The notes under the pieces: model-generated
Database searches by the model: none
Told to the model about the DNA's origin: nothing
What the model saw: only the letters and a program-made list of their open reading frames with translations
Program-made: the position numbers and the translations under genes
NCBI RefSeq assembly: GCF_026626665.1
Contig: NZ_JAPNKE010000002.1
Location: 1,165,204 to 1,229,203, forward strand
DNA from: Nannocystis pusilla
Lineage (GTDB): Bacteria; Myxococcota_A; Polyangia; Nannocystales; Nannocystaceae
Length of the DNA stretch: 64,000 nt
Direction: 5' to 3'
Shown here: one piece after another, positions 1-64,000 of the stretch
How the letters are laid out: each line of letters begins with the position of its first letter
How positions within the stretch are numbered: position 1 is the stretch's first letter

Positions 1-425
1 ACACCAACGTCAAGGGCGTGTTCTTTACGGTGCAGAAGGCGCTGCCGCTGATGCCGGCCGGCGGCTCGGTGGTCCTGATCGCGTCGGGGCTGCACCAGAA
101 GGCGACGCCGTTCATGTCGGTGTACGGGGCGACCAAGGCGGCGGTGCGGCAGTTCGCTCGCACCTTCGCGGTCAAGCTGGCGCCGCGGAAGATCCGCGTC
201 AACTCGCTCAGCCCCGGCCTCACCGAGACGCCGATCCTGGTCAACATGGGCCTCGACGAGGCGACCATCGCCCACGTCAAGTCCTCGACCCACGGCGCCT
301 CGCCGCTCGGCCGCAGCGGCACGCCCGACGAGATCGCCAACGCGGCGGTGTTCCTCGCGTCCGACGAGTCGTCGTTCATGACCGCGGCCGACGTGGTGGC
401 CGACGGCGGGTACTCGCTGGTCTGA
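1..425 (+). CDS. Short-chain dehydrogenase/reductase (SDR), 5'-truncated at window edge
   Basis: The frame is open from position 1. A YxxxK active-site motif (YGATKAA) and PGxxxT are present, with an SDR C-terminal fold pattern. Stop at 423-425. Confidence 0.8.
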
Positions 426-426
426 C

Positions 427-612
427 CGGCTGTCCTCCGGGATAGGTGCGAGGCGGACGGCCGACTGCGGGCCGTCGCCTCGCCGGCTGTAAATAAACTG
501 TCCTCGGGGACAGGTGCGAGGCGACCGGGACGTCGCCTCGCCGGGTTCTATCGAATGTCCTCCGGGACAGGTGCGGGCGAGCGGCCGACCTGGGATCGGC
601 GTCGCCTCGCCG
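427..612. repeat. Intergenic tandem repeat, 3 copies of about 58-60 bp, each with nested hairpins (CTGTCC-TCGG-GGACAG and CGAGGCG...CGCCTCG)
   Basis: Direct reading shows three near-identical units beginning at about 427, 485 and 546, each built around ctgtcctc(c)ggg(g)acaggtgcg(a/g)ggcg...gtcgcctcgccgg. Confidence 0.7.
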
Positions 613-620
613 GAGGCGTC

Positions 621-1436
621 TCAGCCGTCCGCGGGCTCGCGCGGGGCGAGCACCTGGGCCTCGAGCGCGCGGCCGATCGGGCCGCGGCGGTCGCCGAGCT
701 CGGCGTCGACCAGGCCGAGGCCGTCGGGCTGTGAGACGTGGCGGGTCCGCAGGCGCACGAACTCGCCCTCGAGCGCGCGGTGGAGGTAGATGGTGAGGTC
801 GGCGTTGATGAAGGTCCAGCGGGCGAACTCGAGGGCGAAGCCGACGCCGTTGATCGCGTCGGCGGCGACGGCGACCCGCTGGGCCGGGCTCGGCGCCTCG
901 CCGGCGACCAGCCGACCGCGCAGCCGCAGCCACCCGTCCCCGAAGCCAGGTTCCAGAGGACATGTCCCGAGGCGCAGCTCCATCGCGGTGTGGTAGCCGA
1001 CGGGGTCGGGGAAGAAGTCGAAGGTCCCCTCGGGGAGGCCGCGCGGGTCGAGCGGGTCGTCTTCGGGCGCGAGCGCGGGCGGGACGGGGACGGCGGCGCG
1101 GCGGATGAACAGGGCGCCGGCGCGGGCGCACGGGCGGCCGTCGACCGCGAGGGTGCACTGCAGGCCGAGCGCCTGCCGGCCGGCGCGCAGCGGCTCGACG
1201 ACGAGGTCGCAGGCGGCGATCGGGACCGGGCGCAGGAAGTCGGTGGTGACGCGGGCGAGCTGGAAGTCACCGAGCTCGCCGGCGCGGCGCTCCATGGCCC
1301 GCAGCATGAGCGCGGTCGGTGGGCCGCCGTGCTGCAGCCGCAGGTCCCAGGGGCCGCGGGTCCAGGGGGTGGCGATGAAGCGGGCGGCGCGGTCTGCTTC
1401 GCCGTCGGGGAGGTAGAACGCCTCGTCGGGCCGCAT
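621..1436 (-). CDS. Thioesterase-like superfamily protein (acyl-CoA thioesterase TesB-like fold)
   Basis: 271-aa ORF with high GC3 codon usage. The overall pattern resembles 4HBT_3 / acyl-CoA thioesterase-like proteins. The family call is weak. Confidence 0.45.
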   Translation of the reverse strand: MRPDEAFYLPDGEADRAARFIATPWTRGPWDLRLQHGGPPTALMLRAMERRAGELGDFQLARVTTDFLRPVPIAACDLVVEPLRAGRQALGLQCTLAVDGRPCARAGALFIRRAAVPVPPALAPEDDPLDPRGLPEGTFDFFPDPVGYHTAMELRLGTCPLEPGFGDGWLRLRGRLVAGEAPSPAQRVAVAADAINGVGFALEFARWTFINADLTIYLHRALEGEFVRLRTRHVSQPDGLGLVDAELGDRRGPIGRALEAQVLAPREPADG

Positions 1437-1453
1437 GCGCGGCGAACGTTACT

Positions 1454-1834
1454 TCAAGCGAGGCCGAGGGTCCGCGTGAGGTGGCCGATGAACTGCTCCT
1501 CGGTCGCGGTGATCTTGCCGTCGGCGCGGGCGAGCTCGATGAGGTTGACCAGCACCGCGCTGCGCTGCTTCTCGCTCATCTGCTCCTTCATGAGGTGGGC
1601 GTAGGTCTCGGCCTGCGCGAGCCGCTCCTCGTCGCTGGCGATGCCGTTGACCCACGCGGCGGTGTCGACGATGACGCGGGAGATCTGGTCGCTCGTGGCG
1701 TCCGGCAGCCAGCCGTGCAGCACCCGCGCGATGGTGTCGATCTCCTCGTGGCTCAGCTCGCCGTCGGTGACGTGGCTGAAGGTGAGGTACACGAAGGCGA
1801 GGATGTGCAGGGCGGACGGGTTCTGCGGCTTCAT
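1454..1834 (-). CDS. TerB-like (tellurite resistance / DjlA N-terminal-type) domain protein
   Basis: 126 aa starting MKPQNPSALH... with two helical D/E-rich segments typical of TerB. The ATG at 1834 was confirmed on the reverse complement. The upstream part of the 441-aa ORF is a low-complexity, Arg-rich, GC-driven extension. Confidence 0.5.
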   Translation of the reverse strand: MKPQNPSALHILAFVYLTFSHVTDGELSHEEIDTIARVLHGWLPDATSDQISRVIVDTAAWVNGIASDEERLAQAETYAHLMKEQMSEKQRSAVLVNLIELARADGKITATEEQFIGHLTRTLGLA

Positions 1835-1908
1835 CGCCGGCGAGAATACCGCAAGCGAGTTCCGGGGACCGGCCGGGGCCCGTCCCGAGCGGCGCGAAGA
1901 TGCGCGGC

Positions 1909-2532
1909 TCAGTGGTGGTGATGACCGAACACGTCGCCGCCCTCGTGAGCGCCGGGCGCGAGCTCCATCGGCCGGTTGTTGCTGCGCGCGAACTGCACCG
2001 CCTCGCGCAGGCGCTCGAACAGCTGGCGATGGTTCGGCAGGCCGTACAGGAGCAGGTTCGGATGGGTCTGGTCGGTGCCGATGAGGGTGATCTTGGCGTT
2101 GTCGAAGATCCGGTCGAGGACGCTCTGCTCGTAGCGCACGTCGAGCACGCGCCACAGCTCGAGCGAGTCGAGCCGCCGGGTGATGACGCCCTTCTGGAAC
2201 TCGACCCGCCGGCGCGAGATCTTGTAGCGCGTGCTGATGTGCTGCAGGTACGACCACAGCAGCATCGGCGTGCCGATCAGGGCGAGCAGCCACAGCGGCT
2301 TGCCCCGGAGCGCCTCGATCTGCAACAGGCCGTAAGCGATGCCGCCGCCGAGGATGCATACGCCTACCCACCACAGGTAGGTGCCGATGTTGGCGCTGTG
2401 CTTGGCGATGCCCTCGAAGAAGAGCTCGTCGGTGGCCTGCGTCGGCGAGGAGCCGAGCGGCGGCTGCGCTTGCGGAGGCACTCCGGGGGCGAAAGGTTGG
2501 CCTGCGGCTCTTGCATGCGCCAAGGTTGGCAC
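1909..2532 (-). CDS. Membrane-flanked bacterial PH domain protein (bPH_2 / YdbS-YdbT-like)
   Basis: Two TM helices (YLWWVGVCILGGGIAYGLL, PLWLLALIGTPMLLWSYL) are followed by a short PH-like domain, the typical DUF304/bPH_2 architecture. The start codon is uncertain. Confidence 0.5.
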   Translation of the reverse strand: MPTLAHARAAGQPFAPGVPPQAQPPLGSSPTQATDELFFEGIAKHSANIGTYLWWVGVCILGGGIAYGLLQIEALRGKPLWLLALIGTPMLLWSYLQHISTRYKISRRRVEFQKGVITRRLDSLELWRVLDVRYEQSVLDRIFDNAKITLIGTDQTHPNLLLYGLPNHRQLFERLREAVQFARSNNRPMELAPGAHEGGDVFGHHHH

Positions 2533-2571
2533 GACGTCCGGGGCCGGCGCAATCGCCCGCCGTCCGCCCGC

Positions 2572-3102
2572 TCAGCTGGTCTTCGGGGCAGGTTCGAGGT
2601 CGAGCGTCGGGTCGTACCGGCGCCCGTCGGCCAGCGTGACGGGCGTGGCGGTGTGGGCCACGCCGTGCTCGCGCAGGGTGTCGTCGACGAGCTGCGCGAC
2701 CTGGCCGACCAGGGCGGTGCAGAAGCCGTGGCGAGCGGGACCGAGGAACTCGCCGTGCGGGCTCGTGAGGTTGTTGCACACGAGGTCGGGGCTGGAGCCG
2801 CGATCGAGCTCTGCCTCGACCCGCGCGAGATAACGGGTCATGGCAGCCCGCAAGGCCGGGGTGACCTTGCCGGTCGGGTCGGGATCGCCGAGGAACTCGC
2901 CGAGGAGCAGCTGGCCGGCCACGACCGCACCGCAGGTGCCCTGGCCGGTGATCCCGCCGCGCCGCAGCGATTGATATGCGGCGGGCGGGCGATCGAAGGC
3001 CTCGGCGAGGGCGATCCCGCAGGAGCGGTGGGCGGTGAGCACGCCCTCGTAAAGGACAAGCGCTTTGCTGCGAATCGGGCCGCGAGGCGTGCTGCCGCTC
3101 AT
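2572..3102 (-). CDS. C_GCAxxG_C_C family protein
   Basis: Diagnostic GTCGAVVAG motif and conserved Cys pattern in 176 aa. ATG at 3102 confirmed. The remainder of the 567-aa ORF is spurious. Confidence 0.5.
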   Translation of the reverse strand: MSGSTPRGPIRSKALVLYEGVLTAHRSCGIALAEAFDRPPAAYQSLRRGGITGQGTCGAVVAGQLLLGEFLGDPDPTGKVTPALRAAMTRYLARVEAELDRGSSPDLVCNNLTSPHGEFLGPARHGFCTALVGQVAQLVDDTLREHGVAHTATPVTLADGRRYDPTLDLEPAPKTS

Positions 3103-3177
3103 GGACCCCAGGATGCGCGCGAGCCCGCAGACGGGCAAGCGGTCGCGTCGGCGCGGAGGATGGTCTAGCTTGCCGAC

Positions 3178-4365
3178 ATGTCCTGGACCGACCCGCGCGC
3201 CGAGATCGAGGCGCTCACCGAGCGCTTGCGAGAGATCCGCCACGACCTCCATCGCCACCCGGAGCTGGGCTTCGAAGAGGTGCGCACGCAGGCGCTGGTC
3301 CGCGCGTGGCTCGAGGAGCGCGGATATCAGCCGCGCAATTGCGCAGAGACGGGGCTGGTGGCCGACCTGCACCCGCACGCGAGCGGGCCGACGATCGCGC
3401 TGCGGGCCGACCTCGACTGCCTGCCGATGCACGAGAGCACCGACCTGCCGTATCGCTCGATCCACGCCGGGCGCGCGCACAAGTGCGGCCACGACGGTCA
3501 CACGGCGATCCTGCTCGGGGTCGCCGACATCCTCGCGCGCCATCGCGAGTCGGTGCGCGGGGGCAACGTCCGCCTGGTCTTTCAGCCAGCCGAGGAGGGG
3601 GTCCGCGGCGGCGGCGCGAAGGTGATGGTGGACGCGGGCGCGCTGGCCGGCGTGCGCGAGATCTACGGGCTTCACAACTGGCCGGCGTACCCGAAAGGCG
3701 AGCTGCGCGTGCAGGTCGGGCCGATGCTGGCGCAGGTCCACATGCTTGCGATCACGGTCCGCGGCAAGGGCGGGCACGGCAGCCAGCCGCAATTGTGCCG
3801 CGATCCGATCGTGGCCGGGGCTCACCTCGTGACGGCGCTGCAGACCGTGGTGTCGCGCGGGCTCGGCTATGTCGGCGGGGCGGTGGTGTCCATCACGCAA
3901 TTCACGGCGGGCACGACGCACAACGTGATCCCCGACGTCGCGCACATGAAGGGCACGATCCGCACGTTCGACCCGAGCACCACCGAGCGGGTGCTGGAGC
4001 GCGTGCGCGAGGTGGTGAGCGGCACCGCGGCGACGTTCGCGGTGGACATCGACCTGCAGATCGAGGTCGGCTACCCGGTGACGATGAACGACGCGACCTG
4101 CGTGGACGCGGTGGTCCGCGTCGGCGCCGCCGTGCTCGGCCGCGAACGGGTGTCGAACGCGGGCCTGCCGCTCGCGGGCGGCGAAGACTTCGCTTACTTC
4201 GCGCAAGCGGTGCCGGCGGCGTACTTCTTCCTCGGGGCCCGCCGCGGCGACGAGGACACGCCGGTCTGCCACCACCCCGACTTCGACTTCGACGACGACC
4301 TCATCCCGACCGGCGTGGCGATGTTCCTCGGGATCGTCCGCGACCGCCTGGCCGCGCTGACATGA
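3178..4365 (+). CDS. M20D family amidohydrolase (N-acyl-L-amino acid amidohydrolase / hippurate hydrolase-like)
   Basis: Metal-binding motifs HKCGHDGH and FQPAEEG are present, with full-length M20 peptidase architecture. The stop overlaps the next gene start (ATGA). Confidence 0.85.
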   Translation: MSWTDPRAEIEALTERLREIRHDLHRHPELGFEEVRTQALVRAWLEERGYQPRNCAETGLVADLHPHASGPTIALRADLDCLPMHESTDLPYRSIHAGRAHKCGHDGHTAILLGVADILARHRESVRGGNVRLVFQPAEEGVRGGGAKVMVDAGALAGVREIYGLHNWPAYPKGELRVQVGPMLAQVHMLAITVRGKGGHGSQPQLCRDPIVAGAHLVTALQTVVSRGLGYVGGAVVSITQFTAGTTHNVIPDVAHMKGTIRTFDPSTTERVLERVREVVSGTAATFAVDIDLQIEVGYPVTMNDATCVDAVVRVGAAVLGRERVSNAGLPLAGGEDFAYFAQAVPAAYFFLGARRGDEDTPVCHHPDFDFDDDLIPTGVAMFLGIVRDRLAALT

Positions 4366-5177
4366 CGGGGCGCCCGATCGCCATCGTGACGGGGGCCTCG
4401 GCGGGGCTCGGCGAGACGTTCGCGCGGGCGATCGCCGCGCACCCGGCGTTCGCCGACCTGGCGCAGATCTGGCTCGTCGCGCGCCGCGAGCAGCGCCTGC
4501 ACGCGATCGCGCGCGAGCTGCCGCGCGGACTCGGGGTGCCGATCACGGCCGATCTGGCGACGCCGGCCGGGACCGAGGCCGTGCTCGCGCGCGTGCGAGA
4601 CGAACGACCTGCCGTGCGCCTGTTCGTGGCCTGCGCCGGCGTCGGGCACCTCGGGCCATTCGCCGACCAGGACGCCGAATCGCTGGCGCGCATGCTCGAC
4701 CTGAACATTCGCGCACTTTCCTTGCTGACACACGGGATTTTGCCCTGGATGGCTCGCGGCTCGCGGCTGGTGCTGGTCGCATCTGCGGCGGGGTATGTGC
4801 CTTCGCCCTATTTCGCGGCCTATGCAGCCAGCAAGAGCTTCGTGATCTCTCTGGCGTATGCGCTGCGCGAAGAGCTGCGGCCGCGTGGGATCGAGGTGTG
4901 CGCAGTGTGTCCAGGGCCGGTGGCGACCGAGTTCTTCGCGCTCGCCGGCGTGCGTGGGCCGATCTCCGAGGCCGCGACGCCGGAGCGGGTGGTGGCCCTA
5001 GCGCTGCGCGACGCGCTGGCCGGACGGGCCGTATCGCACGACGGCGTGGCCTCGGCTCTGGTGGCGCTGCTCGCCCGCGCGTTGCCGCGGCGGACGCTCG
5101 CCTGGCTCGCCGGTCGTCGCAATGTGCGACGTTCTCCCGCCACTGGTGCCACTCGCGGCGGACGCGAAGGCGCGTAA
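4362..5177 (+). CDS. SDR family oxidoreductase
   Basis: N-terminal IAIVTGASAGLG Rossmann motif and a YAASK active site. The start ATG at 4362 overlaps the upstream stop. It is the in-frame second half of the 623-aa track ORF. Confidence 0.8.
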   Translation: MTGRPIAIVTGASAGLGETFARAIAAHPAFADLAQIWLVARREQRLHAIARELPRGLGVPITADLATPAGTEAVLARVRDERPAVRLFVACAGVGHLGPFADQDAESLARMLDLNIRALSLLTHGILPWMARGSRLVLVASAAGYVPSPYFAAYAASKSFVISLAYALREELRPRGIEVCAVCPGPVATEFFALAGVRGPISEAATPERVVALALRDALAGRAVSHDGVASALVALLARALPRRTLAWLAGRRNVRRSPATGATRGGREGA

Positions 5178-5295
5178 AATCCGGGGGTCGGGCGAGAAAG
5201 CGAGCGGGCGAAATCCCCAGGATTGCCAAGCGCGAGGGCCCGTGCAAAAACCATAACCCCACGGCCCTTCAGCCTGGCAAATCCCTGGCTTTCCC

Positions 5296-6643
5296 ATGTC
5301 TTCTCTTCCCCAACTCGACGCGATCGCGACCCTGCTGAACCAGGGCGCCGCGGATTCGGCGGTCCGCTTGTTGCGAAGCTGTTGGGAGCCCGATCTCCCG
5401 CCCGACGACCTCGTGCGGATGTACTGCATGTGGGTCCGCGGGTTGTGTGAGACCGGTGAACTCGACCACGCGCTGACGCTGGCCCGCAGGGCCGCGAACG
5501 ATTTCCGCGCGAGCCCGACGTCCTGATCGCGCTCGGCAACGTGCAGGATCTGGTCGGCGACCTCGAGAAGGCCCGCGAGGCGTTCGAATCGGCGATCGAT
5601 CACGACCCGGGCGGCGGCCTGCAGCACTACAACCTCGGCGCGGTGCTCGAGCGACTCGGGCGCGAGATGGACGCGGAGGTCTGTTATCGCCGGGCCAACG
5701 AGTGCGACCCGCACGGCGGGATGTACGAGGCGATCGCGGCGCTCGGGGCGTTGCTGCGGCGCCAGGGTCGGCTCGAAGAGGCCGAACAGATCTACGACCT
5801 CTACCTCAGCGACGACTCGATCAACGTCGAGATCCTGGTCGAGCACGGCATCTGTCTGTCCGACCTCGACCGCCTCGACGAGGCGATCGATCGCTTCGAC
5901 TTCGCGCTGAGCCTCGACCCCGAGACGCGGGGGCGCAGTACAACAAGGCGATCACGCTCTATCGCCTCGGTCGCTACGAGCAAGCCCTGGGCGCGCTCGA
6001 GCGGGCCCGCCAGCTCGACAAGGGCAACGCGCTGACGCTCGCGGTGCTCGGCGGTTGGCGCCTGTCGGCCGCCGATTGCGACCTCGACGAGGCGCTCGGC
6101 CTGCTCTACGGCGCGCTCGATCTGCTCGAGCGGCGCTACGCCCAGGACCCCGGGCAGCTCGGCTACTGCAGCCTGGTCGCGGAGGAGATCTTCGAAGCGC
6201 TGTGGCAGAACGGCCGCCAGGGCGAGGCCCGCGAGGTCGCGCGGCTGGCCGGCCAGCGCGAGTGGATCACGCCGCACATCCTCGACTGTCTCAACGAGGC
6301 GGACCACGGGCGCTCGCCGCAGGTCAGCATGTACACGGTGGTCGCGCGCGCGGAGGCCGGCGAGCGGCCCGAGCACTGGCCCGAGAACACCGACGGCTAC
6401 ACCACCGGTTTGACCGTGCTGGCCACCGACGAGAACGAGGCGCGCGAGTTCTGCCTGCAGTATCTGCGGTCGATCGAGCCGTCGCCCGACATCCGCTTCA
6501 CCCTCGACGTGGTGCCGCCGCAGTCGCCGAGCGACCCGAGCCCGTCGCTCGAGATGATGGCCGAGCTGCGCGGCGCGATGCAGCCGCGGCCGCGCGGCGT
6601 CGCGCGAGTCCACGGCCAGCGGGCCTACACGTTCCGCACCTGA
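5296..6643 (+). pseudogene. TPR-repeat protein interrupted by two frameshifts (at about 5515 and 5935)
   Basis: Three consecutive ORFs in frames 1, 0 and 2 each encode TPR-like helical repeats (e.g. AQYNKAITLYRLGRYEQALGALERARQLD). The repeats are continuous across the frame changes. Confidence 0.5.
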
Positions 6644-6778
6644 TCGCCGCGCGCTGCAACGTGTTGCAGCGGCCGAACGGGGCTTTTGGGCCGCAATGGC
6701 CAGTCCCTGGCGGGTCGTGCAGGCGTGTGCGACCCTGCCGTGGTCGACTGTTTTGACTTGCGAGATCGGAGACCGGTG

Positions 6779-8581
6779 ATGCGAACTTCCCTGTTGTTGT
6801 GTGCGGCGCTCGGCGCGGCGTGGACCCTGGCGATCCCGCAGACCGCCGAGGCGTGCGGCGGCGTGTTCTGCGACGGCGGCCTGCCGAACGCGATGCCCGT
6901 CAATCAGGACGGCGAGAACGTGCTCTTCGTCCTCAATCAGAACGAGGTCGAGGTCCACATCCAGATCAGCATCGACCCCAACACCAACGCGCAGAAGTTC
7001 GCGTGGCTGATCCCGATCGCCCAGATCCCCGAGTTCGAGGTCGGCTCGCAGCCGCTGTTCGACGCGCTGCTGAACTCGTCGGTGCCGACGTACCAGCTGC
7101 AGCAGACGTTCGAGGTGTGCGGCGAGGACGGCATCTCCGGCGGGATCACGACCAACGCGACGGGCACCGGCGCCCCCGGTGACTCGGCCGGCGGCAGCAC
7201 CAGCGGCGCCGACACCGACGGCGGCGAGGACCCGGTGGTGTTCAAGACCACCGCGGGCGCGTTCGAGATCGTGGTGCTGCAAGATCAGACGATCGAGCCG
7301 ATCAAGCAGTGGCTGATCGACAACGACTATCAGTGGATCGACGGCTCGGAGATGGTGCTGCAGCAGTACCTCGACGAGGGCCAGGTGATCGTCGCGCTCA
7401 AGCTGGCGGCCGGGTCGGACGGCGGCGACGTGCACCCGATCGTGCTGCGCTACCCGTCGAACGAGAACTGCTTCCCGCTGCGGCTGACGCGGTTCGCGTC
7501 GATCGAGAACATGGACATCCGCGTGTTCGTGCTCGGCAATAGCCGCGCGGCGCCGACCAACTACCGCCACGTCCTCGTCAATCCGCTGAAGATCGACTGG
7601 CTGCAATTCGCGGCCAACTACAAGGACGTCATCACCAAGGCGGTCGACGACCTCGAGGCCGAGGGCCTGGCGTTCGTGACCGAGTACGCCGGGCCGTCGA
7701 GCGTGGTCCAGCCGTTCGCGTTCAACTTCTACAGCACGTCGTGGAACGAGTCGGCGTTCGTCGGTCTGCCGCCCGAACAGGTCGTAAGCACGCTCAACGA
7801 CCAGGGCCTGGCGAACTGCTTCGGCGCCGACTTCTGCTTCTACAACCACCCGCTGGTGGAGAGCCTGCTCAACGACTTCTTGCCGGTGCCCGACGGCCTG
7901 TCGGCGGAGGAGTTCTACGCCAACCTGCCGGCCTACGCCGACCAGATCGACGCGATGGCGTGGGGCGACGGCAGCGCGTTCGCGCAGGCGCTCGACAGCC
8001 GGATCATCGCCCCCGGCGAGCGCGCGCAGGAGCTGATCGACACCTACCCGTACCTGACGCGCATGTACACGGTCATCTCGCCCAACGAGATGATCGCGGA
8101 CCCGATCTTCCACATCAACCCGGATCTGCCGGAGGTGCCGAGCTTCCGCTCGGCCACCGAGTACAACCTGTGCGACGGCAACAGCGTGGTCACGCTGCCC
8201 GACGAGCGCGAGATCTTCGTGCCGGGCGGCGGGCCGTGGCCGGACTTCATCGGCGAGATGTGGTGGGCCGAGGAGGTCCAGCAGGTCGCCCTCAAGGGCA
8301 AGCCGATGCACCTCGTCAACAACACCGCCGCGATCAACAAGAAGATCGAGGAGTGGAACCTGGCCCACGGCTGGCCCCGCTTCCCCGAGGGCGCGCCGAC
8401 GACCAGCGCCAGCGATACGGACACCGACAGCTCGGGCAGCAGCGGGCCCGACTCTGCCACCGGCGGCGGCGGGCAGAACGACGCCGCCGGCTGCGGCTGC
8501 CGCAGCGACGGCGCGCCGGGCGGGGGCCTGCTCGCGCTCGTGGGGCTCGGTCTGCTGGCCAGCCGGCGACGCCGTCGCTGA
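6779..8581 (+). CDS. Secreted protein with C-terminal MYXO-CTERM-like sorting domain (DUF2330-like)
   Basis: Signal peptide MRTSLLLCAALGAAWTLAIPQTAEA. The C-terminus reads ...AAGCGCRSDGAPGGGLLALVGLGLLASRRRRR, i.e. GCGC motif, hydrophobic span and Arg cluster. ATG at 6779 confirmed. Confidence 0.7.
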   Translation: MRTSLLLCAALGAAWTLAIPQTAEACGGVFCDGGLPNAMPVNQDGENVLFVLNQNEVEVHIQISIDPNTNAQKFAWLIPIAQIPEFEVGSQPLFDALLNSSVPTYQLQQTFEVCGEDGISGGITTNATGTGAPGDSAGGSTSGADTDGGEDPVVFKTTAGAFEIVVLQDQTIEPIKQWLIDNDYQWIDGSEMVLQQYLDEGQVIVALKLAAGSDGGDVHPIVLRYPSNENCFPLRLTRFASIENMDIRVFVLGNSRAAPTNYRHVLVNPLKIDWLQFAANYKDVITKAVDDLEAEGLAFVTEYAGPSSVVQPFAFNFYSTSWNESAFVGLPPEQVVSTLNDQGLANCFGADFCFYNHPLVESLLNDFLPVPDGLSAEEFYANLPAYADQIDAMAWGDGSAFAQALDSRIIAPGERAQELIDTYPYLTRMYTVISPNEMIADPIFHINPDLPEVPSFRSATEYNLCDGNSVVTLPDEREIFVPGGGPWPDFIGEMWWAEEVQQVALKGKPMHLVNNTAAINKKIEEWNLAHGWPRFPEGAPTTSASDTDTDSSGSSGPDSATGGGGQNDAAGCGCRSDGAPGGGLLALVGLGLLASRRRRR

Positions 8582-8595
8582 GGCGACGACGCGGG

Positions 8596-8700
8596 TCCGG
8601 GAGCCCGCGTTCGTCCTTCGATGATCCGAAGGGCATGTCCTCGCGGACATGCCCTTCAGACCATGGTCTGCGGGGCATGTCCGAGAGGACATGCCCGAAG
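8596..8700. repeat. Cluster of CATG-centred palindromic hairpins (REP/BIME-like) between convergent genes
   Basis: Reads ccttcgATGATCcgaagg, then GGGCATGTCC-tcgc-GGACATGCCC, ACCATGGTC, then GGGGCATGTCC-gagag-GACATGCCC. These are perfect 10-bp stems with 4-5 nt loops. Confidence 0.65.
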
Positions 8701-8708
8701 AGTCAGCC

Positions 8709-9530
8709 TCAGCCGATCGGGGCGTTGGCGATCCGGTGGACCAGCCAGAACAGGTTGGGGCCGTGGCGGTCGGGCAGCTCGCGCTTGACCGCGCGGAGCT
8801 GGTCGCACAGCTGCTCGAGGCCGCGGTCGAGGACGACGGCGCGGCGGGCCTCGAGGCGCTGGCCGACGCCGATCGGCTGCCAACTGGTGCCCCACGGGAT
8901 CGACCAGGTCAGCACGCGGTCGCCCGGGCGCAGGGCCTGCGACAGGTTGCTGTCGGTGAGGGTGACGGGCTCGTCGCGCAGCAGGTCCTTGCCGCGCACG
9001 CGCTGCTTGCCGGGGTTCACGTCGTCGACGGCGACCAGCAGGAGGCGCGCCTGCAGGCAGGCGTCGAGGGCGGCGCGCTGGCGGCCCTCGAGCGGCACGC
9101 CGGCGCTGGTGAACATGTCGACCAGGCGGACGCCCTTGGGGTCGCGGTAGCCGTACAGGCAGAACGTCTGGGCGGCGCGGCGCAGGTCGGCGTTGTTCTT
9201 CTCGGCCGGCGTGGCGCCGCCGAAGAAGCCGTTCATCACCTGGGTGACGAACGGACCGAAGCGCCGGGTGGCGAAGCTGCCCAGCATCGACTCGACCCGC
9301 TCGAAGTCGGCGCGCTCGTAGCGGCCGAACTTGGGGGTGAGCGGTCGCTCGTTCGTCAGCGCCGCCACGGGGGCAGGGTTGCGCGCGCGGGCGGCCTCCT
9401 GGGCTTGCGCGATCTCCTGCTCGGCGGTGAGGAACGGGCCGGTGCCGCGACGCTTGCGGCGGGAGTCCGAGCGGGGCGTCGACGCGGCGGGCGGGGCTAC
9501 GGTGCCGGGTTGTTCGGGTGTGTCGGTCAT
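8709..9530 (-). CDS. Hypothetical protein
   Basis: 273 aa from the ATG at 9530 (confirmed). No family recognised. The start overlaps the upstream gene stop (ATGA overlap), suggesting an operon with the lipoprotein genes. Confidence 0.45.
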   Translation of the reverse strand: MTDTPEQPGTVAPPAASTPRSDSRRKRRGTGPFLTAEQEIAQAQEAARARNPAPVAALTNERPLTPKFGRYERADFERVESMLGSFATRRFGPFVTQVMNGFFGGATPAEKNNADLRRAAQTFCLYGYRDPKGVRLVDMFTSAGVPLEGRQRAALDACLQARLLLVAVDDVNPGKQRVRGKDLLRDEPVTLTDSNLSQALRPGDRVLTWSIPWGTSWQPIGVGQRLEARRAVVLDRGLEQLCDQLRAVKRELPDRHGPNLFWLVHRIANAPIG

Positions 9531-10887
9531 GGGTCCGTCATTTCGGCGCACGCGCCGTCGAAGGCGATCCGCGGCAGTTCGATGGCCAGGCTCGCGTTCG
9601 GGGCGGCCGGCGTCGGGTCGTCGCCGTTGCCGTAGCACGGCTCGTCGGAGCCGGCGGCGTACGCCTCGATGCGCAGGTACAGCTCCTCGTGGGCCATCGG
9701 CGCGTCGTCCCACACCAGCGGCTCGATGTCGCGGATCTTGCCGAGCTCGGCGCAGGGGACGGTGGCGACGCCGTCGAGCACGATCGGCGGGTTCTGGCCG
9801 TCACGCAGCGCGGCCGTCGGGACGACCTGCAGGTCGGCGTCGAGGACGGTGATCCGCGCGCGGTCGATCACGAGGCCCGGCTCCGGCGTGCACGTCGTGA
9901 AGGGCAGCTCGTCGGGGCCGCTGAGGAGCGCCAGCGAGAACGAGAAGCCGGCCTCGATCGGCGCGAGGAAGCTGGCGATCGTGAAGTCGGCGAGCAGGTC
10001 GACGCTCTGGAAGCCCTCCGGCGCCAGCGTGAAGGACGTGACGTCGGCGTCGAGCGCGGGCACGGCCAGCTTCTTGCCGTTCGCGGCGAGGCCGGCGACC
10101 GAGAGGGTGTAGTCGCCGGGATCGAGCGACTCGGTGAAGGTCTGGGCGGTGGTGGTGCAGGGGAAGCGGAGCTTCGTGGCCGTCGGCCCGTCGATCGCCA
10201 CCTCGATGTCGATGAGCCCGAGGCCGCCGCAGGAGGCGCTCGGGTTGCCGCTCATGAGCTCCGGACGGACGACGAGCTGGGCGCCGGCGCTGTCGCCGAT
10301 CTCGAGGCCGGCGCGGTCGCCCGCGCAGGACGGGTCGGCGAGGTCGGTGTAACCGTCGCGGTCGTTGTCGATGCCGTCGCTGCACTGCGGCGCGCCGACG
10401 ATGACGACGTCGAGCGGCTTGCCCTCGCCGGCCGCGCTGATCACGACGTCCTGAGCGGTCGAGGCGAGCACCTTCTTGCAGGAGGTGTCGACCTCGCTGC
10501 CGTCGGTGTCGACGACGCTGGTGGGCTCGTCGGCGCAGAACTGGACGTCGCGCCGGCCGAGCGCGGTGACGGTGACGCTGTACGTGCCGGCGCCGACCTC
10601 GGGCCCCGGCGCGCGGGCGTCAGGGTTTCAGAGCCGGCGGGGAAGCACGGGAACTCGCGCTCGTCGAGCAGGGCGTTGCCGCCGTCGCGGGTGCTGACGC
10701 GGATCCGGCTGATGCCGAGCTCCGTGCACTGATCGACCGAGACGAGCTCGGCGGCCTCGCTGACCTCGACCTGGTCGAGGGGCTGCAGGCGCCAGCGGAC
10801 CGCGAAGCTGGGGTCCTCCGCGCAGCCGGCCGCGGCGACGGTCGCGAGCGCGAGGGGGGCGAGGCGGGCGCGGAGCATCAGGGCCGG
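9527..10887 (-). CDS. Cys-rich lipoprotein with DNDxDG-type motif, split by a frameshift at about 10615
   Basis: Lipobox LATVAAAGC. Two adjacent ORFs in different frames read continuously (...CFPAGSETLT / ...VTSAALG...). It has many paired Cys and the motif CSDGIDNDRDGYTD. Confidence 0.5.
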
Positions 10888-10888
10888 T

Positions 10889-11647
10889 CTATCCGTCACA
10901 GGCGGGGTTTTCAAGGTCCAGGGCGACCAGGACGGGTGAGTCTTCGATTGTCACGGCGTGCGAGCAGCTGCGGCCGTCGATCTCGAGGTCGAGGCGATAG
11001 CGGCCGGGGTCGACGTCGGCGACGCGGTGCGCGCCCTGGAGGCCGGCGCAGGCTTGCTCCTGGCCGCTCAGGCGCAGGCCGCGGTCGCTGCTCAAGTTCT
11101 CGCGGTACAGCGCGGGCGGCTCGTCGGCCTCGGCGAGGAACAGGTCGGCGGCGGGGTCGGCGTAGCGCAGCGAGACCACGAGGTCGCTGCAGGCGCCGGT
11201 CAACGCGAGGTCGAGCGGTTGCGTCGCGCGCTCCAGCTCGAGGTCGACCGCCGTGATGGCGTGGCTCTCGACCTCGCCGACGGCCGCCGCCGCGACGAGC
11301 GGCGCCTCCTCGGCGGCCCGGCCGCTGGCCGTCAAGGCGTAAGTGCCGGGGCGGAGGTCGAGGAAGATCTCCGGCGTCTCGACGGCCCGCGCCGCCGGCG
11401 ACATGTTGCCGGTCTCACACGCGTACGCGAACACGCGGTCGCGCGCGGGGTCGCCGGCGTCGATCACCCGCACCGTCACGCCGGACAGTCCCGCCCCCTC
11501 GCAGGTGCGCACCCGGCGAGCTTCAGGACCGTCGACCGCGTTGGCCTCGCGCGCGGTCCACGTCAGCTCGAGGCCGGTGGCGCCGCCCGCGGGCAAGACG
11601 CACGCCGGCCCCAAGAGCCAGGTCCCTAGGAGCAGCCTTCGCAGCAT
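10889..11647 (-). CDS. Cys-rich lipoprotein
   Basis: Begins MLRRLLLGTWLLGPAC (signal peptide plus lipobox). Seven regularly spaced Cys. ATG at 11647 confirmed. It is the C-terminal part of the spurious 1040-aa track ORF. Confidence 0.55.
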   Translation of the reverse strand: MLRRLLLGTWLLGPACVLPAGGATGLELTWTAREANAVDGPEARRVRTCEGAGLSGVTVRVIDAGDPARDRVFAYACETGNMSPAARAVETPEIFLDLRPGTYALTASGRAAEEAPLVAAAAVGEVESHAITAVDLELERATQPLDLALTGACSDLVVSLRYADPAADLFLAEADEPPALYRENLSSDRGLRLSGQEQACAGLQGAHRVADVDPGRYRLDLEIDGRSCSHAVTIEDSPVLVALDLENPACDG

Positions 11648-12288
11648 CCTTCGAGGTCCATGACGGTGCGCCCCTGCTCCGGCGGCTCCTGCACGCAGGC
11701 GTCGAGGCCGGTGAGCACGAAGAGGTAGACCTGCAGGTCGGTCAAGAGGCCCGGCTCGACTCTGCGGGTGCGCGGACCGGGGGTCAGGGCGCAGGCGGGG
11801 CCGAGCTCGCAGACGCATCGGTCTTCGAACTCGGCGACCAGCGCGACCTCGAAGTCGTAGGGCTCTTCCTCGCGGGCCGCGACGATGGAGAACCCTCGGG
11901 CGGCCTCGCAGCCGTAGGTGAGGACGTCGATCTGGCACGACTCGTCGGTGGCGCAGGCCTCCGGGCAATCGGGCTCGCACAGGCGAAGCTGCGTCCGCAG
12001 CCGGTAGGGGCGGCGCGGGCCGTCGGCGGTGGTGCGGCCGATGAAGCCGCACAGGTCGCCGAATTTGTCGCCGCCGACGTTGGCGCCGCAGATGTCGTCC
12101 AGCTCGCCGGCGGGGAAGATCGAGCGGCCGGCGGCGTCGACGACCGTCCAATTGAGCTCGACCTCGCCTTTGTCGCGCACGCACGCGGCCGCCGTGGCGA
12201 GCGCGAGGATCGCTCCCGCCGCCGGGCTCGGGCCCCGCCGCAGGTGCGAGCCCGGCGCGGGCGCGAGCGCTTGGGTGGGGCGAGGCAC
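11626..12288 (-). CDS. Cys-rich lipoprotein
   Basis: AILALATAAAC lipobox and dense Cys clusters (CEPDCPEAC, CVCELGPAC, GCCEGCS). The start was chosen at an in-frame GTG and is uncertain. Confidence 0.45.
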   Translation of the reverse strand: MPRPTQALAPAPGSHLRRGPSPAAGAILALATAAACVRDKGEVELNWTVVDAAGRSIFPAGELDDICGANVGGDKFGDLCGFIGRTTADGPRRPYRLRTQLRLCEPDCPEACATDESCQIDVLTYGCEAARGFSIVAAREEEPYDFEVALVAEFEDRCVCELGPACALTPGPRTRRVEPGLLTDLQVYLFVLTGLDACVQEPPEQGRTVMDLEGCCEGCS

Positions 12289-12370
12289 GGCCGGGAGGAT
12301 AGCAAAACCGTAACCGTCGGGGGCGACCCGCGGTTTGACGGGGCCGGGCGGGGGCGTGTAGCCTGCCGGC

Positions 12371-13075
12371 GTGTTGCTTCCCGCGCCCAGCTTGCTCGCC
12401 GAGATCGACATCGTCCACCTGCTGTTCGGCGCCAAGGGCCTCGTGCTCGTGGTCGCCATCCTGCTGGTCACCTCGATCTTCACCACGATCTTCGTGATTC
12501 TCTACAAGCTGATCCACATCAGCCAGGCGCAGTCGCAGTCGATCACGTTCCTCGACCGGTTCTGGGAGTCGAAGCGCCTCGACGACATCTACCGGGTCGC
12601 CGAGCAGCTCAAGTACAGCCCGCTGGCGGCGATGTTCCGCGCCGGCTACATCGAGCTGTCCAAGGTCAAGAAGGGCCAGAACGAGACCACCGGCTCGATG
12701 CACGAGAAGATGGACGGGCTCGAGAACATCGAGCGCGCGCTGGCCCGCGCCAAGGTCAGCGAGACCACCAAGCTCGAGAACCTGATGCCGCTGTTGGCCA
12801 CCATCGGCTCGGCCGCGCCGTTCGTCGGTCTGCTCGGCACGGTGTGGGGCATCATGGAGGCGTTCTCCGCCATCGCCGCGTCCGGCTCGGCCGACCTGGC
12901 GACGGTCTCGGGCCCGATCGCCGAGGCGCTGGTGGCGACCGCGACGTCGCTGATGAGCGCGATCCCGGCGGTCATGGCGTACAACTACTTCAACCGCCGC
13001 ATCAAGGTGCTCGGCGCCGAGATGACGACGTTCGGCAGCGATTACACCAACATCGTCAAGCGCCACTTCTTCTAA
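12371..13075 (+). CDS. tolQ: Tol-Pal system protein TolQ (MotA/TolQ/ExbB proton channel)
   Basis: Three TM helices and the conserved C-terminal motif GLLGTVWGIMEAF. Followed by tolR, a tolA-like gene and tolB. Confidence 0.8.
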   Translation: MLLPAPSLLAEIDIVHLLFGAKGLVLVVAILLVTSIFTTIFVILYKLIHISQAQSQSITFLDRFWESKRLDDIYRVAEQLKYSPLAAMFRAGYIELSKVKKGQNETTGSMHEKMDGLENIERALARAKVSETTKLENLMPLLATIGSAAPFVGLLGTVWGIMEAFSAIAASGSADLATVSGPIAEALVATATSLMSAIPAVMAYNYFNRRIKVLGAEMTTFGSDYTNIVKRHFF

Positions 13076-13105
13076 TCGGTCGCCTGCTACGATCACGGTG
13101 GACGC

Positions 13106-13552
13106 ATGAGCAGCAAGGTCACAGCAGACGCGATCCAGGGCGAGGGCCCGGTCTCGGCGATCAACGTCACGCCGCTGGTCGACGTGATGTTGTGTCTGCT
13201 CATCATCTTCATGGTGTCGACGCCGATGATGGCGCCGAAGCAGCCGCAGAAGATCGCGGTGCCGAAGGCCAAGGCGCAGGCGATCGCGCAGGAGCAATTC
13301 CTGCTGGCCACGGTGTCGGTCGACGCCAAGGGCGACGTCTTCATGGGCACGGTCGCGCTCTCGCGCGACCCCGCGACCATGGCCAACGAGCTCAGCAGCA
13401 ACGCGCGCCTCAAGCAGGACGGGGTGGCCTTCATCCAGGGCGACTCGAACATCGAGTTCAGCCGGATCGTCGAGCTCCTCGTCGCGTTGCGTACGGCCGG
13501 GGTGTCCAAGGTCGGCTTCTTGACCGACCCGAAGGTCCCGCCGCGCACCTGA
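13106..13552 (+). CDS. tolR: Tol-Pal system protein TolR (ExbD/TolR)
   Basis: INVTPLVDVMLCLLIIFMV TM anchor and an ExbD-like periplasmic domain. Confidence 0.8.
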   Translation: MSSKVTADAIQGEGPVSAINVTPLVDVMLCLLIIFMVSTPMMAPKQPQKIAVPKAKAQAIAQEQFLLATVSVDAKGDVFMGTVALSRDPATMANELSSNARLKQDGVAFIQGDSNIEFSRIVELLVALRTAGVSKVGFLTDPKVPPRT

Positions 13553-13565
13553 GAGGGAACGAGCG

Positions 13566-14420
13566 ATGTCCGAGATCAAAGTCCGCACCGTGCCGATGCT
13601 GCTGTCGCCGTTCGTCGAGCTGGGCCGCCAGTTCGGCGACATCCTGCGCAACCCGACTGCGTTCTTCGGCAGCCTGCTGGGCTCGGCGCTGCTCACCGGC
13701 GGAGTGGCCGCGCTGGTGATGTTCGGGCCGACCTTCGAGGTCTCGGCCGGCGAGGACGACGACGAGCTCGAGATGGAGTTCATGCCCGGCAAGCTGGTGC
13801 GGCTCGGGCCCAAGCTCGACCCGACGGAGATCCCGGAGAAGATCATCGTCGAGAAGACGGTCGCGGCCGAGCAGGCCGCCGAGACGACGGTGACCGACGA
13901 CGAGAAGGCCAAGCCGACCACCGAGCCGAAGAAGAACGAGCCGAAGAAGAACGACACCAAGTCGACCGAGAAGCCCGACCCCAACAAGAAGGGCGCCAAG
14001 GAGTCCGACAAGAATCAGGACTCGAACACGCCGCACAACGACCTGCCCACGGTCAAGCAGCTGCCCGGCGATCCCTTCGGCTCGTCGGACGGCTGGTCCG
14101 ACACCTTCAAGGAAGGCGACCCGTGGGCCACCGAGGTCATGAAGGTGCTAAACGGCATGAAGGTCGGCACCTTCGGCGCCGAGGGCAAGGACGCGACCTT
14201 CAAGTTCCGCCTCGAGGTCTGCCCCGACGGCAAGCTGTCGGCGCAGCAGAAGCAGGGCACGGGCGACGCCACGCTGGACGCGCGGATCAAGAGCACCATC
14301 GAGGGGCTCAAGGTCAGCGTCCCGGCGGGCGTGGCCGACCTGCTCAAGGGCAAGTGCAAGAAGATCCAGTACGAGTTCACCTGGCGCGGCAAGGGTGCCG
14401 GCGCCGGCTCGGTCAAGTAG
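13566..14420 (+). CDS. tolA: TolA/TonB-like energy-transducer protein (putative TolA)
   Basis: N-terminal TM helix, long K/E/P-rich charged linker and a C-terminal globular domain. Its position between tolR and tolB supports the call. Confidence 0.45.
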   Translation: MSEIKVRTVPMLLSPFVELGRQFGDILRNPTAFFGSLLGSALLTGGVAALVMFGPTFEVSAGEDDDELEMEFMPGKLVRLGPKLDPTEIPEKIIVEKTVAAEQAAETTVTDDEKAKPTTEPKKNEPKKNDTKSTEKPDPNKKGAKESDKNQDSNTPHNDLPTVKQLPGDPFGSSDGWSDTFKEGDPWATEVMKVLNGMKVGTFGAEGKDATFKFRLEVCPDGKLSAQQKQGTGDATLDARIKSTIEGLKVSVPAGVADLLKGKCKKIQYEFTWRGKGAGAGSVK

Positions 14421-14627
14421 AGTGGATAGGAGCCGCGGCTCGGCCCGGCAGTTGACATTTTGTCCGCGAGCGGCCGGCTGAGGCGTCGTCCGGCCGGTTG
14501 CGGCGGCCGGCCGGTGCAGCGGGCCCCCAGCGCGGCCGCGGTCGAAAGGGCCACATTGGCCCGCGGGGGGGTTCCCCAGGGCTTGACTGGCGGGTATGGT
14601 TGGCACGCTCAGAAGGTGCCATCGCCC

Positions 14628-15902
14628 ATGAAGCGGACCCTGCTCGGAACTTCTTTCCTCGCCACCCTCCTGCTCAGCGCCTCGTTTTACGCGGGCAAAC
14701 AGCCGGCCCTGGCCAACGCGGCTCCGGCCGCGGGCTCGGAGGTCGACCTCGGCGGCGGGTTCACGCTGCTGCGTCTCGCGGTCCCAGCCGACGGCCGCAT
14801 CGGCGACATCCTGCGCAAGAACGCGTTGATCTCGAGCGGCTTCGAGGTCATCGACCGGCGCAGCATCCCGGCCGCGCTGATCAAGGCCAACGACTTCGAC
14901 CAGAAGGGCTGGCAGGACATCGGCGCCCAGGCCGTGATCCTCGCCGACGAGGTCGGCGGTCAGTTCAAGTTCCGCCTGTTCGACATGGGCGCCGGCGGCA
15001 AGCCGGTGCTGTCGCGCGGCTACGCGGCCAACGATCCGCTCAAGGCCGCGAACCGGTTCATGAACGACGTGATCGAGCACTACACCAAGATCCCGGGTGT
15101 GTTCGGCTCGCGCATCGCGTTCGTCCGCACCAACCGCACGCCGACGGTCACGAAGAACGTGTTCACGGTCGAGATGAACGGCGAGTCGCCGGCCTCGATC
15201 ACCAACAACCGCTCGCTCAACATCTCGCCGTCGATCGGCCCCGGCGGGCAGGTGCTCTTCACCTCCTACGCCAAGCGCAACCCCGACCTGTGGATGAGCT
15301 CCGGCGGCTCGCTGAGCCGGATCAGCACCCAGCGCGGCCTCAACCTCGGCGGCGTGATGAGCCCCGACGGCTCGAGCATCGCGCTGACGCTGTCGAAGGA
15401 CGGCAACTCCGAGATCTACCTCATCGACACCGGCGGCACGATCAAGGCCCGCCTCACCAACAACGCGGCGATCGACGGCTCGCCGACGTGGAGCCCGGGC
15501 GCGAACCAGCTCGCGTTCGTGTCGAGCCGCTCGGGCGGCCCGCAGGTGTTCCGCATGGGCTCCAACGGGGCCGGCGCGACCCGCCTGACCAAGCAGGGCA
15601 GCTACAACCAGACGCCCGACTGGAACCCCGGCCAGGGCGCCCGCGCCAACCTCGTCGCCTACGCCGGCCGCGACAACTCCAACCGCTACGACATCTTCTC
15701 GATCGACGTCGGCAGCGGCAAGCTGGCGCGCTTGACCCAGAACCCGGGCCGCAACCTCGACCCGAGCTGGTCGCCCGACGGCCGCATGATCGCGTTCCAG
15801 TCGACCGTCGGCGGCATCGTCGTCGCCAACGACAAGGGCAACAACCAGCAGGTCATCGCCAAGGCCGGCACCACGCCCGACTGGGGCCCGCGCAGCGAGT
15901 AG
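14628..15902 (+). CDS. tolB: Tol-Pal system beta-propeller protein TolB
   Basis: Signal peptide MKRTLLGTSFLATLLLSASFYA, a TolB N-domain and WD-like beta-propeller repeats (SPDG.. / SWSPDG). ATG at 14628 confirmed. Confidence 0.85.
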   Translation: MKRTLLGTSFLATLLLSASFYAGKQPALANAAPAAGSEVDLGGGFTLLRLAVPADGRIGDILRKNALISSGFEVIDRRSIPAALIKANDFDQKGWQDIGAQAVILADEVGGQFKFRLFDMGAGGKPVLSRGYAANDPLKAANRFMNDVIEHYTKIPGVFGSRIAFVRTNRTPTVTKNVFTVEMNGESPASITNNRSLNISPSIGPGGQVLFTSYAKRNPDLWMSSGGSLSRISTQRGLNLGGVMSPDGSSIALTLSKDGNSEIYLIDTGGTIKARLTNNAAIDGSPTWSPGANQLAFVSSRSGGPQVFRMGSNGAGATRLTKQGSYNQTPDWNPGQGARANLVAYAGRDNSNRYDIFSIDVGSGKLARLTQNPGRNLDPSWSPDGRMIAFQSTVGGIVVANDKGNNQQVIAKAGTTPDWGPRSE

Positions 15903-15914
15903 GTCCTTCGGGAC

Positions 15915-16865
15915 ATGTCCCCAAACTCAGGTGAGCCTGCGACGCCGCGCGCCGCGGATCCGCGAGGATCCTGGCGCGCGGTCATCGATATCGGGACCAA
16001 CAGCGTCCTGCTGCTCGTCGCCCGCTGGCGCGGCCAGGACATCGAGATCGCGCTCGACCAGGCCACCATCACCCGCCTCGGCAAGGGCGTGGCGGCGACC
16101 GGCGTGCTGGCGCCCGAGTCGATCGCGCGCACGCTCGAAGTGCTGAAGCAGTACCGCGCGACCGCGGCGCAGTACGGGGCGACGCCGCTGGCGGTCACGA
16201 CCGAGGGCGTGCGCCTGGCCAAGAACCGCGACGAATTCCTGCGGCCCGCGGCCGAGGTGCTCGGCGCGCCGGTGCGGCTGCTCAGCGGCGCGGAGGAGGC
16301 CGAGCTGTCGTTCCGCTCGGTGGCGCAGGAGACCGGCTCGGCCGGGCCGCTGCGCGTGCTCGACATCGGCGGCGGCTCGACGGAGCTGGCCGTCGGCGAG
16401 GGCGAACAATTGGTCTCGTCGGTGTCGCACCCGATCGGCGCGGTGCGGCTGTACGAGCGCTTCGTGTCGCACGACCCGCCGGAGCCGGCCGAGGTGGCGC
16501 AGATCGAGCTCGAGGCGCTGGACACGTTCCGGCGCGGACAGCCGCTCGCGGCGTACCCGATCCTCACCGGGCTCGCGGGCACGGTCACGACCGCGGCGGC
16601 GATGCTGCGCGAGCTGCCGGCCTACGAGCGCGATGCGGTCGACGCCACGGCGTTCGCGTACGCCCAGGTCCGCGACCTCCGCGACCGCGCGGCGCAGGTG
16701 ACCGCCGCGGAGCGGTGCCGCCTGTGGCCCGCGCTCGACCCGGCGCGCGCCGACGTGATCGTCGCGGGGCTGACGATCCTGGTGGCGGCGATGCAGCACT
16801 GCGGGGCCACCAGCCTGGTCGTGCGCGACCGCGGCCTGCGCTACGCGCTGATCGAGAGGGATTGA
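15915..16865 (+). CDS. ppx: Ppx/GppA family phosphatase (exopolyphosphatase / guanosine pentaphosphate phosphohydrolase)
   Basis: AVIDIGTNSVLLLVA ASKHA-fold motif and LDIGGGSTEL. Stop overlaps the next start. Confidence 0.8.
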   Translation: MSPNSGEPATPRAADPRGSWRAVIDIGTNSVLLLVARWRGQDIEIALDQATITRLGKGVAATGVLAPESIARTLEVLKQYRATAAQYGATPLAVTTEGVRLAKNRDEFLRPAAEVLGAPVRLLSGAEEAELSFRSVAQETGSAGPLRVLDIGGGSTELAVGEGEQLVSSVSHPIGAVRLYERFVSHDPPEPAEVAQIELEALDTFRRGQPLAAYPILTGLAGTVTTAAAMLRELPAYERDAVDATAFAYAQVRDLRDRAAQVTAAERCRLWPALDPARADVIVAGLTILVAAMQHCGATSLVVRDRGLRYALIERD

Positions 16866-17690
16866 TGCGCGTCGACCTGCACTGCCACTCGACCTGCTCG
16901 GACGGCAGTCTGTCGCCGACCGAGGTGGCGACGCGGGCCCAGGCCGAGGGCGTGCAGCTGTTCTGCCTGACCGACCACGACTCGGTGGCCGGCTACGAGG
17001 CGACGGCGGCGGCGCTGCCGAACACGAGGGTGCTGCGCGGGGTCGAGCTGAGCTGCCGCCACGCCGGCAAGACGGTCCACCTGCTGATCTACGGGGTCCG
17101 CGAGGGGGCCGGGCTGACGGCGCTGCAGGGCCGGCTCGAGCATGTCCTCGAGGACAGGCGCACCCGCCTCAAGGCGATCATCGCCCGCCTGCGCCGGCTC
17201 GGGGTCAAGCTCGACGGCGAGAAGATCCTCATCGCCACCCACGGCCACACGCCCGGCCGGCCCGACGTGGCCCGCGCGCTGGTCGAGGCCGGGGTGGTCC
17301 GCTCGCAGCGCGAGGCGTTCGAACGCTACCTGCGCGACGGCGGCCCGGCCGACGTCGCGCTCGAGCGGGTGTCGCTCGACGACGGCCTCCGCCTCGGCCG
17401 CAACTCGGGGGCGAAGATGTCGCTGGCCCACCCGCACGCTGCGCTCGCCGCAGCTGGTCGACGAGATGTTCGTGCAGTACCGGTCGGCCGGGCTCGAGGG
17501 CATCGAGGCCTATTACGGCCGCTACGGGGCGCAGGAGCGCGGGCTGTGGCTGAACGTGGCCAAGCGGCGCGAGCTGGTGGTCACCGGCGGCTCGGACTTC
17601 CACGGGGCGGCGGTGCCGGAGATCCGGAATCCCGGCATCGAGCTGCCGGAGCGCCACGCGGAGCGCCTGCAGGCCTGGCTGGCGGAGTGA
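16865..17690 (+). CDS. PHP domain (polymerase/histidinol-phosphatase-like) metal-dependent phosphoesterase, frameshift at about 17440
   Basis: The start MRVDLHCHSTCSDGS carries the PHP motif. Two frames join at SLAHPH; the C-terminal part (GIEAYYG...TGGSDFHG) is in the other frame. Confidence 0.65.
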
Positions 17691-17781
17691 GCCGCGGCTG
17701 CGGGCGCCGCGGGTCGTCATGGCTTTGGGACATGTGTGAAGGGCCAGGTCCGAAGCGACAGGGTCGAAGGGGCAGGTCGAG

Positions 17782-19391
17782 GTGAGCGCGGGCGGCGGCG
17801 AGACCGGGGCGGAGCGGCGAGGTGAGGACCGGCCGGTGCTGCTGCGCGTCGAGGGGCTGACCATCGCGCGGCCCGACGGCGCGCCGCTGGTCGAGGCGCT
17901 GGCGCTGACGCTGCGGGCCGGCGAGACCGCGGCGGTGTTCGGCGCCAGCGGGGCCGGCAAGTCGACGCTGATGGCGGCGCTGCACGACGCGGACGGGCTG
18001 CGAGCGCGCGGGTTCGCGGTCCGGGCGGCCACGTTCACGGCGGCCGGCGGGGTCGGGATCGTGCCGCAGCGCGGGGCGCTGCTCGACCACCTGAGCGCCG
18101 CCGGTAACATCGCCCTGGCGCTGCGCAACGCCGAGCAGCCGGTGTCCGCCACTCCGCAGGAGGTCGAGCGCTGGATCGCCGCGCTCGACCTGCCGCGGCG
18201 CTGGAGCGACGAGGCGCAGGCGGTCGCGCACGTCAGCGGCGGCGAGGCGCAGCGCCTGGCCGTCGCGCGCACGCTGGCGGGCGGTCGGCGGATCTTGCTG
18301 CTCGACGAGCCCTCGGTCGGGCTCGATCCGCTCCGCGTCGATCGCCTGGCAGCGGCCCTGCGCGGGCAGATCGCCGGGCAGAGCGCGGCCGCGCTGGCGA
18401 TCACCCACGACCTCGAGTTCGCGGCCGGCTTCGCCGATCGCTTCCTCTACCTCGACGCGGCCGCGGGACGCCTGGTCGAGCTGCCGATCGCGCGCAGCGA
18501 GACGGCGGCGGCGACGGTCGCGGCGCTCGGGGCGGCGCTGCGCGAGCTGCTGGCCAAAGAGACAGGTCAGGCGGGCGGGCGATCGCGGCGGCGCCTGGGG
18601 GCGCGGCTGCGAGCTGTCCTCGGGGACATGTTGGCGCCGTTCGCGGTGCTGGTCCGGGCCCTCGCGGCCGCTCCGGCGGCGCTGGCCCGCCCGCGCGACT
18701 TCGCCGAGGTCGCGCGGGTGACCTTCGCGCAGGGCCTGTGGCGCCCGCTCGGCTTCATCGCCGCGGTGTCGCTGCTGGTCGGCTTCACCCTGCTGTACAT
18801 CTTCCACCGCGCGTTCTCGGGCGGCGGGGTGCCGGTGCGGCCGGACAAGATCTTCGCGCTGATCGGGTCGATGCACGTGCTGGCCCTGGCGCCGCCGCTG
18901 TCAGCGATCCTGTTCGCGGCGACGTCGGGCAGCGCGGTCGCGGCCTGGCTCGGCGGGATGTCGCTGACGCGCCAGACGGCGGCGCTGCGCGGGCTCGGGA
19001 TCGCCGAGGCGCGCTACTTGTGGCTGCCGGCGGTGCTCGGGCTGGCGCTGGCGTACGTGGTGCTGGCGGGGGTGTTCACCGGCGGGATGGTGCTCGGCGG
19101 GCTGCTCTACTTGAAGCTGCAGGTACCGGCGCTCGCCGACCCGTGGCTGGTCGTCACCGCCGACTTGCTCGATCCGCCGGCCGCGCGCGCCGTTCCGCGC
19201 GCGCGCTGGTGCTGGTCGCGCTCTACGCCGGCGGCATCGCGGCGGACGCGGTGGCCAAGGGGTCGAGCGACAAGGCCAGCGCCGACGCCGTGACCGCGGC
19301 GATGGTCCGCAGCGTGATGGCCTGTACGCTGTGGGTGGTGGCGCTCGAGCTGGCGTCGCTGGTCGTGCTGTATGGCGCTCGCGGAGGATAA
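17782..19391 (+). CDS. ABC transporter ATP-binding/permease fusion (MlaF/MlaE-like), C-terminal frameshift at about 19195
   Basis: Walker A GASGAGKST, signature VSGGEAQRL, Walker B LLLDEPSVGLD and ITHD. This is followed, with no stop, by a MlaE-like permease. Its last helix (LVLVALYAGGIAADAV...) continues in the adjacent frame. Confidence 0.6.
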
Positions 19392-21216
19392 GTGGCGGCT
19401 CGCGTCGATGGCTGGTCTGGCCGGCCTGGCGCTGGCGGGCGCGCTGCTGGCCGCCGGGCGCGGGGCGCTGATCGAGGCGGCGGCGGTGGAGCCGTTCCGC
19501 GTCGAGGTCGCAAGCCCGCACGCGCCGGCGGCCGACGGGCGCTGGGCGGGGCGCGTGGTCCCGCCGGAGCTGGCCGCGCGGGTGGTGGTGCGGGTCGACG
19601 GCGAGATCCGCGGCGGGCCTGAAGGACATGCGCAAAAGGACATGTCCGCGGCGCGCGATGATTCCGGAGGACATGCTCTCGAGGCCATGTCCAGAGTTGC
19701 CGAGGTTGACGGGCATGGCGCCGGGACGAACGGTCGCGGTCCTGAAGGACATGTTTACGAGAACATGTTCGAGGGGACACTTTCGGTCGCGCTGGGCGAC
19801 GCGCCGGGGCTGCGGCTGATCGAGGTCGAGCTGCCGCGGCAGGGGGGTGCGGAGGTGGCGACCGACGCGGCGCTGGTCGGGCCGTTCCGCGCGCGCTACG
19901 ACGACTCGCCGGGCTGCGGCGCGGGGGTGCGGGTGGCGGCGAGGGCGATCGATCGGCTGGTGCTGCCGCCGCTGCGCGACAAGCTGCTGGCGGCGGCGCC
20001 GTCGATCGGGCTGCTCGGGCCGGGGACGACGCTCGAGGAGGCGAGCGTGACGCTGCGGGGCGACGCGCTGTGGTTCCGCGTGGCGCTGGCCGGCGAGCAC
20101 CGGATCGCGGTGTCCGGCGCGCTGGAGGTGCGGGTGGCCGGGCCGCGCCAGCTCGGCGTGCGCCTGGCCTCGCTCGGGCCGGTCGAGTTCACGGGGACGT
20201 TGCGCACGCGAGCGACGCTCGGGGCGGCCGGGCTGGGGGCGATCGTGACGGGGCCGCTGGCGCCGCTCGGGGCGCTGGCCGGCTACGCGCTGGCCGACGG
20301 CTACATCGACCGACGCGCGCGGCAGGAGGTCGAGACGCAGCTGACGGCGGCCCTGGCGGTGGCCAGCGCGATCCCGCTGATCCCCGAGCGCGCCGAGCTG
20401 ATCGTCGGCGAGCCGCGCTCGCGGGCGACGCTGGCGTTCTGCGCGGTGGCCATCGAGTCGGGCGGGATCGCGGCGCACCTGTCCGTACGGCCAGATAAAC
20501 CTGACCCGAAGACCAGCCAGGAGGCGAGCCGGGTGCGCACGCGGCTGGCGGCGATCCCGGGGCCGGCGCGGCACGGGCTCGCGCTGCCGCCGCTGCGGCC
20601 GGTGGCGCCGACGGCCGACGCGGAGGTCGAGCTGAGCCTCGACACGGTCGACGCGCTGCTCGACGCGTGGACCGCCAACGGGCTGCTCGGCGACCTGATG
20701 GGGCGGGCGCAGTGGGTCGAGCGGGTCGACGAGGCGCTCGGCGAGTGGACGACGCTCGGCCTGGCGGAGATCGAGGTGCGGCTGCCGCCGTCGCTGTCCC
20801 CGGGGACAGGTGACGGCTGGGCGCTGACCGTGGCGGGGCTGCGGCTGGGGCTGACCGGCAGCGAGGGCGAGGACCCCGGGGAGGTGCTGGTGGCCGGACG
20901 CGGGTTCGTGCGCCCGCACTACGACGCGCGGCGCGGGCGGCTGGCGCTGGCGGGGACGATCGACCGCCTGCGCCTGTCGTGCGCCCGTGCAGGGGCGCTG
21001 TGGCCGTGCTTCGCCGCGCTGCTCGAGATGGGCGACGTCGAGGCGAGGCTCGATGCGCTGCTGGCTCCCGGCGCCGCGGGGCTGCCGGGGATCGAGGTGC
21101 GGGCGCTGCTGCGCGACGGCACGCGAGCGCTGCGCGACGGGGGGCTGGAGCTGGCCGACCTGGCGATCAGCTACCCGCAGCCGGGCGTGCTGCGCGTGGC
21201 GGCCGAGGTGCGCTGA
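19372..21216 (+). CDS. Hypothetical membrane-anchored protein. The reading frame spans an embedded repeat cluster; the true start may be downstream at about 19762.
   Basis: 614-aa ORF with an N-terminal hydrophobic helix. Residues about 83-143 are encoded by GGACATG-type repeat units. The remainder is Ala/Leu-rich with no recognised domain. Confidence 0.35.
   Translation: MALAEDKWRLASMAGLAGLALAGALLAAGRGALIEAAAVEPFRVEVASPHAPAADGRWAGRVVPPELAARVVVRVDGEIRGGPEGHAQKDMSAARDDSGGHALEAMSRVAEVDGHGAGTNGRGPEGHVYENMFEGTLSVALGDAPGLRLIEVELPRQGGAEVATDAALVGPFRARYDDSPGCGAGVRVAARAIDRLVLPPLRDKLLAAAPSIGLLGPGTTLEEASVTLRGDALWFRVALAGEHRIAVSGALEVRVAGPRQLGVRLASLGPVEFTGTLRTRATLGAAGLGAIVTGPLAPLGALAGYALADGYIDRRARQEVETQLTAALAVASAIPLIPERAELIVGEPRSRATLAFCAVAIESGGIAAHLSVRPDKPDPKTSQEASRVRTRLAAIPGPARHGLALPPLRPVAPTADAEVELSLDTVDALLDAWTANGLLGDLMGRAQWVERVDEALGEWTTLGLAEIEVRLPPSLSPGTGDGWALTVAGLRLGLTGSEGEDPGEVLVAGRGFVRPHYDARRGRLALAGTIDRLRLSCARAGALWPCFAALLEMGDVEARLDALLAPGAAGLPGIEVRALLRDGTRALRDGGLELADLAISYPQPGVLRVAAEVR
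19615..19800. repeat. CATG-palindrome repeat cluster (at least 8 units) lying in-frame inside the ORF 19372..21216
   Basis: Units gaaggacatgcgcaaaaggacatgtcc, ggaggacatgctctcgaggccatgtcc, gggcatggc, gaaggacatgtttacgagaacatgttcgagggg. Confidence 0.65.
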
Positions 21217-21264
21217 GACACGGCGGGGATGCGCGGCCAAAGTGCTGCGGGCGGCGGCCGCGGT

Positions 21265-21325
21265 GCGCCGAGACATGCCTGCCCGAACGGACATGTTCTA
21301 TCGAGCATGCTCGTTCGGACATCCG
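21265..21325. repeat. CATG-palindrome units between convergent genes
   Basis: gagacatgcctgcccgaacggacatgttctatcgagcatgctcgttcggacatcc, with the inverted pair cgaacggacatg...catgctcgttcg. Confidence 0.55.
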
Positions 21326-21334
21326 CTTCGCCGA

Positions 21335-21724
21335 TCAATCTTGCCGGGGCGGATCCTTGCGGTCGAAGCGCTCGCGGGCGCGGGCGATCTCGCCGCGGTG
21401 GTCGCCGGCCCAGGCGGCGAGGGCCTGCACCGGGTCGAGCAGGGTGCGGCCGAGCTCGGTCAGCTCGTAGTCGACGCGCGGCGGGACGGAAGGGGTGACG
21501 GTGCGGGTGACGAGGCCGTCGCGCTCGAGGCCGCGCAGCGTCAGCGTCAGCATGCGCTGCGAGATGCCCTCGATCGATCGTCGCAGCTCGTTGAAGCGCA
21601 GCGGTCGGTCGCTCAGCATGCTGACCACGAGGACGCTCCACTTGTCGCCGACGCGGCTCAGGACGTCGCGCACCGCCACACAGGTCTCTTGCTGATGCAT
21701 GTCGCGGCCTCGGTTCTCTTTCAT
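21335..21724 (-). CDS. HxlR family transcriptional regulator
   Basis: [49 protein letters not shown] is the canonical HxlR winged-helix signature. It is the C-terminal part of a longer spurious ORF. Confidence 0.75.
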
Positions 21725-21786
21725 AACCCAGGCCGCGAGCCGGATGAAGCCGGTCTCGCGTCTTGCTCGCGGCGAGGGGTGCGCCG

Positions 21787-22125
21787 TCATCGCCGGCCAG
21801 GCTCGCCGCCCGCATGGGAGACACCCGGCTGGCCGGCCGCCAGCAATTCCTGGACTGCGGCCGGGTCGGTGTAAGGGATGGAGGCGCCACAACCGGCGCA
21901 CACGCGCAGGGACATCGGCGCGCGCAGGATGTCCGACTCCGAGGGGCCGCTGAGGAAGCCACGCTCCGGGACGTGGGCGCAGGTCTGGACGGGCCGGGCG
22001 TACCAGCCGTTGGCGCCGTAATCGAGGCTGCGCCACGGCGAGAGGAAGTAGAACTCTCGCCCGTGGCAGATCGAGCACGGGGTGGTGGCGAGCGCGGACG
22101 ACGGCAGGGGCGAGGTGGAGGTCAT
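21787..22125 (-). CDS. Cys-rich small protein, possibly a GFA (glutathione-dependent formaldehyde-activating enzyme / CENP-V-like) zinc-binding domain
   Basis: Motifs [10 protein letters not shown] and [11 protein letters not shown] resemble the second and third Cys clusters of GFA. The first cluster is missing, so the N-terminus may be mis-started. Confidence 0.35.
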
Positions 22126-22226
22126 GTCGAGGGAGTATGCCGCGCCGGCGCCGCGGCGGCATCGTGGAGACCGTCGCAGGCGCTCGCTGGTGGGTCGGGA
22201 GCGATCGCGGGGCGGCGCGCTGGTGA

Positions 22227-22292
22227 GCCTGTCCCCGGGGACAGGTGACGGGAGATGTCCTTCGAGACATCTCGGAGGCGGGGAGCCCGTGC
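22227..22292. repeat. Palindrome CTGTCCCCGGGGACAG plus an inverted pair GGAGATGTCCttcgaGACATCTCG
   Basis: Read directly. The 23-mer ctgtccccggggacaggtgacgg is identical to a copy at 20794-20816 inside a CDS. Confidence 0.6.
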
Positions 22293-22303
22293 GGGCGTCG
22301 AGT

Positions 22304-23578
22304 TCAGCGGCGTCGCGGGCGCTTGGGCGCGCTGCCGGGCAGCTCGGCCGCGGCAGCGACTGCGTCGAGGCGGCGGCCGATGTCGCTGATGGTGGCAGGG
22401 GCGACCTCGACCGCCCGCGCTTCGCGAGGCCAGCGCGCGAGGGCGGCCCGCACCTCGTCGACGATCGCCCGCGCGCTCTTCTCGTCGATCGAGGCGCGAC
22501 GGGCCAGGCGCAGCATGTGTTGCCAGGTCGGGCGCCGGCCCTCGCCGTCGAGCGTCATCGTGTGCTCGCCGCCGGGACCGGCGACGAAGTTGAGGTCGTA
22601 GGCGGGCGACAGGCGCCAGCCGCCCTCGCGGTCCATCAGGAAGGAGAAGTTCTTGCCGTGGTCGTCGCGGTTGTGCGCGAGCACGTTGAACACCATCTGG
22701 CGGAAGGCCCGGCGCACGTCGGGCTGCGCGCGCGTGAGGTGCATGGTGGCGCGCAGCAGCATGTCGTAGTCGAGGTTCGGCTCGCGGAAGTCGACGTCGA
22801 GCAGGCCGGCGAGGGTGTGGACGTGGATGCGCGCGCCGGCCTCGTCGCGGTCGAACCGGCGCACGCCGAAGAAGCGCTGACCGCTGCTGGCCACGAACAG
22901 CCGCGTGTCGGGCACCTCGAGCCCCGCGTGGCGCGCGAGGCGGGCGTAGACGTGCTCGATCGCCCCGGCGTCGCGCTGCTCGTCGCCGGCCCAGAATTTG
23001 ATCAGCCACGGCTCGTGCTCGGGCGGCGGCATGGCTGTCCCATAGACCATGCTGTCCCCACGGACAGCCACCAGCACCTTCGGCCGCGCGCCGCCCGGGG
23101 AGCCGCCGGCGTGCTGCAGCACCGGCAAGAGCTCCGACGGGTGGCCGCGATAGACGTCCTCGGCGGCCGCGGCGAGCTTGTCGAGGGCGATCGAGCGATC
23201 GGCGACGGGCTCGGCGTCGGTGCACGGGTGAAAGGTCAGGGCGCCCATGGTGCGCGCGCCGAGGTGCGCCAGGCGATCGAGCGGCGACAGCTGCTCGGGC
23301 ACGAGGCCGCGCTTGCGGAACAGCCGATCCATCAGCAAGAGGCCCCAGCCGTCGGGCAGGGCGTCGGCGAACACGCCGTGCAGGCGCGCGGCGGGAGCTT
23401 TGAAGATGCCTGGCTGAAGGGCCAGCTTGAGCGGCGAGATCGAGGGACCGCGGGCCAACCAGCTCGAAGCGTATTCGAAGTAGATCGTGCGCTCGTGCAG
23501 CAGCAGGTGGCCGACGACCTCGCTGTCGTCGGCGGCGCGCTCGATCCGGACCTCGAGCTTGCGGGTGACCGGATTCAT
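22304..23578 (-). CDS. hipA: HipA family type II toxin (Ser/Thr kinase)
   Basis: HipA N-terminal coupling domain and C-terminal kinase-like core over 424 aa. Overlaps the upstream HTH gene by 4 nt. Confidence 0.8.
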   Translation of the reverse strand: MNPVTRKLEVRIERAADDSEVVGHLLLHERTIYFEYASSWLARGPSISPLKLALQPGIFKAPAARLHGVFADALPDGWGLLLMDRLFRKRGLVPEQLSPLDRLAHLGARTMGALTFHPCTDAEPVADRSIALDKLAAAAEDVYRGHPSELLPVLQHAGGSPGGARPKVLVAVRGDSMVYGTAMPPPEHEPWLIKFWAGDEQRDAGAIEHVYARLARHAGLEVPDTRLFVASSGQRFFGVRRFDRDEAGARIHVHTLAGLLDVDFREPNLDYDMLLRATMHLTRAQPDVRRAFRQMVFNVLAHNRDDHGKNFSFLMDREGGWRLSPAYDLNFVAGPGGEHTMTLDGEGRRPTWQHMLRLARRASIDEKSARAIVDEVRAALARWPREARAVEVAPATISDIGRRLDAVAAAAELPGSAPKRPRRR

Positions 23579-23868
23579 CGCCGGCCTCGCTGGCGCGCCG
23601 GTGCCTGGCTGCGCTGCTCGAGCTCGGCCAGCGAGCGCGCCGGCGGCGGGGCGAACACCGCCTCGAACTGCTCGAGGCAGCCGAGGGCGAGCGCCAGCTT
23701 GAGCAGGTTGTCGAGCGCGATCTGGCCGGTCGTCTCGAAGCGCTTGACGGTGCCGGCGCTGATGCCGGCTCGCTCGGCCAGCGTCTCGCGCTTCCAGTCG
23801 CGGGCGAGTCGCAGCGCCTTCATGCGCCCGGCCAGGCGCTGCGCGACCTCCTCGGCGGTGAACAGCAC
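23575..23868 (-). CDS. hipB: HipB-like XRE-family HTH antitoxin
   Basis: 97 aa with an LRLARDWKRETLAERAGISAGTVKRFE helix-turn-helix. Immediately upstream of hipA in the same orientation. Confidence 0.7.
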   Translation of the reverse strand: MLFTAEEVAQRLAGRMKALRLARDWKRETLAERAGISAGTVKRFETTGQIALDNLLKLALALGCLEQFEAVFAPPPARSLAELEQRSQAPARQRGRR

Positions 23869-23940
23869 AAGGGGTATTATGTGCGCTTTTATGGCGTTCG
23901 CAACGGTATTAAAGATATAATATAGGCTTTTATGTCAGCG
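23869..23940 (-). promoter_or_regulatory. AT-rich promoter/operator island upstream of hipBA, with a direct repeat GCTTTTATG x2
   Basis: About 70 bp at roughly 35% GC in a 72% GC genome. Contains tattatgtgcgcttttatggcg ... ggtattaaagatataatataggcttttatg. Confidence 0.4.
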
Positions 23941-23949
23941 GCGGAGCGC

Positions 23950-23992
23950 GACAAAGCCCGCCGCCTCGAGCGAGGGGGCGGGCTTGGCCCGA
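23950..23992 (-). terminator. Putative stem-loop terminator downstream of pntB
   Basis: AAGCCCGCC...GGCGGGCTT is a perfect 9-bp stem just 3' of the pntB stop. No clear U-tract. Confidence 0.35.
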
Positions 23993-24005
23993 GGGCGATC
24001 GGGGC

Positions 24006-25418
24006 TTAGCCGCGGAGCTTGCCGAGCAGGGCGTCGACGTTCTTCTTGGCGTCGCCGTAGAGCATGCGGGTGTTCTCTTTGTAGAAGAGCGGGTTGTCGA
24101 CGCCGGCGTAGCCGACGCCCTTGCCGCGCTTCATGACGATCACCGTCTTGGCCTTCCACACCTCGATCACGGGCATGCCGGCGATCGGGCTGGAGGGGTC
24201 GTCCTGGGCGCCGGGGTTGACGATGTCGTTGGCGCCGATGACCAGCACGAGGTCCGTGTTCGGGCAGTCGTGGTTGATCTCGTCCATCTCGAGGACGATG
24301 TCGTAGGGCACGTTGGCCTCGGCCAGCAGCACGTTCATGTGGCCGGGCAGGCGGCCCGCGACCGGGTGGATGGCGAAGCGGAAGTTGGCGCCGGCCTTGC
24401 GCAGGATCTTGGCGATCTCGGCGACCGGGTGCTGCGCCTGCGCGACCGCCATGCCGTAGCCGGGGACGACCATGATGTTGCGAGCGGAGCGCATCAGCTC
24501 GACGGTGCCGTCGAGGTCGATCTCGCGGCACTCGCCGACCGGCTGGGCCGCCGCGCCCTTCGGCGCCGGGGCGCCGCCGTCGGAGCCGAAGCCGCCGGCG
24601 ATGACGCTGAGGAACGAGCGGTTCATCGCCCGGCACATGATGTACGAGAGGATCGCGCCGCTGCTGCCGACCAGCGCGCCGGTGACGATCAGGAGGTCGT
24701 TGCTCAGCATGAAGCCGGCGGCCGCGGCGGCCCAGCCGGAGTAGCTGTTGAGCATCGACACCACGACGGGCATGTCGGCGCCGCCGATGGCCATGACCAT
24801 GTGCACGCCGATCACGCTGGCGATGCCGGTCATGATGAGCAGCGGGGTGAGGCCGTGGTGCGGGTCGGCCAGGAACTGCCAGCCGAGGAACACGCAGCCG
24901 AGCACCATCGCCAGGTTGAGCAGGTGGCGGCCGGGCAGGGTCAGCGGCTTGCCGCCGATGCTGCCGCGCAGCTTGAGGAAGGCGATGATCGAGCCGGTGA
25001 AGGTGATCGCGCCGATGAACACGCCGATGTAGACCTCGACGTTGTGCACCGTGTCGGCGTGGCTCGTGGCGCCGAGGTACGACGACAGGCCGACCAGCAC
25101 CGCGGCGGCGCCGACGAAGCTGTGCAGCACCGCGACGAGCTCGGGCATCGCCGTCATGGCGACGCGCGCGGCCAGGACGGCGCCGATCAGCGCCCCGGGG
25201 ACGATGGCGGCGGCGAGGATGGCGAAGCCGCTGCCGCTGATGTTCATCAGCTTGTCGGCGTTCATGCCGATGGCGGTGGCGACCACCGCGAGCAGCATGC
25301 CGATCATGCCGTAGAGGTTGCCGCGCCGGGCGGTGTCCTGGCGCGAGAGGCCGCCGAGGCTGAGGATGAACAGCGCGCTGGCGGCGATGTAGATGACGGT
25401 GAGGAGGCTGAACGACAT
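24006..25418 (-). CDS. pntB: NAD(P) transhydrogenase subunit beta
   Basis: Full-length PntB: N-terminal TM helices plus the C-terminal NADP(H)-binding dIII domain ([20 protein letters not shown]). Confidence 0.9.
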
Positions 25419-25436
25419 CGTGGTGGTCCCCGCCGC

Positions 25437-27035
25437 TTACTTGCGGAACATCTTCAGCATGCGCTGGGTGACGAGGAAGCCGCCGGCGACGTTGATCATC
25501 GCCAGCAAGATGGCGGCCGCGCCGAGCAGGGTCGCCGCCGAGGTCGGGGCGCCCGAGATCTGCAGCATGCCGCCGATGATGATGATGCCGCTGATCGCGT
25601 TGGTGACGCTCATCAGCGGGGTGTGCAGCGCGGGCGAGACGCTCCAGACGACCTGGTAGCCGATGAAGCAGGCCAGCACGAACACGGTGAAGTGGCTGAG
25701 GAAGCTCGACTTGTCGTCGACGCCGAGGCCGATGCCGACCAGGGCGAGCCCGGCGAGCACGAGCGGCCACGGGCTCGACTCGCCCGCCGGCGGACCGTGA
25801 CCGTGGCCGTGGCTCTTCGGCGGCGGCGACGAGGGGCGCGGGGGCTCGGGGGCGGCGGCGGCCGGCGCTGCGGGCTTGGGCGCGGCCGGGGCAGCGGCGG
25901 GGGCCTGCGCGGGCGCGGCGGGCCGCGGCGGGGGCCACTTGATCTCGCCCTGGTGGGTGATGAGGCAGCCGCGCACGACCTCGTCGTTCTCGTCGATGCG
26001 GAAGCCGGCGGCCTTGCCCATGTCGTCGAGCAGGTGGCACAGGTTGGTGCCGTAGAGCTGGCTCGACTGCGCGGCCATGCGGCTCGGCAGGTCGGTGTAG
26101 CCGATGATGGTGACGCCGGCGTGGACGACCTTCTCGCCGGGCGAGGTCAGCTCGCAGTTGCCACCTGTCTCGGCGGCCAGGTCGACGATGACCGAGCCGG
26201 GCTTCATGCGCTCGACCATGTCGCGCAAGATCAGCTTGGGCGCCGGCTTGCCGGGGATCAGCGCGGTCGTGACGATGATGTCGACCTCCTCCGCCTGGCG
26301 GCGGAACAGATCCATCTCGGCGGCGATGAAGGCCGGGCTCATCTCCTTGGCGTAACCACCGACGCCGGTGCCGTCCTCGTGGAAGTCGAGCTCGAGGAAC
26401 TCGGCGCCCATGCTCTCGACCTGCTCCTTGACGACGGGGCGAGTGTCGAAGGCGCGGACGATCGCGCCGAGGCCGCGGCCGACGCCGATGACGGCGAGGC
26501 CGGCCACGCCGGCGCCGATGACCAGCAGCTTGGCCGGCGGGACCTTGCCGGCGGCGGTGATCTGGCCGGTGAAGAAGCGGCCGAACACGTTGGCGGCCTC
26601 GATGACGGCGCGGTAGCCGGAGATGTTGCCCATCGACGACAGGGCGTCGAGCTTCTGGGCGCGGGAGATCCGCGGCACCGCGTCCATGCCGAGCACGGTG
26701 ACGCCGCGGCTGCGCAGACGCTCGACGAGGTCGGGGTTCTGCGCCGGCCAGATGAAGCTGATGAGCACCTGGCCCTCGCGCGCGAGGTCGACCTCGAAGC
26801 TGCTCGGCGGGCGGACCTTGAGGACGATGTCGACCTGGCCCCAAAGACCTTCGGCGTCGGCCGCGATCCCGCAACCGACGCTGGCGTAGGCGTCGTCGCC
26901 GAATTCGGCGGCCGCGCCCGCGCCAGACTCGACCACCACGGAGAAGCCCTGGCTCTGCAGGCGCTTGGCGGTGTCAGGGGTGGCAGCCACCCGGCGCTCG
27001 CCCGGGTAGATCTCCTTCGGAATGCCGATCTTCAT
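25437..27035 (-). CDS. pntA: NAD(P) transhydrogenase subunit alpha (dI plus fused dII TM part)
   Basis: [17 protein letters not shown] start (ATG at 27035 confirmed), a GAGVAG Rossmann motif and a C-terminal 4-TM segment. The track start at 27053 is a TTG. Confidence 0.9.
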
Positions 27036-27231
27036 AGCTTTGAAGGCGTGCAAGGCGGACCTGGCGAGGCCGCGGCAGCCGGCCCGAGAGATATCACGAG
27101 GTCGTTCGCGGCTCTAGCCGTTTCCTCGCGGGATCCGGCAAATCGAGCCGCGCGGCGCCCGGCCGCAGGCGTGTGAGCTTGAGCGGGCCTTGGGGCGCAC
27201 GACCTCGCCTCGGCGGGCGCTAGCCTCGGCC

Positions 27232-27720
27232 ATGGCCGAGCCCCTGACCCACTTCGACCCCTCCGGGGCGGCGCGCATGGTCGCCGTGACCGACAAGCCC
27301 GAGACGGCGCGCGCCGCGGTGGCCGAGGCCCGCGTGCGCATGGCCCCGGCCACGCTCGAGCGGATCCGCGAGGGCCAGATCGGCAAGGGCGACGTGCTGG
27401 CGGTGGCCCGCCTGGCCGCGATCGCGGGCGCGAAGCAGACGCCGCAGCTCATCCCGCTGTGCCATCCGGTGCGGCTGACCGGGATCGACGTCGACTTCGC
27501 GCTCGAGCCCGACCTCCCCGGCGTCCGCGCCACGGTCCGCGTCACCGCCGTCGACCGCACCGGCCCGGAGATGGAGGCGATGACGGCGGCGGCCGCCGCG
27601 GCGCTGACGATCTACGACATGTGCAAGGCGATCGACCGGGCGATGGCGATCGAGTCGGTCTACCTGGTCGAAAAGTCAGGCGGGAAGTCGGGCGTGTGGA
27701 CCCGCGGGAGCGCGCCGTGA
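27232..27720 (+). CDS. moaC: Cyclic pyranopterin monophosphate synthase MoaC
   Basis: [10 protein letters not shown]..., [18 protein letters not shown] and LIPLCHP are canonical MoaC motifs. Confidence 0.85.
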
Positions 27721-28325
27721 GCGAGCCGCGAGTCGAGCCCTTCGCCGGCGCGGCGGGCGAGCTGCGCGGGCTGCTCGGGCGGGCGTTCTGCGACAACCCC
27801 GGGATGGTCGCCACGCTCGGCGACGAGCGCCCGCGGCGGCTGGCGCGGGCGACCCGGTTGATGGGCGGGCTGTCCGGCATGGCGCTGGCGAGCGGCACCG
27901 TCGAGGTGGTCCGCGCGGGCGGCCAGGTGGCGGCGACGAGCCTGTCCTATGGGCCAGATCAGAAGCCGCGCGGGCGAGCGCTGCTGCCGATGTACCTCGC
28001 GGGCCTCAGCACCGGCCCGCGCGCGCTGGTCCGGCTGCTGCGGCTCGACGAGTTCCTGCGCACGCACCATCCGCGCGCGCCGCACTTCTTCCTCGCGGTG
28101 CTGGGGGTCGAGCCCGAGATGCAGGGGCGCCAGCTCGGCTCGGCGCTGCTGCGCGCGCTGTCGGCCCGCGCCGACGCTGCCGGGCTGCCGTGCTACCTCG
28201 AGACCGACCGCGAGCCGGCCAAGCGCCTTTACATGCGCCACGGCTACGAGGTCGTCGGCGAGCACGACCTGACGAACCTCGGCGGCGTGCGGTTCTGGCG
28301 GATGGAGCGGCCGCCGCGTCGGTGA
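27717..28325 (+). CDS. GNAT family N-acetyltransferase
   Basis: The GTG start overlaps the moaC stop. An acetyl-CoA-binding pattern is present ([13 protein letters not shown]...[10 protein letters not shown]). Confidence 0.55.
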
Positions 28326-28389
28326 TCGCCGGCGCTCGCCGCAATCCCTCGCAGGTGATCGGGGCGCGCCGACGCGGCGATGAAGCCGG

Positions 28390-30249
<1,860 letters not shown>

Positions 30250-30433
30250 GATGATTTCTCCTGGCGAGAGGGGGCCGTGAGAGGGAGTACCCGAGCCGGC
30301 CCCGATTGAGTCCCCGGAGGGCCTTCGAGGCAGCTCGGGCCGCGCGAGGCGCGAGCGAGCCCATACGCGCGAAGGGGGCCTCGCGCTTCCGCGGGGCCCC
30401 CTTTGGGGTATCACGAGCCGCCGCGGCGGTCGA

Positions 30434-32029
30434 TTACTTGGCCGGGGCGGGCGCGGGCGCCGGCGCGGCACCTGCGGCCGCGAGGGCGTTGTTGTTGGCG
30501 CAGAAGGTGGTGTCCTTCTCGAGGCACTTGAGGTCGGTGTCGTAGTGGACGATCGTGGCGTCGGGCAGCGCGTCCTTGATCTGCGGCTCGGCCTTGTCGG
30601 CGCGGCCGACGACGACCACGACCGGCACGTCGTTCATGAACTTGCGTGCCATGGTCTTCATGTCGGCGATCTGGGCCTTGCGGACCTCGTCGCGGTAGGT
30701 CTTGTAGTAGTCGCTCGGCAGGCCGTAGGTGAGGATCGTGCGCACGCGGCCGGCGACCTGATCGGCGGTCTCGATGCTCAGCGGGAAGCTGCCGATCGCC
30801 TCGCGCGTCACGTCCTCGAACTCCTTGGTCGTGACCTCGGTGTCGCGCATCTTCGTGATGTGGCCGAAGATCGCCTTGAGCATCTCGCCGGTGGTGGCGG
30901 TCTTGGTCTTGGTCCAGATCCGCCAGGTGCCCGGGGCGACGCCCGGCTCCATCTTGGTGTAGATGCCGTAGGTGAGGCCCTTCTCCTCGCGCACGTCGAG
31001 GAACAGGCGCCCGGTCGAGCCGCCGCCGAGGATGTCGGAGGCGAGGTCGAGCTTGATCCAGTCGGGGTTCTTGCGCGCGAGCGCGAGGTTGCCGACGCGG
31101 ATGTCGGACTGGGCCGAACCTGGCCGATTGACCAGGTGAACGATCAGCTTGGGCGGGTGCTTGTAGGCCTTGAAGCCGTTCAGCGGGTTGGCCGGGGCCT
31201 GGCCCTCGATCGGCTTCCACTTGGCGAACACCTCGTTGCCGAGCTTCTCCGCCTCGGGCACGGTGATGTCGCCGGAGAGGATCAGGTAGCTGTTGTTCGA
31301 GCGGTAGAAGGTGTCGTGGAACTTCTTGACCGCGTCGACGGTGACGGCGTCGATCTGCGCCTCGGTCGGCAGCGGGCGCCCGTACGGGTGGCCGGACGGG
31401 TAGGCGACCATGTCGAACAGCTGGTCGGCGAGCACGTCGGAGTTCGACTTCATCGCCTTGAGGCCGGTCTTGGCCTTCTCCTTCAGCTTGTCGAGCGCGG
31501 CCGGCGGGAACGCCGGGTTCATGACCTCGTCGGCCATCAGCGTCAGCGCCAGCTTGACGTCGCGCTTGAGCACCTGCGTGTACACGCTGGTGTCGTGGAC
31601 GCCGGCGCCGGCGCCGAGGCTGCCGCCGACGAACTCGATCTCCTCGTCGATCTTGGCCTTGGTGCGGGTCTTGGTGCCCTCGCCGAGCATGTTGGCCGTC
31701 ATCTCGGCCAGCTGCTCGTCGTCCATGGTGCCGGCCTTGATCACGAGCTGGGCCGAGACCAGCGGGACCTCGTGGTTCTCGACGACGTAGATCTCGAGGC
31801 CGTTCTTGGTCTGGATCTTCTGCAGGTCGGGGAACTGGACCTCACGCGGCTCGGTCGGCGGCGGCGGATCCTGGTAGACCCGCGCGGGCTTGTCGGCGAC
31901 CGGCGGCGCCTCGACCGGCTTGTTGTCGGTCGGCGGCGTGGTCTCGCCCTTGGGCTTGCCGCAGCCGGGGGCGGCGAGAGCGGCGACGACGAGGGCAGTG
32001 GCGAAGGAATTCGTGGTGCGCGTAAACAT
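30434..32029 (-). CDS. M16 family (insulinase-like) peptidase lipoprotein
   Basis: Lipobox ALAAPGCG and M16 N- and C-domains. The HxxEH site is not obvious, so it may be an inactive or partner subunit. Confidence 0.75.
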   Translation of the reverse strand: MFTRTTNSFATALVVAALAAPGCGKPKGETTPPTDNKPVEAPPVADKPARVYQDPPPPTEPREVQFPDLQKIQTKNGLEIYVVENHEVPLVSAQLVIKAGTMDDEQLAEMTANMLGEGTKTRTKAKIDEEIEFVGGSLGAGAGVHDTSVYTQVLKRDVKLALTLMADEVMNPAFPPAALDKLKEKAKTGLKAMKSNSDVLADQLFDMVAYPSGHPYGRPLPTEAQIDAVTVDAVKKFHDTFYRSNNSYLILSGDITVPEAEKLGNEVFAKWKPIEGQAPANPLNGFKAYKHPPKLIVHLVNRPGSAQSDIRVGNLALARKNPDWIKLDLASDILGGGSTGRLFLDVREEKGLTYGIYTKMEPGVAPGTWRIWTKTKTATTGEMLKAIFGHITKMRDTEVTTKEFEDVTREAIGSFPLSIETADQVAGRVRTILTYGLPSDYYKTYRDEVRKAQIADMKTMARKFMNDVPVVVVVGRADKAEPQIKDALPDATIVHYDTDLKCLEKDTTFCANNNALAAAGAAPAPAPAPAK

Positions 32030-32062
32030 GGTCGTTGGCTCCTGTCCTTGAGGTCAGCGCTG

Positions 32063-33525
32063 TCAGCCGGGGCCCATCATCGGCGCGCCGGTCGAACCGG
32101 GGTTGATCTCGAGGGTCAGCCAGTTGGCGCCCAGGTACTCGGTGGCGACCCGCTTGATGTCGGCGGGCTTGACCTGCTGGTACTTCTCCAGGTCGGTGAG
32201 GATGTGCTTGGGGTCGTTGTGGAACAGGGCGCCCTGGGCGATCTCGCCGGCGCGGCCGGCGTTGGTGGCCAGCGTCTCGACCGTGTCCATGACCTTCTTG
32301 TTGATCGCCTTCTGCAGCTCCTTGGCGGTGATGCCGCTCTTCTGGATCTTGGCGACCTCGTCGCGCACGACCTGCTTGATGGCGTCGAACTTGACGTCCT
32401 TGTTCGGCAGGGCCTGGATGAACACCAGGCCGACGTCGCGCTGGGCGAAGTGGGTGCCGCCGCTGAAGGCGGTCAGCTTCTTCTCGTCCTGCAGGATCTT
32501 CGGGATGCGCGCCGACTCGCCGACCAGCAGGATGTTGCCGAGCAGGTCGAGGGCGTAGCGGTCGGGGTGGTTGGCGCCGACGGTGTGCCAGCCGAGCAGG
32601 AACAGCGACTGCTGGGCCAGCGGGTCCTCGACGACGGTCTCCATCGGCTTGCTGCGGTCGACCTGGCCGATCGCGGTGGGCGTGCGGTCCGGGCCTTCTT
32701 GATGTCGCCGAAGTACTTCTCGACCTTGGTCTTGAGGTCGCCAAACTCGACGTCGCCGACGAACACCAGCACCGCGTTGTTGGGCGCGTAGTACTTGTCG
32801 AAGAACGCCTGCACGTCGGGGGTCTTGGCGGCGTTGAGGTCCTCGAGGCTGCCGATGACCTCGTGGCCGTAGCCGGTGCCGGCCCACGCGGCCGACAGCC
32901 ACTTCTGCACGGCGGCCGAGTACGGCACGTTGTCCATGCGCATGGCCTTCTCTTCCTTCACGGCCGAGCGCTGGTTCTCGAAGTTGGCGTCGGTGATCTC
33001 GAGCGAGCGCAGACGATCGGCCTCCAGCCACAACCCGAGCTCGAGGTACTGGCTCGGCAGGTTGTTGTAGTAGAGCGTCATGTCGTAGCTGGTGCCGGCG
33101 TTGTTGTTGCCGCCGACGCGCTGCACGAAGGTGAGGTGGCCCATCGGCGGCACGTTCTTGCTGCCCTCGAACATCATGTGCTCGAACAGGTGGGCGAAGC
33201 CGGTGCGGCCCTGGACCTCGTCGCGCGAGCCGACGTCGTACAGCAGCGTCATGTTGAAGGCCGGGGTCGAGTGATCCTCGACCACGTAGACGCGCAGGCC
33301 GTTGGCGAGCGAGAACTCCTGGATCGGCAGGTCGAAGCCGAGACCGCCCTTGGCCGGCTTCTTGGCCGCGGTCTTGGCAGGCGCAGGATCCGCGGCCGGC
33401 GCGGCGTCAGCGGCGAGCGGCGAGATCGACAGGCCGCCGCAGAGGGTGAACAGGGCGAGGGTGCGTCCGGCGCGGCCGGCGAGGGCTCGGCGCGATCGTC
33501 CGTGAGACTTCAGCGTGGGCGACAT
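32063..33525 (-). CDS. M16 family peptidase, frameshift at about 32690
   Basis: HLFEHMMFEGS is the HxxEH zinc motif. Two overlapping ORFs in different frames together cover a full-length M16 protein. ATG at 33525 confirmed. Confidence 0.7.
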
Positions 33526-34010
33526 GGGAATTGGTCGTCTCCTGCGAGGCCCGCAACCTAGCACACGGGTAAAGGTGGCTGTGGGACAAAGCGGGACCCT
33601 CGCACGGGCCCGAGACCCACAAACCCACCCGACTTGTGCCCCGCCGCCGAGCAAGAGAACTCACGAGATTCGCGGCGCGTCCGCGACGCGAGACCGGGGC
33701 TCGGACCCCAATTCACCGCACCATCCGCCGGGCCCTCGGACCAGGTCGTCAGGGGCAGGCGCAGGAGGCGCCCGAAGAGGTGCCGTAGCGAGGCGCCGCC
33801 GCGAGACGGCGCCGTGTGACCCGTCCGACGTGGCCCCTGCGCCCGGATGTCGGGTTCGCCGCCGGTAGGACGGTTGACAGCGCCTTTGGGCTAATCCTAT
33901 AAAGCGCGCGCCCTGGGGGGCGTTCCTGCGATCCCCAGAGCACGGGCAATTCTCTCGACCCCGGTCCTTCGGGACCTGCTCTACCCGGCCTCAGCAGGCC
34001 GAACAAATTC

Positions 34011-34082
34011 TGGGGCGTCGGCAAGTGGTAAGCCAGCGGTTTTTGGTTCCGCCATTCGTAGGTTCGAATCCTACCGCCCCAA
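34011..34082 (+). tRNA. tRNA-Gln (anticodon UUG)
   Basis: TGGGGCG-TC-GGCAAGTGGTAAGCC-A-GCGGT-TTTTGGT-TCCGC-CATTC-GTAGG-TTCGAAT-CCTAC-CGCCCCA-A. Near-identical in layout to E. coli tRNA-Gln. Confidence 0.8.
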
Positions 34083-34116
34083 TTCTCTCCGCTGACCTTC
34101 GACCGAGGACCCGCGC

Positions 34117-35063
<947 letters not shown>

Positions 35064-35183
35064 CGCAGGCCGGCGAGCACGACCTCTGCCCAACCGGCGG
35101 CGAGCCCGATGGTGTGGCTCCCACCCGGCGGCGAGACAGGGGTCCCGAACACGGGACCCGACAAGAGAAGCGAGACAATCACC

Positions 35184-35876
35184 ATGAATCAGCAACGCGA
35201 AATCACGGTCCAGGTCCGCACGGGCACCGGCAAGGGCGCCGCCCACAAGCTCCGCGCGTCCGGCAAGGTCCCCGGCGTGATCTACGGCCACGGCGGCGAG
35301 CACCTGTCGATCGCCATCGACCCGTTGGTCCTGCGCAAGGCCGTCGATCCGGCCCGCAAGCGCAACACCTGGTACGCCGTGCGCGTCCAGGAAGAGGGCA
35401 AGGCCGACCGCGTCGAGTCGTGCATCATCGTCGACCGCCAGCTCGACCTGGTCCGCGACGACGTCCTGCACGTCGACTTCCTGCGCGTCGACCCGAGCCG
35501 CGAGCTCGAGGTCAAGCTTCCGCTCGAGTTCACGGGCCGCGCGGCCGGCGTGGCCGTCGGCGGTACGCTGAAGACGATGGCCCGGCAGATCCGCGTGGCC
35601 GTCAAGCCGGGCGACATCCCGACCAGCTTCGTCGTCGACGTGACGCCGCTCGAGGGCGGGCAGACGCTGCGCGTGCGCGACGTGAAGTTCCCCGACGGCC
35701 GCCTGCTCGACAACCCGAACATCCCGCTCGTCCTGGTCGAGGCCGCCAAGGCCAAGAAGGAAGAGGGCGCGGAGGCTGCTGCGGGCAAGAAGGCCGCCGG
35801 CGGCAAGGCTGCGCCGGCCAAGGCCGCTCCGGCCAAGGCGGCCGCCGCTCCGGCGAAGGACGCCAAGAAGAAGTGA
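35184..35876 (+). CDS. rplY: 50S ribosomal protein L25 / general stress protein Ctc
   Basis: L25 beta-barrel domain plus a Lys/Ala-rich C-terminal tail. ATG at 35184 confirmed. Confidence 0.85.
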   Translation: MNQQREITVQVRTGTGKGAAHKLRASGKVPGVIYGHGGEHLSIAIDPLVLRKAVDPARKRNTWYAVRVQEEGKADRVESCIIVDRQLDLVRDDVLHVDFLRVDPSRELEVKLPLEFTGRAAGVAVGGTLKTMARQIRVAVKPGDIPTSFVVDVTPLEGGQTLRVRDVKFPDGRLLDNPNIPLVLVEAAKAKKEEGAEAAAGKKAAGGKAAPAKAAPAKAAAAPAKDAKKK

Positions 35877-35908
35877 GCCTCCACCGCCGATGTTGAGGGC
35901 GTGCGCAG

Positions 35909-36487
35909 ATGGCCGACCAGGCGCCATGGCTCCTCGTGGGCCTCGGGAACCCCGGGGCCCGGTACGCGCGCACGCGCCACAACATCGGCTTCATGGCGGT
36001 CGACGCCTGGTGCGACAAGGCCACGAGCTCGCCGAGCTGGTCCGAGAAGTGGAAGGCGCAGGTCGCCACCATCGGCACCGGCTCTTCGCGCGTCGTGGCC
36101 TTGAAGCCGCAGACCTTCATGAACCGGTCCGGCCAGAGCGTCGTCCCGGCCGCTCAGTTCCTGCGCGTGCCGCCGGCGCAGATCCTCGTCGTCCACGACG
36201 AGGTCGACTTCCAGCTCGGTCGCCTCGCAGTGAAGAAGGGCGGGGGTCACGGGGGGCACAATGGCCTGCGTGACATCCTGCAACTGCTCGGCAACGGCGA
36301 CTTCCTGCGGATCCGCCTCGGCGTCGGCAGGCCCGTGCACGGCGAGGTCGCCGATCACGTGCTGTCCGACTTCCGGCCCGACGAGGGCCAGGTCGTCGAC
36401 GACCTGCTCGAGCGCGCCGTGGCGGCGATCACCTGCGTGACCCGTGAAGGCGTGGTCACGGCGATGAACAAGTTCAACACCACCTGA
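35909..36487 (+). CDS. pth: Peptidyl-tRNA hydrolase
   Basis: [15 protein letters not shown] and VVHDEVD motifs. Conserved prs-rplY-pth order. Confidence 0.9.
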
Positions 36488-36555
36488 CCCTGGCGCCTCG
36501 CCAGCTCTCCCATCCCAGTTCCCGGCCCCTTCGGGCCCGAGTAAAGGACTCCCCC

Positions 36556-38775
<2,220 letters not shown>

Positions 38776-38826
38776 TTTAGGCCCTGCGGCCCCCTTGCGG
38801 GGGGACGCGTTCGAGGTACACCTCGC

Positions 38827-38865
38827 GGCCCGTCCGGATGTTCCGGGCGGGCCGTTCGCTTTTTG
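38827..38865 (+). terminator. Intrinsic terminator after hppA
   Basis: GGCCCGTCCGGA-tgt-TCCGGGCGGGCC is a 12-bp stem with one mismatch, followed by gttcgcTTTTTgt. Confidence 0.55.
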
Positions 38866-38968
38866 TCCCGACAGCCATCCGGCTCGCAGGGGCGGCGGAC
38901 GGCGAGGCCCTCCGGGGCCTTCTCCTTGCTCCCGTGGTGGGGGCCAGCAAGTCCACAAGGAGACTTAC

Positions 38969-39468
38969 ATGTCCGAAAACACAGTCGGCCAGGTCGTCTC
39001 GGTCGAGTCGCGCAAGGGAACGAAGCGCGAGTACGAGACCGTCATCATCCTTCGGCCCAACGTCAACAAGACCGGGATCCTCGAGCTCGTCAACAAGATG
39101 CAGGGCGTGTTCGAGAAGTACGGCGCGCGCCTGATCAAGATCGAGAACTGGGGCAGCCGCACGCTGGCCTTCCCGATCAAGCGCTCGCCGACGGGCATCT
39201 ACCTCTACTGGCGCTTCCTCGGCGGCTCCGACATCGTCCACGAGTTCGAGCGCAACCTGCAGATCGCGGAGTCCGTGCTCCGCTACTACACCGTGCGGGT
39301 CGAGGACGACGTCGACCCCGACGCGCGGCCCTCGGAGATGACCGAGGACCTGCTGCAGGCGGTGGCCGAGCCGCCGCCGGGCCGGAGCCGCAGCCGGAGC
39401 CGGTGCGCGAGGAAGAGGACCGTTTCGTCTCCGACGACGACGGCGACGACGAGGAGAGGAGGCGCTAA
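38969..39468 (+). CDS. rpsF: 30S ribosomal protein S6, C-terminal acidic tail frameshifted at about 39375
   Basis: S6 core, then the tail continues in the adjacent frame (...[28 protein letters not shown]). A missing G in a G-run is the likely cause. ATG at 38969 confirmed, RBS aaggag. Confidence 0.8.
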
Positions 39469-39471
39469 GCC

Positions 39472-39711
39472 ATGAGCGACGAGAAGACTTCATCCCGCCC
39501 GAGCAAGGCCAGCCGTGCTTCGCTGCTCGCCAGCGACAAGACCCTGGTCATCGACTACAAGAACCCGCAGCTGCTCCGCGCCTTCCTCACGGATCGCGGC
39601 AAGATCGTCCCGGCCCGGATCTCCGGCGTGACGGCCAAGCAGCAGCGCCAGATCACCAAGGCGGTCAAGCGCGCGCGCATGCTGGCGCTGCTGCCGTACA
39701 CGGTGGCCTGA
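39472..39711 (+). CDS. rpsR: 30S ribosomal protein S18
   Basis: [30 protein letters not shown] is the S18 signature. Confidence 0.9.
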
Positions 39712-39738
39712 CCTTCGAGGACAGAAAGGTTTTCGCTC

Positions 39739-40185
39739 ATGTTGGAACTCATCCTCCGCAGCGACGTCCCCGGCCTCGGCCGCGCCGGCGAGGTGGTCAA
39801 GGTGCGCCCGGGTTACGGCCGCAACTACCTCATCCCGCGCGGGCTGGCGCTCGCCGCCACCCGCGGCAACATGGCCCAGCTCGAGCACCAGAAGCGCCTG
39901 ATCGCCGCCGAGCAGGCGCGCGTCCTCGCCGAGCACAAGGCGATGGCGCAGAAGCTCAAGGGCGTGTCGGTCTCGATCGCCCGCAAGAAGGGCGGCGAGG
40001 GCAAGCTGTTCGGCTCGGTGTCCACCAAGGACATCGCCGAGGCGCTGGCCAACCAGAACATCACGATCGACCGCAAGCTGATCAAGCTCGACGAGCCGTT
40101 CAAGAACATCGGCACCTACGAGGTCCCGGTGCGCTTCAGCGGCGACATCACCGAGACGATCCGCGTCAACGTGGTCGGCGTGTGA
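39739..40185 (+). CDS. rplI: 50S ribosomal protein L9
   Basis: MLELILRSDVPGLGRAGEVVKVRPGYGRNYLIPRGLA is the L9 N-domain. Confidence 0.9.
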   Translation: MLELILRSDVPGLGRAGEVVKVRPGYGRNYLIPRGLALAATRGNMAQLEHQKRLIAAEQARVLAEHKAMAQKLKGVSVSIARKKGGEGKLFGSVSTKDIAEALANQNITIDRKLIKLDEPFKNIGTYEVPVRFSGDITETIRVNVVGV

Positions 40186-40193
40186 ACGCCGCG

Positions 40194-40212
40194 CCGACCC
40201 GCCACGGGTCGG
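40194..40212. terminator. Possible bidirectional stem-loop between rplI (+) and a convergent lipoprotein gene (-)
   Basis: CCGACCC-gcca(c)-GGGTCGG is a 7-bp stem. No U-tract. Confidence 0.3.
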
Positions 40213-40299
40213 CCGCGTGCGTGTGAATGAAGAGCGAGGGTCCGCGGCGCGGGCCTCGTCGCTTCTCTGTTGTGCGGTCGCGGACGACGCCGCGGACGG

Positions 40300-40536
40300 C
40301 TACTCGCCCTGGAGGCGCTGGGCGCTGCAGTCGCCCATGAGGCACTGGGCCGAGTAGACGCCCTTCTGACCGCAGCCGGCGACGTGGTACTTGCCGTAGA
40401 CCTCGTCGCCGCGGACCTTCAGCTTGTCGGCGTCGCACTTGAAGTCGGCGGCGGCCTGGGTGCGCGTGACTTTCTCCAGCTTGCCGGCGCAGGCGGACAG
40501 CGCGACGGCGGCGAGGGCGACGAGGACGGGGCGCAT
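40300..40536 (-). CDS. Small Cys-rich lipoprotein (78 aa)
   Basis: MRPVLVALAAVALSAC lipobox, then four further Cys. ATG at 40536 confirmed. It is the C-terminal part of a long spurious ORF. Confidence 0.5.
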   Translation of the reverse strand: MRPVLVALAAVALSACAGKLEKVTRTQAAADFKCDADKLKVRGDEVYGKYHVAGCGQKGVYSAQCLMGDCSAQRLQGE

Positions 40537-40572
40537 GCGGTCACCTTGCCACGACGGGCCGCGGCGTGAAGG

Positions 40573-41079
40573 GTGGGGCCGATGGAACGCCACCAACTCG
40601 CCGACTACGACGCGCTCGGCCTGCCGCCCGACGAGGACCTGCGCCGCGTGATCGCCCGCGCCGACACCGATTCGCAGTTCACCGACGACCTCGATCAACT
40701 CGGGTTCGAGCTCGCGCCGATGTCTGCCGACCAGCTCGACTGTCACGCGCCGAAGTTCTTCGTGGTGGCGATGGACGGCGGAGGCAGCGCGTACGGTCGC
40801 TACGTCGACCCCCAGGTCGCGCGCACCGTCGGCCTCCCGTGGGTGATGTGGGATCACGAGGATGACGCGCTCATCTTCCTCGCGGCCGACACCGCCGCCT
40901 TCTTCTCGGGCCTCATCGATTTCCGCTGCCATCACAAGCCGAACGATCCGAGCGCTCGCCGCGTGCGCGCGGTGCTGACGGAGCTCGGGCTGCAGCTCGG
41001 CGCGCCTGGCAAGAGCATGCCGGGGTTCCTCGCCGGCAAGCCCGCCGCGTGGTTGCCGGCGGGACCGCTGTCGCACTAG
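40573..41079 (+). CDS. SMI1/KNR4 (SUKH superfamily)-like protein
   Basis: FFVVAMDGGGSAYGRYVD...WVMWDHEDDALIFLAADTAAFF matches the SUKH-1 'DG.GN.Y.....WDHE....LA.sF..F' pattern. Confidence 0.45.
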   Translation: MGPMERHQLADYDALGLPPDEDLRRVIARADTDSQFTDDLDQLGFELAPMSADQLDCHAPKFFVVAMDGGGSAYGRYVDPQVARTVGLPWVMWDHEDDALIFLAADTAAFFSGLIDFRCHHKPNDPSARRVRAVLTELGLQLGAPGKSMPGFLAGKPAAWLPAGPLSH

Positions 41080-41146
41080 GACGTGCCGTCGCGCCGCGCG
41101 CGGCTCGACAGGAGGCGCGCGGCTCGGGCATCCTTCGGGGCTGGCC

Positions 41147-42599
41147 ATGGTTGGACGTACTCTCCCGCACAACAGCGAGGCCGAGGCGGCGATCCTCGGC
41201 GGCATCATTCTGCGCGGCGATCAGGCGCTGCTCGACGTGCTCGACGTGGTGCGCGAGGAGGACTTCTACGTCCCGGCGCATCAGGCCGTGTTCCGGGCCA
41301 TGCGGGCGCTGTCGGAGAAGCGCGAGCCGATCGACACGGTCACGCTCGAGGCGCAGCTGCGGTCCAGCGACGAGCTCAAGCTGGTCGGCGGCATCGAGGC
41401 GCTGTCGCGGCTCGCCGATCGTTACGCGACCAGCCGCAACATCACGCACCACGCGGAGATGGTCCGGCGCCAGGCGACCATCCGCAACCTCGTCGTCGTC
41501 ACCAAGGAGATCGCCGAAGAGGGGATGGGCGACCTCGAGAGCCCGGACGAGTTCATCGACCAGGCGGAGAAGCGGGTGCTCGAGGTCAACGAGCGCGGGC
41601 GCAAGACCGGCTACGTGTCGTCGCGCGACCTGCTGATCCAGGTGTTCAACAACATCTCCGAGCGGGCCAAGCGGAAGAACCCGATCACCGGGGTGCCCAC
41701 CAACTTCACGCAGCTCGACCACATGACCGGCGGGCTGCAGCCGGGCGACCTGGTGATCATCGCGGCGCGTCCGTCGATGGGCAAGACGGCGTTCGTGCTC
41801 AACCTGGCGCAGGCCGCCTGCATCATGCCGCAGCGCTTCGACGGCCTGCCCGACGGCGAGAAGCCGGTGATGCACCCGGTGCTGTTCTTCTCGCTCGAGA
41901 TGGGCGCGAGCCAGCTGGTCGAGCGCGTGCTGTGTGCCGAGGCCCGCGTCGACGCCGGCAAGCTGCGCACCGGCAACTATCTCGAGGAAGAGTGGATCCG
42001 CATGACCAGCGCGGCGTCGCGGATCGCCCAGAGCAAGTTCTACATCGACGACCAGGCGGCGCCGTCGATCCTCGAGATGCGCGCGCGTGCGCGCCTTCAA
42101 GGACGACAAGAGCATTTTCCCTGGCATCGAGGGCCAATTCGGCATGATCATCGTCGACTACCTGCAGCTCGCGCGCGGCGGCAAGGCCCGCTACGACTCG
42201 CGCGAGCAGGAGATCAGCGAGATCTCGCGCGGCCTCAAGGCGATGGCCAAAGAGCTGCGGATGCCGGTTCTGGCGCTGTCTCAGCTCAACCGCGCGGTCG
42301 ACACCCGCGCCGATCACCGGCCCCAGCTGTCGGACCTGCGCGAGTCCGGCGCCATCGAGCAGGATGCGGACGTCATCATGTTCATCTACCGCGCCGAGCG
42401 CTACGCCGCGACCGAGGACGAGAAGAAGAAGGTCGAGAACCAGGCCGAGATCATCATCGGCAAGCAGCGCAACGGGCCGATCGGCGAGGTCCCGCTGATG
42501 TTCATCAAGCACATGACGCGGTTCGAAACCCGGCCGAGCCGGGCTTTCATCGCGACTGAGGCGCGGACGTGGCCGACGGGCGGACCCCTGCGGGCCTGA
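41147..42599 (+). CDS. dnaB: Replicative DNA helicase DnaB, frameshift at about 42085
   Basis: N-domain [10 protein letters not shown], Walker [11 protein letters not shown] and the RecA-like core. The C-terminal 170 aa ([26 protein letters not shown]) are in the adjacent frame. Confidence 0.85.
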
Positions 42600-42777
42600 T
42601 GGGCGCCCTCGGGGCTCGCGCGGGCCAGTGAGGGTCCTCGCCGGGGCGTCCGGGCCGGTGCCTGCGCCGTCGCCGAGAGGTGGCCGCGGCGCCCGCAGGA
42701 TCGCCTGGAAGGCCTGCTGCGGCCGTTTGGTCGCAACGTAGCGGCGCCGGCGCGGTCCGTGCTAGGTTCTAAGGGCG

Positions 42778-43824
42778 ATGTCGTCGGTTCCGACCCAGAT
42801 CGGCCCCTACAAGGTCAAAGGCCTCGTCGGCAAGGGGGCCATGGGGGAGGTCTATGAGGGCGTCGACGCCGGTCTCGGCCGGCGGGTGGCGATCAAGATC
42901 CTCGGCAAGAAGCACCGCGAGTCCGAGGAGTTCAAGACGCGGTTCCTCCGCGAGGGCAAGGCCCTGGCGCAGATGAATCACCCCAACGTGGTGGCGGTGT
43001 ACTTCATCGGCGAGCACGAGGACCGGCCCTTCCTGGCGATGGAGTTCCTCGACGGCGAGGACATCGGCGCGATGCTGAAGAAGCGGGGCGCGCTGCACCC
43101 GGGCGACGCGGCGGAGGTCATCCGTCAGGCGGCGATCGGGCTCGCCGAGACCCAGCGCGTGGGCGTCGTACACCGCGACGTGAAGCCGTCGAACCTGGTG
43201 GTGACGTCGACGGGCATCGTCAAGGTGACCGACTTCGGCCTGGCCAAGGCGCTGCAAGAGGACCTGTCGATCACCGCCACCGGCGTGTTCGTCGGCACGC
43301 CCGACTACCTCGCGCCCGAGCAGGCGATGGGCAAGGAGGTCGACGCCCGCGCCGACGTCTATGCGCTCGGCTGCTCGCTGTTTCACATGTGCAGCGGCCA
43401 CCCGCCGTTCCGCAAGGGCGGCCAGGACGACCACTACACCGCGGTGGTGCGCCGCCACCTGCGCTCGGAGCGGCCCGAGCTCAAGTACGAGATCAAGGGC
43501 TTCGACGAGGCGCTGTCCGACCTGTGCCGGCGCATGATGAGCCGCCGGCCCGACGTGCGCCCGTCGTTCGAGGAGCTCAAGGTCGGCCTCACCGAGATCT
43601 CGAAGCGCCTCGGCGGGCAGGTGCCCCCGCGCCACGCCGACGTCGAGCTGCGCTCGCCCGAGGAGATCAGCGAGAAGATCCGGCAGGAGCAGAAGAAGAC
43701 GCCGTCCGGGGCGGCGCCCGGCTCGCCGCCGAGCGGCGCGACGCGGACGACGATGATCGCGGTCGGCATCGGTGTGACGATCGGCATCGCCCTCGGCGTT
43801 GTGCTGGCCGTGATGAGCCTGTAG
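42778..43824 (+). CDS. Eukaryotic-like Ser/Thr protein kinase with C-terminal TM anchor
   Basis: GKGAMGEVY, AIK, HRDVKPSN, DFG and APE motifs. A C-terminal hydrophobic helix is present. Confidence 0.85.
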   Translation: MSSVPTQIGPYKVKGLVGKGAMGEVYEGVDAGLGRRVAIKILGKKHRESEEFKTRFLREGKALAQMNHPNVVAVYFIGEHEDRPFLAMEFLDGEDIGAMLKKRGALHPGDAAEVIRQAAIGLAETQRVGVVHRDVKPSNLVVTSTGIVKVTDFGLAKALQEDLSITATGVFVGTPDYLAPEQAMGKEVDARADVYALGCSLFHMCSGHPPFRKGGQDDHYTAVVRRHLRSERPELKYEIKGFDEALSDLCRRMMSRRPDVRPSFEELKVGLTEISKRLGGQVPPRHADVELRSPEEISEKIRQEQKKTPSGAAPGSPPSGATRTTMIAVGIGVTIGIALGVVLAVMSL

Positions 43825-43837
43825 AGCTTGGCTCTGC

Positions 43838-44662
43838 ATGCTCCACTCGGAAGACCCGCACTACCACCGCGCCGCGGAACACCTGCGTGAACGCCTCGAG
43901 GGCGCCAAGATCGACTGGGTCGTGGTGTCCGGCTCCGGCTTCGTCGGCATGGCCGGCGACGGGCCCGACGGGCTCGGCATGACGGTGGAGGGCTCGATCC
44001 CGCTGCGCGGCCTCGGCCTGCCGGTGCCCACGGTCGCCGGTCACGGCACGGCGCTGGTGTTCGGCACCGTCGGCAAGCTGCGCGTGTGCGTGCAGACCGG
44101 CCGGATCCACCCGTACGAGGGCCACCCGATCAACGTCGTCACCGCGCCGCTGTGGGCCATGCTGGCCAACGGCGCCCGCGGGGTGTGCCTGACCTGCGCC
44201 GTCGGCGGGCTCGACCCGGCGCTGCGCACCGGCCAGGTGGTGCTGCTCAAGGACCAGATGAACCTGTTCGGCCCGACCCCGCTGGTCGGCGCCCGCTTCA
44301 TCGACATGAGCCAGCTCTACAGCCCGCACCTGCGCGCGCGCCTGCAGGCGATCGACCCCGGGCTCGGCGCGAGCAGCCTGGCCGAGGTGGTCTACGCCCA
44401 CGCCCGCGGCCCGCAGTACGAGACGCCGGCCGAGACGGCGGCCCTGCGCTCGCTCGGCGGCCAGGTGGTCGGCATGTCGACCACCTACGAGGCGATCCTC
44501 GCCGCCGCCCACGGCGCGGCGGTCTGCGGCGTCGGCGTGGTCACCAACGCGGCCAGCCAGGTCGGCCTGAACCACGAAGAGGTCCAGGAGCGCACGCGCG
44601 CGGCCAAGCCCCAGGTGGCCAGCCTGCTGCGCGGGCTGCTGGTCCAGCCGCCTGGCCCTTGA
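43838..44662 (+). CDS. Purine nucleoside phosphorylase family protein (PNP/MTAP type)
   Basis: VVSGSGF...GHG, VGMSTTYEA and a PNP-I phosphate-binding pattern. Confidence 0.75.
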   Translation: MLHSEDPHYHRAAEHLRERLEGAKIDWVVVSGSGFVGMAGDGPDGLGMTVEGSIPLRGLGLPVPTVAGHGTALVFGTVGKLRVCVQTGRIHPYEGHPINVVTAPLWAMLANGARGVCLTCAVGGLDPALRTGQVVLLKDQMNLFGPTPLVGARFIDMSQLYSPHLRARLQAIDPGLGASSLAEVVYAHARGPQYETPAETAALRSLGGQVVGMSTTYEAILAAAHGAAVCGVGVVTNAASQVGLNHEEVQERTRAAKPQVASLLRGLLVQPPGP

Positions 44663-44770
44663 GGCATGTCCTGAAGGGCATGCCCGAAAGGGCATGTCGA
44701 TACGGCCATGCTCGAAAGGGCATGCTCGAAAGGGCCTGTGCCGAAGGACAGGCTGTGCCCGCGGAGGGGC
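44650..44770. repeat. CATG-palindrome cluster arranged as 5 direct 14-15-nt units (GGGCATGYYCGAAAG)
   Basis: catgtcctgaag gGGCATGCCCgaaag GGCATGTCgatac GGCCATGCTCgaaag GGCATGCTCgaaag GGCCTGTGCCgaaGGACAGGCTGTGCC. Confidence 0.6.
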
Positions 44771-45135
44771 GCGGTGACCGATGCGCCCGTGACGCCGCGC
44801 CGGGGCGGGGCGGCTCTGTCGCCTGCGCGAGCACCCTCTACGCGGTAGCCCACGATCGCGAGGCTCTTGCTCGGACCCCGAGATGAGCGAGGTGGCGCAG
44901 GCGGTGTCGCGGCCCGTTGCGCTGGCGCGATCCGCAGGAGGTCGCGGCGCGGCCGACCCTCGCGCGTACGCGGAGCTCCGGCGCGTCTGCGACGAGGTCG
45001 CTGGCGCGTGGTTCCCCGTCGCTCGGAGACCGGCGAGGTCGTGGTCGGAGGGGGCAGCGGTCGGCGCATGCCGGCCTGCGCGCGCGAGCGCCGACGAGCC
45101 CGCGCGGCCTGGTCCGCGTGGTATGACCGGGCGTC

Positions 45136-46197
45136 GTGAGCGTGAAGCCCGAGCGGATCGCCGCTGCAGCGCGGGCGCGCCAGGTGGCCTTGCTGGGGCT
45201 CCTGGCGGCGCGGACCGACGCGATCGGCGAGTCGCTGGCGCGCACCCACGGGATGGTCGCGTGGGATCGGCACAAGACGATCGGCAAGCTCCAGCGCGGG
45301 CTGTGGGCGCTCCGTGAGCAGCGCTTCCACGGGCTCGGGGGGCCGCCCGCGCGGGTGTGCGAGCGCAAGGACCAGCCGCTCGAGAGCCTGCTGATCGTCA
45401 GCACGCTGCTGCGCCAGGGCAGGCGCGTGCACCTCGAAGTCGAGGCGGGCGCGAGCGCGGTGGTGCCGGAGCTGCTGGCCGAGCTGCGCGACGAGCTGTC
45501 GCGCGAGCAGGCCGGCGAGGCGCTGACGATCGGGGCGGCCGGCGAGCCGGCTCCGGACGAGGCGGGCGCGTGGGAGCGGGTCGGGGTGACGCCGGCGCGG
45601 CCGCGGGTGGCGGCGGTGCACGCGGACGCGGACCGCGAACTGGCCGCGTACGCGCTGGCGCTGTCGGGGCTGCGCCGCGGCGGGGCCGATCCGCGGCGCA
45701 TCGTGCAGGCGTTCGTGGCGGGGCCGCTGGAGCGGCTCGAACGGCACCTGCACCGGCTGTGGGTCGGCGCGGCGTTCGGGCCGCCGGACGACCCGGAGAT
45801 GTTCGCGGGGCCGGTCGAGCCGGCGCTGGCCGAGGTGTACCGGGTCGCGCTGGCCGCGTGGTCGGCTGTCCCGGGGGCCAGGGTGCTCTGTCCCGGAGGA
45901 CAGCTCGAGCGCCCGGGCGATCCGCGGACGTACCTCGCGCCGGCGCTGCTGCGCGCGCCGCCGATCGAGCCGCCTCCCGCCCACGCCGGGGCGATAGGCC
46001 CGCTGGTGGTGCTGCACCCGTGCGAGCCGGCCACGCTCGACGCGGCGCTGGCGGCCTGTCGCGCCCGCGGGGACGTGATCCAGCCGCTCGGGCCGGAGGC
46101 GTGGCGCCAGCGCGTCGGCACCCCGCCGATGGCGCCGCTGCAGCCGCTCGCGCTGGGCCGGCTGCCGCCCGGGCTGCCCGAGCCGCGGCCGACGTGA
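45136..46197 (+). CDS. Hypothetical protein (GTG start)
   Basis: 353-aa ORF with coding-like GC3 upstream of the helicase. No domain recognised. Confidence 0.3.
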   Translation: MSVKPERIAAAARARQVALLGLLAARTDAIGESLARTHGMVAWDRHKTIGKLQRGLWALREQRFHGLGGPPARVCERKDQPLESLLIVSTLLRQGRRVHLEVEAGASAVVPELLAELRDELSREQAGEALTIGAAGEPAPDEAGAWERVGVTPARPRVAAVHADADRELAAYALALSGLRRGGADPRRIVQAFVAGPLERLERHLHRLWVGAAFGPPDDPEMFAGPVEPALAEVYRVALAAWSAVPGARVLCPGGQLERPGDPRTYLAPALLRAPPIEPPPAHAGAIGPLVVLHPCEPATLDAALAACRARGDVIQPLGPEAWRQRVGTPPMAPLQPLALGRLPPGLPEPRPT

Positions 46198-46626
46198 CGG
46201 CGAGCGCGGGGGGCGGTGACGCGTCGGGGGGTGCTCTGAGATTGGCGCCGATGGGACCGCGCCCGTCTCGTCCGTGGACGAGCAGTCGAGCGGTGCCATG
46301 ACGCGACGGACCATCCTCCATCGCTCGTGCCGCGCGCCCGCGCCGAGGCGCTCGCGTCTTCGGGGCTCGGCGAACGCGTTCGCGTCCGCCTCGTGGTCCG
46401 TGTCTCGCGTCGCCGCCATGCGCTCGGGGCAGCGCGACCTTTCGCGCCGGTCATGAAAGTCGGCGTCGAGTTTCGCGGGTCGCGGGAGCAGACCGGTCCT
46501 CGCGCGCGACCGGGGGGCACGGGCGAATCGGGGTCGTGAGCGCGGCGGTCGCGGGCGCGCCGCCGGGGCCCCTGCGGGCGCCCGGCGGCCACGGAGAGGC
46601 GAGGCGGCTGACAGCGCAGCCCGGTC

Positions 46627-49578
<2,952 letters not shown>

Positions 49579-49584
49579 AGTTGT

Positions 49585-49672
49585 CCTGAGAGACATGCAG
49601 GTTCGGACATGCCCGGACGGGCATGTCGTACGCGACATGCCCGCGAGGACATGTCCTTGAGGCTAGGGCCGG
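49585..49672. repeat. CATG-palindrome cluster between convergent genes
   Basis: gacatgcaggttcGGACATGCCCggacGGGCATGTCgtacgcGACATGCCCgcgagGACATGTCCttgagg. Confidence 0.65.
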
Positions 49673-50713
49673 TTGACGGCGACGGTGATCGAGGAGATCC
49701 CGCTGCCGAGGCCGATGATGTCGGGGCTGCCGTCGCCCTCGAGGTCGGCGACGTGGAGCCCGTCGCCCTCGTTCAGGAGCTGGAGATAGGCGGTCATGTG
49801 CGGGGCGAAGCCCCTGGCCGTCGCCGCGGCGGACCGACACGGGGCCGGTGCCGGCGGTGACGAGGTCGAGGGCGCCGTCGCTGTCGAGGTCCCCGGCGGC
49901 GAGGAGGCGGGCGCCGCAGTGGACCGGGTAACGGGCCGTGAGCGGGAAGTCGCCGCTCTTCTGCAGGAAGACGACGAGCTCGCTGGTCTCGAATTCGGTG
50001 TTGGTGGCGACGCCGGCGAGGTCGCCGAGGCCGTCGCCGTCGAGGTCGGCGACGACGAAGTCGTGGAACCATAGCTCGGCCGGCATGCTCGGGGCGGAGG
50101 TCGTCTGGACGTCGCCCTGGTGGCGGACGAGCATGCCGCTGCCGCCCTGGGTGAACACGAAGTCGTCGGCGCGGCCGTCGCCGTCGAGGGCGCCGAGGAC
50201 GTAGCCGGGCGTGGCCTGCTCGAGGGCCGGGCCGACGCTCTCGGTGAATTCGCCGGTGCCGTCGCCGAGCAGGACGACGAGGCCGTCGAGCGCCTCGGTG
50301 TGGGCGACGGTGATGATGTCGAGGTGGCCGTCTTCGTTCCAGTCGACCGCGTCGAGGGTCATGACGTTGTCGGCGAGGTGGACGACCTGGTCGTCGGCGA
50401 GGCCGCCCTGGCCGTCGAGGAAGAGGACGTGGACGCTGACGCCGTCGACGCCGATCGAGTGGGCGAGGACGTCGAGGACGCCGTCCTCGTCGAAGTCGCC
50501 GCTGGCGCGCACGACGGGCTGGTCGCCGATCGACTGCGGCCACGGCTGCGAGTCCGAGGTCGCCGGCGCGAACAGCTCGGCGCCGAGGGTGCCGTCGGCG
50601 AAGGTCATGAGCAGGTCGGCGCCGTGGAGATCGTCGAGCGGGAGGACGAGGCTCGAGGTGACCGGCTGCGAGCCGAAGCCGAGGGTGCCGAGGATGCACA
50701 GCTCGCCCGCCAC
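49663..50713 (-). CDS. FG-GAP/VCBS repeat (integrin-alpha-like beta-propeller) protein, frameshift at about 49805
   Basis: Repeated DxDxDGxxD calcium-binding loops (DFDEDGVLDV, DWNEDGHLDI, DLDGDGLGDL, DLDSDGALDL). The true C-terminus (...HVADLEGDGSPDIIG...VNRP*) is in the adjacent frame, ending at 49663. The N-terminus probably extends to the ATG at about 50993 via another C-run frameshift, giving a signal peptide plus a Cys-rich segment. Confidence 0.55.
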
Positions 50714-51179
50714 GAACTGACCGTCGAAGCAGGTGGCCTCGGCGGCGAAGCTGTCGACGAGCTCGCAGGTGCCGAGCTCGCCGCCGGTGTCGGTGGGATC
50801 GATGCCGGTGTCGGTGGTGGGTGCGCCCGAGTCGGTGGCCGGTCCGTCGGTGGTGTCGCCGGGTCCCTCGGAGGTGTTGCCGGAGCCGCCGCCGGAGGCG
50901 TGCTCGCAGTCGCCGATGCAGTGCTTGATATCGAGGTCACACGCGGGGAGGAGAGAGGAGGATCGGGAGGGTCGATAGCGGAGGGATACGCATGGTGGCC
51001 TTTCAGCGAGTGAGTGCCTCGGGGCTCGGGGTTCCGTTCGCCGATCTTCGCGCCTTCGCTGCGGCGGTGATCGAGGTGGCCGCTCGCGTCACGGCGGGCT
51101 CGCCGGGGCGAGGTGGCCAGCGTCCCGGCCTCGGCGACGCTGGACGTCGCGCTTCGTCGCTCGGCGCGGCGGTCCTCCC

Positions 51180-51370
51180 GAGCGGCGAGAGTTCGGCGCG
51201 GCAGCAGAGACTCTGTCCGAAGGGACATGTACGGAGGGGCGCGGCGCGGGTGGTCGAGCGATGTTGCGGGCCGAGGCAGATGCCCATGTACGGAGGGGGG
51301 CGCGGCGCGGGTGGTCGAGCGATGAGGCAGATGCCGCGGGAGAGTGAACGGACAGGTCGTAAAGGACAGG
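51180..51370. repeat. Repeat region: 36-bp direct repeat x2 (gtacggagggg(g)cgcggcgcgggtggtcgagcgatg) flanked by GGACATGT / GGACAGGTC units
   Basis: Copies at about 51227-51262 and 51288-51325, plus gaagggacatgtacgg and gaacggacaggtcgtaaaggacaggtc. Confidence 0.55.
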
Positions 51371-51402
51371 TCTGCCGAGACCGGGGGCACCGAGCGACGC
51401 GC

Positions 51403-52605
51403 TCAGGAGCGGCACAGCGCGGACACCCGCGCGGCCAGGGCGGAGGCGGGCCAGCGGGCCAGGAACGCGGCGGCTTCGCGGCGGGCGCGGTCGTGTTCGC
51501 CGAGGCGGCAGCGGGCCTCGATCGCGGCGGCGGCGGTCTCCTGGGCGAACACGCCGGCGGGGAAGCGCCGCTGGTGGCGGGCGACCAGCTCGAGGGTGGT
51601 GCGGTCGTCGGCGGCGAGCAGGGCGGCGCGGATCGACTCGACGAGGGTGAGCTCGGCGGCCAGCGAGGGTTCTTCGGCGCGAGGGATCGAGCGTCGCGCG
51701 GGCGCGGGGGGAGCGGCCGGGGCGGAGTCGGGCGGGATCGGGGTGGCGGCTGCGAGCGCGACCGATTGCGGTTGCGATGGCGACTGCACGGGCGCGGCCT
51801 CGTGGGCCGGGGCGACGACCGACGGTGGCGGCTCGGGCGGTGAAGGGTGGCCGAACGCCAGCACCGCGAAGAGCCCGGCGCCGGCGACCGAGAGGCCGAC
51901 GACCGGGCTGCCGCCGGCGAGCGCGGCCGGGGTCGTGACATGACTCATCGACCATGTCTTTGCGAGCATGTCCGAGACGACAGCCGGATCGCGCGCGGCG
52001 GCCAGGCGCCACGGCGGCGGCCCGGGCGGACCGACCACGACCAGCGCGGCGAGCACGTGGGCGCCCTGGCGCGGCCGGACCCGGCGATCGCGGGCGTCGA
52101 GGCGGCGGACCATGCGGTCGAGCTCGCGGCGAGCGGCGCGCAGGCGCGAGTAGACGGTGTTGAGGTTGACGCCGAGCTCGGCGGCGATCTCGGGGGCCTG
52201 CCACTGCTCGAGCTCGGTCATGACGAAGACGACGGCCTGGTCGCGGTCGAGGCCGTCGAGGAAGCCCTGGAGGATCGCGGCGGCCTCGGCCTGCTCGACG
52301 GGGGCCCGGGCCGCGGGGGCGAGGACGTCGGCCTCGCTCAGGGCGCAGCGGCGCGGCTCCTCGCGCGCGGCGCTGCGCCGGTAACGGCTGGCGACGCGCC
52401 GCGCGATCTCGAACAACCAGGTGCGCAGCGCGGCGCGACCGGCGAACTCGGGCAGGCGGCGGTAGACGACCAGGAAGGTGTCCTGGACGGCGTCGTCGAC
52501 CCGCGCCGGCTCGACGCCGAGGTGCCGGACGGTGCGCCAGACGAAGCCGTAGTTCGCGCGGTAGACGGCGGCGAAGTCGGGGAGGGCTTCCTGGGGGAGC
52601 GGCAC
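51403..52605 (-). CDS. ECF (sigma-70 family) RNA polymerase sigma factor with a fused C-terminal TM / anti-sigma-like extension
   Basis: Region 2 (DAVQDTFLVVYRRL) and region 4 (ELGVNLNTVYSRLRAARREL) lie in the first ~175 aa. With no stop, a TM helix (SPVVGLSVAGAGLFAVLAFG), a Pro-rich linker and a ~90-aa helical domain follow. GTG start. Confidence 0.7.
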   Translation of the reverse strand: MPLPQEALPDFAAVYRANYGFVWRTVRHLGVEPARVDDAVQDTFLVVYRRLPEFAGRAALRTWLFEIARRVASRYRRSAAREEPRRCALSEADVLAPAARAPVEQAEAAAILQGFLDGLDRDQAVVFVMTELEQWQAPEIAAELGVNLNTVYSRLRAARRELDRMVRRLDARDRRVRPRQGAHVLAALVVVGPPGPPPWRLAAARDPAVVSDMLAKTWSMSHVTTPAALAGGSPVVGLSVAGAGLFAVLAFGHPSPPEPPPSVVAPAHEAAPVQSPSQPQSVALAAATPIPPDSAPAAPPAPARRSIPRAEEPSLAAELTLVESIRAALLAADDRTTLELVARHQRRFPAGVFAQETAAAAIEARCRLGEHDRARREAAAFLARWPASALAARVSALCRS

Positions 52606-52629
52606 GATCGGGTCTGTCTCCGCGGGTCA

Positions 52630-54186
52630 GCGATTCCGTGGCCCGAATGCAGGTCGAGGCCGAAAGTGGCGCGCAGGCCCGCGCGGCCGCCGCGGTACAC
52701 CTCTTCGTCGCCGACGGTGAAGATCGGGCGGTTGACGGCCACGAGGCCCTCGACGGCCAGCCACAGGCCGAGCGGGCCGGCGACCCGCCAGCGCAGCGCG
52801 GGGCCGAGGAAGAAGCTGGCCCACGGGGCCCATCGCGGGTTCGGGACGGTGACGTCGCGGGCGACGCCGTGGAGCGCACCGACCTCGAGGCCGGCGCACA
52901 GGAGGACGGCGAGCGCCGGGCGCGGGTGCAGGGTCGGACAGAGCCGCACGACCCCGCCGAGGCGGTCGAAGCGGCCGCCGGGGCGCTCGCTGTCGCCTGG
53001 GAGGATCCGGCCGGGCGCGCCGACGAGGCCGGCCTCGACGCGCAGGCGGGGCAAAGTGACGCCGCCGAACACGCCGACGAGGCCCCCGACGCCGGGCAGG
53101 ACGCCGACGTCGAGGCCGCCCTCGAGGCGGAGGTGGCCGAGCACGCGCGGCGGTGCGACCGGCCGGGGCGTTCGCGCGGCGGAGAATTCGGCTGTCTCTT
53201 CGGACATGTCCTCGGGTGCGAGCGGGCGCGACGGCCCGGCGGGCGGTCGCGGGGGCGCGGGCGAGGCGAGCCGACCGGGGGGATGGGCTGGTCGAAAGGA
53301 CAGGTCGGGAGGGGACGGGAGCGAGGGGGCGCGGGACGGGTCGGACGCGAGGGGGTCAGGCGGGAGGAGCGGTGGGACCGGCCTCGCGGAGGGGTCGGGT
53401 GGCGACGCAGGGGATGTCTGCGAGGACAGGTCGGCGGACGCGGAGGTCGAGGATGTCCGTGGGGACAGGTCGGGGGCCGGGCCGGACGCGGAGGTCGAGG
53501 ATGTCCGTGGGGACAGGTCGGGGGCCGTGCCGGACGCGGAGGTCGAGGATGTCCGTGGGGAAGGCCCGGCGGGGGGAGGGCGTGGATGTTCGTGGGGACA
53601 GGTCGGCGGGCGGAGCCGTACCGGGCAGGGAGGGCGTGGATGTCCGTGGGGACAGGTCGGAGGGGCCCGGCGGCGGGGACGTGGCTGTCCCGGAGGACAG
53701 ATCGGGCGGCCGGGCCGGAGGCGCGGGCGGGACGACGGCGGCCGCGGGCAGACCGCGGGTGACGGCCAGGGGGTCGAGGTGGATGGCGATCAGGAGGGCG
53801 GCGGCGCGTGCGAGCTGGCAGCTCTCGGCGCGGACGGTGCGGCGGTAGTCGCTGCCTCGCCCGCGCAGCGCGAGCCGCAGCTCCCAGGTCGCGCCGGCGC
53901 GCGAGACGAGGCCGCGGGCGACGGCGCGTCCTGCCGCGTCGTCGCCGGTCGGCTGCCGCAGCAGGCCGGCGACCATGTGCAGGACGGCGTCGCCGTCGGG
54001 GCACTCGCCCGGAGCCTGCCAGGTCAGGTCGACGGGCGGCGCGGCGACCGACGGCGCGGCGGACGAGAGGCGAGCGAACACCAGCGCGGCGAGGGCGAGC
54101 AAGCGAGAGTCCTGGCCCCGGTGATCGTGTCCGGGCAGGCGGGGGGCGTCAACTGTCGGCTGGCGTGCGACCGCGTGGACCGGCAT
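52630..54186 (-). CDS. Putative composite surface protein: N-terminal secreted domain, S/T/P-rich tandem-repeat linker and C-terminal OMP-like beta-barrel. The frame is broken inside the repeat array.
   Basis: ORF 53356..54270 carries a signal-like RLLALAALVFARLSSAAP, then a domain and DLSPRTSTPS repeats. ORF ..53207 gives alternating-hydrophobic beta-strands (LVGVFGGVTL, LRWRVAGPLGLWLAVEGLVAV). The repeat translates as PDLSPRTSSTSASG in the downstream frame, so the two halves likely form one gene. The C-terminal end is unclear. Confidence 0.3.
53260..53720. repeat. Tandem repeat array (48-bp unit ggacaggtcgggggccgggccggacgcggaggtcgaggatgtccgtgg, 2 perfect copies plus degenerate copies) inside a coding region
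   Basis: Perfect copies at about 53469-53516 and 53517-53564, flanked by 39-nt and diverged units (ggacaggtcgg..., gatgtccgtgg...). Confidence 0.7.
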
Positions 54187-54344
54187 GCGGGCGGGGCAGG
54201 GCGACGGGTCGCGCGGGCGCGGCCGGGGGCGAGACCGGCCGGACCCTGCGATGCACGGCCGCTTGGACATGCTCGCCGGGGATCGAAGGCCGGGATGATC
54301 GGGTCTTCAGGACAGCCCGATGGCGAGGGCATGGCAGGCGCTGC

Positions 54345-54425
54345 GGCGCGCTGTCCTATCAGACATGTCCTTTTATAATTGTCTGGAAGGACATGTCGGA
54401 GGGAGCATGTCCGAAAGGACCGATA
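54345..54425. repeat. CATG-palindrome cluster with an embedded AT-rich segment (TTTTATAATTG)
   Basis: ctgtcctatcaGACATGTCCttttataattgtctggaaGGACATGTCggagggaGCATGTCCgaaaGGACC. Confidence 0.6.
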
Positions 54426-54426
54426 T

Positions 54427-55424
54427 CTACTTCGCCGGCTTGCGGCCGATCTCGAGGTTGTAGGCGGCGGCGGGGTCGACCGCGCCGGGCTTCAGGAGGC
54501 CGAGGTCGACGAGCTGATCGGCGAGCGTCTTCCAGCGGGCGGGGTCGATCGCGCCGATCGTGCCGCCCTCGGGGGCCGCCAGCGGCTTGAGGGCGGTGGC
54601 GCCCTTGGCCAGGATCTCGGGGCTGAGCTCGGTGTTGCGGGCGCGGATCTCGGCGTTGGCGGCGCTCGGGTCGCGCAGGTACTGCTCCCACCCGCGCAGC
54701 GTCGCGGCGACGACGCGGGCGACCAGCTCGGGGCGGCTCGCCAGCAGCGACTCGGAGGTGACGAGGACGCTGGCGTAGGGGTTGAAGCCGAGGTCGGCGA
54801 CGAGGATGCAGCGGACCTTGGCGCCCTGCGACTCGGCGATGATCGGCTCGCTGAAGACGTAGGCCTGCTGGACGGCCTTGGGGTCGAGCAGGAACGGGGC
54901 GACGCTGCCGCTGTAAGGGACGACCTGGACCGCCTCGGGCCAGCGGTACTCGGCGCGCAGGAAGCTGGCGAACGGCTCGCGCACGCTCAGCTGCACGCTG
55001 CCCGCCTGGAGGTCCTTGAGGTCGGTGATGCCCGAGGCCTCGTGGACCATCATGCAGCGCGGGCTCTTCTGCAGGCCGGGGACGAGCGCGACCACCGGGG
55101 CGCCCTGGGCCCGCGCGAGCAGGATCTCGCTGGCGTCGGCGACGCCGAAATCGACCCGTCCTGCGGCCACCTGCGGCAGGACGGGCGCGTCAGGCCGCCC
55201 GGGACGAGCTCGACGTCGAGGCCCTCTTCCTTGTAGCAGCCGTGGACGAGGGCGGCGAAGTAGCCGCCGTGCTCGACCTCGGGGAACCAGTTGAGGGCGA
55301 TCCGCACCTGCGAGTCCTGCTGGCGGCCGCAGGTGACGAGCACCAAGCCGAGACAGGCGACGAGCAGGCGGACGAGGGCGCCGAACCGCGGGCGCGGCGG
55401 GACCGGTCGGGGCGGAGCGCGCAT
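54427..55424 (-). CDS. ABC transporter substrate-binding lipoprotein (NMT1/SsuA/TauA family), frameshift at about 55195
   Basis: Lipobox LLVACLGLVLVTCG. The N-terminal frame (IALNWFPEVEHGGYF) and the C-terminal frame (VDFGVADASEILLARAQGAPVVAL...) are both SsuA-like. ATG at 55424 confirmed. Confidence 0.65.
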
Positions 55425-55489
55425 GCCGGAAGCGTACACCCGAGCGCCACGGACGCACCAGCGGCCTCGACCGCGTCGCGGAGCGGATC

Positions 55490-55550
55490 CATCGGGTATG
55501 GTGCGGAGGACATGATGAAAGAGCATGTCCTCGGGGACATGTGGCGGGTG
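55490..55550. repeat. CATG-palindrome units
   Basis: ggaGGACATGatgaaagaGCATGTCCtcggGGACATGTggcgg. Confidence 0.55.
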
Positions 55551-55560
55551 GCGGCCGGCG

Positions 55561-55730
55561 GCGGGCAGCGCGGGGCGGAGGCTCGCAGGCTCGCGGCGGG
55601 GCGGAGGCTCGCAGGCTCGCGGCGGGGCGGAGGCTCGCAGGCTCGCGGCGGGGCGGAGGCTCGCAGGCTCGCGCGGGGGCGGAGGCTCGCAGGCTCGCGC
55701 GGGGGCGGAGGCTCGCAGGCTCGCGCGGGG
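55561..55730. repeat. Minisatellite: 26-bp unit (ggggcggaggctcgcaggctcgcggc) x about 6 tandem copies
   Basis: Read directly. Copies 4-6 carry a gcgcgggggcgg variant. Confidence 0.75.
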
Positions 55731-55818
55731 GAGCTCCGCGAAACGCGGTGCGCTTCGCTCCGGTGAGCGCGACCTGACCAGAGCGCGGCGCGTGGGCTTC
55801 GCCCGCCGGTGAGATGGT

Positions 55819-56868
55819 TCAGGCGACGGGGATCGGCGGCGGGATGATGCTGTCAGGCTGGCCGCCGGCGATCCGTGGGCGGTTGGTCTCGATCTGCTGG
55901 TGCGGGGTGCCGAGGGCGATCGTGCTGGCCGCGTCGAGGCGGGCGAGCTGGGCCGGTGCGAGCTCGAGGGTGAGCGCGGCGAGGGCGGCGTCGAGGTGTT
56001 GGCGGGTGCGCGGGCCGAGGATGGGGATCCGCGCGGTCGTGGAGCGAGCGGCGTGGGCCAGCGACCAGGCGAGGGCGACCTGGACCGGGGCGACGCCGGC
56101 CTCGGCGGCGACTGCGACCACGGCGTCGAGGATGGCGGTCTCGCGCGCGGTCTTCTCGGTGTGGACGAGCATGCCGAGGCCGGTGAGGCGGCCCTCGTCG
56201 CTCGTGCGGTACTTGCCGGTGAGGAAGCCGCCGCCGAGCGGCGACCACAGGGCCGCGCCGAGCCCCAGCGCCTCGGCCATCGGCAGCAGCTCGCGCTCGC
56301 CGGTGCGCTCGACCAAGCTGTGCTCGATCTGCAGGCCCGCGAGCGGGGTCCAGCCGCGCAGCTCGGCGATCGCGTCGCCTCGCGCGACCCGCCAGGCGGG
56401 GAAGTTCGACAGGCCGCCGTGGAGGATCTTGCCGGCCCGCGCGAGGTCGTCGAGGCCGCGCACGATCTCCTCGATCGGGGTCAGGCCGTCGGGGAAGTGG
56501 ACCCAATACAGCTCGATGCGGTCGGTCCTGAGCCGGCGCAGGCTGGCCTCGAGCGCGGCGATCATGGTCTTGCGGCTGTTGCCGGTGGCATGCAGGCCGC
56601 CCCCGACGCCGAGGGTGTACTTGGTGGCGACCACGAAGCGGTCGCGCTCGGCCGCGAGGAACTCGCCGAGGAGCTGCTCCGACTGGCCGACCTGGTAGGT
56701 GTCGGCGGTGTCGATGAAATTGCCGCCCGCCTCGGCGTAAGCGTCGAAGATCCGCCGCGCCTCGGCGGGCTCGCTGCCGTGGCCCCAACCAGTGCCGAAG
56801 TTGCCGGTGCCGAGGGCGAGCTCGGAGACGCGTAGGCCTGTGCGACGACCGAATGTCCTGTACCGCAT
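55819..56868 (-). CDS. Aldo/keto reductase
   Basis: LGTGNFG, GGNFIDTADTY and a (beta/alpha)8 pattern with LSNF. Confidence 0.85.
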   Translation of the reverse strand: MRYRTFGRRTGLRVSELALGTGNFGTGWGHGSEPAEARRIFDAYAEAGGNFIDTADTYQVGQSEQLLGEFLAAERDRFVVATKYTLGVGGGLHATGNSRKTMIAALEASLRRLRTDRIELYWVHFPDGLTPIEEIVRGLDDLARAGKILHGGLSNFPAWRVARGDAIAELRGWTPLAGLQIEHSLVERTGERELLPMAEALGLGAALWSPLGGGFLTGKYRTSDEGRLTGLGMLVHTEKTARETAILDAVVAVAAEAGVAPVQVALAWSLAHAARSTTARIPILGPRTRQHLDAALAALTLELAPAQLARLDAASTIALGTPHQQIETNRPRIAGGQPDSIIPPPIPVA

Positions 56869-56987
56869 CGTGTGCTCCTGAGGTGGTTTTTAGATTATGG
56901 ACGTCATATGGAATCGGCAAGGGGATGGCGCGTGAGTTCGGTAGAGTCGACCAGGGCGGATTCGCGCGGCGATGGCTTGCGATTCGA

Positions 56988-57012
56988 GGATCATTGGTTC
57001 AATGATTGAACG
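56988..57012. promoter_or_regulatory. Candidate operator: palindrome ATCATTG-gtt-CAATGAT overlapping TTCAAT-g-ATTGAA, at the 5' end of the MFS-HxlR unit
   Basis: ggatcattggttcaatgattgaacgc read directly. An AT-rich stretch (ggtttttagattatggacgtcatatgg) lies 80 bp upstream. Confidence 0.3.
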
Positions 57013-58378
57013 CATGGAGATGCGCCTGTCCCCGTTGGTCGTGGCCAGCCTGGCCGTGTTCGCGGTGTTCCTCGACACGACGGTGCTGTTCGTGGCGTTC
57101 CCGTCGATCGCGGCGACCTTCCCGGCGGTGCCGACGGCCGAGCTGTCGTGGGTGCTGAACGCGTACACGATCGTGTTCGCGGCCGCGCTGGTGCCGTTCG
57201 GGCGGCTCGCCGATCGCTGGGGACACCGGGCGACGTTCCTGGCCGGGTCGATCGCGTTCACTCTGGCGTCGCTGCTGTGCGCGGCGGCGCCGACCCCGGG
57301 GCTGCTGGTGGCCGCGCGCGTGCTGCAGGCGGCCGGCGGCGCGGCGCTGGTGCCCTCGTCGCTGGCGCTGGTGATGCGGGCGACGCCGCGCGAGAAGCTG
57401 CCGGTGGCGCTGGCGGTGTGGGGCGCGACGGGGGCGGTGGCGGGGGCGGTCGGGCCGACGCTCGGCGCGGCGCTGATCGAGGCGTGTGGCTGGCGCTGGG
57501 TGTTCGCCATCAACCTGCCGGTCGGGCTGGTGACCGTGCTGCTCGGGCGTCGGCGACTGGCCGAGTCGCGCGACCCCGACAGCGTGCTGCCGGCGCCGCT
57601 CGGGGTGGTGCTACTGGTGATCGCGGCGGTGCTGATCACTCTGGCGCTGGTGCTCGGCGAGTCGTGGGGCTGGACGTCGCAGCGGACCGCGGCGACTCTG
57701 GTGGCCGGCCTGGCGACGCTGGCGGCGTTCGTGATCCATCAGGCGCGCACGCGGGCGCCGACGATCGATCTGTCGCTGTTCGCGGCGAGCAACTTCCGCT
57801 GGGCCAACGCGGCGACGCTGACGTTCGGCGCTGCGTTCACCGCGATGTTCCTGGCCAGCGTCCTGTTTCTCACCGCGGTGTGGGACTGGTCGATCCTCGC
57901 GGCGGGCTTCGGCGTCGCGCCCGGGCCGCTGCTGGTGGCAGCGCTGTCGCCACGGTTCGGGCGGCTGGCGGCGCGGATCGGCCAACGGCCGCTCTTGATC
58001 GCCGGTGGGCTGTCGTTCGCGCTCGGGGGGCTGTGGCGCCTGCGGATGCTGTCGGCCGAGGTCGACTACGCGGTCGACTACTTGCCGTCGATGCTGCTGA
58101 CGGGGACGGGGGTGGCGCTGTGCCTGCCGCAGCTGTCGAGCGTGGTCGGCCAGGCGCTGCCGGCCAATCGCCTCGGGGTCGGCGGGGCGGTCCACCAGGC
58201 GCTGCGCCAGTTCGCGGGGACGCTCGGGGTGGCGCTGGCGATCGGGCTGACCGCCGGGGCGAGCGGGCCGGCCGACGCGCTGGCGCGGTTCGACCGGGTG
58301 TGGTGGGTGATGATCGCCGGCGGGCTGGCGACGGCGCTGTGCTCGCTGCCCCTTCGGACAGGTCCGGCCCGGGCGTGA
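57002..58378 (+). CDS. MFS transporter, DHA2 (EmrB/QacA-like, 14-TM) family
   Basis: FLDTTVLFVAFPSIAATF, the GRLADRWGHR motif and about 14 predicted helices. The start is ambiguous among ATGs at 57002, 57014 and 57020. Confidence 0.8.
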   Translation: MIERMEMRLSPLVVASLAVFAVFLDTTVLFVAFPSIAATFPAVPTAELSWVLNAYTIVFAAALVPFGRLADRWGHRATFLAGSIAFTLASLLCAAAPTPGLLVAARVLQAAGGAALVPSSLALVMRATPREKLPVALAVWGATGAVAGAVGPTLGAALIEACGWRWVFAINLPVGLVTVLLGRRRLAESRDPDSVLPAPLGVVLLVIAAVLITLALVLGESWGWTSQRTAATLVAGLATLAAFVIHQARTRAPTIDLSLFAASNFRWANAATLTFGAAFTAMFLASVLFLTAVWDWSILAAGFGVAPGPLLVAALSPRFGRLAARIGQRPLLIAGGLSFALGGLWRLRMLSAEVDYAVDYLPSMLLTGTGVALCLPQLSSVVGQALPANRLGVGGAVHQALRQFAGTLGVALAIGLTAGASGPADALARFDRVWWVMIAGGLATALCSLPLRTGPARA

Positions 58379-58391
58379 TACAAGGGGCCTC

Positions 58392-58847
58392 GTGCGGCGC
58401 AAGCGACTCGACCGGATGCAGTGCTCGATCGCGCGGGCGCTCGATGTCGTCGGCGACCCGTGGACGCTGCTGCTCGTGCGCGACGCGCTGCTCGGGGTGA
58501 CGCGCTTCGAGGCGTTCCAGGCGCGGCTGCAGATCCCGCGGGCCACGCTGACGGCCCGCCTGGAGCACCTGGTCAGCGCGGGAATTCTCGAGCGCCGGTC
58601 CTACCAGGAGCACCCGCCGCGCGAGGCGTACGTGCCGACGGCGAAGGGCCGCGGGCTGCGGCCGGTGATCGTGACGCTGATGCAGTGGGGCGACGAGTTC
58701 GCCCGCGACGATCCGCCGCCGACGGTGCTCGAGGACGCCGCCACGGGGCTGCCGATCGAGCCGGTGCTGGTCGACCGCGTCAGCGGGGCGCCGCTCACCG
58801 CGCTGCGCGTGCGGGCGGTCGGGCCGGTGGTGCCGCGGCGGGGCTGA
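58392..58847 (+). CDS. HxlR family transcriptional regulator
   Basis: MQCSIARALDVVGDPWTLLLVRDALLGVTRFEAFQARLQIPRATLTARLEHLVSAGIL is the HxlR signature. Immediately downstream of the MFS gene. Confidence 0.8.
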   Translation: MRRKRLDRMQCSIARALDVVGDPWTLLLVRDALLGVTRFEAFQARLQIPRATLTARLEHLVSAGILERRSYQEHPPREAYVPTAKGRGLRPVIVTLMQWGDEFARDDPPPTVLEDAATGLPIEPVLVDRVSGAPLTALRVRAVGPVVPRRG

Positions 58848-58925
58848 GAGGGCATGCTCGTACGAGCATGTCCTCGAGGGCATGAAGGATGGGGCATGTC
58901 GGATGGGACATGCGCGAGAGGTCAG
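58846..58925. repeat. CATG-palindrome cluster between convergent genes
   Basis: gaGGGCATGCTCgtacGAGCATGTCCtcgaGGGCATGaaggatgGGGCATGTCggatgGGACATGCgcgagagg. Confidence 0.65.
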
Positions 58926-59710
58926 TGGACGGCGAGCTCGCGGCCGCGCCAGCGACGGAGGGCGAGCTCGCCGAGCAGGGCGACGAGGCCGAAGAGCAGC
59001 AGGCCGAGCAAGGTGGCGGTGAAGATCGCGGCGAACAGGTAGGCGGTCTGCAGGCGGCCGGAGGTCTGGAGGATCAGGGCGCCGAGGCCGAGCTCGTCGG
59101 CGCCGAAGCCGGCGAAGAACTCGCCGACGATGGCGCCGATGACCGCGAGGCCGCCGCTGATCTTGGCGCCCGCGACGAAGTAAGGCAGCGAGCCGGGCAG
59201 GCGCAGCTTGAGCAGCAGCTGCAGGCGCGAGGCGTCGCTCATGGCGAACAGCTCGAGCAGCTGGGGGTCGACGCGGACGAGGCCGGTGGTGCCGTTGGTG
59301 ATGATCGGGAAGACGCTGAGGATCGCGGCGGTGAGGACGACGCTCTGCAGGCCGGTGCCGAACCACACGACGATCAGCGGGGCGACGGCGACGATCGGGA
59401 CGGTCTGCAGGAAGATCGCGTACGGGTAGAGGCTGCGCGCCGCCGTCCGCGACTGCGAGAACAGGACGGCCACGAGGCCGCCGACGACGAGGCTGGCCCC
59501 GAGGCCGCCGAGCGCGCCGACAGCGGTCAGCAGCGCGGCCTGGGCGAGCTGGCCGACGTTCGCCGCGGCCTCGCGCGCGACCTCGGCCGGGGTCGGCACG
59601 AGGTAAGCCGGCAGCGCCAGGACGCTGCAGGCGAGCTGCCACAGGCCGAGGAGGGCGAGGAAGACGAGGAGCGGCGGGAACGCGGCTCGAGCGGCCGATG
59701 CGAGGGACAT
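58922..59710 (-). CDS. ABC transporter permease (SsuC/TauC/NitT binding-protein-dependent family)
   Basis: Six TM helices and the EAA-like loop LKLRLPGSLPYFVAGAKISGGLAVIGAIVGE. Confidence 0.8.
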   Translation of the reverse strand: MSLASAARAAFPPLLVFLALLGLWQLACSVLALPAYLVPTPAEVAREAAANVGQLAQAALLTAVGALGGLGASLVVGGLVAVLFSQSRTAARSLYPYAIFLQTVPIVAVAPLIVVWFGTGLQSVVLTAAILSVFPIITNGTTGLVRVDPQLLELFAMSDASRLQLLLKLRLPGSLPYFVAGAKISGGLAVIGAIVGEFFAGFGADELGLGALILQTSGRLQTAYLFAAIFTATLLGLLLFGLVALLGELALRRWRGRELAVH

Positions 59711-59897
59711 GCGAGGAGGCTGAGGAGGAGGCGAGAGGCGAGGGGCGGGCCGGGGAACGCGGGCAGAGAGGAGGAGGCGAGAGGCGAGGCTGGAGAAGGC
59801 GGGGAGGAGGGAGGCCCGACCTGCAGCGGCGCGGCCGGGACAGGTGTCCTTAGGGACTTGTGCGAAGAGACAGGTGCGAAAGGTCAGGGCGGAGAGG
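59711..59897. repeat. Intra-operon spacer: about 110-nt polypurine (GA-rich) tract with an internal direct repeat, then five GGnCAGGTC-cgaa(n)g hairpin-type units
   Basis: gaggaggaggcgagaggcgagg occurs twice. Then GACAGGTGtccttagGGACTTGTGcgaagaGACAGGTGcgaaaGGTCAGGgcggagaGGTCAGGTCcgaacGGGCAGGTCcgaagGGTCAG. Confidence 0.65.
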
Positions 59898-60703
59898 TCA
59901 GGTCCGAACGGGCAGGTCCGAAGGGTCAGCCGGGGCGGCGGCGCGCAGGCGGGCGCGGACGTCGGCGGCGATCGCCGCGAACTCGGGGCTGCCGATCAGG
60001 GCGGCGCGGCGCGGGCGCGGCAGGGCGATCGGGATGTCGGCGACCACGCGGCCGGGGCGGCCGGAGAGGACGACGACGCGGTCGCCGAGCAGGACCGCCT
60101 CGGCGACGCTGTGGGTGACGGCCAGGGCGGTGAAGCGGTCGCGCTCCCACAGGCGCAGCAGCTCGTCGTTGAGGCGCTCGCGCGTGAGCTCGTCGAGGGC
60201 GCCGAACGGCTCGTCGAGCAGGAGCAGCTCGGGCCGGGTGACGAGGGCGCGGGCCAGTGAGGCGCGCATCTTCATGCCGCCCGAGAGCGCGGTCGGGGGG
60301 GCGGCGGCGAACTCCGACAGGCCGACGAGCGCGAGCGCGGCGTCGGCGGCGGTGTTCTGCTCGGCGATCGGGGCGCGCGCGAGCTCGAGCGGGAGCCGGA
60401 CGTTGGCGTGCAGGCTGCGCCACGGGAGCAGGGTCGGGTCCTGAAACACGAAGGCGACCGCGCGGCGCGCCGGGCCCGCTCGGGGGCCTCGCCGGCGACG
60501 GTGAGGGTGCCCGCGCTGGCGGGCGCGAGGCCGGCCGCGACGCGCAGGAAGGTCGACTTGCCGCAGCCCGAGGGGCCGATGAGGGCGAGCAGCTCGCCGC
60601 GGCGGACGACGAGGTCGAGGCCGCTCAGGGCCTGCACGCCGCCCGCGAACTGCACGCCGAGGCCGCGGGCCTCGATGTGCGGGGCTGGGACCGGCTCGGT
60701 CAC
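59898..60703 (-). CDS. ABC transporter ATP-binding protein (SsuB/TauB-like), frameshift at about 60465
   Basis: The N-terminal frame has Walker A GPSGCGKST. The C-terminal frame has the Q-loop FQDPTLLPW, signature LSGGMKMR, Walker B LLLDEPFGALD and H-loop VTHS. Confidence 0.7.
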
Positions 60704-60802
60704 GCGGCGGACGCTAACACAGCGGCAGACGCGACGCACAGGGAGCACGCTCGTCCGCGTGGCGACGACGATCGGCGACACGGCGCGACGGCCGGGCCTG
60801 CG

Positions 60803-61588
60803 TCAGGCCTTGCGGGGGCGCGAGCGGCGGGAGCGGGCGGGCTTGGCCGGGGGCGCAGGGGGCTCGGGCTCGGGCTCGTCTGCCTCTTCGGGCATGTCCT
60901 CGAGGTCCGGTGCTTCCGAACCTGTCGCTTCGGACATGTCCTCGGAGCCCTCCTCGGCCTCGGCCTCGGCTTCGGCCTCGGGCGGGTCGGACGGGGCCGC
61001 CTCGAGGCCGCTGTTGCGGAGGGTGCGGGGCGGCAGCAGCTCGGGCTCGCTGACGACCTTCTTGGCCAGGAAGATGGCGGCGTCGATCTGGGAGAAGCTG
61101 CGGGCGCGGTAGAACTGGAGCGCGCGCTTGTTGTTGGCGGCGACCTCGAGGACGAGGTGGGTGCAGCCGCGCACGCGGGCGAGGTGCTCGAGCTGCTCGA
61201 TGACGAAGCTGCCGATCCCGCGGCCCTGGAAGTCGGGGTGGATGGCGATCTCCTCGACGAACAGCGGGCGCATGTCCCGGCTCTCGAAGTAGCGCTCGTT
61301 GATCCAATTGTCGGAGCCGATGACCTCGTAGGCGCACTCGGCGTAGCCGACGATCACCGGGGCGTCGCCCTCGTGGATCTCGAACAGCAGCTGCTCGATG
61401 CCCTCCTCCTCGTAGATCTCGAGGAAGCGGGTCTTGGTGCGGGGGCGCTGGTACTCGACGGTCTCGCGGTTGACCGAGCGGAACACGCGCTTGAGGAACT
61501 CCCACACCTTGTTGAGGTCGCGGCGGTGGATCCGGCGGACACGGATGGTCGGCTCCGTGACGGCGGGCGCGGGCTTGCGGGAGGCCAC
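60803..61588 (-). CDS. GNAT family N-acetyltransferase with an acidic C-terminal tail partly encoded by CATG-palindrome units
   Basis: GNAT core (IAIHPDFQGRGIGSFVI, NKRALQFYRARSF). The tail reads ...EEGSEDMSEATGSEAPDLEDMPEEADEPEPEPPAPPAKPARSRRSRPRKA. The DNA at 60885-60955 reads GGGCATGTCCtcgaggtccggtgcttccgaacctgtcgcttcGGACATGTCC. Confidence 0.7.
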   Translation of the reverse strand: MASRKPAPAVTEPTIRVRRIHRRDLNKVWEFLKRVFRSVNRETVEYQRPRTKTRFLEIYEEEGIEQLLFEIHEGDAPVIVGYAECAYEVIGSDNWINERYFESRDMRPLFVEEIAIHPDFQGRGIGSFVIEQLEHLARVRGCTHLVLEVAANNKRALQFYRARSFSQIDAAIFLAKKVVSEPELLPPRTLRNSGLEAAPSDPPEAEAEAEAEEGSEDMSEATGSEAPDLEDMPEEADEPEPEPPAPPAKPARSRRSRPRKA

Positions 61589-61663
61589 GGCCGAAGTCTA
61601 GCACCGCCGAGGGGGCGCTCGTCCGCCTTGCGTGCGTGCGCACGTGCGTGGCATGCTCGGCCG

Positions 61664-63484
61664 ATGCGTCCCCGCGCCGCTGCGTCCGCCGCCGAGCCTG
61701 CGCGCCGGCGTGGCCGACGTCGCAGCGCGGGCCTGCGCCGGGTCGGGCTCGGGTGCGTGGCCGTCGCGCTCGCTTGCGGACCGGGCGAGCAGAAGGCGCA
61801 GAAGGTCGAGGCGAACCCGAACATGCCCGACCGCGTGCAGGCGCCTGCGCCCGCGCCGCGCCGGCCGGAGGTCCACGAGTGCCCCGAGGCGCTCCGCGAG
61901 CCGGAGCAGGTCGACCGCGTGATCGGCTCGGCTTGCAAGTCGGTGACGGTCCACCCGGGCTACCGCGTCGAGAACGGGTCGCTGACGATCGAGGCGGGCG
62001 TGACCCTGCAGTTCATGCCCGACGCCGAGCTGGCGGTCGGCTTCGAGCGCCCGGCGACGCTGCACGTGCGCGGCACGCCCGAGTCGCCGGTCCGCTTCAC
62101 GGCCGCGGGCGAGCAGGCCAAGCCCGGGGCGTGGAAGGGGATCGCGCTGTACGACCACGCCGACGGCTCGGAGATCGCCGGGCTCGTGCTCGAGTTCGCC
62201 GGCACCGACCTGCGCGGGGCGATCTACGTGCAGGCGACCGACGTGAAGATCGACGGCTCGACGGTGCGCGACAGCCAGAACGTGGCGGTCCACGTGACGT
62301 CGAAGGGCCACGTCAGCAGCTTCAAGGGCAACCGGCTCGAGCGCGTGAGCTCGCCGGCGCTGCTGCTGCCGGCCCGCTCGGCCGGGTCGGTGACGCCCGA
62401 CAACACGTTCCCGCCCGACTCGGTGATCCACGTGCTCGGCGGGACGCTCCGCGAGCGCGCCCGCTGGGACGTGCCGAAGGTGCCGTTCGTGATCGGCGGG
62501 GTGATCGAGATCGAGGGCCCCGACGACAAGCACGAGGCGATGCTCGAGCTGGCCCCGGGGACAGTCCTGAAGTTCGACGACGACGCGTACTTCACGGTCG
62601 GCTACGACCACCCGGCGGCGCTCATCGCCGAGGCGGCGGGCAAGGAGCCGATCGTGCTGACGTCGGCGACGCGCCAGACGTCGCACGCGTGGCGCGGGGT
62701 CAACCTCTACCGCTCGGCCACCGCGAGCTTCAGCAACGTGGTGTTCGAGTACGGCGGCCAGCGCTCCGACCGCGGGGTGGTCTACGCCAACAACGAGGCG
62801 CGCCTCAGCGCGAAGGGCTGCACGTTCCGCGACAACGGCGGCGGCGTGACGCTCCAGGGCGCGAACGTCCGCCTCGGCGAGTTCCGCGACAACACGTTCG
62901 AGCGCTCGCACCCGGCCTTCGACGTGAGCCCGCAGCTGTTCGGGATGATCCCGCCCGAGAACAAGCTCGACGCGGCGACGACGGTCCAGGTCGAGGGCGG
63001 CGAGGTCGGCAAGGACGCAGTGTGGAACGACTTCGGGGTGCCCATCGAGGTCAAGCGCCCGGTCTCGGTCGACAACCAGGCGACGCTGACGATCCGCGCC
63101 GGCGCCAAGCTGCGCGTCCACGACGGCTTCTCGCTCGGGGTCGGCGAGTTCGGCGGCGGCTCGCTGCGCATCGAGGGCACGGCCGAGCGCCCGGTGCAGA
63201 TCTTCGGGACCACCGACCGCCGCGGCACGTGGGACGCGATCCGCCTGTACGAGAAGGCCCGCGGCAACCTGTTCGAGCACGTGCAGCTGCGCAACGCCGG
63301 CGGCGAGGGGGCCATCAACGTCGCCATCGGCGTCGACGCGGTCGTCCGCGACGTGTCCTGCGTGCGCTGCTTCAGCCCGACGCTGACGTGGGCCTGCGGC
63401 TCGCGCGTGACGTCCGAGCGCGTCGCAGGCGGGGCCGAGACGCCGGCGGCGACGCTGCCCCCGTTCGGCTGCGACCCGGCGTGA
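61664..63484 (+). CDS. Lipoprotein with right-handed parallel beta-helix repeats (pectate-lyase-fold surface protein)
   Basis: Signal peptide plus lipobox LGCVAVALACG. Repeated beta-helix-like segments follow (GAIYVQATDVKIDGSTVRDS, NVAVHVTSKG, GVTLQGANVRLGEFRDNTF). ATG at 61664 is in frame with the long track ORF. Confidence 0.55.
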   Translation: MRPRAAASAAEPARRRGRRRSAGLRRVGLGCVAVALACGPGEQKAQKVEANPNMPDRVQAPAPAPRRPEVHECPEALREPEQVDRVIGSACKSVTVHPGYRVENGSLTIEAGVTLQFMPDAELAVGFERPATLHVRGTPESPVRFTAAGEQAKPGAWKGIALYDHADGSEIAGLVLEFAGTDLRGAIYVQATDVKIDGSTVRDSQNVAVHVTSKGHVSSFKGNRLERVSSPALLLPARSAGSVTPDNTFPPDSVIHVLGGTLRERARWDVPKVPFVIGGVIEIEGPDDKHEAMLELAPGTVLKFDDDAYFTVGYDHPAALIAEAAGKEPIVLTSATRQTSHAWRGVNLYRSATASFSNVVFEYGGQRSDRGVVYANNEARLSAKGCTFRDNGGGVTLQGANVRLGEFRDNTFERSHPAFDVSPQLFGMIPPENKLDAATTVQVEGGEVGKDAVWNDFGVPIEVKRPVSVDNQATLTIRAGAKLRVHDGFSLGVGEFGGGSLRIEGTAERPVQIFGTTDRRGTWDAIRLYEKARGNLFEHVQLRNAGGEGAINVAIGVDAVVRDVSCVRCFSPTLTWACGSRVTSERVAGGAETPAATLPPFGCDPA

Positions 63485-63689
63485 GGCCGCGCGCCGGGGA
63501 TGGCCCGCTCTTGAGGGTGCGGGCCATCGCTGTCGCTATCTTGATGCGCTCGGAAGGTTCGCGGCGAGCTCCGCGGAGCATGGGCGGCGGTGAAATAAGG
63601 GGTAACTTTTGTCCCGCAAGGACTTCGAGCAGCCTACAAAGGTAAATATATGAACCTTTGTTCCGGCCGGGAGGTCCGCGGTGACGATG

Positions 63690-63910
63690 GGCACAGGGCC
63701 CGCTCGTCCTCAGCATGAGGCCCGGTCCGACGGCGGACGGTGCGGCATGTCTCATTGGACATGTCATCAAGAACATGCTCGATAGAGCATGCGCTCATGA
63801 GCATGTTCCTCGAGTCATGGCCTGGAGGGCAGGGGCGTCCGGGGCCGGCGCGCCTCATGAGCATGTTCTTCGAGTCAGGGCCGGGAGGGCATGTGCGTCC
63901 GGGGCCCGGC
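63690..63910. repeat. CATG-palindrome cluster plus an about 62-bp direct repeat x2 (ctcatgagcatgttc(c/t)tcgagtca(t/g)ggcc(t/g)ggagggca(g/t)g(g/t)gcgtccggggcc(g/c)ggcgcg)
   Basis: gGCATGTCtcattGGACATGTCatcaaGAACATGCTCgataGAGCATGCgctcatGAGCATGTTC... read directly. Confidence 0.6.
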
Positions 63911-64000
63911 GCGAGTCAGCAGGCGCTCGCTGGCGGCCAGCGGCGGGCGAAGCTGGCGCCGGCGCTGCGGTAGAACGCGAGCGCGGCGCCGAGGTGCGGG

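What the first reader, a model, noticed from the sequence alone, without database searches (positions are those of the whole stretch)
8596..8700. A dispersed family of CATG-centred palindromic hairpins (REP/BIME-like) at 18 or more loci, first clear cluster
The same 10-bp palindromic core recurs throughout the window: GGACATGTCC, GGGCATGTCC, GGACATGCCC (the last two are reverse complements of each other), GAGCATGCTC, GAACATGTTC, ACCATGGTC, and GGnCAGGTC or CTGTCC...GGACAG variants. It is usually followed by a 4-5 nt loop (GAAAG, GAGAG, TCGC). Units come in groups of 2-8 with alternating orientation, so each pair forms a perfect hairpin, as in enterobacterial REP/BIME elements. Clusters seen: 427-612, 8596-8700, 15903-15914, 17700-17780, 19615-19800, 21265-21325, 22227-22292, 44650-44770, 49585-49672, 51180-51370, 51930-51990, 53200-53720, 54345-54425, 55490-55550, 58846-58925, 59800-59897, 60885-60955 and 63690-63910. 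Most sit at gene 3' ends, often between convergent genes, where REP-like elements act as terminators or mRNA stabilisers. A few single copies lie inside ORFs (18610, 20794, 47000, 47590, 47925). Because each unit contains ATG, and reads Gly-His-Val, Asp-Met-Ser or Thr-Cys-Pro depending on frame, they seed many spurious ORFs in the track (e.g. MSSRTCP..., MPFRPWSAGHVREDMP...). I do not recognise this element from described families.
Basis: seen in the sequence. Interest (0 to 1): 0.75.

Follow-up and report, generated by a model that had tools for sequence, protein, structure and literature searches.

The report
Hairpin repeat arrays at gene ends
In the soil bacterium Nannocystis, a 10-base palindrome (GGRCATGYCC) plus a 4-base spacer is repeated head-to-tail every 14 bases just after the stop codons of many genes, most often between genes that face each other; it probably folds into hairpins that end or protect transcripts, and it looks like an undescribed family of the known REP-like kind of bacterial repeat.

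Summary
RRRCATGYYY occurs 34 times against 2.3 expected, and CATG-N10-CATG 29 times against 0.5. The smallest recurring module is the hairpin TGYCC-N4-GGRCA, and CATG forms where two modules abut.

The window comes from Nannocystis pusilla. Arrays lie in non-coding DNA a median of 15 nt from stop codons. About 58% lie between convergent genes and almost none between divergent genes. Six other Nannocystis genomes carry arrays at the same gene ends. CATG and the period never change there, while arms, spacers and unit number do.

The arrays fold very stably on both strands (z -4 to -8.7) and have no U-tract, no Rfam match and no GTAG/CGTC tag. About 1.4 Mb from other Myxococcota has none. Arm covariation is weak, so a sequence-specific reader or generator of CATG units remains possible.

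Best reading: a lineage-specific REP-like 3'-end hairpin array acting as terminator, insulator or mRNA stabiliser and growing by 14-nt slippage. RAYT association could not be tested.

The parts
8629..8698 (.). Array of 5 CATG units between convergent genes: DUF2330/MYXO-CTERM-like gene (stop 8579-8581, +) and a conserved gene on the minus strand (stop 8709-8711)
   Evidence: Orthologous arrays of 3-5 units occur in L213, L130 and L171. RNA fold -63.5 (+) and -60.6 (-) kcal/mol, z about -8.5
19622..19780 (.). Three short arrays (2, 3 and 2 units) in one non-coding segment between co-directional + genes
21271..21320 (.). Short array (2 in-register CATG units plus degenerate ones) between the convergent genes ending at 21216 (+) and 21335 (-, HxlR-type)
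44660..44757 (+). Array of 5 CATG plus 2 degenerate (CCTG, CAGG) units. The first unit overlaps the TGA of the purine-nucleoside phosphorylase gene
   Evidence: The same position holds an array in 7 Nannocystis genomes, and the CATG columns are invariant there
49577..49660 (.). Half unit plus 5 units between the SNF2 helicase stop (49578) and the stop of a convergent minus-strand gene 6 nt beyond the array
   Evidence: Present at the SNF2 3' end in all 7 Nannocystis genomes
51934..51976 (.). Array of 3 units in a non-coding segment between minus-strand genes
54347..54420 (.). Array (3 CATG units plus one decayed unit) ending about 14 nt from the stop (CTA, 54427) of the minus-strand NMT1-type gene
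55505..55546 (.). Short array (2-3 units) next to a 26-bp tandem repeat
58848..58917 (.). Array of 5 units that fills the gap between the convergent stops at 58847 (+) and 58922 (-)
60874..60943 (.). Two CATG units 42 nt apart with degenerate units between them
63741..63900 (.). Array of 6 units, followed by a 60-bp duplication that carries further units
427..612 (.). Isolated hairpin modules CTGTCC-N4-GGA(C/T)AG, three copies inside 57-bp repeats, between convergent genes (3-425 + and 621-1436 -)
15903..15920 (+). Single module GTCC-TTCG-GGACATGTCC starting immediately after the TAG stop at 15900-15902
17700..17780 (+). Two CATG units followed by a CAGG-type 14-nt array
22227..22296 (.). Two isolated hairpin modules (CCTGTCC-CCGG-GGACAGG and GATGTCC-TTCG-AGACATC) between minus-strand genes
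51207..51375 (.). Isolated modules and degenerate CAGG units in a long non-coding segment
53190..53723 (.). One module at 53192-53214, then a 48-bp repeat (x6) with one module (GGATGTCC-GTGG-GGACAGGTC) in each copy
59846..59929 (+). CAGG-type 14-nt array (GGRCAGGYCC + N4). It is strand-asymmetric and reads CCTG on the minus strand, directly after the minus-strand stop (TCA, 59898-59900)
   Evidence: L129 carries a similar array

Best explanation
This is a lineage-specific, REP-like family of hairpin repeats in Nannocystis. The basic module is a 14-nt hairpin, TGYCC-N4-GGRCA. Modules abut head-to-tail, which creates the palindrome GGRCA|TGYCC, so CATG recurs every 14 nt. Arrays sit directly after stop codons.

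Proposed mechanism (inferred, not shown): the array is transcribed as the 3' end of the upstream gene, or of both genes when they converge. There it folds into one or several very stable G+C-rich hairpins. These hairpins stop or slow read-through and/or block 3' exonucleases. Because the unit is a palindrome, one array serves both strands.

Arrays change length by slippage or duplication of 14-nt units.

Shown: the anatomy, the position, conservation at orthologous sites, and folding potential. Inferred: transcription of the array, the terminator or stabiliser effect, and how the family spread.
For: - Period and enrichment.
- Hairpin module with a strict 4-nt loop: 22 copies against 0-2 for other loop sizes. 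Terminal units of arrays are half units that keep the arm facing the neighbouring unit.
- Position: arrays lie in non-coding DNA. The median distance to a stop codon is 15 nt, and 70% are within 25 nt.
- Gene context, independent set: 38 convergent, 22 co-directional, 6 divergent among 66 resolved arrays. In co-directional cases the array sits next to the upstream stop, not the downstream start.
- Gene context, window: about 5 of 7 convergent gaps and 0 of 7 divergent gaps carry elements (my reading).
- Folding: -43 to -63 kcal/mol, z -4 to -8.7, on both strands.
- Conservation: arrays occur at the same gene ends in 7 Nannocystis genomes. CATG columns and the period are invariant, while arms, spacers and unit number (4-7) vary and the rest of the spacer is unalignable.
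- PNP array: every variable stem position varies G-C to G-U on the sense strand, and 82-90% of cells are paired.
- Growth by duplication: adjacent spacers are identical in 14% of cases against 0.6% background. Spacers that flank a unit pair are exact reverse complements in 8.3% against 0.9%.
- Known REPs share the 3'-end and convergent bias and act as terminator/stabiliser (PMC3733652; bioRxiv 10.64898/2026.03.23.713779).
Against: - Covariation between arms of neighbouring units is weak (z about 2 at the loop-closing pairs, not significant elsewhere). On the orthologue alignment it is no better than shuffles.
- Structure alone would allow other palindromic cores, yet CATG is essentially invariant. 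Something sequence-specific is therefore also acting.
- There is no U-tract. Canonical terminator-like sites are not enriched: 5 against 2.5 expected.
- Pooled over co-directional arrays, G.U pairs on the sense strand are not significantly commoner than A.C pairs (42 against 33).
- Odd unit numbers are as common as even ones.
- CAGG-type arrays do not fold on the C-rich strand (z +1.6).
- No expression data were available.
Confidence: 0.55

Rival explanations
1. The arrays are binding sites in double-stranded DNA. A dimeric protein reads each GGRCA/TGYCC pair. With one site every 14 bp, three units span four helical turns. The protein would act at transcription-unit ends as a roadblock or insulator, or as a topoisomerase or nucleoid-protein site, as gyrase does at E. 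coli BIMEs.
For: - CATG and the 14-bp spacing are invariant across species, while the arms vary without compensation. The R and Y positions are statistically independent, as expected for independently read half-sites.
- Overall the two strands are symmetric.
- The spacing is strictly 4 nt.
- Convergent gaps are where positive supercoils build up (established knowledge).
Against: - No candidate protein is known.
- Isolated copies are mostly in the hairpin arrangement TGYCC-N4-GGRCA rather than the palindrome GGRCATGYCC (22 against 8), although the former is also a legitimate 14-bp palindromic site.
- Stems extend into flanking spacers more often than chance.
- CAGG-type arrays break the palindrome in every unit.
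Confidence: 0.2
2. The repeats are selfish, non-autonomous mobile DNA of the REP type. A RAYT-like (HUH/Y1) or other enzyme recognises the hairpin with CATG at its foot and spreads it. The repeats survive at gene 3' ends only because insertions there do no harm, and they have no function of their own.
For: - One specific sequence occurs at very many loci (about 1 array per 5 kb here).
- A conserved tetranucleotide sits next to a hairpin foot, as in GTAG-tagged REPs (PMC3733652).
- Single modules lie inside ORFs at indel positions.
- The family is restricted to one lineage.
- Some arrays are present in one species and absent in another near the FG-GAP gene.
Against: - Arrays stay at the same gene ends across 7 species while the surrounding spacer DNA has diverged beyond alignment. 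CATG and the period are kept. This indicates purifying selection or continual regeneration at each site.
- There is no GTAG/CGTC tag.
- No HUH...YxxNPV motif occurs in 642 kb. This is weak evidence, because a RAYT is usually single-copy.
- Length changes come in 14-nt steps with identical neighbouring spacers, which fits local slippage rather than transposition.
Confidence: 0.15
3. The arrays are periodic loading sites for a termination factor. In the CCTG/CAGG-type arrays the transcript is C-rich, unstructured and periodic, and could serve as a Rho-binding (rut-like) site. The CATG arrays would be the structured relatives.
For: - The minus-strand RNA of 59840-59935 is unstructured (z +1.6) and C-rich.
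- The L252 orthologue of the L125 array is CCTG-type on the sense strand, directly after the stop codon.
- Rho prefers C-rich, unstructured RNA with regularly spaced C residues (my recollection of the RhoTermPredict criteria; not checked here).
Against: - Most arrays are CATG-type and strongly structured, which should hinder Rho binding.
- The CAGG array at 17745-17778 lies between + strand genes and reads G-rich on the + strand, so orientation relative to the upstream gene does not look consistent.
- Only a handful of examples exist.
Confidence: 0.05
4. The motif is a DNA-uptake signal, or a compositional artefact of a 72% G+C genome.
For: In Neisseria, 10-nt uptake sequences occur as inverted pairs in terminators (PMC1852404, title and abstract only).
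Against: - Dinucleotide-preserving shuffles give 0.5-2.3 hits against 29-34 observed.
- About 1.4 Mb of other high-G+C Myxococcota loci show no 14-nt signal.
- The motif is almost absent from coding sequence, unlike uptake sequences, and it occurs as tandem arrays.
Confidence: 0.03

Closest known systems
REP / BIME elements of Enterobacteria and Pseudomonas (GTAG- and CGTC-tagged palindromic repeats; PMC3733652, PMC2817692)
   Same: - Short G+C-rich palindromic hairpins in high copy number.
- Extragenic, mostly downstream of genes, between convergent or co-directional genes.
- Often clustered and reiterated in tandem, with occasional copies inside genes.
- Lineage-specific sequence.
- In E. 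coli they act as partial terminators and mRNA stabilisers (bioRxiv 10.64898/2026.03.23.713779).
   Different: - The unit is 14 nt (a 5-bp arm pair plus a 4-nt loop), not 20-40 nt.
- Units abut with no linker in a strict period. BIMEs alternate orientation with variable linkers.
- There is no GTAG or CGTC tag. The invariant tetranucleotide is CATG, and it is shared between neighbouring units.
- Arrays begin at or within a few nt of stop codons.
- RAYT association is untested.
Thauera GTAG-1 REPs with 5-bp stems, found through the tandem-repeat database (mentioned in PMC3733652)
   Same: Very short stems, and arrangement in tandem so that they register as tandem repeats.
   Different: They carry the GTAG tag. 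I could not compare sequences or spacing, because only the mention in that paper was read.
Intrinsic and bidirectional terminators between convergent genes
   Same: Stable hairpin(s) directly after stop codons. One symmetric element can serve both convergent genes.
   Different: There is no U- or A-tract. The same sequence is used at many loci. Several concatenated hairpins occur with alternative pairing registers.
Neisseria DUS / Haemophilus USS inverted pairs in terminators
   Same: A specific 10-nt word, paired so as to form hairpins downstream of genes.
   Different: Uptake sequences are non-palindromic, common inside genes and not in tandem arrays. Competence of Nannocystis is unknown to me.
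Arrays of short direct repeats in intergenic DNA of unknown role, for example the TAACTGA heptamers of Beggiatoaceae (PMC4679880)
   Same: Short-period arrays of 2 to many units, confined to intergenic DNA and lineage-restricted.
   Different: Those are non-palindromic 7-nt direct repeats lying upstream of genes. I read only the abstract.

Membership tests
REP / BIME | Short palindromic unit able to form a stem-loop (20-40 bp in the published definition) | tested here: inconclusive
   Stem-loops are clearly possible. However, the module is 14 nt, or 24-28 nt if two units are counted as one hairpin. That is at or below the published size range (PMC3733652).
REP / BIME | High copy number, extragenic, mostly downstream of genes and between convergent or co-directional genes | tested here: met
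   - 12 CATG arrays plus about 20 single modules in 64 kb.
- 3-6 arrays per 20.8-kb orthologous locus.
- Context: 38 convergent, 22 co-directional, 6 divergent.
- The genome-wide number was not counted.
REP / BIME | Conserved GTAG or CGTC tetranucleotide at one end of the palindrome | tested here: not met
   The unit consensus is GGRCATGYCC plus a variable N4. No GTAG or CGTC occurs at the hairpin foot. The invariant tetranucleotide is CATG.
REP / BIME | A cognate RAYT (Y1/HUH transposase) gene in the genome, typically flanked by the REPs | not testable with these tools
   - Only 64 kb of the 11.9-Mb genome plus fetched loci could be read.
- A motif scan for HUH...YxxNPV found nothing in 642 kb.
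REP / BIME | BIME architecture: REPs in alternating orientation separated by defined linkers | tested here: not met
   The register is a strict 14-bp head-to-tail period. Units are themselves palindromic, so orientation is undefined. Only some neighbouring units are exact reverse complements.
Intrinsic (Rho-independent) terminator | G+C-rich hairpin followed by a U-tract | tested here: not met
   Hairpins are present. The terminator scan found 5 sites against 2.5 expected in 20 kb, and only one of them (55541-55524) lies in an array.
DNA uptake sequences (DUS/USS) | A strand-specific 9-12-nt word spread through coding and non-coding DNA | tested here: not met
   The motif is palindromic, arranged in tandem and nearly confined to non-coding segments.
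MITE | Terminal inverted repeats around an internal segment, with target-site duplication | tested here: not met
   No unit larger than the 14-nt module recurs. Array length varies in 14-nt steps.
Any Rfam family | Match to a curated covariance model | tested here: not met
   The gathering-threshold scan of the whole window found only a tRNA. The E<=1 scan of 44-64 kb gave one unrelated weak hit.

The most novel reading that the evidence does not exclude
The CATG units are not just stems. A dedicated sequence-specific factor reads them, either a protein binding the duplex palindromes or the hairpin RNA, or an enzyme that regenerates them. Nannocystis would then mark and enforce the ends of transcription units with a coded, periodic signal (14 nt per unit, three units per four DNA turns). 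That would be a sequence-specific termination or insulation system unlike Rho-dependent or intrinsic termination. It would explain why CATG and the spacing are invariant across species while the arms mutate without compensation.
Probability: 0.15. Interest if true: 0.8.

Novelty: new variant of a known kind. Interest (0 to 1): 0.5.

Why it matters
- How transcription units end in very high-G+C bacteria with few U-tract terminators is poorly understood. Myxobacteria, which have 10-15 Mb genomes, are an example.
- A repeat that sits exactly at stop codons, fills most convergent gaps and is kept at the same gene ends across a genus is a ready-made handle on that question. It could also supply compact bidirectional terminators or insulators for engineering natural-product producers.
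- The units seed spurious ORFs and inflate gene calls. At orthologous sites, Pfam-less ORFs are annotated over module-bearing repeats.
- The unit number differs between strains, so the arrays could be used for strain typing.
- The gap between an invariant core and non-covarying arms is a concrete puzzle about what maintains such repeats.

Tried and rejected
1. Pairwise covariation. I compared positions 1-3 and 8-10 within units, between neighbouring units, and between units two apart. Only weak signals appeared (z at most about 2).
2. Pair counts on the 7-species PNP alignment in both hairpin registers. Pairing is high (82-90%) but no better than column shuffles.
3. G.U against A.C on the sense strand of co-directional arrays. 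The result was 42 against 33, not significant. The clean G.U-only pattern of the PNP array does not generalise.
4. Rfam at gathering and at E<=1: nothing. Consensus terminator scan: no enrichment.
5. Viral contig scan with 5 x CATG at 14 nt. All 42 hits are ordinary 7- or 14-nt tandem repeats or AT-rich iterons, so they are irrelevant.
6. Genome-collection scan with the SNF2 protein.
7. Medium-G+C metagenome hits with GACATGTC-N6. They have AT-rich spacers and are not next to ORF ends. I judged them a different, operator-like thing.
8. A home-made HMM gene caller missed many genes, so I did not use it. Gene context rests on GC3 frame analysis, Pfam hits and the gene calls returned with the orthologous loci.
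9. RAYT motif scan: negative but uninformative.
10. Literature searches for myxobacterial or Nannocystis REP-like repeats: nothing relevant.

Full report
**1. The observation**

The stretch 8631-8696 reads GGGCATGTCC tcgc GGACATGCCC ttca GACCATGGTC tgcg GGGCATGTCC gaga GGACATGCCC. The motif is far more frequent than chance in this 72% G+C window:
- RRRCATGYYY occurs 34 times against 2.34 +/- 1.55 in dinucleotide-preserving shuffles.
- CATG-N10-CATG occurs 29 times against 0.51 +/- 0.59.
- GYCC-N4-GGRC occurs 49 times against 18.7 +/- 4.3.

**2. Anatomy**

Distances between CATG tetramers peak at 14 (29 pairs), 28 (20) and 42 (16), with about 1-2 at neighbouring distances. When the clusters are written in a 14-nt register, they are head-to-tail arrays. 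The window has 2-6 units per array, and metagenome contigs have up to 11. The unit is GGRCATGYCC plus a 4-nt spacer of almost free sequence.

The smallest recurring piece is the hairpin TGYCC-N4-GGRCA:
- GTCC-Nx-GGAC occurs 22 times for x=4 and 0-2 times for every other x.
- The bare palindrome GGAC-N2-GTCC occurs 8 times.
- Array ends are typically half units that keep the arm facing the array, for example TGA-CCTGTCC-cgcc-GGACATG.

CATG is therefore best seen as the junction of two abutting hairpin modules.

Other arrangements of the same module also occur:
- single modules;
- modules embedded in 48- to 57-bp repeats;
- strand-asymmetric 14-nt arrays in which every CATG is replaced by CAGG (CCTG on the other strand).

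**3. Organism and distribution**

Five window proteins are exact matches to Nannocystis pusilla proteins on an 11.9-Mb contig.

Eighty loci from other bacteria, about 1.4 Mb around SNF2 homologues, show 0-2 CATG pairs at 14 nt each, against 29 in the window. They include Sorangium, Byssovorax, Labilithrix, Enhygromyxa, a Nannocystaceae MAG, and Kofleriaceae, Sandaracinus and Myxococcaceae MAGs.

A metagenome scan for two full units plus a third CATG reached its 120-locus limit. About half the hits are contigs of 70-77% G+C with the same arrays. One of them, L125, has an 11-unit array. The gene next to it has as its only named relative a 'Nannocystis sp.' MAG protein at 67% identity. Relatives at 67-78% identity carry CATG- or CCTG-type arrays at the same gene end.

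The family is therefore characteristic of Nannocystis and close relatives. The remaining metagenome and viral hits are plain tandem repeats or AT-spaced GACATGTC sites of a different character.

**4. Position relative to genes**

Every CATG array in the window lies in a segment without GC3 codon periodicity. Flanking genes are real: Pfam hits include DUF2330, HxlR, PNP_UDP_1, SNF2/Helicase_C and BPD_transp_1.

I took 82 independent arrays from the window plus the high-G+C metagenome contigs:
- The distance from an array edge to the nearest in-frame stop has a median of 15 nt, and 70% are within 25 nt.
- Of 66 arrays with both sides resolved, 38 lie between convergent genes, 22 between co-directional genes and 6 between apparently divergent genes. 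Some of the last group are probably miscalls.
- In co-directional cases the array sits next to the upstream stop, while the distance to the downstream gene varies widely.

In the window itself about 5 of 7 convergent gaps carry arrays or modules. The two without are 28326-28389 and 40186-40299, and the latter has an ordinary hairpin plus a T-rich tail. No divergent gap carries an array (my reading).

**5. Conservation**

Orthologous loci were obtained for N. punicea, N. exedens, N. bainbridge, N. radixulma, Nannocystis sp. RBIL2 and a second N. pusilla.

*PNP gene.* In all seven genomes the purine-nucleoside phosphorylase gene ends in cTTGAGG-CATG, so the first unit overlaps the stop codon. 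An array of 4-7 units follows and ends in ...CAGGCTG. The rest of the spacer ranges from 148 to 540 nt and cannot be aligned.

*SNF2 gene.* It is followed in all seven genomes by an array of about five units. Two further arrays are also positionally conserved.

*What is invariant.* In alignments the (G)CATG columns are invariant, while arms and spacers vary. Mean column identity is 65-68%.

*The flagged array.* The same holds for the array in the finding. Metagenome contigs L213 (syntenic over 11 kb, 74-86% identity), L130 and L171 each have 3-5 units after the orthologous DUF2330 gene, with different unit sequences and offsets.

*Mode of change.* Neighbouring units share an identical spacer in 14% of cases against 0.6% for units of different arrays. 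Unit numbers differ between species in steps of one unit. Both point to growth and shrinkage by 14-nt slippage or duplication.

The motif persists at fixed gene ends while the surrounding non-coding DNA has randomised. This argues for selection, or continual regeneration, at each site. It argues against recent selfish insertions.

**6. Structure or sequence?**

As RNA the arrays fold into long nested or serial hairpins on both strands: -43 to -63.5 kcal/mol, z -4 to -8.7, with none of 200 shuffles as stable.

Support for hairpins:
- the hairpin-type arrangement of isolated modules;
- the half units at array ends;
- spacers that flank a unit pair are exact reverse complements in 8.3% of cases against 0.9%;
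- in the PNP array every variable stem position toggles G-C/G-U on the sense strand, with 82-90% of cells paired.

Against a purely structural constraint:
- covariation between arms is weak (z about 2 for the two loop-proximal pairs, not significant otherwise);
- the orthologue alignment does not beat column shuffles;
- G.U is not significantly favoured over A.C on the sense strand when co-directional arrays are pooled (42 against 33);
- odd unit numbers are common;
- no array uses a palindromic core other than CATG.

Something sequence-specific therefore acts as well. It could be common descent with copying, or a factor that reads the unit.

**7. Comparison with known elements**

There is no Rfam match. 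There is no U-tract, and terminator-like sites number 5 against 2.5 expected.

Published REPs are 20-40-bp palindromes with a GTAG or CGTC tag. They are often clustered, lie mostly downstream of genes between convergent or co-directional ORFs, and sometimes sit inside genes (PMC3733652). In E. coli one was shown to act as a partly Rho-dependent terminator and an mRNA stabiliser (bioRxiv 10.64898/2026.03.23.713779).

The present family shares the location, the hairpin, the clustering, the lineage specificity and the occasional copies inside genes. It differs in four ways:
- a 14-nt unit;
- a strict zero-linker period;
- a CATG junction instead of a GTAG/CGTC tag;
- a start at the stop codon.

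The defining association with a RAYT transposase could not be tested. A motif scan of 642 kb was negative, but such genes are usually single-copy. I therefore describe it as working like a REP without filing it as a member of the REP/RAYT system. Searches of the held literature found no description of it.

**8. Verdict**

The finding is real, non-random and biologically organised. The most likely reading (0.55) is a Nannocystis-specific, REP-like, bidirectional 3'-end hairpin array that limits read-through and/or protects mRNA 3' ends and evolves by 14-nt slippage.

Rivals:
- a DNA-level protein-binding array at transcription-unit boundaries (0.2);
- purely selfish REP-like DNA (0.15);
- a periodic Rho-loading role for the C-rich CCTG variants (0.05);
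- uptake signal or artefact (0.03).

Novelty: a new variant of a known kind. Interest is moderate (0.5). It would be higher if the invariant CATG turns out to be read by a dedicated factor.

Noticed in passing
window 55570-55730: Nearly perfect tandem repeat: a 26-bp unit (GCGGGGCGGAGGCTCGCAGGCTCGCG) x 6.2 with 96% matches, in non-coding DNA right beside the array at 55505-55546.
   Followed up: no
window 53435-53723; L248 about 19845-19947, L250 about 19655-19808, L251 about 19495-19603: A 48-bp repeat (x6) with one hairpin module in each copy. The orthologous places in other Nannocystis genomes have modules spaced 48-54 bp. There they are covered by annotated minus-strand ORFs of 388-482 aa with no Pfam hit, which may be spurious.
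   Followed up: partly
window 958, 18616, 45890, 47010, 47925: Single modules inside long ORFs. Four of them (958, 18616, 45890, 47925) coincide with local loss of GC3 periodicity. In the SNF2 gene the modules at 47010 and 47925 fall at indels relative to the orthologue L021. This suggests in-frame insertions into coding sequence.
   Followed up: partly
window 17782-19293: One ORF joins an ABC ATPase domain and an MlaE permease domain. A module (GTCC-TCGG-GGACATG) sits at the junction, and its ATG could be the permease start codon.
   Followed up: no
window 17745-17778 and 59860-59929; L129 about 2190-2300; L252 11525-11660: 14-nt arrays in which every core is CAGG (CCTG on the other strand). 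They are strand-asymmetric, and the C-rich strand is unstructured as RNA (z +1.6). In two cases the C-rich strand is the sense strand directly after a stop codon, which is reminiscent of a Rho-binding site.
   Followed up: partly
metagenome loci L124, L127, L136, L150, L151, L188, L195, L196, L210, L237: Contigs of 56-66% G+C carry GACATGTC palindromes, also at a 14-bp period but with AT-rich spacers, and where an ORF end lay within 100 nt it was 46-93 nt away. They look like operator sites of an unrelated system that shares the core.
   Followed up: partly
window 33964-33975 and 34011-34082: A single module GTCC-TTCG-GGAC lies 36 nt upstream of the only tRNA gene in the window.
   Followed up: no
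window 8480-8581: The DUF2330 protein ends in GCGC...GGLLALVGLGLLASRRRRR. This Cys-rich, hydrophobic, Arg-rich tail is of the MYXO-CTERM type (my recollection of that sorting signal). It is conserved in L213, L130 and L171.
   Followed up: no
window 1-64000: GC skew is positive across nearly the whole window, and the cumulative skew rises steadily. The window therefore seems to lie within one replichore with + as the G-rich strand. Intergenic DNA in 50-60 kb is strikingly G-rich on +.
   Followed up: no
window 40186-40299: The convergent gap after the S6-S18-L9 ribosomal protein genes has no CATG units. Instead it has an ordinary G+C hairpin followed by a T-rich tail, so canonical-looking terminators coexist with the arrays.
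   Followed up: no

What the first reader, a model, noticed from the sequence alone, without database searches (positions are those of the whole stretch)
19615..19800. An 8-unit palindrome cluster sits in-frame inside a 614-aa ORF directly after the ABC permease
ORF 19372..21216 reads through the whole cluster without a stop (…GGPEGHAQKDMSAARDDSGGHALEAMSRVAEVDGHGAGTNGRGPEGHVYENMFEGTLS…). There are two readings. The hairpin cluster may be intergenic, following the MlaE-like permease, with the real gene starting downstream near 19762 (MFEGTL...). Or the element has been exonized into a coding region while keeping the frame. The answer decides the gene model. If real, exonization of REP-like elements would be unusual.
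Basis: partly seen in the sequence, partly recalled or inferred. Interest (0 to 1): 0.6.

Follow-up and report, generated by a model that had tools for sequence, protein, structure and literature searches.

The report
Palindrome repeat array translated inside a gene
A cluster of short palindromic repeats that normally sits between genes in Nannocystis lies in frame inside a real lipid-binding-protein gene, where it appears to be read as a floppy, unconstrained surface loop; this has been described for repeats in other bacteria, but not for this repeat family or lineage.

Summary
Window 19612-19790 holds seven exact CATG-core palindrome units plus one degenerate unit (0.69 expected), read without a stop by ORF 19372..21216.

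The "intergenic, gene starts at 19762" reading is rejected:
- GC3 is about 0.97 in the same frame on both sides of the cluster.
- Orthologues align on both sides.
- The AlphaFold model shows confident strands on both sides, and only residues 82-133 are disordered.

The window matches Nannocystis pusilla. The units belong to a local REP-like family: the 10-bp palindrome GGACATGTCC on a strict 14-nt lattice, mostly just after stop codons.

Across related genomes the same loop holds:
- no units in distant relatives;
- a short array of two exact units plus a third, variably intact one (GP-EGH-xxK-DMS-xGT) in three species;
- +57 nt in N. exedens;
- +123 nt in N. pusilla and strain RBIL2.

All steps are in frame. 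The inserted segment evolves about four times faster than its flanks, with no codon-position bias, so it looks like a tolerated passenger rather than a functional peptide.

In-frame REP/RPE clusters are documented elsewhere (Di Nocera 2013; Rickettsia RPEs). This is therefore a new variant of a known kind: moderate interest, and the gene model is settled.

The parts
17782..19391 (+). Upstream gene: fused ABC ATPase + MlaE-type permease. In this genome the frame switches near 19186-19200 (ORFs 17782..19293 and 18738..19391). Its stop at 19389-19391 overlaps the next gene's ATG by 20 nt.
   Evidence: ORFs; Pfam ABC_tran 1.5e-18 and MlaE 6.4e-15; GC3 phase switch; 4-nt gap relative to five other Nannocystis genomes.
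19372..21216 (+). Real CDS of 614 aa: N-terminal helix, a small beta domain, then a BPI/LBP/CETP-like (TULIP) lipid-binding fold. The start is probably 19372; NCBI annotates from M13 (19408).
   Evidence: GC3 about 0.97 on both sides of the cluster; 25 homologues, with P0001 100% identical from N. pusilla; alignment A1; AF2 mean pLDDT 73; Foldseek hits to BPI, LBP and CETP with probability 1.00. Orthologues that lack M13 support the upstream start.
19612..19790 (+). In-frame cluster of CATG-core palindrome units, about residues 81-140, translated as GPEGHAQKDMSAARDDSGGHALEAMSRVAEVDGHGAGTNGRGPEGHVYENMFEGTLS.
   Evidence: GC3 drops to 0.53-0.67 here. pLDDT is below 50 for residues 82-133.
19624..19647 (.). 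Block A: two units (GGACATGCGC, GGACATGTCC), 14 nt apart.
19669..19720 (.). Block B: four lattice positions (CATG at 19672, 19686 and 19714; decayed CCGA at 19700). Present only in N. pusilla and strain RBIL2.
19747..19784 (.). Block C: three lattice positions (GGACATGTTT, GAACATGTTC, degenerate GGACACTTTC). MAFFT aligns it with the short array found in all six Nannocystis genomes compared.
19616..19738 (+). 123 nt (41 codons) absent from N. punicea, N. radixulma and N. bainbridge. Because of the internal repeats, the same gap can equally be placed at 19648-19770.
   Evidence: DNA alignment; codon alignment.
21268..21315 (.). Intergenic array of the same family (three CATG) between the convergent genes ending at 21216 (+) and 21335 (-). 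The five related genomes each carry a different array downstream of this gene.
8628..8699 (.). Canonical intergenic array: five CATG at exactly 14-nt spacing, 72 nt, between convergent genes. It folds at -62.7 kcal/mol (z = -10).
44659..44730 (.). Canonical five-unit array that starts at the stop codon of the upstream gene.
49588..49659 (.). Canonical five-unit array, 13 nt after a stop codon.
58847..58918 (.). Canonical five-unit array that fills the gap between convergent genes.
63740..63825 (.). Array with seven CATG on the 14-nt lattice.
60887..60944 (-). Second in-frame array in the window: four lattice positions (CATG at 60893 and 60935; decayed CCGG and CCTG between them) in the C-terminal tail of a GNAT acetyltransferase, read as EDMSEATGSEAPDLEDMP.

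Best explanation
The cluster belongs to a Nannocystis-lineage family of REP-like repeats. Each unit is a 10-bp palindrome (consensus GGACATGTCC, more generally RRRCATGYYY) followed by a 4-nt, often A-rich spacer, so units sit on a strict 14-nt lattice. Neighbouring units pair into hairpins with stems of about 10-13 bp and 4-nt loops. Most arrays lie 0-50 nt after stop codons, often between convergent genes. There they probably act as RNA 3' stem-loops; that role is inferred, not shown.

This copy lies inside a real gene. The gene encodes a protein with an N-terminal helix (probably a membrane anchor) and a BPI/LBP-like lipid-binding fold, and its start overlaps the end of a MlaFE-type ABC transporter gene. 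A short array entered a loop of the N-terminal beta domain in an ancestor of the cultured Nannocystis clade. In the three shortest forms it has two exact units plus a third, variably intact one, spans three lattice positions (42 nt), and reads GP-EGH-xxK-DMS-xGT. It then grew in in-frame steps: +57 nt in N. exedens and +123 nt in N. pusilla and strain RBIL2.

It is tolerated for three reasons. The consensus array has no stop codon in any of the six frames. The length changes that survive are multiples of three. The hydrophilic peptide sits in a disordered loop of the model. The peptide itself is a nearly neutral passenger.

Shown: the gene model, the in-frame presence, the stepwise series and the lack of constraint. 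Inferred: translation, the order of the steps, the growth mechanism and the RNA role of the intergenic arrays.
For: - Coding signal: GC3 is 0.93-1.00 in one frame both upstream (19395-19619) and downstream (19770 onward), and 0.53-0.67 inside the cluster.
- Orthologues: proteins of 554-580 aa align on both sides; invariant residues include G18, L19, V75, D76, G77 before the cluster and L141, G146, E151 after it.
- DNA series across six genomes: length differences of 0, +57 and +123 nt, all multiples of 3. A metagenomic relative carries +33 nt on a coherent five-position lattice.
- Distant relatives (42-46% identity) and P0009 lack exact CATG units at this site, and their loci contain no 14-nt-spaced arrays.
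- Structure model: pLDDT is below 50 only for residues 82-133 in this region; strands 43-80 and 136-169 flank it with pLDDT 77-87.
- Element origin of the codons: the flanks use GGA for 9 of 377 Gly codons and CAT for 1 of 31 His codons, whereas nearly every G-H unit in all six genomes reads GGA-CAT.
- Lack of constraint: window versus RBIL2 differs at 23 of 123 nt in the insert against 75 of 1719 nt in the flanks (Fisher P = 2.8e-8). Differences by codon position are 4/10/9 in the insert and 8/7/60 in the flanks.
- Family anatomy: a 14-nt gap between consecutive CATG occurs 28 times in the window; all-pair distances of 14/28/42/56 nt occur 29/20/16/6 times. There are 13 clusters against 2.5 expected.
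- Stop-poor design: the consensus is open in six of six frames; 47 of 60 frames of real arrays are open, against 44% for shuffled arrays.
- Recurrence: a second in-frame array sits in the GNAT tail, and its 14-aa period is kept in orthologues.
Against: - No transcript, ribosome-profiling or peptide data exist here, so translation of the segment is inferred from frame preservation and from the intact gene.
- Only two independent genome-level length changes support selection for frame (chance about 1 in 9).
- The net gain of the shortest form over unit-free orthologues is about 8 codons, not 14. The third unit also aligns with pre-existing residues (EGQL versus NGTW). The original event is therefore not cleanly reconstructed.
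- The interior alignment between N. pusilla and N. exedens is ambiguous, so gain of block B and loss of block B cannot be told apart.
- Exact GGACATG cores persist in six species despite strong GC3 pressure. This could mean DNA- or RNA-level constraint rather than pure passenger status.
- The family's mobilising mechanism is unknown: no transposase was sought and no target-site duplication was seen.
Confidence: 0.8

Rival explanations
1. The cluster is intergenic. The real gene starts near 19762 (MFEGTL...) and the 614-aa ORF is a read-through artefact of a GC-rich genome.
For: GC3 falls to non-coding-like values inside the cluster. Long spurious ORFs are common here, for example a 797-aa ORF on the opposite strand. 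A crude GC3-based gene caller cut the gene at 19756. Di Nocera 2013 warns that many REPs near ORF N-termini are really extragenic (PMC3733652).
Against: GC3 is about 0.97 in the same frame for 19395-19619. Residues 1-80 are conserved in all orthologues, including those without any units. The N-terminal helix and strands 43-80 are modelled confidently next to strands 136-169. No promoter-like or terminator-like site was found in the cluster.
Confidence: 0.03
2. The locus is decaying in N. pusilla. The upstream ABC gene is frameshifted, so the downstream gene is no longer needed and the repeat cluster has expanded in a pseudogene that happens still to be open.
For: The window lacks 4 nt in a (GC)n palindrome near 19186-19200 relative to five other genomes, which breaks the ABC-MlaE frame.
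Against: Strain RBIL2 has the same 123-nt expansion with an intact upstream gene. Flank differences between the two are 8/7/60 by codon position, the signature of purifying selection. There is no stop or frameshift in 614 codons. The 4-nt gap may be an assembly error.
Confidence: 0.06
3. The repeat is selected at the protein level. G-H-x3-4-(D/N/A)-M-(S/F) motifs, rich in His, Met and Asp, would form a functional loop such as a metal-binding site, and the DNA palindromes would be a by-product.
For: The GH and DM dipeptides recur three times in the window protein and are kept in six species. A similar 14-aa periodic motif occurs in the GNAT tail.
Against: The same DNA lattice is abundant in non-coding DNA. 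The units use codons that are otherwise almost absent (GGA, CAT, GAA). There is no codon-position bias, and divergence is about four times that of the flanks. Units decay freely, for example CAT to CGT in RBIL2 and GGACATG to GGGCAGG in L132. The segment is disordered in the model.
Confidence: 0.04
4. The units are kept inside the CDS because they work as a nucleic-acid element there. Possibilities are mRNA hairpins that set relative expression or stability of the transporter and lipid-binding parts of the operon, hairpins that pause translation after the N-terminal helix, or binding sites for a CATG-palindrome-binding protein.
For: Exact GGACATG cores are retained in six species at sites where 4-fold divergence is 12-25% and GC3 pressure is extreme. 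Three modest hairpins are predicted. REPs inside operons modulate expression in other bacteria (PMC3733652, PMC12306157).
Against: Predicted folding of the in-frame cluster is barely better than shuffles (z about -1.8 to -1.9), against -5 to -10 for most intergenic arrays. Unit number and position differ between species. Orthologues without exact units keep the same operon.
Confidence: 0.1

Closest known systems
Intragenic REPs ('REP-decorated ORFs') described by Di Nocera, De Gregorio and Rocco 2013 (PMC3733652)
   Same: Short palindromic repeats that are mostly extragenic, sit near 3' ends and between convergent ORFs, and are occasionally found inside ORFs as dimers or clusters. Clusters encoding 43-82 aa are reported in Thauera and R. 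conorii, and homologues in related species lack the insert.
   Different: Those families are 20-40-nt imperfect palindromes tagged with GTAG or CGTC, and many are linked to RAYT transposases. Here the unit is a self-complementary 10-mer on a strict 14-nt lattice, no tag was found, the host is a myxobacterium not listed there, and RAYT linkage was not tested.
Rickettsia palindromic elements (RPEs; Ogata et al. 2000, as reviewed in PMC10969869)
   Same: Palindromic repeats inserted in frame into unrelated protein-coding genes. They are compatible with the host protein's fold and are found at surface positions.
   Different: RPEs are single elements of about 100-150 bp that encode a conserved peptide, in reduced AT-rich genomes. 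Here there are arrays of 14-nt units with variable spacers, a non-conserved peptide, an approximately 12-Mb genome (contig length; this window is 72% GC), and growth by steps at one site.
E. coli REP/BIME clusters
   Same: Clusters of short palindromes at gene ends. They are predicted stem-loops in transcripts and occur in many copies per genome.
   Different: BIMEs alternate REP orientations with defined linker motifs and are extragenic by definition. The Nannocystis units are individually symmetric and strictly periodic.
MITEs that form in-frame fusions (ERIC, BOX, Correia, Nezha; PMC10969869)
   Same: Small non-autonomous repeats that can add peptide segments to host proteins.
   Different: MITEs have terminal inverted repeats and target-site duplications, and they move as a unit. 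No such ends or duplications are seen here.

Membership tests
REP (repetitive extragenic palindromes), criteria listed in PMC12306157 | Mostly extragenic and close to gene ends | tested here: met
   By a crude GC3-based gene call, the canonical arrays and most other chains lie outside coding runs, and several begin 0-50 nt after a stop, often between convergent genes. In high-GC metagenome contigs, 1 of about 53 arrays is in frame.
REP (repetitive extragenic palindromes), criteria listed in PMC12306157 | Palindromic; forms stem-loops | tested here: met
   The unit consensus GGACATGTCC is a perfect palindrome. Intergenic arrays fold with z from -3.1 to -10.
REP (repetitive extragenic palindromes), criteria listed in PMC12306157 | Short (about 14-40 nt), with a shared consensus and many copies | tested here: met
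   The unit is 14 nt. There are 80 lattice units in the window plus five loci and 13 clusters in 64 kb. Spacers are variable, so similarity is confined to the 10-mer core.
GTAG / CGTC REP superfamilies (PMC3733652) | GTAG or CGTC tetranucleotide at one end of the palindrome | tested here: not met
   No consistent tag lies within about 15 nt outside the array ends. The occasional GACG or CGTC is expected in 72% GC DNA.
GTAG / CGTC REP superfamilies (PMC3733652) | Association with a RAYT (IS200/IS605-type tyrosine transposase) gene | not tested
   Only 64 kb of an approximately 12-Mb genome was available, and no transposase search was run.
Rickettsia palindromic elements (RPE) | In-frame insertion in a functional ORF that is absent from orthologues | tested here: met
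Rickettsia palindromic elements (RPE) | Element of about 100-150 bp encoding a family-conserved peptide | tested here: not met
   The cluster is built from 14-nt units. The peptide differs at 13 of 41 residues between two strains that are 98% identical in the flanks.
MITE | Terminal inverted repeats and a target-site duplication | tested here: not met
   The repeated G[GT]CCTGAAGGACATG at 19612 and 19735 is the start of duplicated blocks, not a short duplication flanking a defined element.
Host protein: BPI/LBP/CETP-like (TULIP) lipid-binding fold | Two tandem TULIP domains recognisable by structure comparison | tested here: met
   Foldseek against PDB: BPI 1bp1 E = 3.8e-13, LBP 4m4d 1.8e-11, CETP 2obd 7.9e-10, each with probability 1.00; TM-scores are only 0.23-0.43. 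There is no Pfam hit.

The most novel reading that the evidence does not exclude
The 14-nt CATG-lattice arrays may be an active, self-targeting repeat family in Nannocystaceae that is coding-compatible by construction: open in all six frames, hydrophilic in one orientation, and frame-neutral at three units (42 nt). On that reading it repeatedly seeds and enlarges disordered loops and tails in proteins, which would make it a REP-driven route of protein-length evolution in a free-living bacterium with a large genome. The retained exact cores inside this gene might additionally act as an intragenic RNA or DNA signal.
Probability: 0.12. Interest if true: 0.65.

Novelty: new variant of a known kind. 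Interest (0 to 1): 0.45.

Why it matters
- Gene model: the gene starts at 19372 (or 19408), not 19762, and the repeat cluster is part of the ORF. Annotators should not trim it.
- Evolutionary series: the same loop carries none, about three, about five and eight repeat units across related genomes. This gives a dated view of how an extragenic repeat becomes protein sequence and then drifts.
- Repeat family: in the held literature I found no description of a 14-nt lattice of GGACATGTCC palindromes in myxobacteria. Similar arrays occur in high-GC metagenome contigs.
- Scope for follow-up: two in-frame cases in only 64 kb suggest a genome-wide census could test whether such repeats contribute measurably to disordered-region growth in large bacterial genomes.

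Tried and rejected
- Rfam scan of the whole window: only one tRNA, and no known RNA family at any array.
- Pfam on the 614-aa protein: no hit.
- Exact look-up of P0001 for its annotated context: not on record.
- Literature: searches for Nannocystis plus palindromic repeats, for RAYT or REP in myxobacteria, and for the 10-mer itself found no bacterial description. The top-ranked listed hits for GGACATGTCC are p53 response-element papers, a coincidence of consensus.
- Strand orientation of arrays: I asked whether purine-rich spacers track the sense strand, which would argue for an RNA role. Both in-frame arrays fit, but the intergenic ones show no consistent bias, so I dropped the idea.
- Conservation of the rare A/T-ending codons as proof of selection: with only 12-25% 4-fold divergence this is not significant. 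I used it only as evidence of element origin.
- Metagenome pattern scan: most of the 120 or more hits are unrelated 7-nt or 14-nt minisatellites in low-GC DNA. Only the high-GC subset was used.
- Exact ancestral insertion: I could not reconstruct it. The net gain is about 8 codons and the boundaries are ambiguous.
- Phase variation by 14-nt slippage: considered and judged unlikely here, because adjacent units differ in their spacers and all observed length variants are in frame.
Full report
**1. Observation**

Exact CATG cores lie at 19627, 19641, 19672, 19686, 19714, 19750 and 19764, and an eighth lattice position at 19778 has decayed to CACT. Seven CATG in 186 nt compare with 0.69 expected from the rest of the window (Poisson P = 8e-6). 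The heptamer GGACATG occurs 47 times in the window against 6.35 expected, and none of 100 shuffles reached 47. ORF 19372..21216 (614 aa) reads through the cluster with the quoted peptide. The ORF upstream carries ABC_tran and MlaE domains in one polypeptide.

**2. What the units are**

Across the window, consecutive CATG tetramers are exactly 14 nt apart 28 times. All-pair distances of 14, 28, 42 and 56 nt occur 29, 20, 16 and 6 times.

A logo built from 80 lattice units gives GGA-CATG-TCC followed by a 4-nt, often A-rich spacer. The unit is therefore a 10-bp perfect palindrome plus a spacer.

The canonical arrays have five CATG in 72 nt. They lie at 8628-8699, 44659-44730, 49588-49659 and 58847-58918, with a longer one at 63740-63825. 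There are 13 clusters of three or more CATG against 2.5 expected.

By a crude GC3-based gene call, the canonical arrays begin 0-50 nt after a stop codon and often fill the gap between convergent genes. They are predicted to fold far better than shuffles, with z from -5 to -10 for the four canonical arrays and -3.1 for the longer one. Rfam recognises none of them, and no GTAG or CGTC tag is present.

The five cultured-Nannocystis genomes each carry a different array downstream of the orthologous gene. Five more distant Nannocystaceae MAG loci have no 14-nt-spaced CATG at all.

A metagenome scan found the same kind of post-stop array in about 25 high-GC contigs. Some have perfectly identical 14-nt tandem units, which suggests that arrays grow by unit duplication.

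**3. Is the cluster inside a gene?**

Four lines of evidence say yes.

- *Coding signal.* GC3 is 0.93-1.00 in one and the same frame both upstream (19395-19619) and downstream (from about 19770), and 0.53-0.67 inside the cluster.
- *Homologues.* The protein has 25 database homologues. The best is 100% identical and comes from Nannocystis pusilla. Orthologues of 554-580 aa align on both sides of the cluster, with invariant residues before it (G18, L19, V75, D76, G77) and after it (L141, G146, E151).
- *Structure.* An AlphaFold2 model (mean pLDDT 73) has an N-terminal helix. It also has beta strands at 43-80 and 136-169 with pLDDT 77-87. Only residues 82-133 in this region fall below 50.
- *Control signals.* No promoter-like or terminator-like site lies in the cluster.

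The start is probably the ATG at 19372, which overlaps the upstream stop by 20 nt. It is conserved in six genomes, and several orthologues lack the internal Met13 that NCBI used.

The reading "intergenic, start near 19762" is therefore rejected.

**4. The comparative series**

Ten genomic loci were retrieved.

| Genomes | State of the loop |
|---|---|
| Distant relatives (42-46% identity) and P0009/L131 | No exact CATG units |
| N. punicea, N. radixulma, N. bainbridge | Two exact units plus a third, variably intact one, on three lattice positions: GGACATG-N7-GGACATGTC-N4-GGGACATGG (ACATTA in N. bainbridge), read as GP(D/E)GHxxKDMSxGT(W/L) |
| N. exedens DSM 71 | 57 nt more |
| N. pusilla (the window) and strain RBIL2 | 123 nt more |

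All differences are multiples of three. A metagenomic relative (L133) has +33 nt with CATG on one coherent five-position lattice. Another (L132, 66% identity) keeps only decayed units, for example GGGCAGG.

In the window the units form three blocks on different lattices. Blocks A and C are shared with N. exedens. Block B is found only in N. pusilla and RBIL2. The interior alignment is ambiguous, so gain and loss of block B cannot be told apart.

Synonymous (4-fold) divergence orders the genomes as RBIL2 0.125, exedens 0.142, punicea 0.207, bainbridge 0.209 and radixulma 0.25. This order fits nested growth.

**5. Element origin and lack of constraint**

In the flanks of the six orthologues, GGA is 9 of 377 Gly codons, CAT 1 of 31 His codons and GAA 2 of 223 Glu codons. 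Nearly every G-H unit nevertheless reads GGA-CAT. That marks these codons as element DNA, not evolved coding sequence.

Between the window and RBIL2, the insert differs at 23 of 123 nt and the flanks at 75 of 1719 nt (Fisher P = 2.8e-8). Differences by codon position are 4/10/9 in the insert and 8/7/60 in the flanks.

The gene is therefore under purifying selection, but the inserted peptide is not. Its predicted RNA folding is only marginal (z about -1.9), unlike most intergenic arrays.

**6. Why it is tolerated**

- A consensus array (GGACATGTCCGAAA repeated) has no stop codon in any of the six frames. Its three forward frames are cyclic permutations of GHVRKDMSERTCPK.
- Real arrays are open in 47 of 60 frames, against 44% for shuffled versions.
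- Because 14 mod 3 = 2, successive units are read in successive phases (GH, DM, TC/TW), and three units (42 nt) restore the frame. This explains the conserved EGH-xxK-DMS-xGT pattern.
- The insertion site is a loop that is about 14 residues long in unit-free orthologues.

**7. Not a one-off**

In the same window, the GNAT acetyltransferase gene 60803..61588 (minus strand) has a four-position array in its C-terminal tail. CATG lies at 60893 and 60935, with decayed CCGG and CCTG on the lattice between them. GC3 dips to 0.70 there. Orthologue tails keep the 14-aa period (EDMS...DMP), and more distant ones lack it.

A single GGACATGTCC, also with a GC3 dip, lies inside CDS 621..1436. One of about 53 arrays in high-GC metagenome contigs is in frame, as three units inside a large kinase-like protein.

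**8. Comparison with what is known**

Di Nocera et al. 2013 (PMC3733652) reported REPs inside genes in several species. These include clusters encoding 43-82 aa, and the authors warned that N-terminal cases may be mis-called starts. Rickettsia RPEs are the classic in-frame palindromic elements (PMC10969869).

This case behaves like those. It fails the defining tag of the GTAG/CGTC REP superfamilies, and it does not have the size or conserved peptide of RPEs. It also lacks MITE ends. Linkage to a RAYT transposase was not tested.

I found no report of this family or of Nannocystis repeats. I rate it a new variant of a known kind.

**9. Side observations**

- The host protein resembles BPI, LBP and CETP (Foldseek probability 1.00, E down to 3.8e-13). 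It follows a MlaFE-type transporter in a conserved Ppx-PHP-ABC/MlaE gene order.
- The transporter gene in this genome lacks 4 nt in a (GC)n palindrome relative to five other genomes, which breaks its frame. Strain RBIL2 has the same repeat expansion with an intact transporter gene, so the two features are unrelated.

**10. Verdict**

The segment is most likely a translated, nearly neutral loop derived from a REP-like array. Interest is moderate at 0.45. The phenomenon is known elsewhere, but the 14-nt lattice family and the clean stepwise series are new and testable.

Noticed in passing
window 19150-19230 (gap near 19186-19200): The fused ABC ATPase-MlaE gene changes reading frame here. The window lacks 4 nt in a GCGCGCGCGCCGTTCCGCGCGCGCGC palindrome relative to five other Nannocystis genomes, all of which keep one intact ORF. 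This is either a real frameshift or an assembly error.
   Followed up: partly
window 19372-21216, with neighbours 16715-19391: The host protein has no Pfam domain, but its model matches BPI, LBP and CETP (the TULIP lipid-binding fold). It follows a MlaFE-type ABC transporter in a conserved Ppx-GppA / PHP / ABC-MlaE / this-gene order. This may be an Mla-like lipid-transport system with a BPI-like periplasmic partner.
   Followed up: partly
window 60887-60944 (gene 60803..61588, minus strand): A second in-frame array of the same family sits in the disordered C-terminal tail of a GNAT acetyltransferase (EDMSEATGSEAPDLEDMP). The two middle units have decayed to CCGG and CCTG. Orthologue tails keep the 14-aa period.
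   Followed up: partly
window 958-967 (CDS 621..1436, minus strand): A single perfect GGACATGTCC lies inside a coding region, read as G-T-C-P, with a local GC3 dip to 0.70. It may be a third intragenic remnant.
   Followed up: no
L044, L052, L068, L124 and other high-GC metagenome loci; L088 11425-11467: Arrays of the same kind occur in high-GC environmental contigs just after stop codons, and some have perfectly identical 14-nt tandem units, which suggests recent unit duplication. In L088, three units lie in frame inside a large kinase/ATPase/histidine-kinase protein (RDMFGETCLKGHA).
   Followed up: partly
window 49670-49900: The GC3 phase changes near 49800 in the region beside the 49588-49659 array. 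The crude gene call (49544..50938, minus strand) is therefore probably wrong, or there is another frameshift or gene boundary here.
   Followed up: no
all arrays, for example window 19638-19647: The unit consensus RRRCATGYYY is identical to the consensus half-site of the animal p53 response element, and the top-ranked listed literature hits for GGACATGTCC are p53 papers. This is almost certainly a coincidence.
   Followed up: no
window 54358-54415 and 55505-55547: Two shorter arrays lie between same-strand (minus) genes rather than between convergent genes. The first contains an unusually AT-rich stretch (TTTTATAATTGTCT) for this genome.
   Followed up: no

What the first reader, a model, noticed from the sequence alone, without database searches (positions are those of the whole stretch)
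22304..23940. hipBA toxin-antitoxin module with a very AT-rich promoter island in a 72% GC genome
A HipA-family kinase toxin (424 aa) lies downstream of a HipB-like HTH protein with a 4-nt overlap. Just upstream is a ~70-bp segment at about 35% GC containing the direct repeat GCTTTTATG x2 and TATA-like runs. These are probable HipB operator and promoter sites. The block 21335-23940 (HxlR, a GFA-like protein, hipBA) is bracketed by palindrome units at 21265-21325 and 22227-22292, which hints at mobile or accessory origin.
Basis: partly seen in the sequence, partly recalled or inferred. Interest (0 to 1): 0.5.

Follow-up and report, generated by a model that had tools for sequence, protein, structure and literature searches.

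The report
Ordinary chromosomal hipBA toxin-antitoxin operon
This is a standard two-gene HipB/HipA toxin-antitoxin operon with its own AT-rich promoter, inherited vertically next to the pntAB genes in Nannocystis (a myxobacterium); it is not a recently acquired islet.

Summary
The core observation holds. hipB (23575-23868, minus strand, 97 aa, Cro/C1 HTH) overlaps hipA (22304-23578, 424 aa) by 4 nt. HipA has the N-terminal and C-terminal HipA domains and all kinase motifs that could be checked. The 67 bp upstream of hipB are 36% GC, the most AT-rich stretch of the 64-kb window. They hold the only sigma-70-like promoter in 2 kb, placed so that the hipB mRNA would have almost no leader.

The islet idea is refuted at genus level.
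- The order pntA-pntB-hipB-hipA-hxlR is the same in N. punicea, N. pusilla and five metagenomic relatives.
- GC, GC3 and dS match the neighbouring genes.
- No integrase, tRNA or flanking repeat is present.

- The GCTTTTATG x2 repeat is real but specific to this genome.
- The better conserved operator candidates are a promoter-proximal TAATAC-type box, found family-wide, and an imperfect palindrome that is perfect in more distant orthologues.
- The "palindrome units" do not bracket hipBA. One belongs to a genome-wide repeat family built on GRRCATGYYC.
- The "GFA-like" label has no support.

Verdict: a new member of a known kind, of low interest.

The parts
23575..23868 (-). hipB antitoxin gene, 97 aa, GTG start, Cro/C1-type HTH repressor
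   Evidence: ORF; Pfam HTH_3 3e-08. Orthologues have ATG at exactly this codon. Five of six nucleotide differences from N. punicea in the first 16 codons are synonymous (read). dN/dS is 0.08-0.18.
22304..23578 (-). hipA toxin gene, 424 aa Ser/Thr kinase. Gly-rich loop G158-K167 with Ser160, Lys194, catalytic N303-R-D305-D-H-G-K-N310, Mg-binding Y327-D328.
   Evidence: Pfam HipA_C 1e-51 and Couple_hipA 2.8e-17. Alignment to E. coli HipA structures at E = 4e-11 pairs S150, D309 and D332 with Ser160, Asp305 and Asp328. The motifs are invariant or nearly so in 18 homologues of 48-91% identity. dN/dS is 0.18-0.27.
23869..23935 (-). AT-rich promoter/operator island, 35.8% GC
   Evidence: Lowest-GC segment of the window. 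AT-rich in all eight orthologous loci.
23876..23903 (-). Sigma-70-like promoter TTGCGA-16 nt-CATAAT. The -10 ends 7 nt before the GTG and there is no Shine-Dalgarno sequence, so a leaderless or near-leaderless hipB mRNA is predicted.
   Evidence: Only promoter-like hit in 22100-24100; 0.1 expected from shuffles. The arrangement TA(T/A)A(C/A)T + ACC(C/T)CTT + start codon is conserved in the window, L002, L003, L168 and L170.
23873..23879 (-). Proximal TAATACC box (-11 from the start codon). It overlaps the -10 hexamer and is the best conserved operator candidate.
   Evidence: Repeat D2. TA(A/C)TAC is kept in L002, L003, L168 and L170. TAATAC/ATACTA is 23-30x enriched upstream of 53 distant hipB genes, clustering next to the start codon and at -50..-41.
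23905..23911 (-). Distal TAATACC box (-43), 32 bp from the proximal one
   Evidence: D2. CATAAT-type boxes are also 32 bp apart in L003. The position matches the -50..-41 peak of TAATAC in distant homologues, but the sequence is only loosely conserved inside the Nannocystis clade.
23886..23914 (-). Imperfect palindrome CTTTAAT-N15-ATAAAAG around the -35 hexamer; second operator candidate
   Evidence: It scores 6/8 and is not significant on its own (464 of 500 shuffles do as well). The equivalent position in L171 (75% HipA identity) and L004 (67%) carries a perfect ACCCTTTATC-N13-GATAAAGGGT, matched in only 5-6 of 500 shuffles.
23885..23893 (-).
23926..23934 (-). Distal copy of the 9-mer CATAAAAGC
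   Evidence: Not conserved in orthologues.
23954..23985 (-). Terminator hairpin of pntB, which separates pntAB from the hipBA promoter
   Evidence: 15-nt arms, 93% complementary; fold. Conserved in six loci, with both-sided compensatory changes at 5 of 15 pairs.
22228..22273 (-). Two hairpins downstream of the hipA stop (CCTGTCCCCGGGGACAGG and GAGATGTCTCGAAGGACATCTC). Likely end of the operon; a variable segment.
   Evidence: Fold. Present in the window and N. punicea only; absent from L168, L003 and L170.
21787..22125 (-). Neighbour, not part of the module: Cys-rich 112-aa ORF of unknown family
   Evidence: No Pfam, NCBIfam or PADLOC hit. Present in L002 and L168; mostly deleted in N. pusilla and L170. 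dN/dS 0.35.
21335..21700 (-). Neighbour, not part of the module: HxlR-family regulator
   Evidence: Pfam HxlR 1.7e-27; syntenic in L002, L003, L168 and L170.
21280..21321 (.). Hairpin between the convergent genes for the 614-aa protein and hxlR. It is a member of the dispersed GRRCATGYYC repeat family.
   Evidence: Comparable units sit in the same spacer in L002 and L003.

Best explanation
A canonical, chromosomally fixed hipBA type II toxin-antitoxin operon of a Nannocystis species.

Shown:
- A bicistronic hipB-hipA pair with a 4-nt overlap.
- A HipA with N-subdomain 1 and intact Gly-rich loop (with its adjacent Ser160), catalytic and Mg-binding motifs.
- An upstream HTH antitoxin.
- A conserved terminator that isolates the operon from pntAB.
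- A strongly AT-rich promoter region.
- Vertical inheritance under purifying selection.

Inferred from E. coli, Shewanella and Caulobacter HipBA:
- HipB dimers, alone and with HipA, bind boxes that overlap the -35/-10/start region and repress the operon.
- When HipB is degraded, free HipA phosphorylates an aminoacyl-tRNA synthetase (GltX, TrpS or LysS in characterised systems; unknown here). This stalls translation and triggers the stringent response and dormancy.
- Autophosphorylation of Ser160 then switches HipA off.

The spacing of the promoter implies that hipB is translated from a leaderless or near-leaderless mRNA. The repressor box would then cover the -10 hexamer, the transcription start and the start codon together.
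For: - Domains and motifs.
- Closest named relatives are annotated 'type II toxin-antitoxin system HipA family toxin' in N. punicea (91%) and N. pusilla (85%).
- Gene overlap.
- Promoter. AT island.
- The terminator upstream shows covariation.
- Synteny in eight loci.
- GC 0.725/0.741 and GC3 0.93/0.94 against window means of 0.713 and 0.934.
- dS 0.28-0.36, like hxlR (0.32-0.39) and the 614-aa gene (0.24-0.28); dN/dS 0.08-0.27.
- Conserved promoter-proximal box and family-wide TAATAC enrichment.
- Perfect palindromes at the equivalent site in L171 and L004.
- Known operator logic of HipB: PMC4150777. Family criteria: PMC8262856.
Against: - No experiment supports kinase activity, toxicity, the target or HipB binding.
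- The operator is not resolved. There are three overlapping candidates, and none resembles the four-fold palindromes of E. coli or Shewanella.
- The leaderless model rests on a consensus scan only. By analogy with distant homologues, where TAATAC is fused to a TATAAT at about -45, the real promoter could be the distal box, giving a leader of about 35 nt.
- HipB scores far below NCBIfam's HipB equivalog cut-off (21.9 against 79 bits), and HipA is only distantly related to E. coli HipA (E = 4e-11).
Confidence: 0.85

Rival explanations
1. The block is a recently acquired mobile or accessory islet delimited by palindromic units.
For: - TA modules as a class are mobile: 884 plasmid records carry HipA relatives.
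- A 67%-identical homologue sits in an unrelated context.
- The nearest outgroup, a Nannocystaceae MAG with pntB, has no hipBA, hxlR or 614-aa gene nearby.
- The side downstream of hipA is variable.
Against: - Gene order is the same in N. punicea, N. pusilla and metagenomic relatives. pntB-hipBA adjacency holds down to 75% HipA identity.
- Composition, GC3 and dS match the neighbours.
- No plasmid or phage relative exceeds about 45% identity.
- No tRNA, integrase or direct-repeat boundaries are present.
- The two palindromes differ in sequence. One belongs to a family found at 16 separate sites in the window, and they flank hxlR plus the small ORF, not hipBA.
Confidence: 0.07
2. The two GCTTTTATG/CATAAAAGC copies are the HipB operator half-sites.
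For: The exact 9-mer occurs twice, 41 bp apart (about four helical turns), and only here in 64 kb. It is unlikely by chance (3 of 500 shuffles). The proximal copy lies between -35 and -10. An A-rich AAAAG(C) core recurs at the proximal position in L002, L003 and L170.
Against: - The repeats are direct rather than inverted, whereas the two HipB operators described in the paper consulted are palindromes (PMC4150777).
- The longest exact direct repeat in each of the other seven orthologous upstream regions examined, N. punicea and N. pusilla included, is only 5-6 nt, which is not significant.
- The proximal copy can equally be read as the right arm of the palindrome that is perfect in L171 and L004.
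Confidence: 0.25
3. The promoter is at the distal TAATACC/TTTAAT box, so hipB has a leader of about 35 nt without a Shine-Dalgarno sequence. The proximal box then acts on translation initiation and is not a -10 element.
For: In 53 distant hipBA loci the TAATAC box at -50..-41 is fused to a consensus TATAAT, and a second box abuts the ATG. The window has boxes at -43 and -11.
Against: No acceptable -35 lies 16-18 nt upstream of the distal box, and the scan finds only the proximal promoter. The distal box is poorly conserved within the Nannocystis clade, while the proximal -10-like hexamer with its fixed 7-nt distance to the start codon is conserved.
Confidence: 0.25
4. The module works mainly as an abortive-infection phage defence and not as a persistence or stress module.
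For: TA systems in general can protect against phage. HipA gives weak PADLOC hits to candidate system PDC-M03A (E = 0.002-0.005).
Against: The hits are marginal. There are no neighbouring defence genes: the context is pntAB, hxlR and an ABC/MlaE cluster. The locus is stable and vertically inherited, not a variable defence island.
Confidence: 0.1

Closest known systems
E. coli K-12 HipBA (HipA kinase of GltX; HipB repressor; structures 3DNT, 3TPD, 2WIU, 4YG7)
   Same: - hipB-hipA order with overlapping genes.
- A long HipA with N-subdomain 1.
- An aligned autophosphorylation Ser (S150 / Ser160), catalytic Asp (D309 / Asp305) and Mg-binding Asp (D332 / Asp328).
- A Cro/C1 HTH antitoxin.
- Operator candidates overlapping the promoter.
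   Different: - Only a distant sequence relationship (E = 4e-11 for HipA; HipB 21.9 bits against the 79-bit equivalog cut-off).
- The region aligned to the activation loop is shorter.
- No palindrome like the four-fold GTGTA-N6-TACAC of Shewanella (PMC4150777) or the longer-spaced E. coli operator is evident in the hipB upstream sequence as read. No pattern search was run.
- A leaderless hipB mRNA is predicted.
- The target is unknown.
Shewanella oneidensis HipBA (PMC4150777)
   Same: A chromosomal hipBA whose HipB binds palindromic operators upstream of, and even inside, hipB. HipA is autophosphorylated on the Ser next to the Gly-rich loop.
   Different: The Shewanella operator GTGTA-N6-TACAC is repeated four times. 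Here there is at most one imperfect palindrome with a 15-nt spacer, plus two TAATACC boxes.
Caulobacter crescentus HipBA1/HipBA2 (clade I 'classical' HipA, PMC8262856, PMC7029023)
   Same: Chromosomal hipBA modules of a high-GC bacterium that encode a long HipA with the four kinase motifs.
   Different: Relationship not measured here because no sequence was available to the tools. The best alphaproteobacterial plasmid relatives are about 43-45% identical.
HipBST (HipT/HipS) and HipH/YjjJ
   Same: The same kinase core (HipA_C). Legionella HipT matches residues 209-383 at E = 2e-06.
   Different: HipT lacks N-subdomain 1 and needs HipS. HipH carries its own N-terminal HTH. Here the N-subdomain is part of HipA and the HTH is a separate upstream gene (the YjjJ model scores 44.8 against a 401-bit cut-off).

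Membership tests
HipA kinase family (criteria of Gerdes et al. 2021, PMC8262856) | HipA_C kinase core domain | tested here: met
   Pfam PF07804 at 1e-51, covering residues 160-383 against profile positions 2-213 of 213
HipA kinase family (criteria of Gerdes et al. 2021, PMC8262856) | N-subdomain 1 (distinguishes long HipA from HipT, HipG, HipI and others) | tested here: met
   Pfam PF13657 Couple_hipA at 2.8e-17, residues 19-116
HipA kinase family (criteria of Gerdes et al. 2021, PMC8262856) | Gly-rich loop with an adjacent Ser that can be autophosphorylated | tested here: met
   G158-G-S160-P-G-G-A-R-P-K167 aligns with E. coli S150-(V/L)AGAQEK. G158, G159 and G163-K167 are invariant and S160 is at least 90% conserved in 18 homologues.
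HipA kinase family (criteria of Gerdes et al. 2021, PMC8262856) | Activation loop | tested here: inconclusive
   The region after K194 (WAGDEQRDAG) aligns to the E. coli loop only with gaps and is several residues shorter
HipA kinase family (criteria of Gerdes et al. 2021, PMC8262856) | Catalytic motif (D-x-H-x-K-N) | tested here: met
   N303-R-D305-D-H-G-K-N310 aligns to E. coli TDGHAKN (D309). It is invariant in 18 homologues.
HipA kinase family (criteria of Gerdes et al. 2021, PMC8262856) | Mg2+-binding motif | tested here: met
   Y327-D328-L329 aligns to E. coli Y-D332-I and is invariant
HipA kinase family (criteria of Gerdes et al. 2021, PMC8262856) | Adjacent antitoxin gene encoding a DNA-binding protein | tested here: met
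   hipB lies immediately upstream with a 4-nt overlap and matches HTH_3, HTH_26 and HTH_31
Type II toxin-antitoxin system (functional definition) | The toxin arrests growth, the antitoxin neutralises it by direct binding, and the operon is autorepressed | not testable with these tools
   Needs expression, rescue and DNA-binding experiments
HipB of the E. coli/Shewanella type | Equivalog-level sequence similarity to E. coli HipB | tested here: not met
   NF007271 scores 21.9 bits against a 79-bit cut-off. It is an HTH_3 protein whose closest solved relatives are uncharacterised regulators 4GHJ and 3VK0.
HipB of the E. coli/Shewanella type | Short palindromic operator repeated about four times upstream | tested here: not met
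   The best inverted repeat in the 88-bp upstream region is 6/8 and not above chance (464 of 500 shuffles). Only related loci L171 and L004 have one perfect palindrome. Reference operators: PMC4150777.
HipH / YjjJ | N-terminal HTH fused to the kinase; passes the equivalog score | tested here: not met
   NF007297 scores 44.8 against 401 bits, and the N-terminus is Couple_hipA, not an HTH
HipBST tripartite system | A short kinase lacking N-subdomain 1, plus a separate HipS gene | tested here: not met
   The N-subdomain is present in the 424-aa protein, and no third gene lies between hipB and hipA
Genomic islet / mobile element | Deviant composition or codon usage | tested here: not met
   hipA GC 0.725 and GC3 0.93; hipB 0.741 and 0.94. 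The 38 gene proxies of the window average 0.713 +/- 0.036 and 0.934 +/- 0.032.
Genomic islet / mobile element | Patchy presence among close relatives, or an empty site | tested here: not met
   Present at the same locus in all eight Nannocystis-clade sequences recovered. No empty site was seen, but the genome scan missed the other Nannocystis genomes.
Genomic islet / mobile element | Integrase or transposase, tRNA target, matching terminal repeats | tested here: not met
   The nearest tRNA is at 34011-34082. No such Pfam family appears in the +/-10 kb of L002 or L003. The flanking palindromes differ in sequence and one lies inside the block.

The most novel reading that the evidence does not exclude
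hipB is expressed from a leaderless mRNA, so a single HipB box (TAATACC, 23873-23879) would cover the -10 element, the transcription start and the start codon together. The same TA(A/C)TAC box, found next to the start codon and at about -45 in 53 distant hipBA loci from unrelated low-GC bacteria, would then be a conserved operator code for a large uncharacterised HipBA subfamily. That code differs from the E. coli and Shewanella palindromes.
Probability: 0.3. Interest if true: 0.3.

Novelty: new member of a known kind. Interest (0 to 1): 0.15.

Why it matters
It matters little beyond annotation. The result adds a well-delimited hipBA operon, with mapped promoter, terminator and candidate operators, to a myxobacterial genus for which I found no studies of toxin-antitoxin systems. 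It also shows that a striking AT-rich island in a 72% GC genome can be a conserved promoter and need not be a scar of horizontal transfer. The comparative hint of a shared TAATAC-type box across a wide HipBA subfamily could guide operator mapping in that subfamily.

Tried and rejected
- An exact-sequence look-up of HipA found nothing. The look-up of PntB found only a 5-kb Logan contig identical to the window, so the source genome itself is not in the collection.
It returned no Nannocystis genome, only relatives of 71% identity or less. This lost the planned empty-site test. The nearest outgroup, L008, shares neither flank, so it is uninformative.
These were reused for the family-wide motif count.
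- GFA or any other family for the 112-aa ORF: no hit in Pfam at E = 10, NCBIfam or PADLOC.
- An RNA family in 21100-24100: none at E <= 1.
- Close relatives on plasmids or phages: none above about 45% identity.
- The inverted repeat in the window's own upstream region is not above chance. I therefore do not claim it alone as the operator.
- A literature search for a described Nannocystis palindromic repeat found nothing relevant.
- A literature search on leaderless transcripts in Myxococcus was returned as a list only; I opened none of the papers.
Full report
**What is there.**
The window is 72.0% GC. Its closest named relatives are Nannocystis punicea and N. pusilla, in the Myxococcota.
- On the minus strand, a 97-aa ORF (23575-23868, GTG start) is followed by a 424-aa ORF (22304-23578). 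The two overlap in the sequence ATGA.
- Pfam assigns HTH_3 (3e-08) to the first ORF, and Couple_hipA (2.8e-17) plus HipA_C (1e-51) to the second.
- NCBIfam gives only sub-threshold hits to the E. coli HipB and YjjJ equivalogs. This is therefore a distant member of the family, not an orthologue of the E. coli proteins.

**Kinase motifs.**
- phmmer against PDB sequences aligns residues 31-330 to E. coli HipA at E = 4e-11.
- That alignment pairs the autophosphorylated Ser150, the catalytic Asp309 and the Mg-binding Asp332 with Ser160, Asp305 and Asp328.
- In an alignment of 18 homologues (48-91% identity), G158, G159, G163-K167, N303-N310 and Y327-L329 are invariant. S160 and K194 are at least 90% conserved.
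- The stretch aligned to the activation loop is shorter and could not be judged.
- By the criteria of Gerdes et al. (PMC8262856) this is a long HipA kinase encoded by a hipBA-type module.

**The AT-rich island.**
- Positions 23869-23935 are 35.8% GC. This is the lowest-GC segment of the whole 64 kb at window sizes of 40, 60 and 70 bp.
- On the gene strand the order is:
  - pntB stop;
  - a stable hairpin at 23985-23954, conserved in six loci with compensatory changes at 5 of 15 pairs;
  - CATAAAAGC (23934-23926);
  - CTTTAAT (23914-23908), overlapping TAATACC (23911-23905);
  - TTGCGA (23903-23898);
  - CATAAAAGC (23893-23885);
  - CATAAT (23881-23876), overlapping TAATACC (23879-23873);
  - ACCCCTT;
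  - the GTG start codon.
- TTGCGA-16-CATAAT is the only sigma-70-like site in 22100-24100, where 0.1 is expected.
- Only 7 nt without a Shine-Dalgarno sequence separate the -10 hexamer from the start codon.
- The start codon is secure. Four orthologues have ATG at exactly that position, and five of the six differences from N. punicea in the first 16 codons are synonymous.
- I therefore infer a leaderless or near-leaderless hipB mRNA. This is inference, not observation.

**Which repeats matter.**
It occurs nowhere else in the window and is unlikely by chance (3 of 500 shuffles).
- It is specific to this genome. N. punicea, N. pusilla, L168 and L170 have only 5-6 nt direct repeats.
- Two other features are better supported by comparison.
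  - First, L171 (75% HipA identity) and L004 (67%) carry a perfect palindrome ACCCTTTATC-N13-GATAAAGGGT, matched in only 5-6 of 500 shuffles. It sits at the position where the window has the degenerate CTTTAAT-N15-ATAAAAG around its -35.
  - Second, in 53 non-redundant hipB upstream regions from distant homologues (HipA 40-50% identical), TACTAT, ATACTA and TAATAC are 23-33 times enriched. They cluster at -50..-41, fused to TATAAT, and again right before the ATG.
- The window has TAATACC at -43 and -11. The proximal box is kept as TA(A/C)TAC throughout the Nannocystis clade.
- The operator is therefore unresolved. The promoter-proximal box is the strongest candidate and the 9-mer repeat the weakest.
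- Neither matches the repeated palindrome reported for Shewanella (GTGTA-N6-TACAC) or the E. coli operator, whose spacer is 2 bp longer (PMC4150777).

**Islet or ancestral?**
- The order pntA-pntB-hipB-hipA-(small ORF)-hxlR-(about 570-aa protein)-ABC/MlaE is the same in N. punicea CP114040 and N. pusilla JAIRAU010000027. It is also the same in the metagenomic contigs L168/L169 and L170.
- L171 and L172 (75-77% HipA identity) still have hipBA directly after pntB and its terminator.
- hipA and hipB have GC 0.725 and 0.741 and GC3 0.93 and 0.94. The window means are 0.713 +/- 0.036 and 0.934 +/- 0.032.
- Against the two named species, dS is 0.28-0.36 for hipBA, 0.32-0.39 for hxlR and 0.24-0.28 for the 614-aa gene. 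dN/dS for hipBA is 0.08-0.27.
- No plasmid or phage relative exceeds about 45% identity. The nearest tRNA is 10 kb away. No integrase is listed in the syntenic loci.
- The module is therefore ancestral to the genus and under purifying selection.
- Older acquisition cannot be excluded. A 67% homologue lies in a different context, and the nearest outgroup with pntB lacks the whole neighbourhood.

**The palindromes.**
- The unit at 21280-21321 lies between the convergent genes for the 614-aa protein and hxlR.
- It belongs to a dispersed family built on the decamer GRRCATGYYC: 29 copies against 1.3 expected, often 14, 28 or 42 bp apart, mostly just 3' of genes.
They are shared only with N. punicea.
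- The two units therefore do not bracket hipBA and do not mark a mobile element.
- The downstream side of hipA is nonetheless variable. The small Cys-rich ORF is present in the window, N. punicea and L168. It is largely deleted in N. pusilla and L170, and different genes take its place in L171.
- That ORF has no detectable family, so 'GFA-like' is unsupported.

**Verdict.**
This is a correctly spotted but ordinary hipBA operon. It is a new member of a known kind, with a conserved AT-rich promoter and an unresolved operator. The mobile-islet reading is rejected.

Noticed in passing
window-wide, e.g. 8631-8696, 21289-21312, 44665-44727, 49605-49656, 54364-54412, 58850-58873, 60890-60941, 63757-63868: The palindromic decamer GRRCATGYYC is heavily over-represented: 29 copies against 1.3 expected, and GGACATG 47 against 6.4. 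It forms short arrays with a 14-bp period (10-bp palindrome plus a 4-nt spacer), and neighbouring units pair into hairpins. Most arrays lie just 3' of genes or between convergent genes, like a REP-type element. Strict copies are sparser in the fetched N. punicea and N. pusilla loci (3-4 per 21 kb). No description was found in the literature search.
   Followed up: partly
window 19648-19770, inside the 614-aa ORF 19372-21216 (+): A 41-aa in-frame insertion (AARDDSGGHALEAMS...GPEGHVYENMF) made of GGACATG-type repeat units. It is absent from the orthologues in N. punicea, N. pusilla and L170. L170 has its own 11-aa insertion (REGHVAGDMAK) at almost the same site. The repeat family therefore seems to expand inside a coding sequence while keeping the frame, and local GC drops to 0.635.
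   Followed up: partly
window 21787-22125 (-); L002:11461-11793; L168:7271-7603; remnant in L003:11316-11390: A Cys-rich 112-aa ORF (CSICHG...CAGCG) between hipA and hxlR with no match in Pfam (even at E = 10), NCBIfam or PADLOC. It is 68-83% conserved in two relatives with dN/dS 0.35. It is mostly deleted in N. pusilla and L170.
   Followed up: partly
L003:9351-9605 (N. pusilla, pntB-hipB spacer): The spacer is 517 bp, against about 137 bp in the window. It contains a 113-nt direct repeat (92% identical, 142 bp apart) that the window lacks. The AT-rich promoter itself is retained.
   Followed up: no
window 21200-21220 and 21255-21275: The last 21 nt of the 614-aa ORF, including its stop codon region (CGGCCGAGGTGCGCTGAGACA), are repeated 55 bp downstream at 90% identity. 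This looks like a small duplication next to the repeat-family hairpin.
   Followed up: no
L088-L167 (metagenomic hipBA loci, HipA 40-50% identical): Upstream regions of hipB in this subfamily share a stereotyped layout: TTGA..-17-TAATAC(T/C)ATAAT, often within a palindrome such as TAATACTA-N0-6-TAGTATTA. A second (T)AATAC(T) box abuts the ATG and there is no obvious Shine-Dalgarno sequence.
   Followed up: partly
window 63593-63662 and 56852-56921: The next most AT-rich spots of the window (40% and 47% GC over 70 bp). The second lies between divergent ORFs (55819-56889 minus strand, 56945-58378 plus strand) and may be another promoter island. The first lies after the ORF that ends at 63484.
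   Followed up: no
L002:16642-17592 and L003:16142-17086 (syntenic block): A Ppx/GppA-family gene lies about 5 kb from hipBA in the conserved neighbourhood. The position is probably coincidental, but HipA toxicity in E. coli acts through (p)ppGpp.
   Followed up: no

Follow-up and report, generated by a model that had tools for sequence, protein, structure and literature searches.

Most of the ECF sigma factors of myxobacteria, which number in the dozens, have no known input. In the closest described systems, TonB-dependent transducers signal together with FecR and FecI: the gene for an outer-membrane barrel of 22 strands with an N-terminal periplasmic domain is linked to those for an ECF sigma factor and for a single-pass inner-membrane protein with a periplasmic C-terminal domain. 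Fused sigma/anti-sigma proteins such as IutY of Pseudomonas putida function in surface signalling, and IutY-type proteins are activated by regulated proteolysis (PMC8999054); in IutY and in the sigma/anti-sigma hybrid ECFs (ECF243, ECF48/52/53, and possibly ECF220 of Sorangium), the sigma core, a TM helix, and a periplasmic domain are contained in one polypeptide.

Here, we present an analysis of a 64,000-nt stretch of the Nannocystis pusilla genome (the window) that centers on one gene, here referred to as X, and on the ECF sigma factor gene next to it (Table 1). X resembles the TonB-dependent transducers in that it is predicted to have an outer-membrane barrel together with an N-terminal periplasmic domain, and in that it is coupled to an ECF sigma factor with a single-pass partner. 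However, the X barrel is predicted to have 8 strands and has no plug, TonB box, or STN domain (no Pfam match to TonB_dep_Rec, Plug, or STN); unlike FecA-type proteins, X cannot transport, and its gene comes first in the order; and, unlike in FecR, the periplasmic domain of the sigma partner is TPR-like. The sigma protein shares with IutY and the hybrid ECFs the arrangement of all parts in one polypeptide, but its periplasmic domain is unrelated to FecR, and any likeness to the proteolysis of IutY is an analogy only. The explanation that we favor, and that we regard as rather probable when taken as a whole, is that X is one gene split by homopolymer indels, that its product may be a periplasmic tether contacting the sigma fusion, and that the repeated motif in its linker comes from a palindrome.

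Table 1. Features in and around gene X (positions are those of the window)
Feature	Position	Strand	Details	Basis
Palindromic 14-nt units (GACATGTCC-N4) in a run, surrounding an AT-rich core	54346..54424	(-)	Directly after the stop of an NMT1-family neighbor
Conserved block upstream of X	54110..54152	(-)	TTGACG (54152-54147), 17 nt, CACGAT (54129-54124), AGGA (54113-54110)
Gene X, whole	52627..54102	(-)	491 codons after correction of two 1-nt indels	Three-frame translation, orthologue alignment
Likely TTG start and hydrophobic signal-like segment	54037..54102	(-)	Reads (M)LALAALVFARLSSAAPSVAAP
N-domain, ~95 aa	53749..54036	(-)	Predicted beta-alpha-beta-beta-beta-alpha fold, W-x-A-P-x-x-C-P motif, second invariant Cys
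Disordered Ser/Thr/Pro-rich linker, ~200 aa	53139..53748	(-)	N-domain frame down to 53577, C-domain frame from 53570
Tandem array, seven ~48-nt copies	53396..53723	(-)	Most copies with TGTCC-N4-GGACA = D-L-S-x-x-T	Repeat finding
C6 homopolymer, +1 frameshift site in the array	53571..53576	(-)	C5 would keep X in frame
C-terminal predicted 8-stranded outer-membrane beta-barrel	52627..53138	(-)	GHLRLEGG...GLDLQF, basic tail GPRNR, true stop 52627-52629
Missing A	52648..52649	(-)	CTGCAATTC -> CTGCATTC; the short-read contig L008 and the orthologue L001 both have the A
ECF sigma factor fused to a single-pass membrane partner	51403..52605	(-)		Pfam and NCBIfam
Parts of the ECF sigma protein		(-)	Sigma2/sigma4 core 52081-52605; TM helix 51850-51906; Pro-rich periplasmic linker; C-terminal helical TPR-like domain 51406-51666
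Terminator-like hairpin	51369..51382	(-)	~20 nt after the stop of the sigma gene
FG-GAP repeat protein gene, third of the module	49663..50993	(-)		Pfam FG-GAP_3 in orthologues

X combines a conserved N-terminal domain with a predicted small outer-membrane barrel

From its N terminus, X consists of a signal-like segment, the N-domain, a disordered linker, and the barrel. AlphaFold confidently modelled the N-domain, and the predicted fold resembles those of periplasmic domains involved in envelope assembly or tethering, such as the TolB N-domain, LpoB, and LptE. In the model of an orthologue, the linker had a pLDDT of <55, while the barrel, of ~165 aa, had a pLDDT of ~96 and long antiparallel strands; DSSP divided it into 8 long strands, of which two are bulged, and the strand count rests on the DSSP strings together with the fold matches. 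In Foldseek, the top matches (probability 1.0; E = 1e-7 to 1e-4) were the OmpA transmembrane domain (target TM-score 0.72-0.75), NspA (0.74), and OmpX (0.71), and the target TM-scores to OmpA, OmpX, NspA, and Ail spanned 0.62-0.75. Based on this model, the C-domain belongs by structural class to the OmpA/OmpX-type 8-stranded outer-membrane barrels, in agreement with the C-terminal outer-membrane beta-barrel proposed in the preliminary description of this locus.

The X barrel is predicted to share its fold and its size of ~165 aa with the OmpA transmembrane domain, OmpX, NspA, Ail, and the OprF N-domain, and it shares with the OmpA/OmpX-type barrels a near-C-terminal aromatic residue (LQF) and the alternation of polar and apolar residues along the strands. 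Unlike these barrels, it has no sequence similarity detectable with Pfam or NCBIfam (no match to OMP_b-brl, OmpA_membrane, or Ail_Lom), carries two invariant cysteines (C353 and C367), and ends in a basic tail, GPRNR, after the terminal Phe. Across the family, the C termini read ...LQF(GPRNR), ...RFP, or ...RLP, and in LQF(GPRNR) the Phe is not the last residue. The domain order is reversed relative to OmpA and OprF, with the periplasmic domain and the linker preceding the barrel. Searches of Pfam and NCBIfam with both halves of X returned no family at E <= 1, the same searches with ten distant family members also returned none, and a profile search against the sequences in the PDB gave only a chance-level match (E = 0.099).

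X has four invariant cysteines in two pairs, one pair in the N-domain (C34 and C95) and one in the barrel; together with the hydrophobic N termini found across the family, these pairs suggest that X is extracytoplasmic. Because the predicted small barrel has an even number of strands, i.e. eight, the linker and the N-domain should be periplasmic, and "passenger" would be the wrong term for the N-domain. As in the Pro-rich rods of TonB and TolA, a membrane anchor and a small globular interaction domain are held apart by the linker, and many members of the X family have linkers of the (EP)n or (PEPE)n type, reminiscent of the Pro-Glu and Pro-Lys rod of TonB. However, the anchor of X would be in the outer and not in the inner membrane, the Nannocystis linker is rich in Ser, Thr, and Pro and is built from repeats, and no partner for energy transduction is evident.

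The X family is large and unannotated: an exhaustive profile search gave >2,000 clusters at E <= 1e-30, all confined to Myxococcota, and neither Pfam nor NCBIfam has a model for it. Word-indexed homology searches returned only 27 proteins of this family, compared with thousands in the exhaustive profile search.

The gene after X encodes an ECF sigma factor fused to its membrane partner

The product of the gene downstream of X contains Sigma70 regions 2 and 4 only, as ECF sigma factors do (Sigma70_r2 PF04542, 9.3e-12; Sigma70_r4_2 PF08281, 2.6e-11; TIGR02937, 2e-20). A single hydrophobic peak at aa 234-252 is kept in six orthologues, and the C-terminal domain shares 36-40% identity (E = 3e-11 and 6e-6) with separate ~250-aa proteins encoded after stand-alone sigma factors at two other loci (L010 and L011). 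These similarities argue that the neighboring protein is a fusion of a sigma factor with its single-pass partner, the latter being a separate protein at L010 and L011.

The sigma gene lies 21 nt downstream of X in the same direction, and no terminator was found in the gap between the two genes. Co-transcription of X and the sigma gene could mean mere co-regulation. Among 17 distinct loci, which include unrelated flanks, paralogues, metagenomes, and Paraliomyxa, X is directly upstream of the sigma gene in 16, either with a gap of a few to ~55 nt or with a stop overlap; a related-locus search with a narrower alignment gave only 6 genomic and 2 metagenomic loci. The position of X immediately upstream of a co-directional ECF sigma gene, which the preliminary description had read from this window, is thus a property of most of the loci. 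At the remaining locus, that of a distant family member (L018), no sigma gene was found within 5 kb, and the X family is therefore not strictly tied to sigma factors. An upstream 248-aa protein at L018 was considered as a sigma partner and rejected, as it has no similarity to the sigma partner.

We suggest that X is probably part of an envelope signalling module. According to this model, the barrel would be inserted in the outer membrane with both of its ends facing the periplasm, and the linker would pay the N-domain out across the periplasm, as in TonB but in reverse. The N-domain could then touch the TPR-like domain that the ECF sigma protein, co-transcribed with X and tethered to the membrane, has in the periplasm, and a change in the outer membrane or the envelope may alter this contact and lead to the release of the sigma domain, by analogy with the regulated proteolysis of the IutY hybrid. 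Alternatively, X might be a real protein of the outer membrane, e.g. a structural envelope protein or a peptidoglycan-tethering protein, and serve only as a co-regulated output of the sigma factor and not as the signal input. ECF operons often include members of their regulon, the distant family member at L018 has no sigma neighbor, and the resemblance of the N-domain to the TolB N-domain, LpoB, and LptE would suit such a protein. We nevertheless consider this alternative unlikely: X comes first, at a distance of at most ~55 nt or overlapping the sigma gene, in 16 of the 17 loci, across divergent subfamilies and unrelated flanks, and both X and the sigma partner have Pro-rich periplasmic linkers and small conserved periplasmic domains, as would fit interacting partners across the envelope.

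X is a single gene interrupted by single-base indels

As assembled, X is covered by two adjacent ORFs (53356-54270 and 52338-53207) that, based on the ORF list and three-frame translation, are in different frames and switch inside the tandem array. In other Nannocystis genomes, the X orthologues are single ORFs of 388-499 aa; the corrected translation of X can be aligned over its whole length with orthologues that are single ORFs (P0001, P0002, P0003, P0005, P0006, and P0007); and the GC content by codon position indicates real coding at ~53650-54200 in one phase and at ~52620-53130 in another, with a blurred signal between them. Because of these three observations, we conclude that the two ORFs are one underlying gene. 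A single gene broken by an indel in the repeats, with the frame switch inside the array, is what the preliminary description had proposed, and both parts of that proposal stand.

Among the spacings between the repeats, only that of 37 nt is not divisible by 3; the array frameshift falls in this spacing, which holds the C6 run. In a correction test, deletion of one C from this run restored the 491-aa protein. When the DNA was aligned to that of the intact orthologue L001, X in the window had 118 (= 37 + 81) extra bases.

A second 1-nt frameshift, which is absent from the preliminary description, lies at the 3' end of X. The deletion at 52648/9 strips the native C terminus, ...LQFGPRNR*, from the C-domain frame; the family protein P0025 ends in ...GLDLQFGPRNR. 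The gene had been said to end at 52630; as assembled, however, the TGA at 52627-52629 is out of frame with the C-domain owing to this deletion. A short-read contig from the same strain (L008; run ERR2215891) matches the window from 53464 to 50543 with 0 mismatches in 2925 nt and restores the A at 52648/9 and a CT at 50957. Because the A is present in this independent contig, the frameshift at the 3' end is an error of the assembly; the contig shows the same for the CT missing at 50957 in the FG-GAP gene, from which a GG at 49814 is also missing in this assembly. Coverage by the contig begins at 53464, so that the C6 site in the array lies outside it, and when public genomes were searched for exact copies of the array junction, neither the C5 nor the C6 version was matched. 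The array frameshift is probably an assembly error as well.

If the array frameshift were real, X would be a decaying pseudogene or a phase-variable gene turned off by slippage of the C run or the repeats, and the N-terminal fragment and the C-terminal barrel would be either unmade or made separately. Such a reading draws on the location of the C6 site beyond the reach of the independent contig and on breaks in the linker frame that recur in N. exedens and in another N. pusilla assembly (P0004), which genuine instability could explain. Moreover, every frame-breaking indel in 13 kb falls within the X module, with 0 in five flanking genes, and the module evolves faster than its flanks (89-94% vs 96-97% identity). 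However, two further indels within the 2.9 kb of the assembly that the contig covers are demonstrably errors, and a change of one base in a homopolymer is a typical error of long-read assemblies. In P0004, compensating frameshifts are also present inside the conserved N-domain and look like assembly error, not biology. C6 is short for efficient phase variation, and runs of this kind are common at 72% GC. Finally, both halves of X keep strong codon-position GC signatures and at least 90% identity to intact orthologues. We regard a real frameshift as distinctly improbable.

The two ORFs could also be independent genes, one for a small secreted N-domain protein and one for a barrel starting at a conserved ATG at 53207 (MSEETAEF), with the repeats as an intergenic palindrome array; only the halves are called in the window as assembled and likewise where this genome and that of N. 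exedens are annotated (P0010, 248 aa; P0027, 194 aa), codon periodicity is blurred across the repeat zone, and this zone is made of a palindrome otherwise found between genes and inside other genes, but we find this reading scarcely tenable given that X is an intact single ORF in at least 9 other genomes or contigs, that the frame connecting the two domains is open through the linker in every case, that a signal peptide would be missing from a barrel that begins with MSEETAEF, and that in the wider family of >2,000 clusters both domains are always in one protein. More generally, single-base indels in this assembly split real genes, which calls for caution on the part of anyone mining it.

The start of the single gene X is likely the TTG at 54102, upstream of which lie AGGA and a conserved block, TTGACG-17-CACGAT; an ATG at 54186 was rejected as the start, as it is not conserved in an orthologue. 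Within the upstream block, AGTTGACG is invariant in 6 aligned sequences (five Nannocystis species and one Logan assembly). This conservation suggests the layout of a promoter and a ribosome-binding site; a scan with the strict sigma-70 consensus did not call the block as a promoter (8/12 matches). In line with the signal-like N terminus noted previously, a hydrophobic segment follows the TTG; it has no basic n-region. Comparable segments are present at the N termini of X family members, some of them with classic basic n-regions and AxA sites (P0009, P0029, and P0137). Farther upstream, in the run of palindromic units at 54346..54424, the ACATG blocks are kept at a 14-nt period in 6/6 aligned sequences, and the spacers vary.

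The linker is built from tandem repeats that carry a genome-wide palindrome

Tandem Repeats Finder called the array at 53435-53723 with a period of 48, 6.2 copies, and a score of 263; a separate repeat search gave 7 copies at 53396-53714 with spacings of 39, 48, 48, 37, 54, and 45 nt. The array that had been placed at 53260-53720 is therefore real, but that range was too wide at the low-coordinate end, the measured limits being 53396 and 53723. All three frames of the array are open; they read PDLSPRTSSTSASG, PTDILDLRVRPGPRPV, and PTCPHGHPRPPRP. The copy number differs between strains and species, bearing out the suspicion that it is variable, and tandem duplication of the 48-nt unit would vary the length of the linker between strains.

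Codon usage in the linker is highly atypical compared with reference genes: ACA accounts for 50% vs 5% of Thr, TCC for 79% vs 10% of Ser, and CCA for 17% vs 2% of Pro. In the linker motif DLSxxT, Ser is encoded by TCC in 33/33 instances and Thr by ACA in 29/33, against genome backgrounds of 10% and 5%, respectively. The motif is the translation of the dyad TGTCC-N4-GGACA, of which there are 25 in the window compared with 0.8 expected. The dyad was found in the fetched loci of genomes whose linkers carry the motif and was absent from the loci L005 and L006. Because the motif uses TCC without exception and ACA nearly so, the dyad is over-represented, and it co-occurs with motif-bearing linkers, we conclude that DLSxxT is a by-product of a genome-wide palindrome maintained at the nucleotide level. 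This origin of the repeated peptide motif is absent from the preliminary description.

Outside X, about half of the dyad matches fall in the intergenic 14-22% of the sequence (L001-L004). The dyads are single or paired, lie mostly 27-95 nt past the 3' ends of genes, and are often extended to stems of 10-11 bp (-20 kcal/mol); their hairpins are stable (z about -6). In its strong over-representation, its extended stems, its single or paired occurrence, and its usual place past gene ends, the dyad is like REP-like elements, i.e. short imperfect palindromes that are highly over-represented and mainly extragenic; unlike them, it also occurs in frame within a coding linker, where it is conserved at synonymous sites. 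Folding of the RNA of the whole array was no better than that of shuffles (z = -1.2), and a role in RNA structure for the linker copies is thus unsupported. A search of Rfam with 51000-55600 returned no family, and we found no literature on the TGTCC-N4-GGACA dyad. The linker is a clean example of coding and noncoding constraints overlapping in one sequence.

Repeats rich in Ser, Thr, and Pro are common in surface proteins, and X, with its globular domain first, its repetitive linker next, and its barrel at the C terminus, superficially resembles type Va/Ve autotransporters. The preliminary description had likened X to surface display by an autotransporter or inverse autotransporter, in which the barrel would export the N-domain, as a passenger, and the repeat linker to the outside of the cell. 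The modelled fold already contradicts this reading, to which we give almost no credence: in translocators, the barrel has 12 strands and a helix or linker runs through its pore, whereas the X barrel is predicted to have 8 strands in ~165 aa, scores 0.71-0.75 against 8-stranded barrels and only 0.16-0.30 against EspP, Hbp, NalP, and EstA (target TM-scores), has no match to Pfam autotransporter or OMP families (including Autotransporter and IAT_beta), and is preceded in the model by 160 disordered residues with no helix leading into it; to our knowledge, 8-stranded barrels such as OmpA and OmpX have no pore able to pass a polypeptide.

Implications for envelope signalling in Myxococcota

X as a periplasmic tether fits into a broader picture that we put forward tentatively, as possible and not as probable. 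The large, unnamed family of >2,000 clusters in Myxococcota may be a TonB-independent trans-envelope device, in which a small sensor or adaptor domain, dangled from an 8-stranded barrel on a linker that spans the periplasm, would control a tethered ECF sigma factor via the periplasmic TPR-like domain of the latter; in Nannocystis, the linker of this device would be built from, and tuned in length by tandem duplication of, a unit with a REP-like palindrome held at synonymous sites. If so, the palindrome in the linker would be a dispersed DNA element preserved within a coding sequence, which would be a rare occurrence. Myxococcota genomes would be better annotated if the X family, with its thousands of members, were defined. 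For a whole class of ECF sigma factors, a conserved outer-membrane partner encoded directly upstream would be a concrete and testable sensor, and X would add a second architecture, a small barrel with a tether, to cell-surface signalling, which has so far been defined by the TonB-dependent transducers.

Reading frame of X

The minus-strand gene X is broken into two ORFs in different frames in the assembly of this window, which has a G+C content of 72% and has Nannocystis genomes as its nearest relatives. Read from its TTG start, the N-terminal ORF corresponds to OV079_05465 (P0010), a 248-aa protein annotated in Nannocystis pusilla. Codon-position G+C strongly marks coding in one phase at ~53650-54200 and in another phase at ~52620-53130; the signal is blurred at 53150-53650, where the tandem array sits. 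In a three-frame translation, we saw both array readings given in the preliminary description, PDLSPRTSSTSASG and PTDILDLRVRPGPRPV; the third frame was likewise open. Using the two well-coded halves joined as the homology query, we retrieved proteins from Nannocystis and Nannocystaceae that are single chains of 388-530 aa; all of them combine the two domains with a DLSPRTS-type linker, which varies, and end in a conserved GLDLQFGPRNR-stop. In a DNA alignment with L001, the locus of an intact N. pusilla orthologue, the array is longer in the window by 118 bases (37 + 81), no multiple of 3, and one A is missing at 52648/9, turning CTGCAATTC into CTGCATTC. The array spacings are 39, 48, 48, 37, 54, and 45, of which 37 alone is no multiple of 3. 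Removing one C and adding the A gave a 491-aa protein matching orthologues throughout, with its stop at 52627-52629, 21 nt ahead of the sigma gene start. The corrected product thus agrees with single-ORF orthologues, as expected from the earlier proposal of one gene with an indel in the repeat; that proposal was right about the array but overlooked the second frameshift at 52648/9, and its end coordinate rested on a stop codon that is out of frame in the assembly. The suggestion that the repeat is variable also held, as Nannocystis orthologues range from 388 to 499 aa; tandem duplication of the 48-nt unit explains these length differences.

Features of the X locus, its module, and the associated palindromes
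Feature	Coordinates	Strand	Description
ORF	53356-54270	minus	Frame differs from ORF 52338-53207
ORF	52338-53207	minus	Frame differs from ORF 53356-54270
Tandem array (Tandem Repeats Finder)	53435-53723		Period 48, 6.2 copies, score 263
Tandem array (repeat search)	53396-53714		Seven copies
C6 run	53571-53576		Inside the 37-nt repeat spacing
Terminator-like hairpin	51369-51382	minus	3' of sigma stop; GGTCT-CGGC-AGACC then TGTCCTTT
ACATG array	54346-54424		Four blocks, exact 14-nt period; directly 3' of the NMT1-family gene stop
Four-gene module	L010 5134-7830; L011 5385-8313		X, ECF sigma, partner, ~440-450-aa protein
Dyad sites (examples)	499-512, 556-569, 8636-8649, 8678-8691, 22230-22269, 49582-49595, 51214-51227, 54352-54393, 55526-55539, 63748-63761		

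The broken frame of X is for the most part an assembly artefact, and probably entirely so. L008, an independent contig assembled from short reads of this strain (Logan, run ERR2215891), has no substitutions in 2925 nt relative to window 53464-50543, and three gap columns are the sole differences. At 52648/9 it carries the A, and at 50957 a CT, both absent from the window assembly, which therefore contains single-base or two-base deletion errors. The 3' end is therefore intact in this strain, with P0025 ending in LQFGPRNR. L008 begins inside the array and stops short of the C6 run, placing the C6 frameshift outside its coverage; however, because this is a homopolymer-length change with two proven indel errors nearby in the assembly, we consider it quite likely to be an artefact as well. 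There is some evidence for the alternative that the frame disruption is real and reflects genuine instability of the module: five flanking genes (6.6 kb) are without indels relative to L001, all frame-breaking indels falling within the module, and linker frames are also disrupted in N. exedens and in P0004, which comes from a second assembly of N. pusilla. P0004, however, has compensating shifts inside the conserved N-domain and looks like error rather than biology. In N. exedens DSM 71 (L007 2848-4600), the reading frame changes between N-domain and barrel, near the end of the linker, while in P0004 the whole linker is read in the third frame; these cases reflect either recurrent sequencing difficulty in a GC-rich repeat or genuine instability. 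Given the deletion errors at 52648/9 and 50957, other split or truncated ORFs in the window are suspect. In the FG-GAP gene (49663-50993, minus), a G-run at 49814 is 2 nt shorter than in the orthologue, giving a junk Arg/Pro-rich C-terminus in ORF 49544-50713; this site lies outside L008 coverage, and the deletion may be an error or real.

Protein architecture and family

We ran AlphaFold2 on the family alignment with the single-ORF orthologue P0001 (90% identical) as the first sequence. In the P0001 model, two regions are confident: an N-domain spanning residues 24-116 (beta-alpha-beta-beta-beta-alpha, pLDDT ~90-96) and an all-beta C-domain spanning residues 286-451 (pLDDT ~96). The linker between them, at residues 120-285, is disordered. 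A model of the window N-domain by itself (pTM 0.71) shows a two-layer alpha/beta sandwich, and its best Foldseek matches are modest (HPF/YfiA, TM 0.5-0.6), a fold-level resemblance only. A Foldseek search of the PDB paired the C-domain with 8-stranded outer-membrane barrels, in line with the barrel claimed previously, with target TM-scores of 0.72-0.75 for the OmpA transmembrane domain, 0.74 for NspA, and 0.71 for OmpX. In contrast, the autotransporter translocators EspP, Hbp, NalP, and EstA fit poorly (0.16-0.30). The autotransporter analogy drawn previously failed on this defining test, and we reject it. In 8-stranded barrels, both termini lie on one side, which is periplasmic in OmpA and OmpX, arguing that the linker and N-domain of the modelled protein should be periplasmic rather than surface-displayed. 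The four invariant cysteines, two per domain, and the hydrophobic, signal-like N-termini across the family both fit an extracytoplasmic location.

X belongs to an unannotated, very large Myxococcota family of unusual architecture. Word-indexed searches returned only 27 relatives; an exhaustive profile search gave 15,688 matches among cluster representatives at E <= 1e-3, of which 9,002 reached E <= 1e-10 and 2,046 reached E <= 1e-30. The weaker tail is possibly inflated by Pro-rich linker columns in the profile. The best 150 profile matches are mostly full-length. All sampled members are named 'hypothetical protein' and lack a Pfam match, and the organisms named for them are limited to Nannocystis, Nannocystaceae, and Myxococcales MAGs. 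Of 147 representatives, 129 carry the motif W-x-A-P-x-x-C-P; Pro/Glu-rich linkers predominate.

The sigma factor module

The X family is strongly linked genetically to membrane-tethered ECF sigma factors. Pfam and NCBIfam identify 51403-52605 as the ECF sigma factor gene reported beside X, and the proposed link extends to 16 of 17 distinct loci with a sigma gene directly 3' of X, covering seven Nannocystis species or strains, Paraliomyxa, MAGs or metagenomic contigs with unrelated flanks, and the paralogue L010. We found no terminator-like hairpin between X and the sigma gene. The third module gene usually encodes an FG-GAP repeat protein. Not every family member lies in a sigma module: the one exception among the 17 loci, L018 from a Myxococcales MAG, has no sigma gene within 5 kb of its member (5001-6068), which is distant but clear (E = 1.6e-92 to the distant-member profile). 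This member is flanked by genes for an unrelated 248-aa protein and leucyl-tRNA synthetase.

Sigma proteins of the window's subfamily are 400-483 aa long and combine a sigma2/sigma4 core with a single TM helix at aa 234-252, a Pro-rich stretch, and a helical C-terminal domain of ~90 aa that is conserved. L010 and L011 encode a short sigma factor (only ~200 aa), and the next gene overlaps it and specifies a ~250-aa protein. The C-terminal domain of this protein is weakly TPR-like and shares 36-40% identity with that of the window sigma protein. Therefore, the window protein is a sigma factor fused to its single-pass partner, and because the two are separate in distant subfamilies, the fusion is derived. 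The ~440-450-aa protein that replaces FG-GAP in these loci has only a faint VWA-like signal.

Building on the gene model, folds, synteny, and sigma fusion, which are the demonstrated part, we infer the remaining steps of a possible mechanism. The barrel would hold X in the outer membrane, and the long linker would bring the N-domain within reach of the periplasmic domain that the inner-membrane sigma fusion carries on a Pro-rich stalk of its own. An envelope change could then alter this contact, releasing the sigma domain. For this release only, we draw an analogy to IutY, a sigma/anti-sigma hybrid of a cell-surface signalling system in P. putida that is activated by Prc/RseP proteolysis (PMC8999054). 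As for function, the leading competing explanation is that X is merely a co-regulated envelope protein.

Upstream of X, an invariant AGTTGACG is followed by 17 nt, CACGAT, and then AGGA ahead of the TTG at 54102; a strict promoter scanner did not accept the AGTTGACG-17-CACGAT block as a promoter. Further upstream, the ACATG blocks flank an AT-rich TTTTATAAT core in the window and are kept in 6/6 aligned sequences (window, L001, L002, L003, L007, and L009; five Nannocystis species and one Logan assembly), while the 9-nt spacers vary. This pattern suggests a candidate conserved intergenic array for protein binding or structure.

A dispersed palindrome and the X linker

The 14-nt dyad TGTCY-N4-RGACA occurs 25 times in the window, where ~0.8 would be expected, and its spacer is nearly always 4 nt; the related GGACATGTCC occurs 23 times compared with 1.6 expected. 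Intergenic dyads lie mostly 27-95 nt past gene 3' ends and often have longer stems of 10-11 bp (-20 to -21 kcal/mol, z ~-6), often as CATGTCC-N4-GGACATG. Dyads are often paired, with similar flanks and different loops. The hairpin 3' of the sigma gene has a 5-bp stem and a 4-nt loop, a layout common to the dyad. One dyad lies within a SNF2-family helicase coding sequence (window 47009-47022), and its position is conserved across four Nannocystis genomes (also L001 12957, L002 11513, and L003 12401). The dyad looks REP-like or operator-like; it has no Rfam match, and we found no literature on it.

Seven copies lie in the X linker, where GAC-CTG-TCC-nnn-nGG-ACA encodes D-L-S-x-x-T. Among 33 motif instances from six genes of different species, Ser is TCC in 33/33 (genome background, 10%) and Thr is ACA in 29/33 (background, 5%), raw counts that overstate independence as linker copies are kin by duplication and descent; the 'loop' codons vary. 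Linker copies form weak 5-bp hairpins only, and the array folds as RNA no better than shuffled sequence. Beyond the window, the dyad occurs in other Nannocystis loci and one Nannocystaceae MAG. Among the fetched loci, those with the dyad between genes (L001-L004) have it in the linker too; it is absent from linker and intergenic regions alike in two distant loci (~11 kb each) with plain Pro/Ala linkers. The X linker repeat is a DNA element read as protein, an odd overlap in which a dispersed palindrome coincides with a coding linker.
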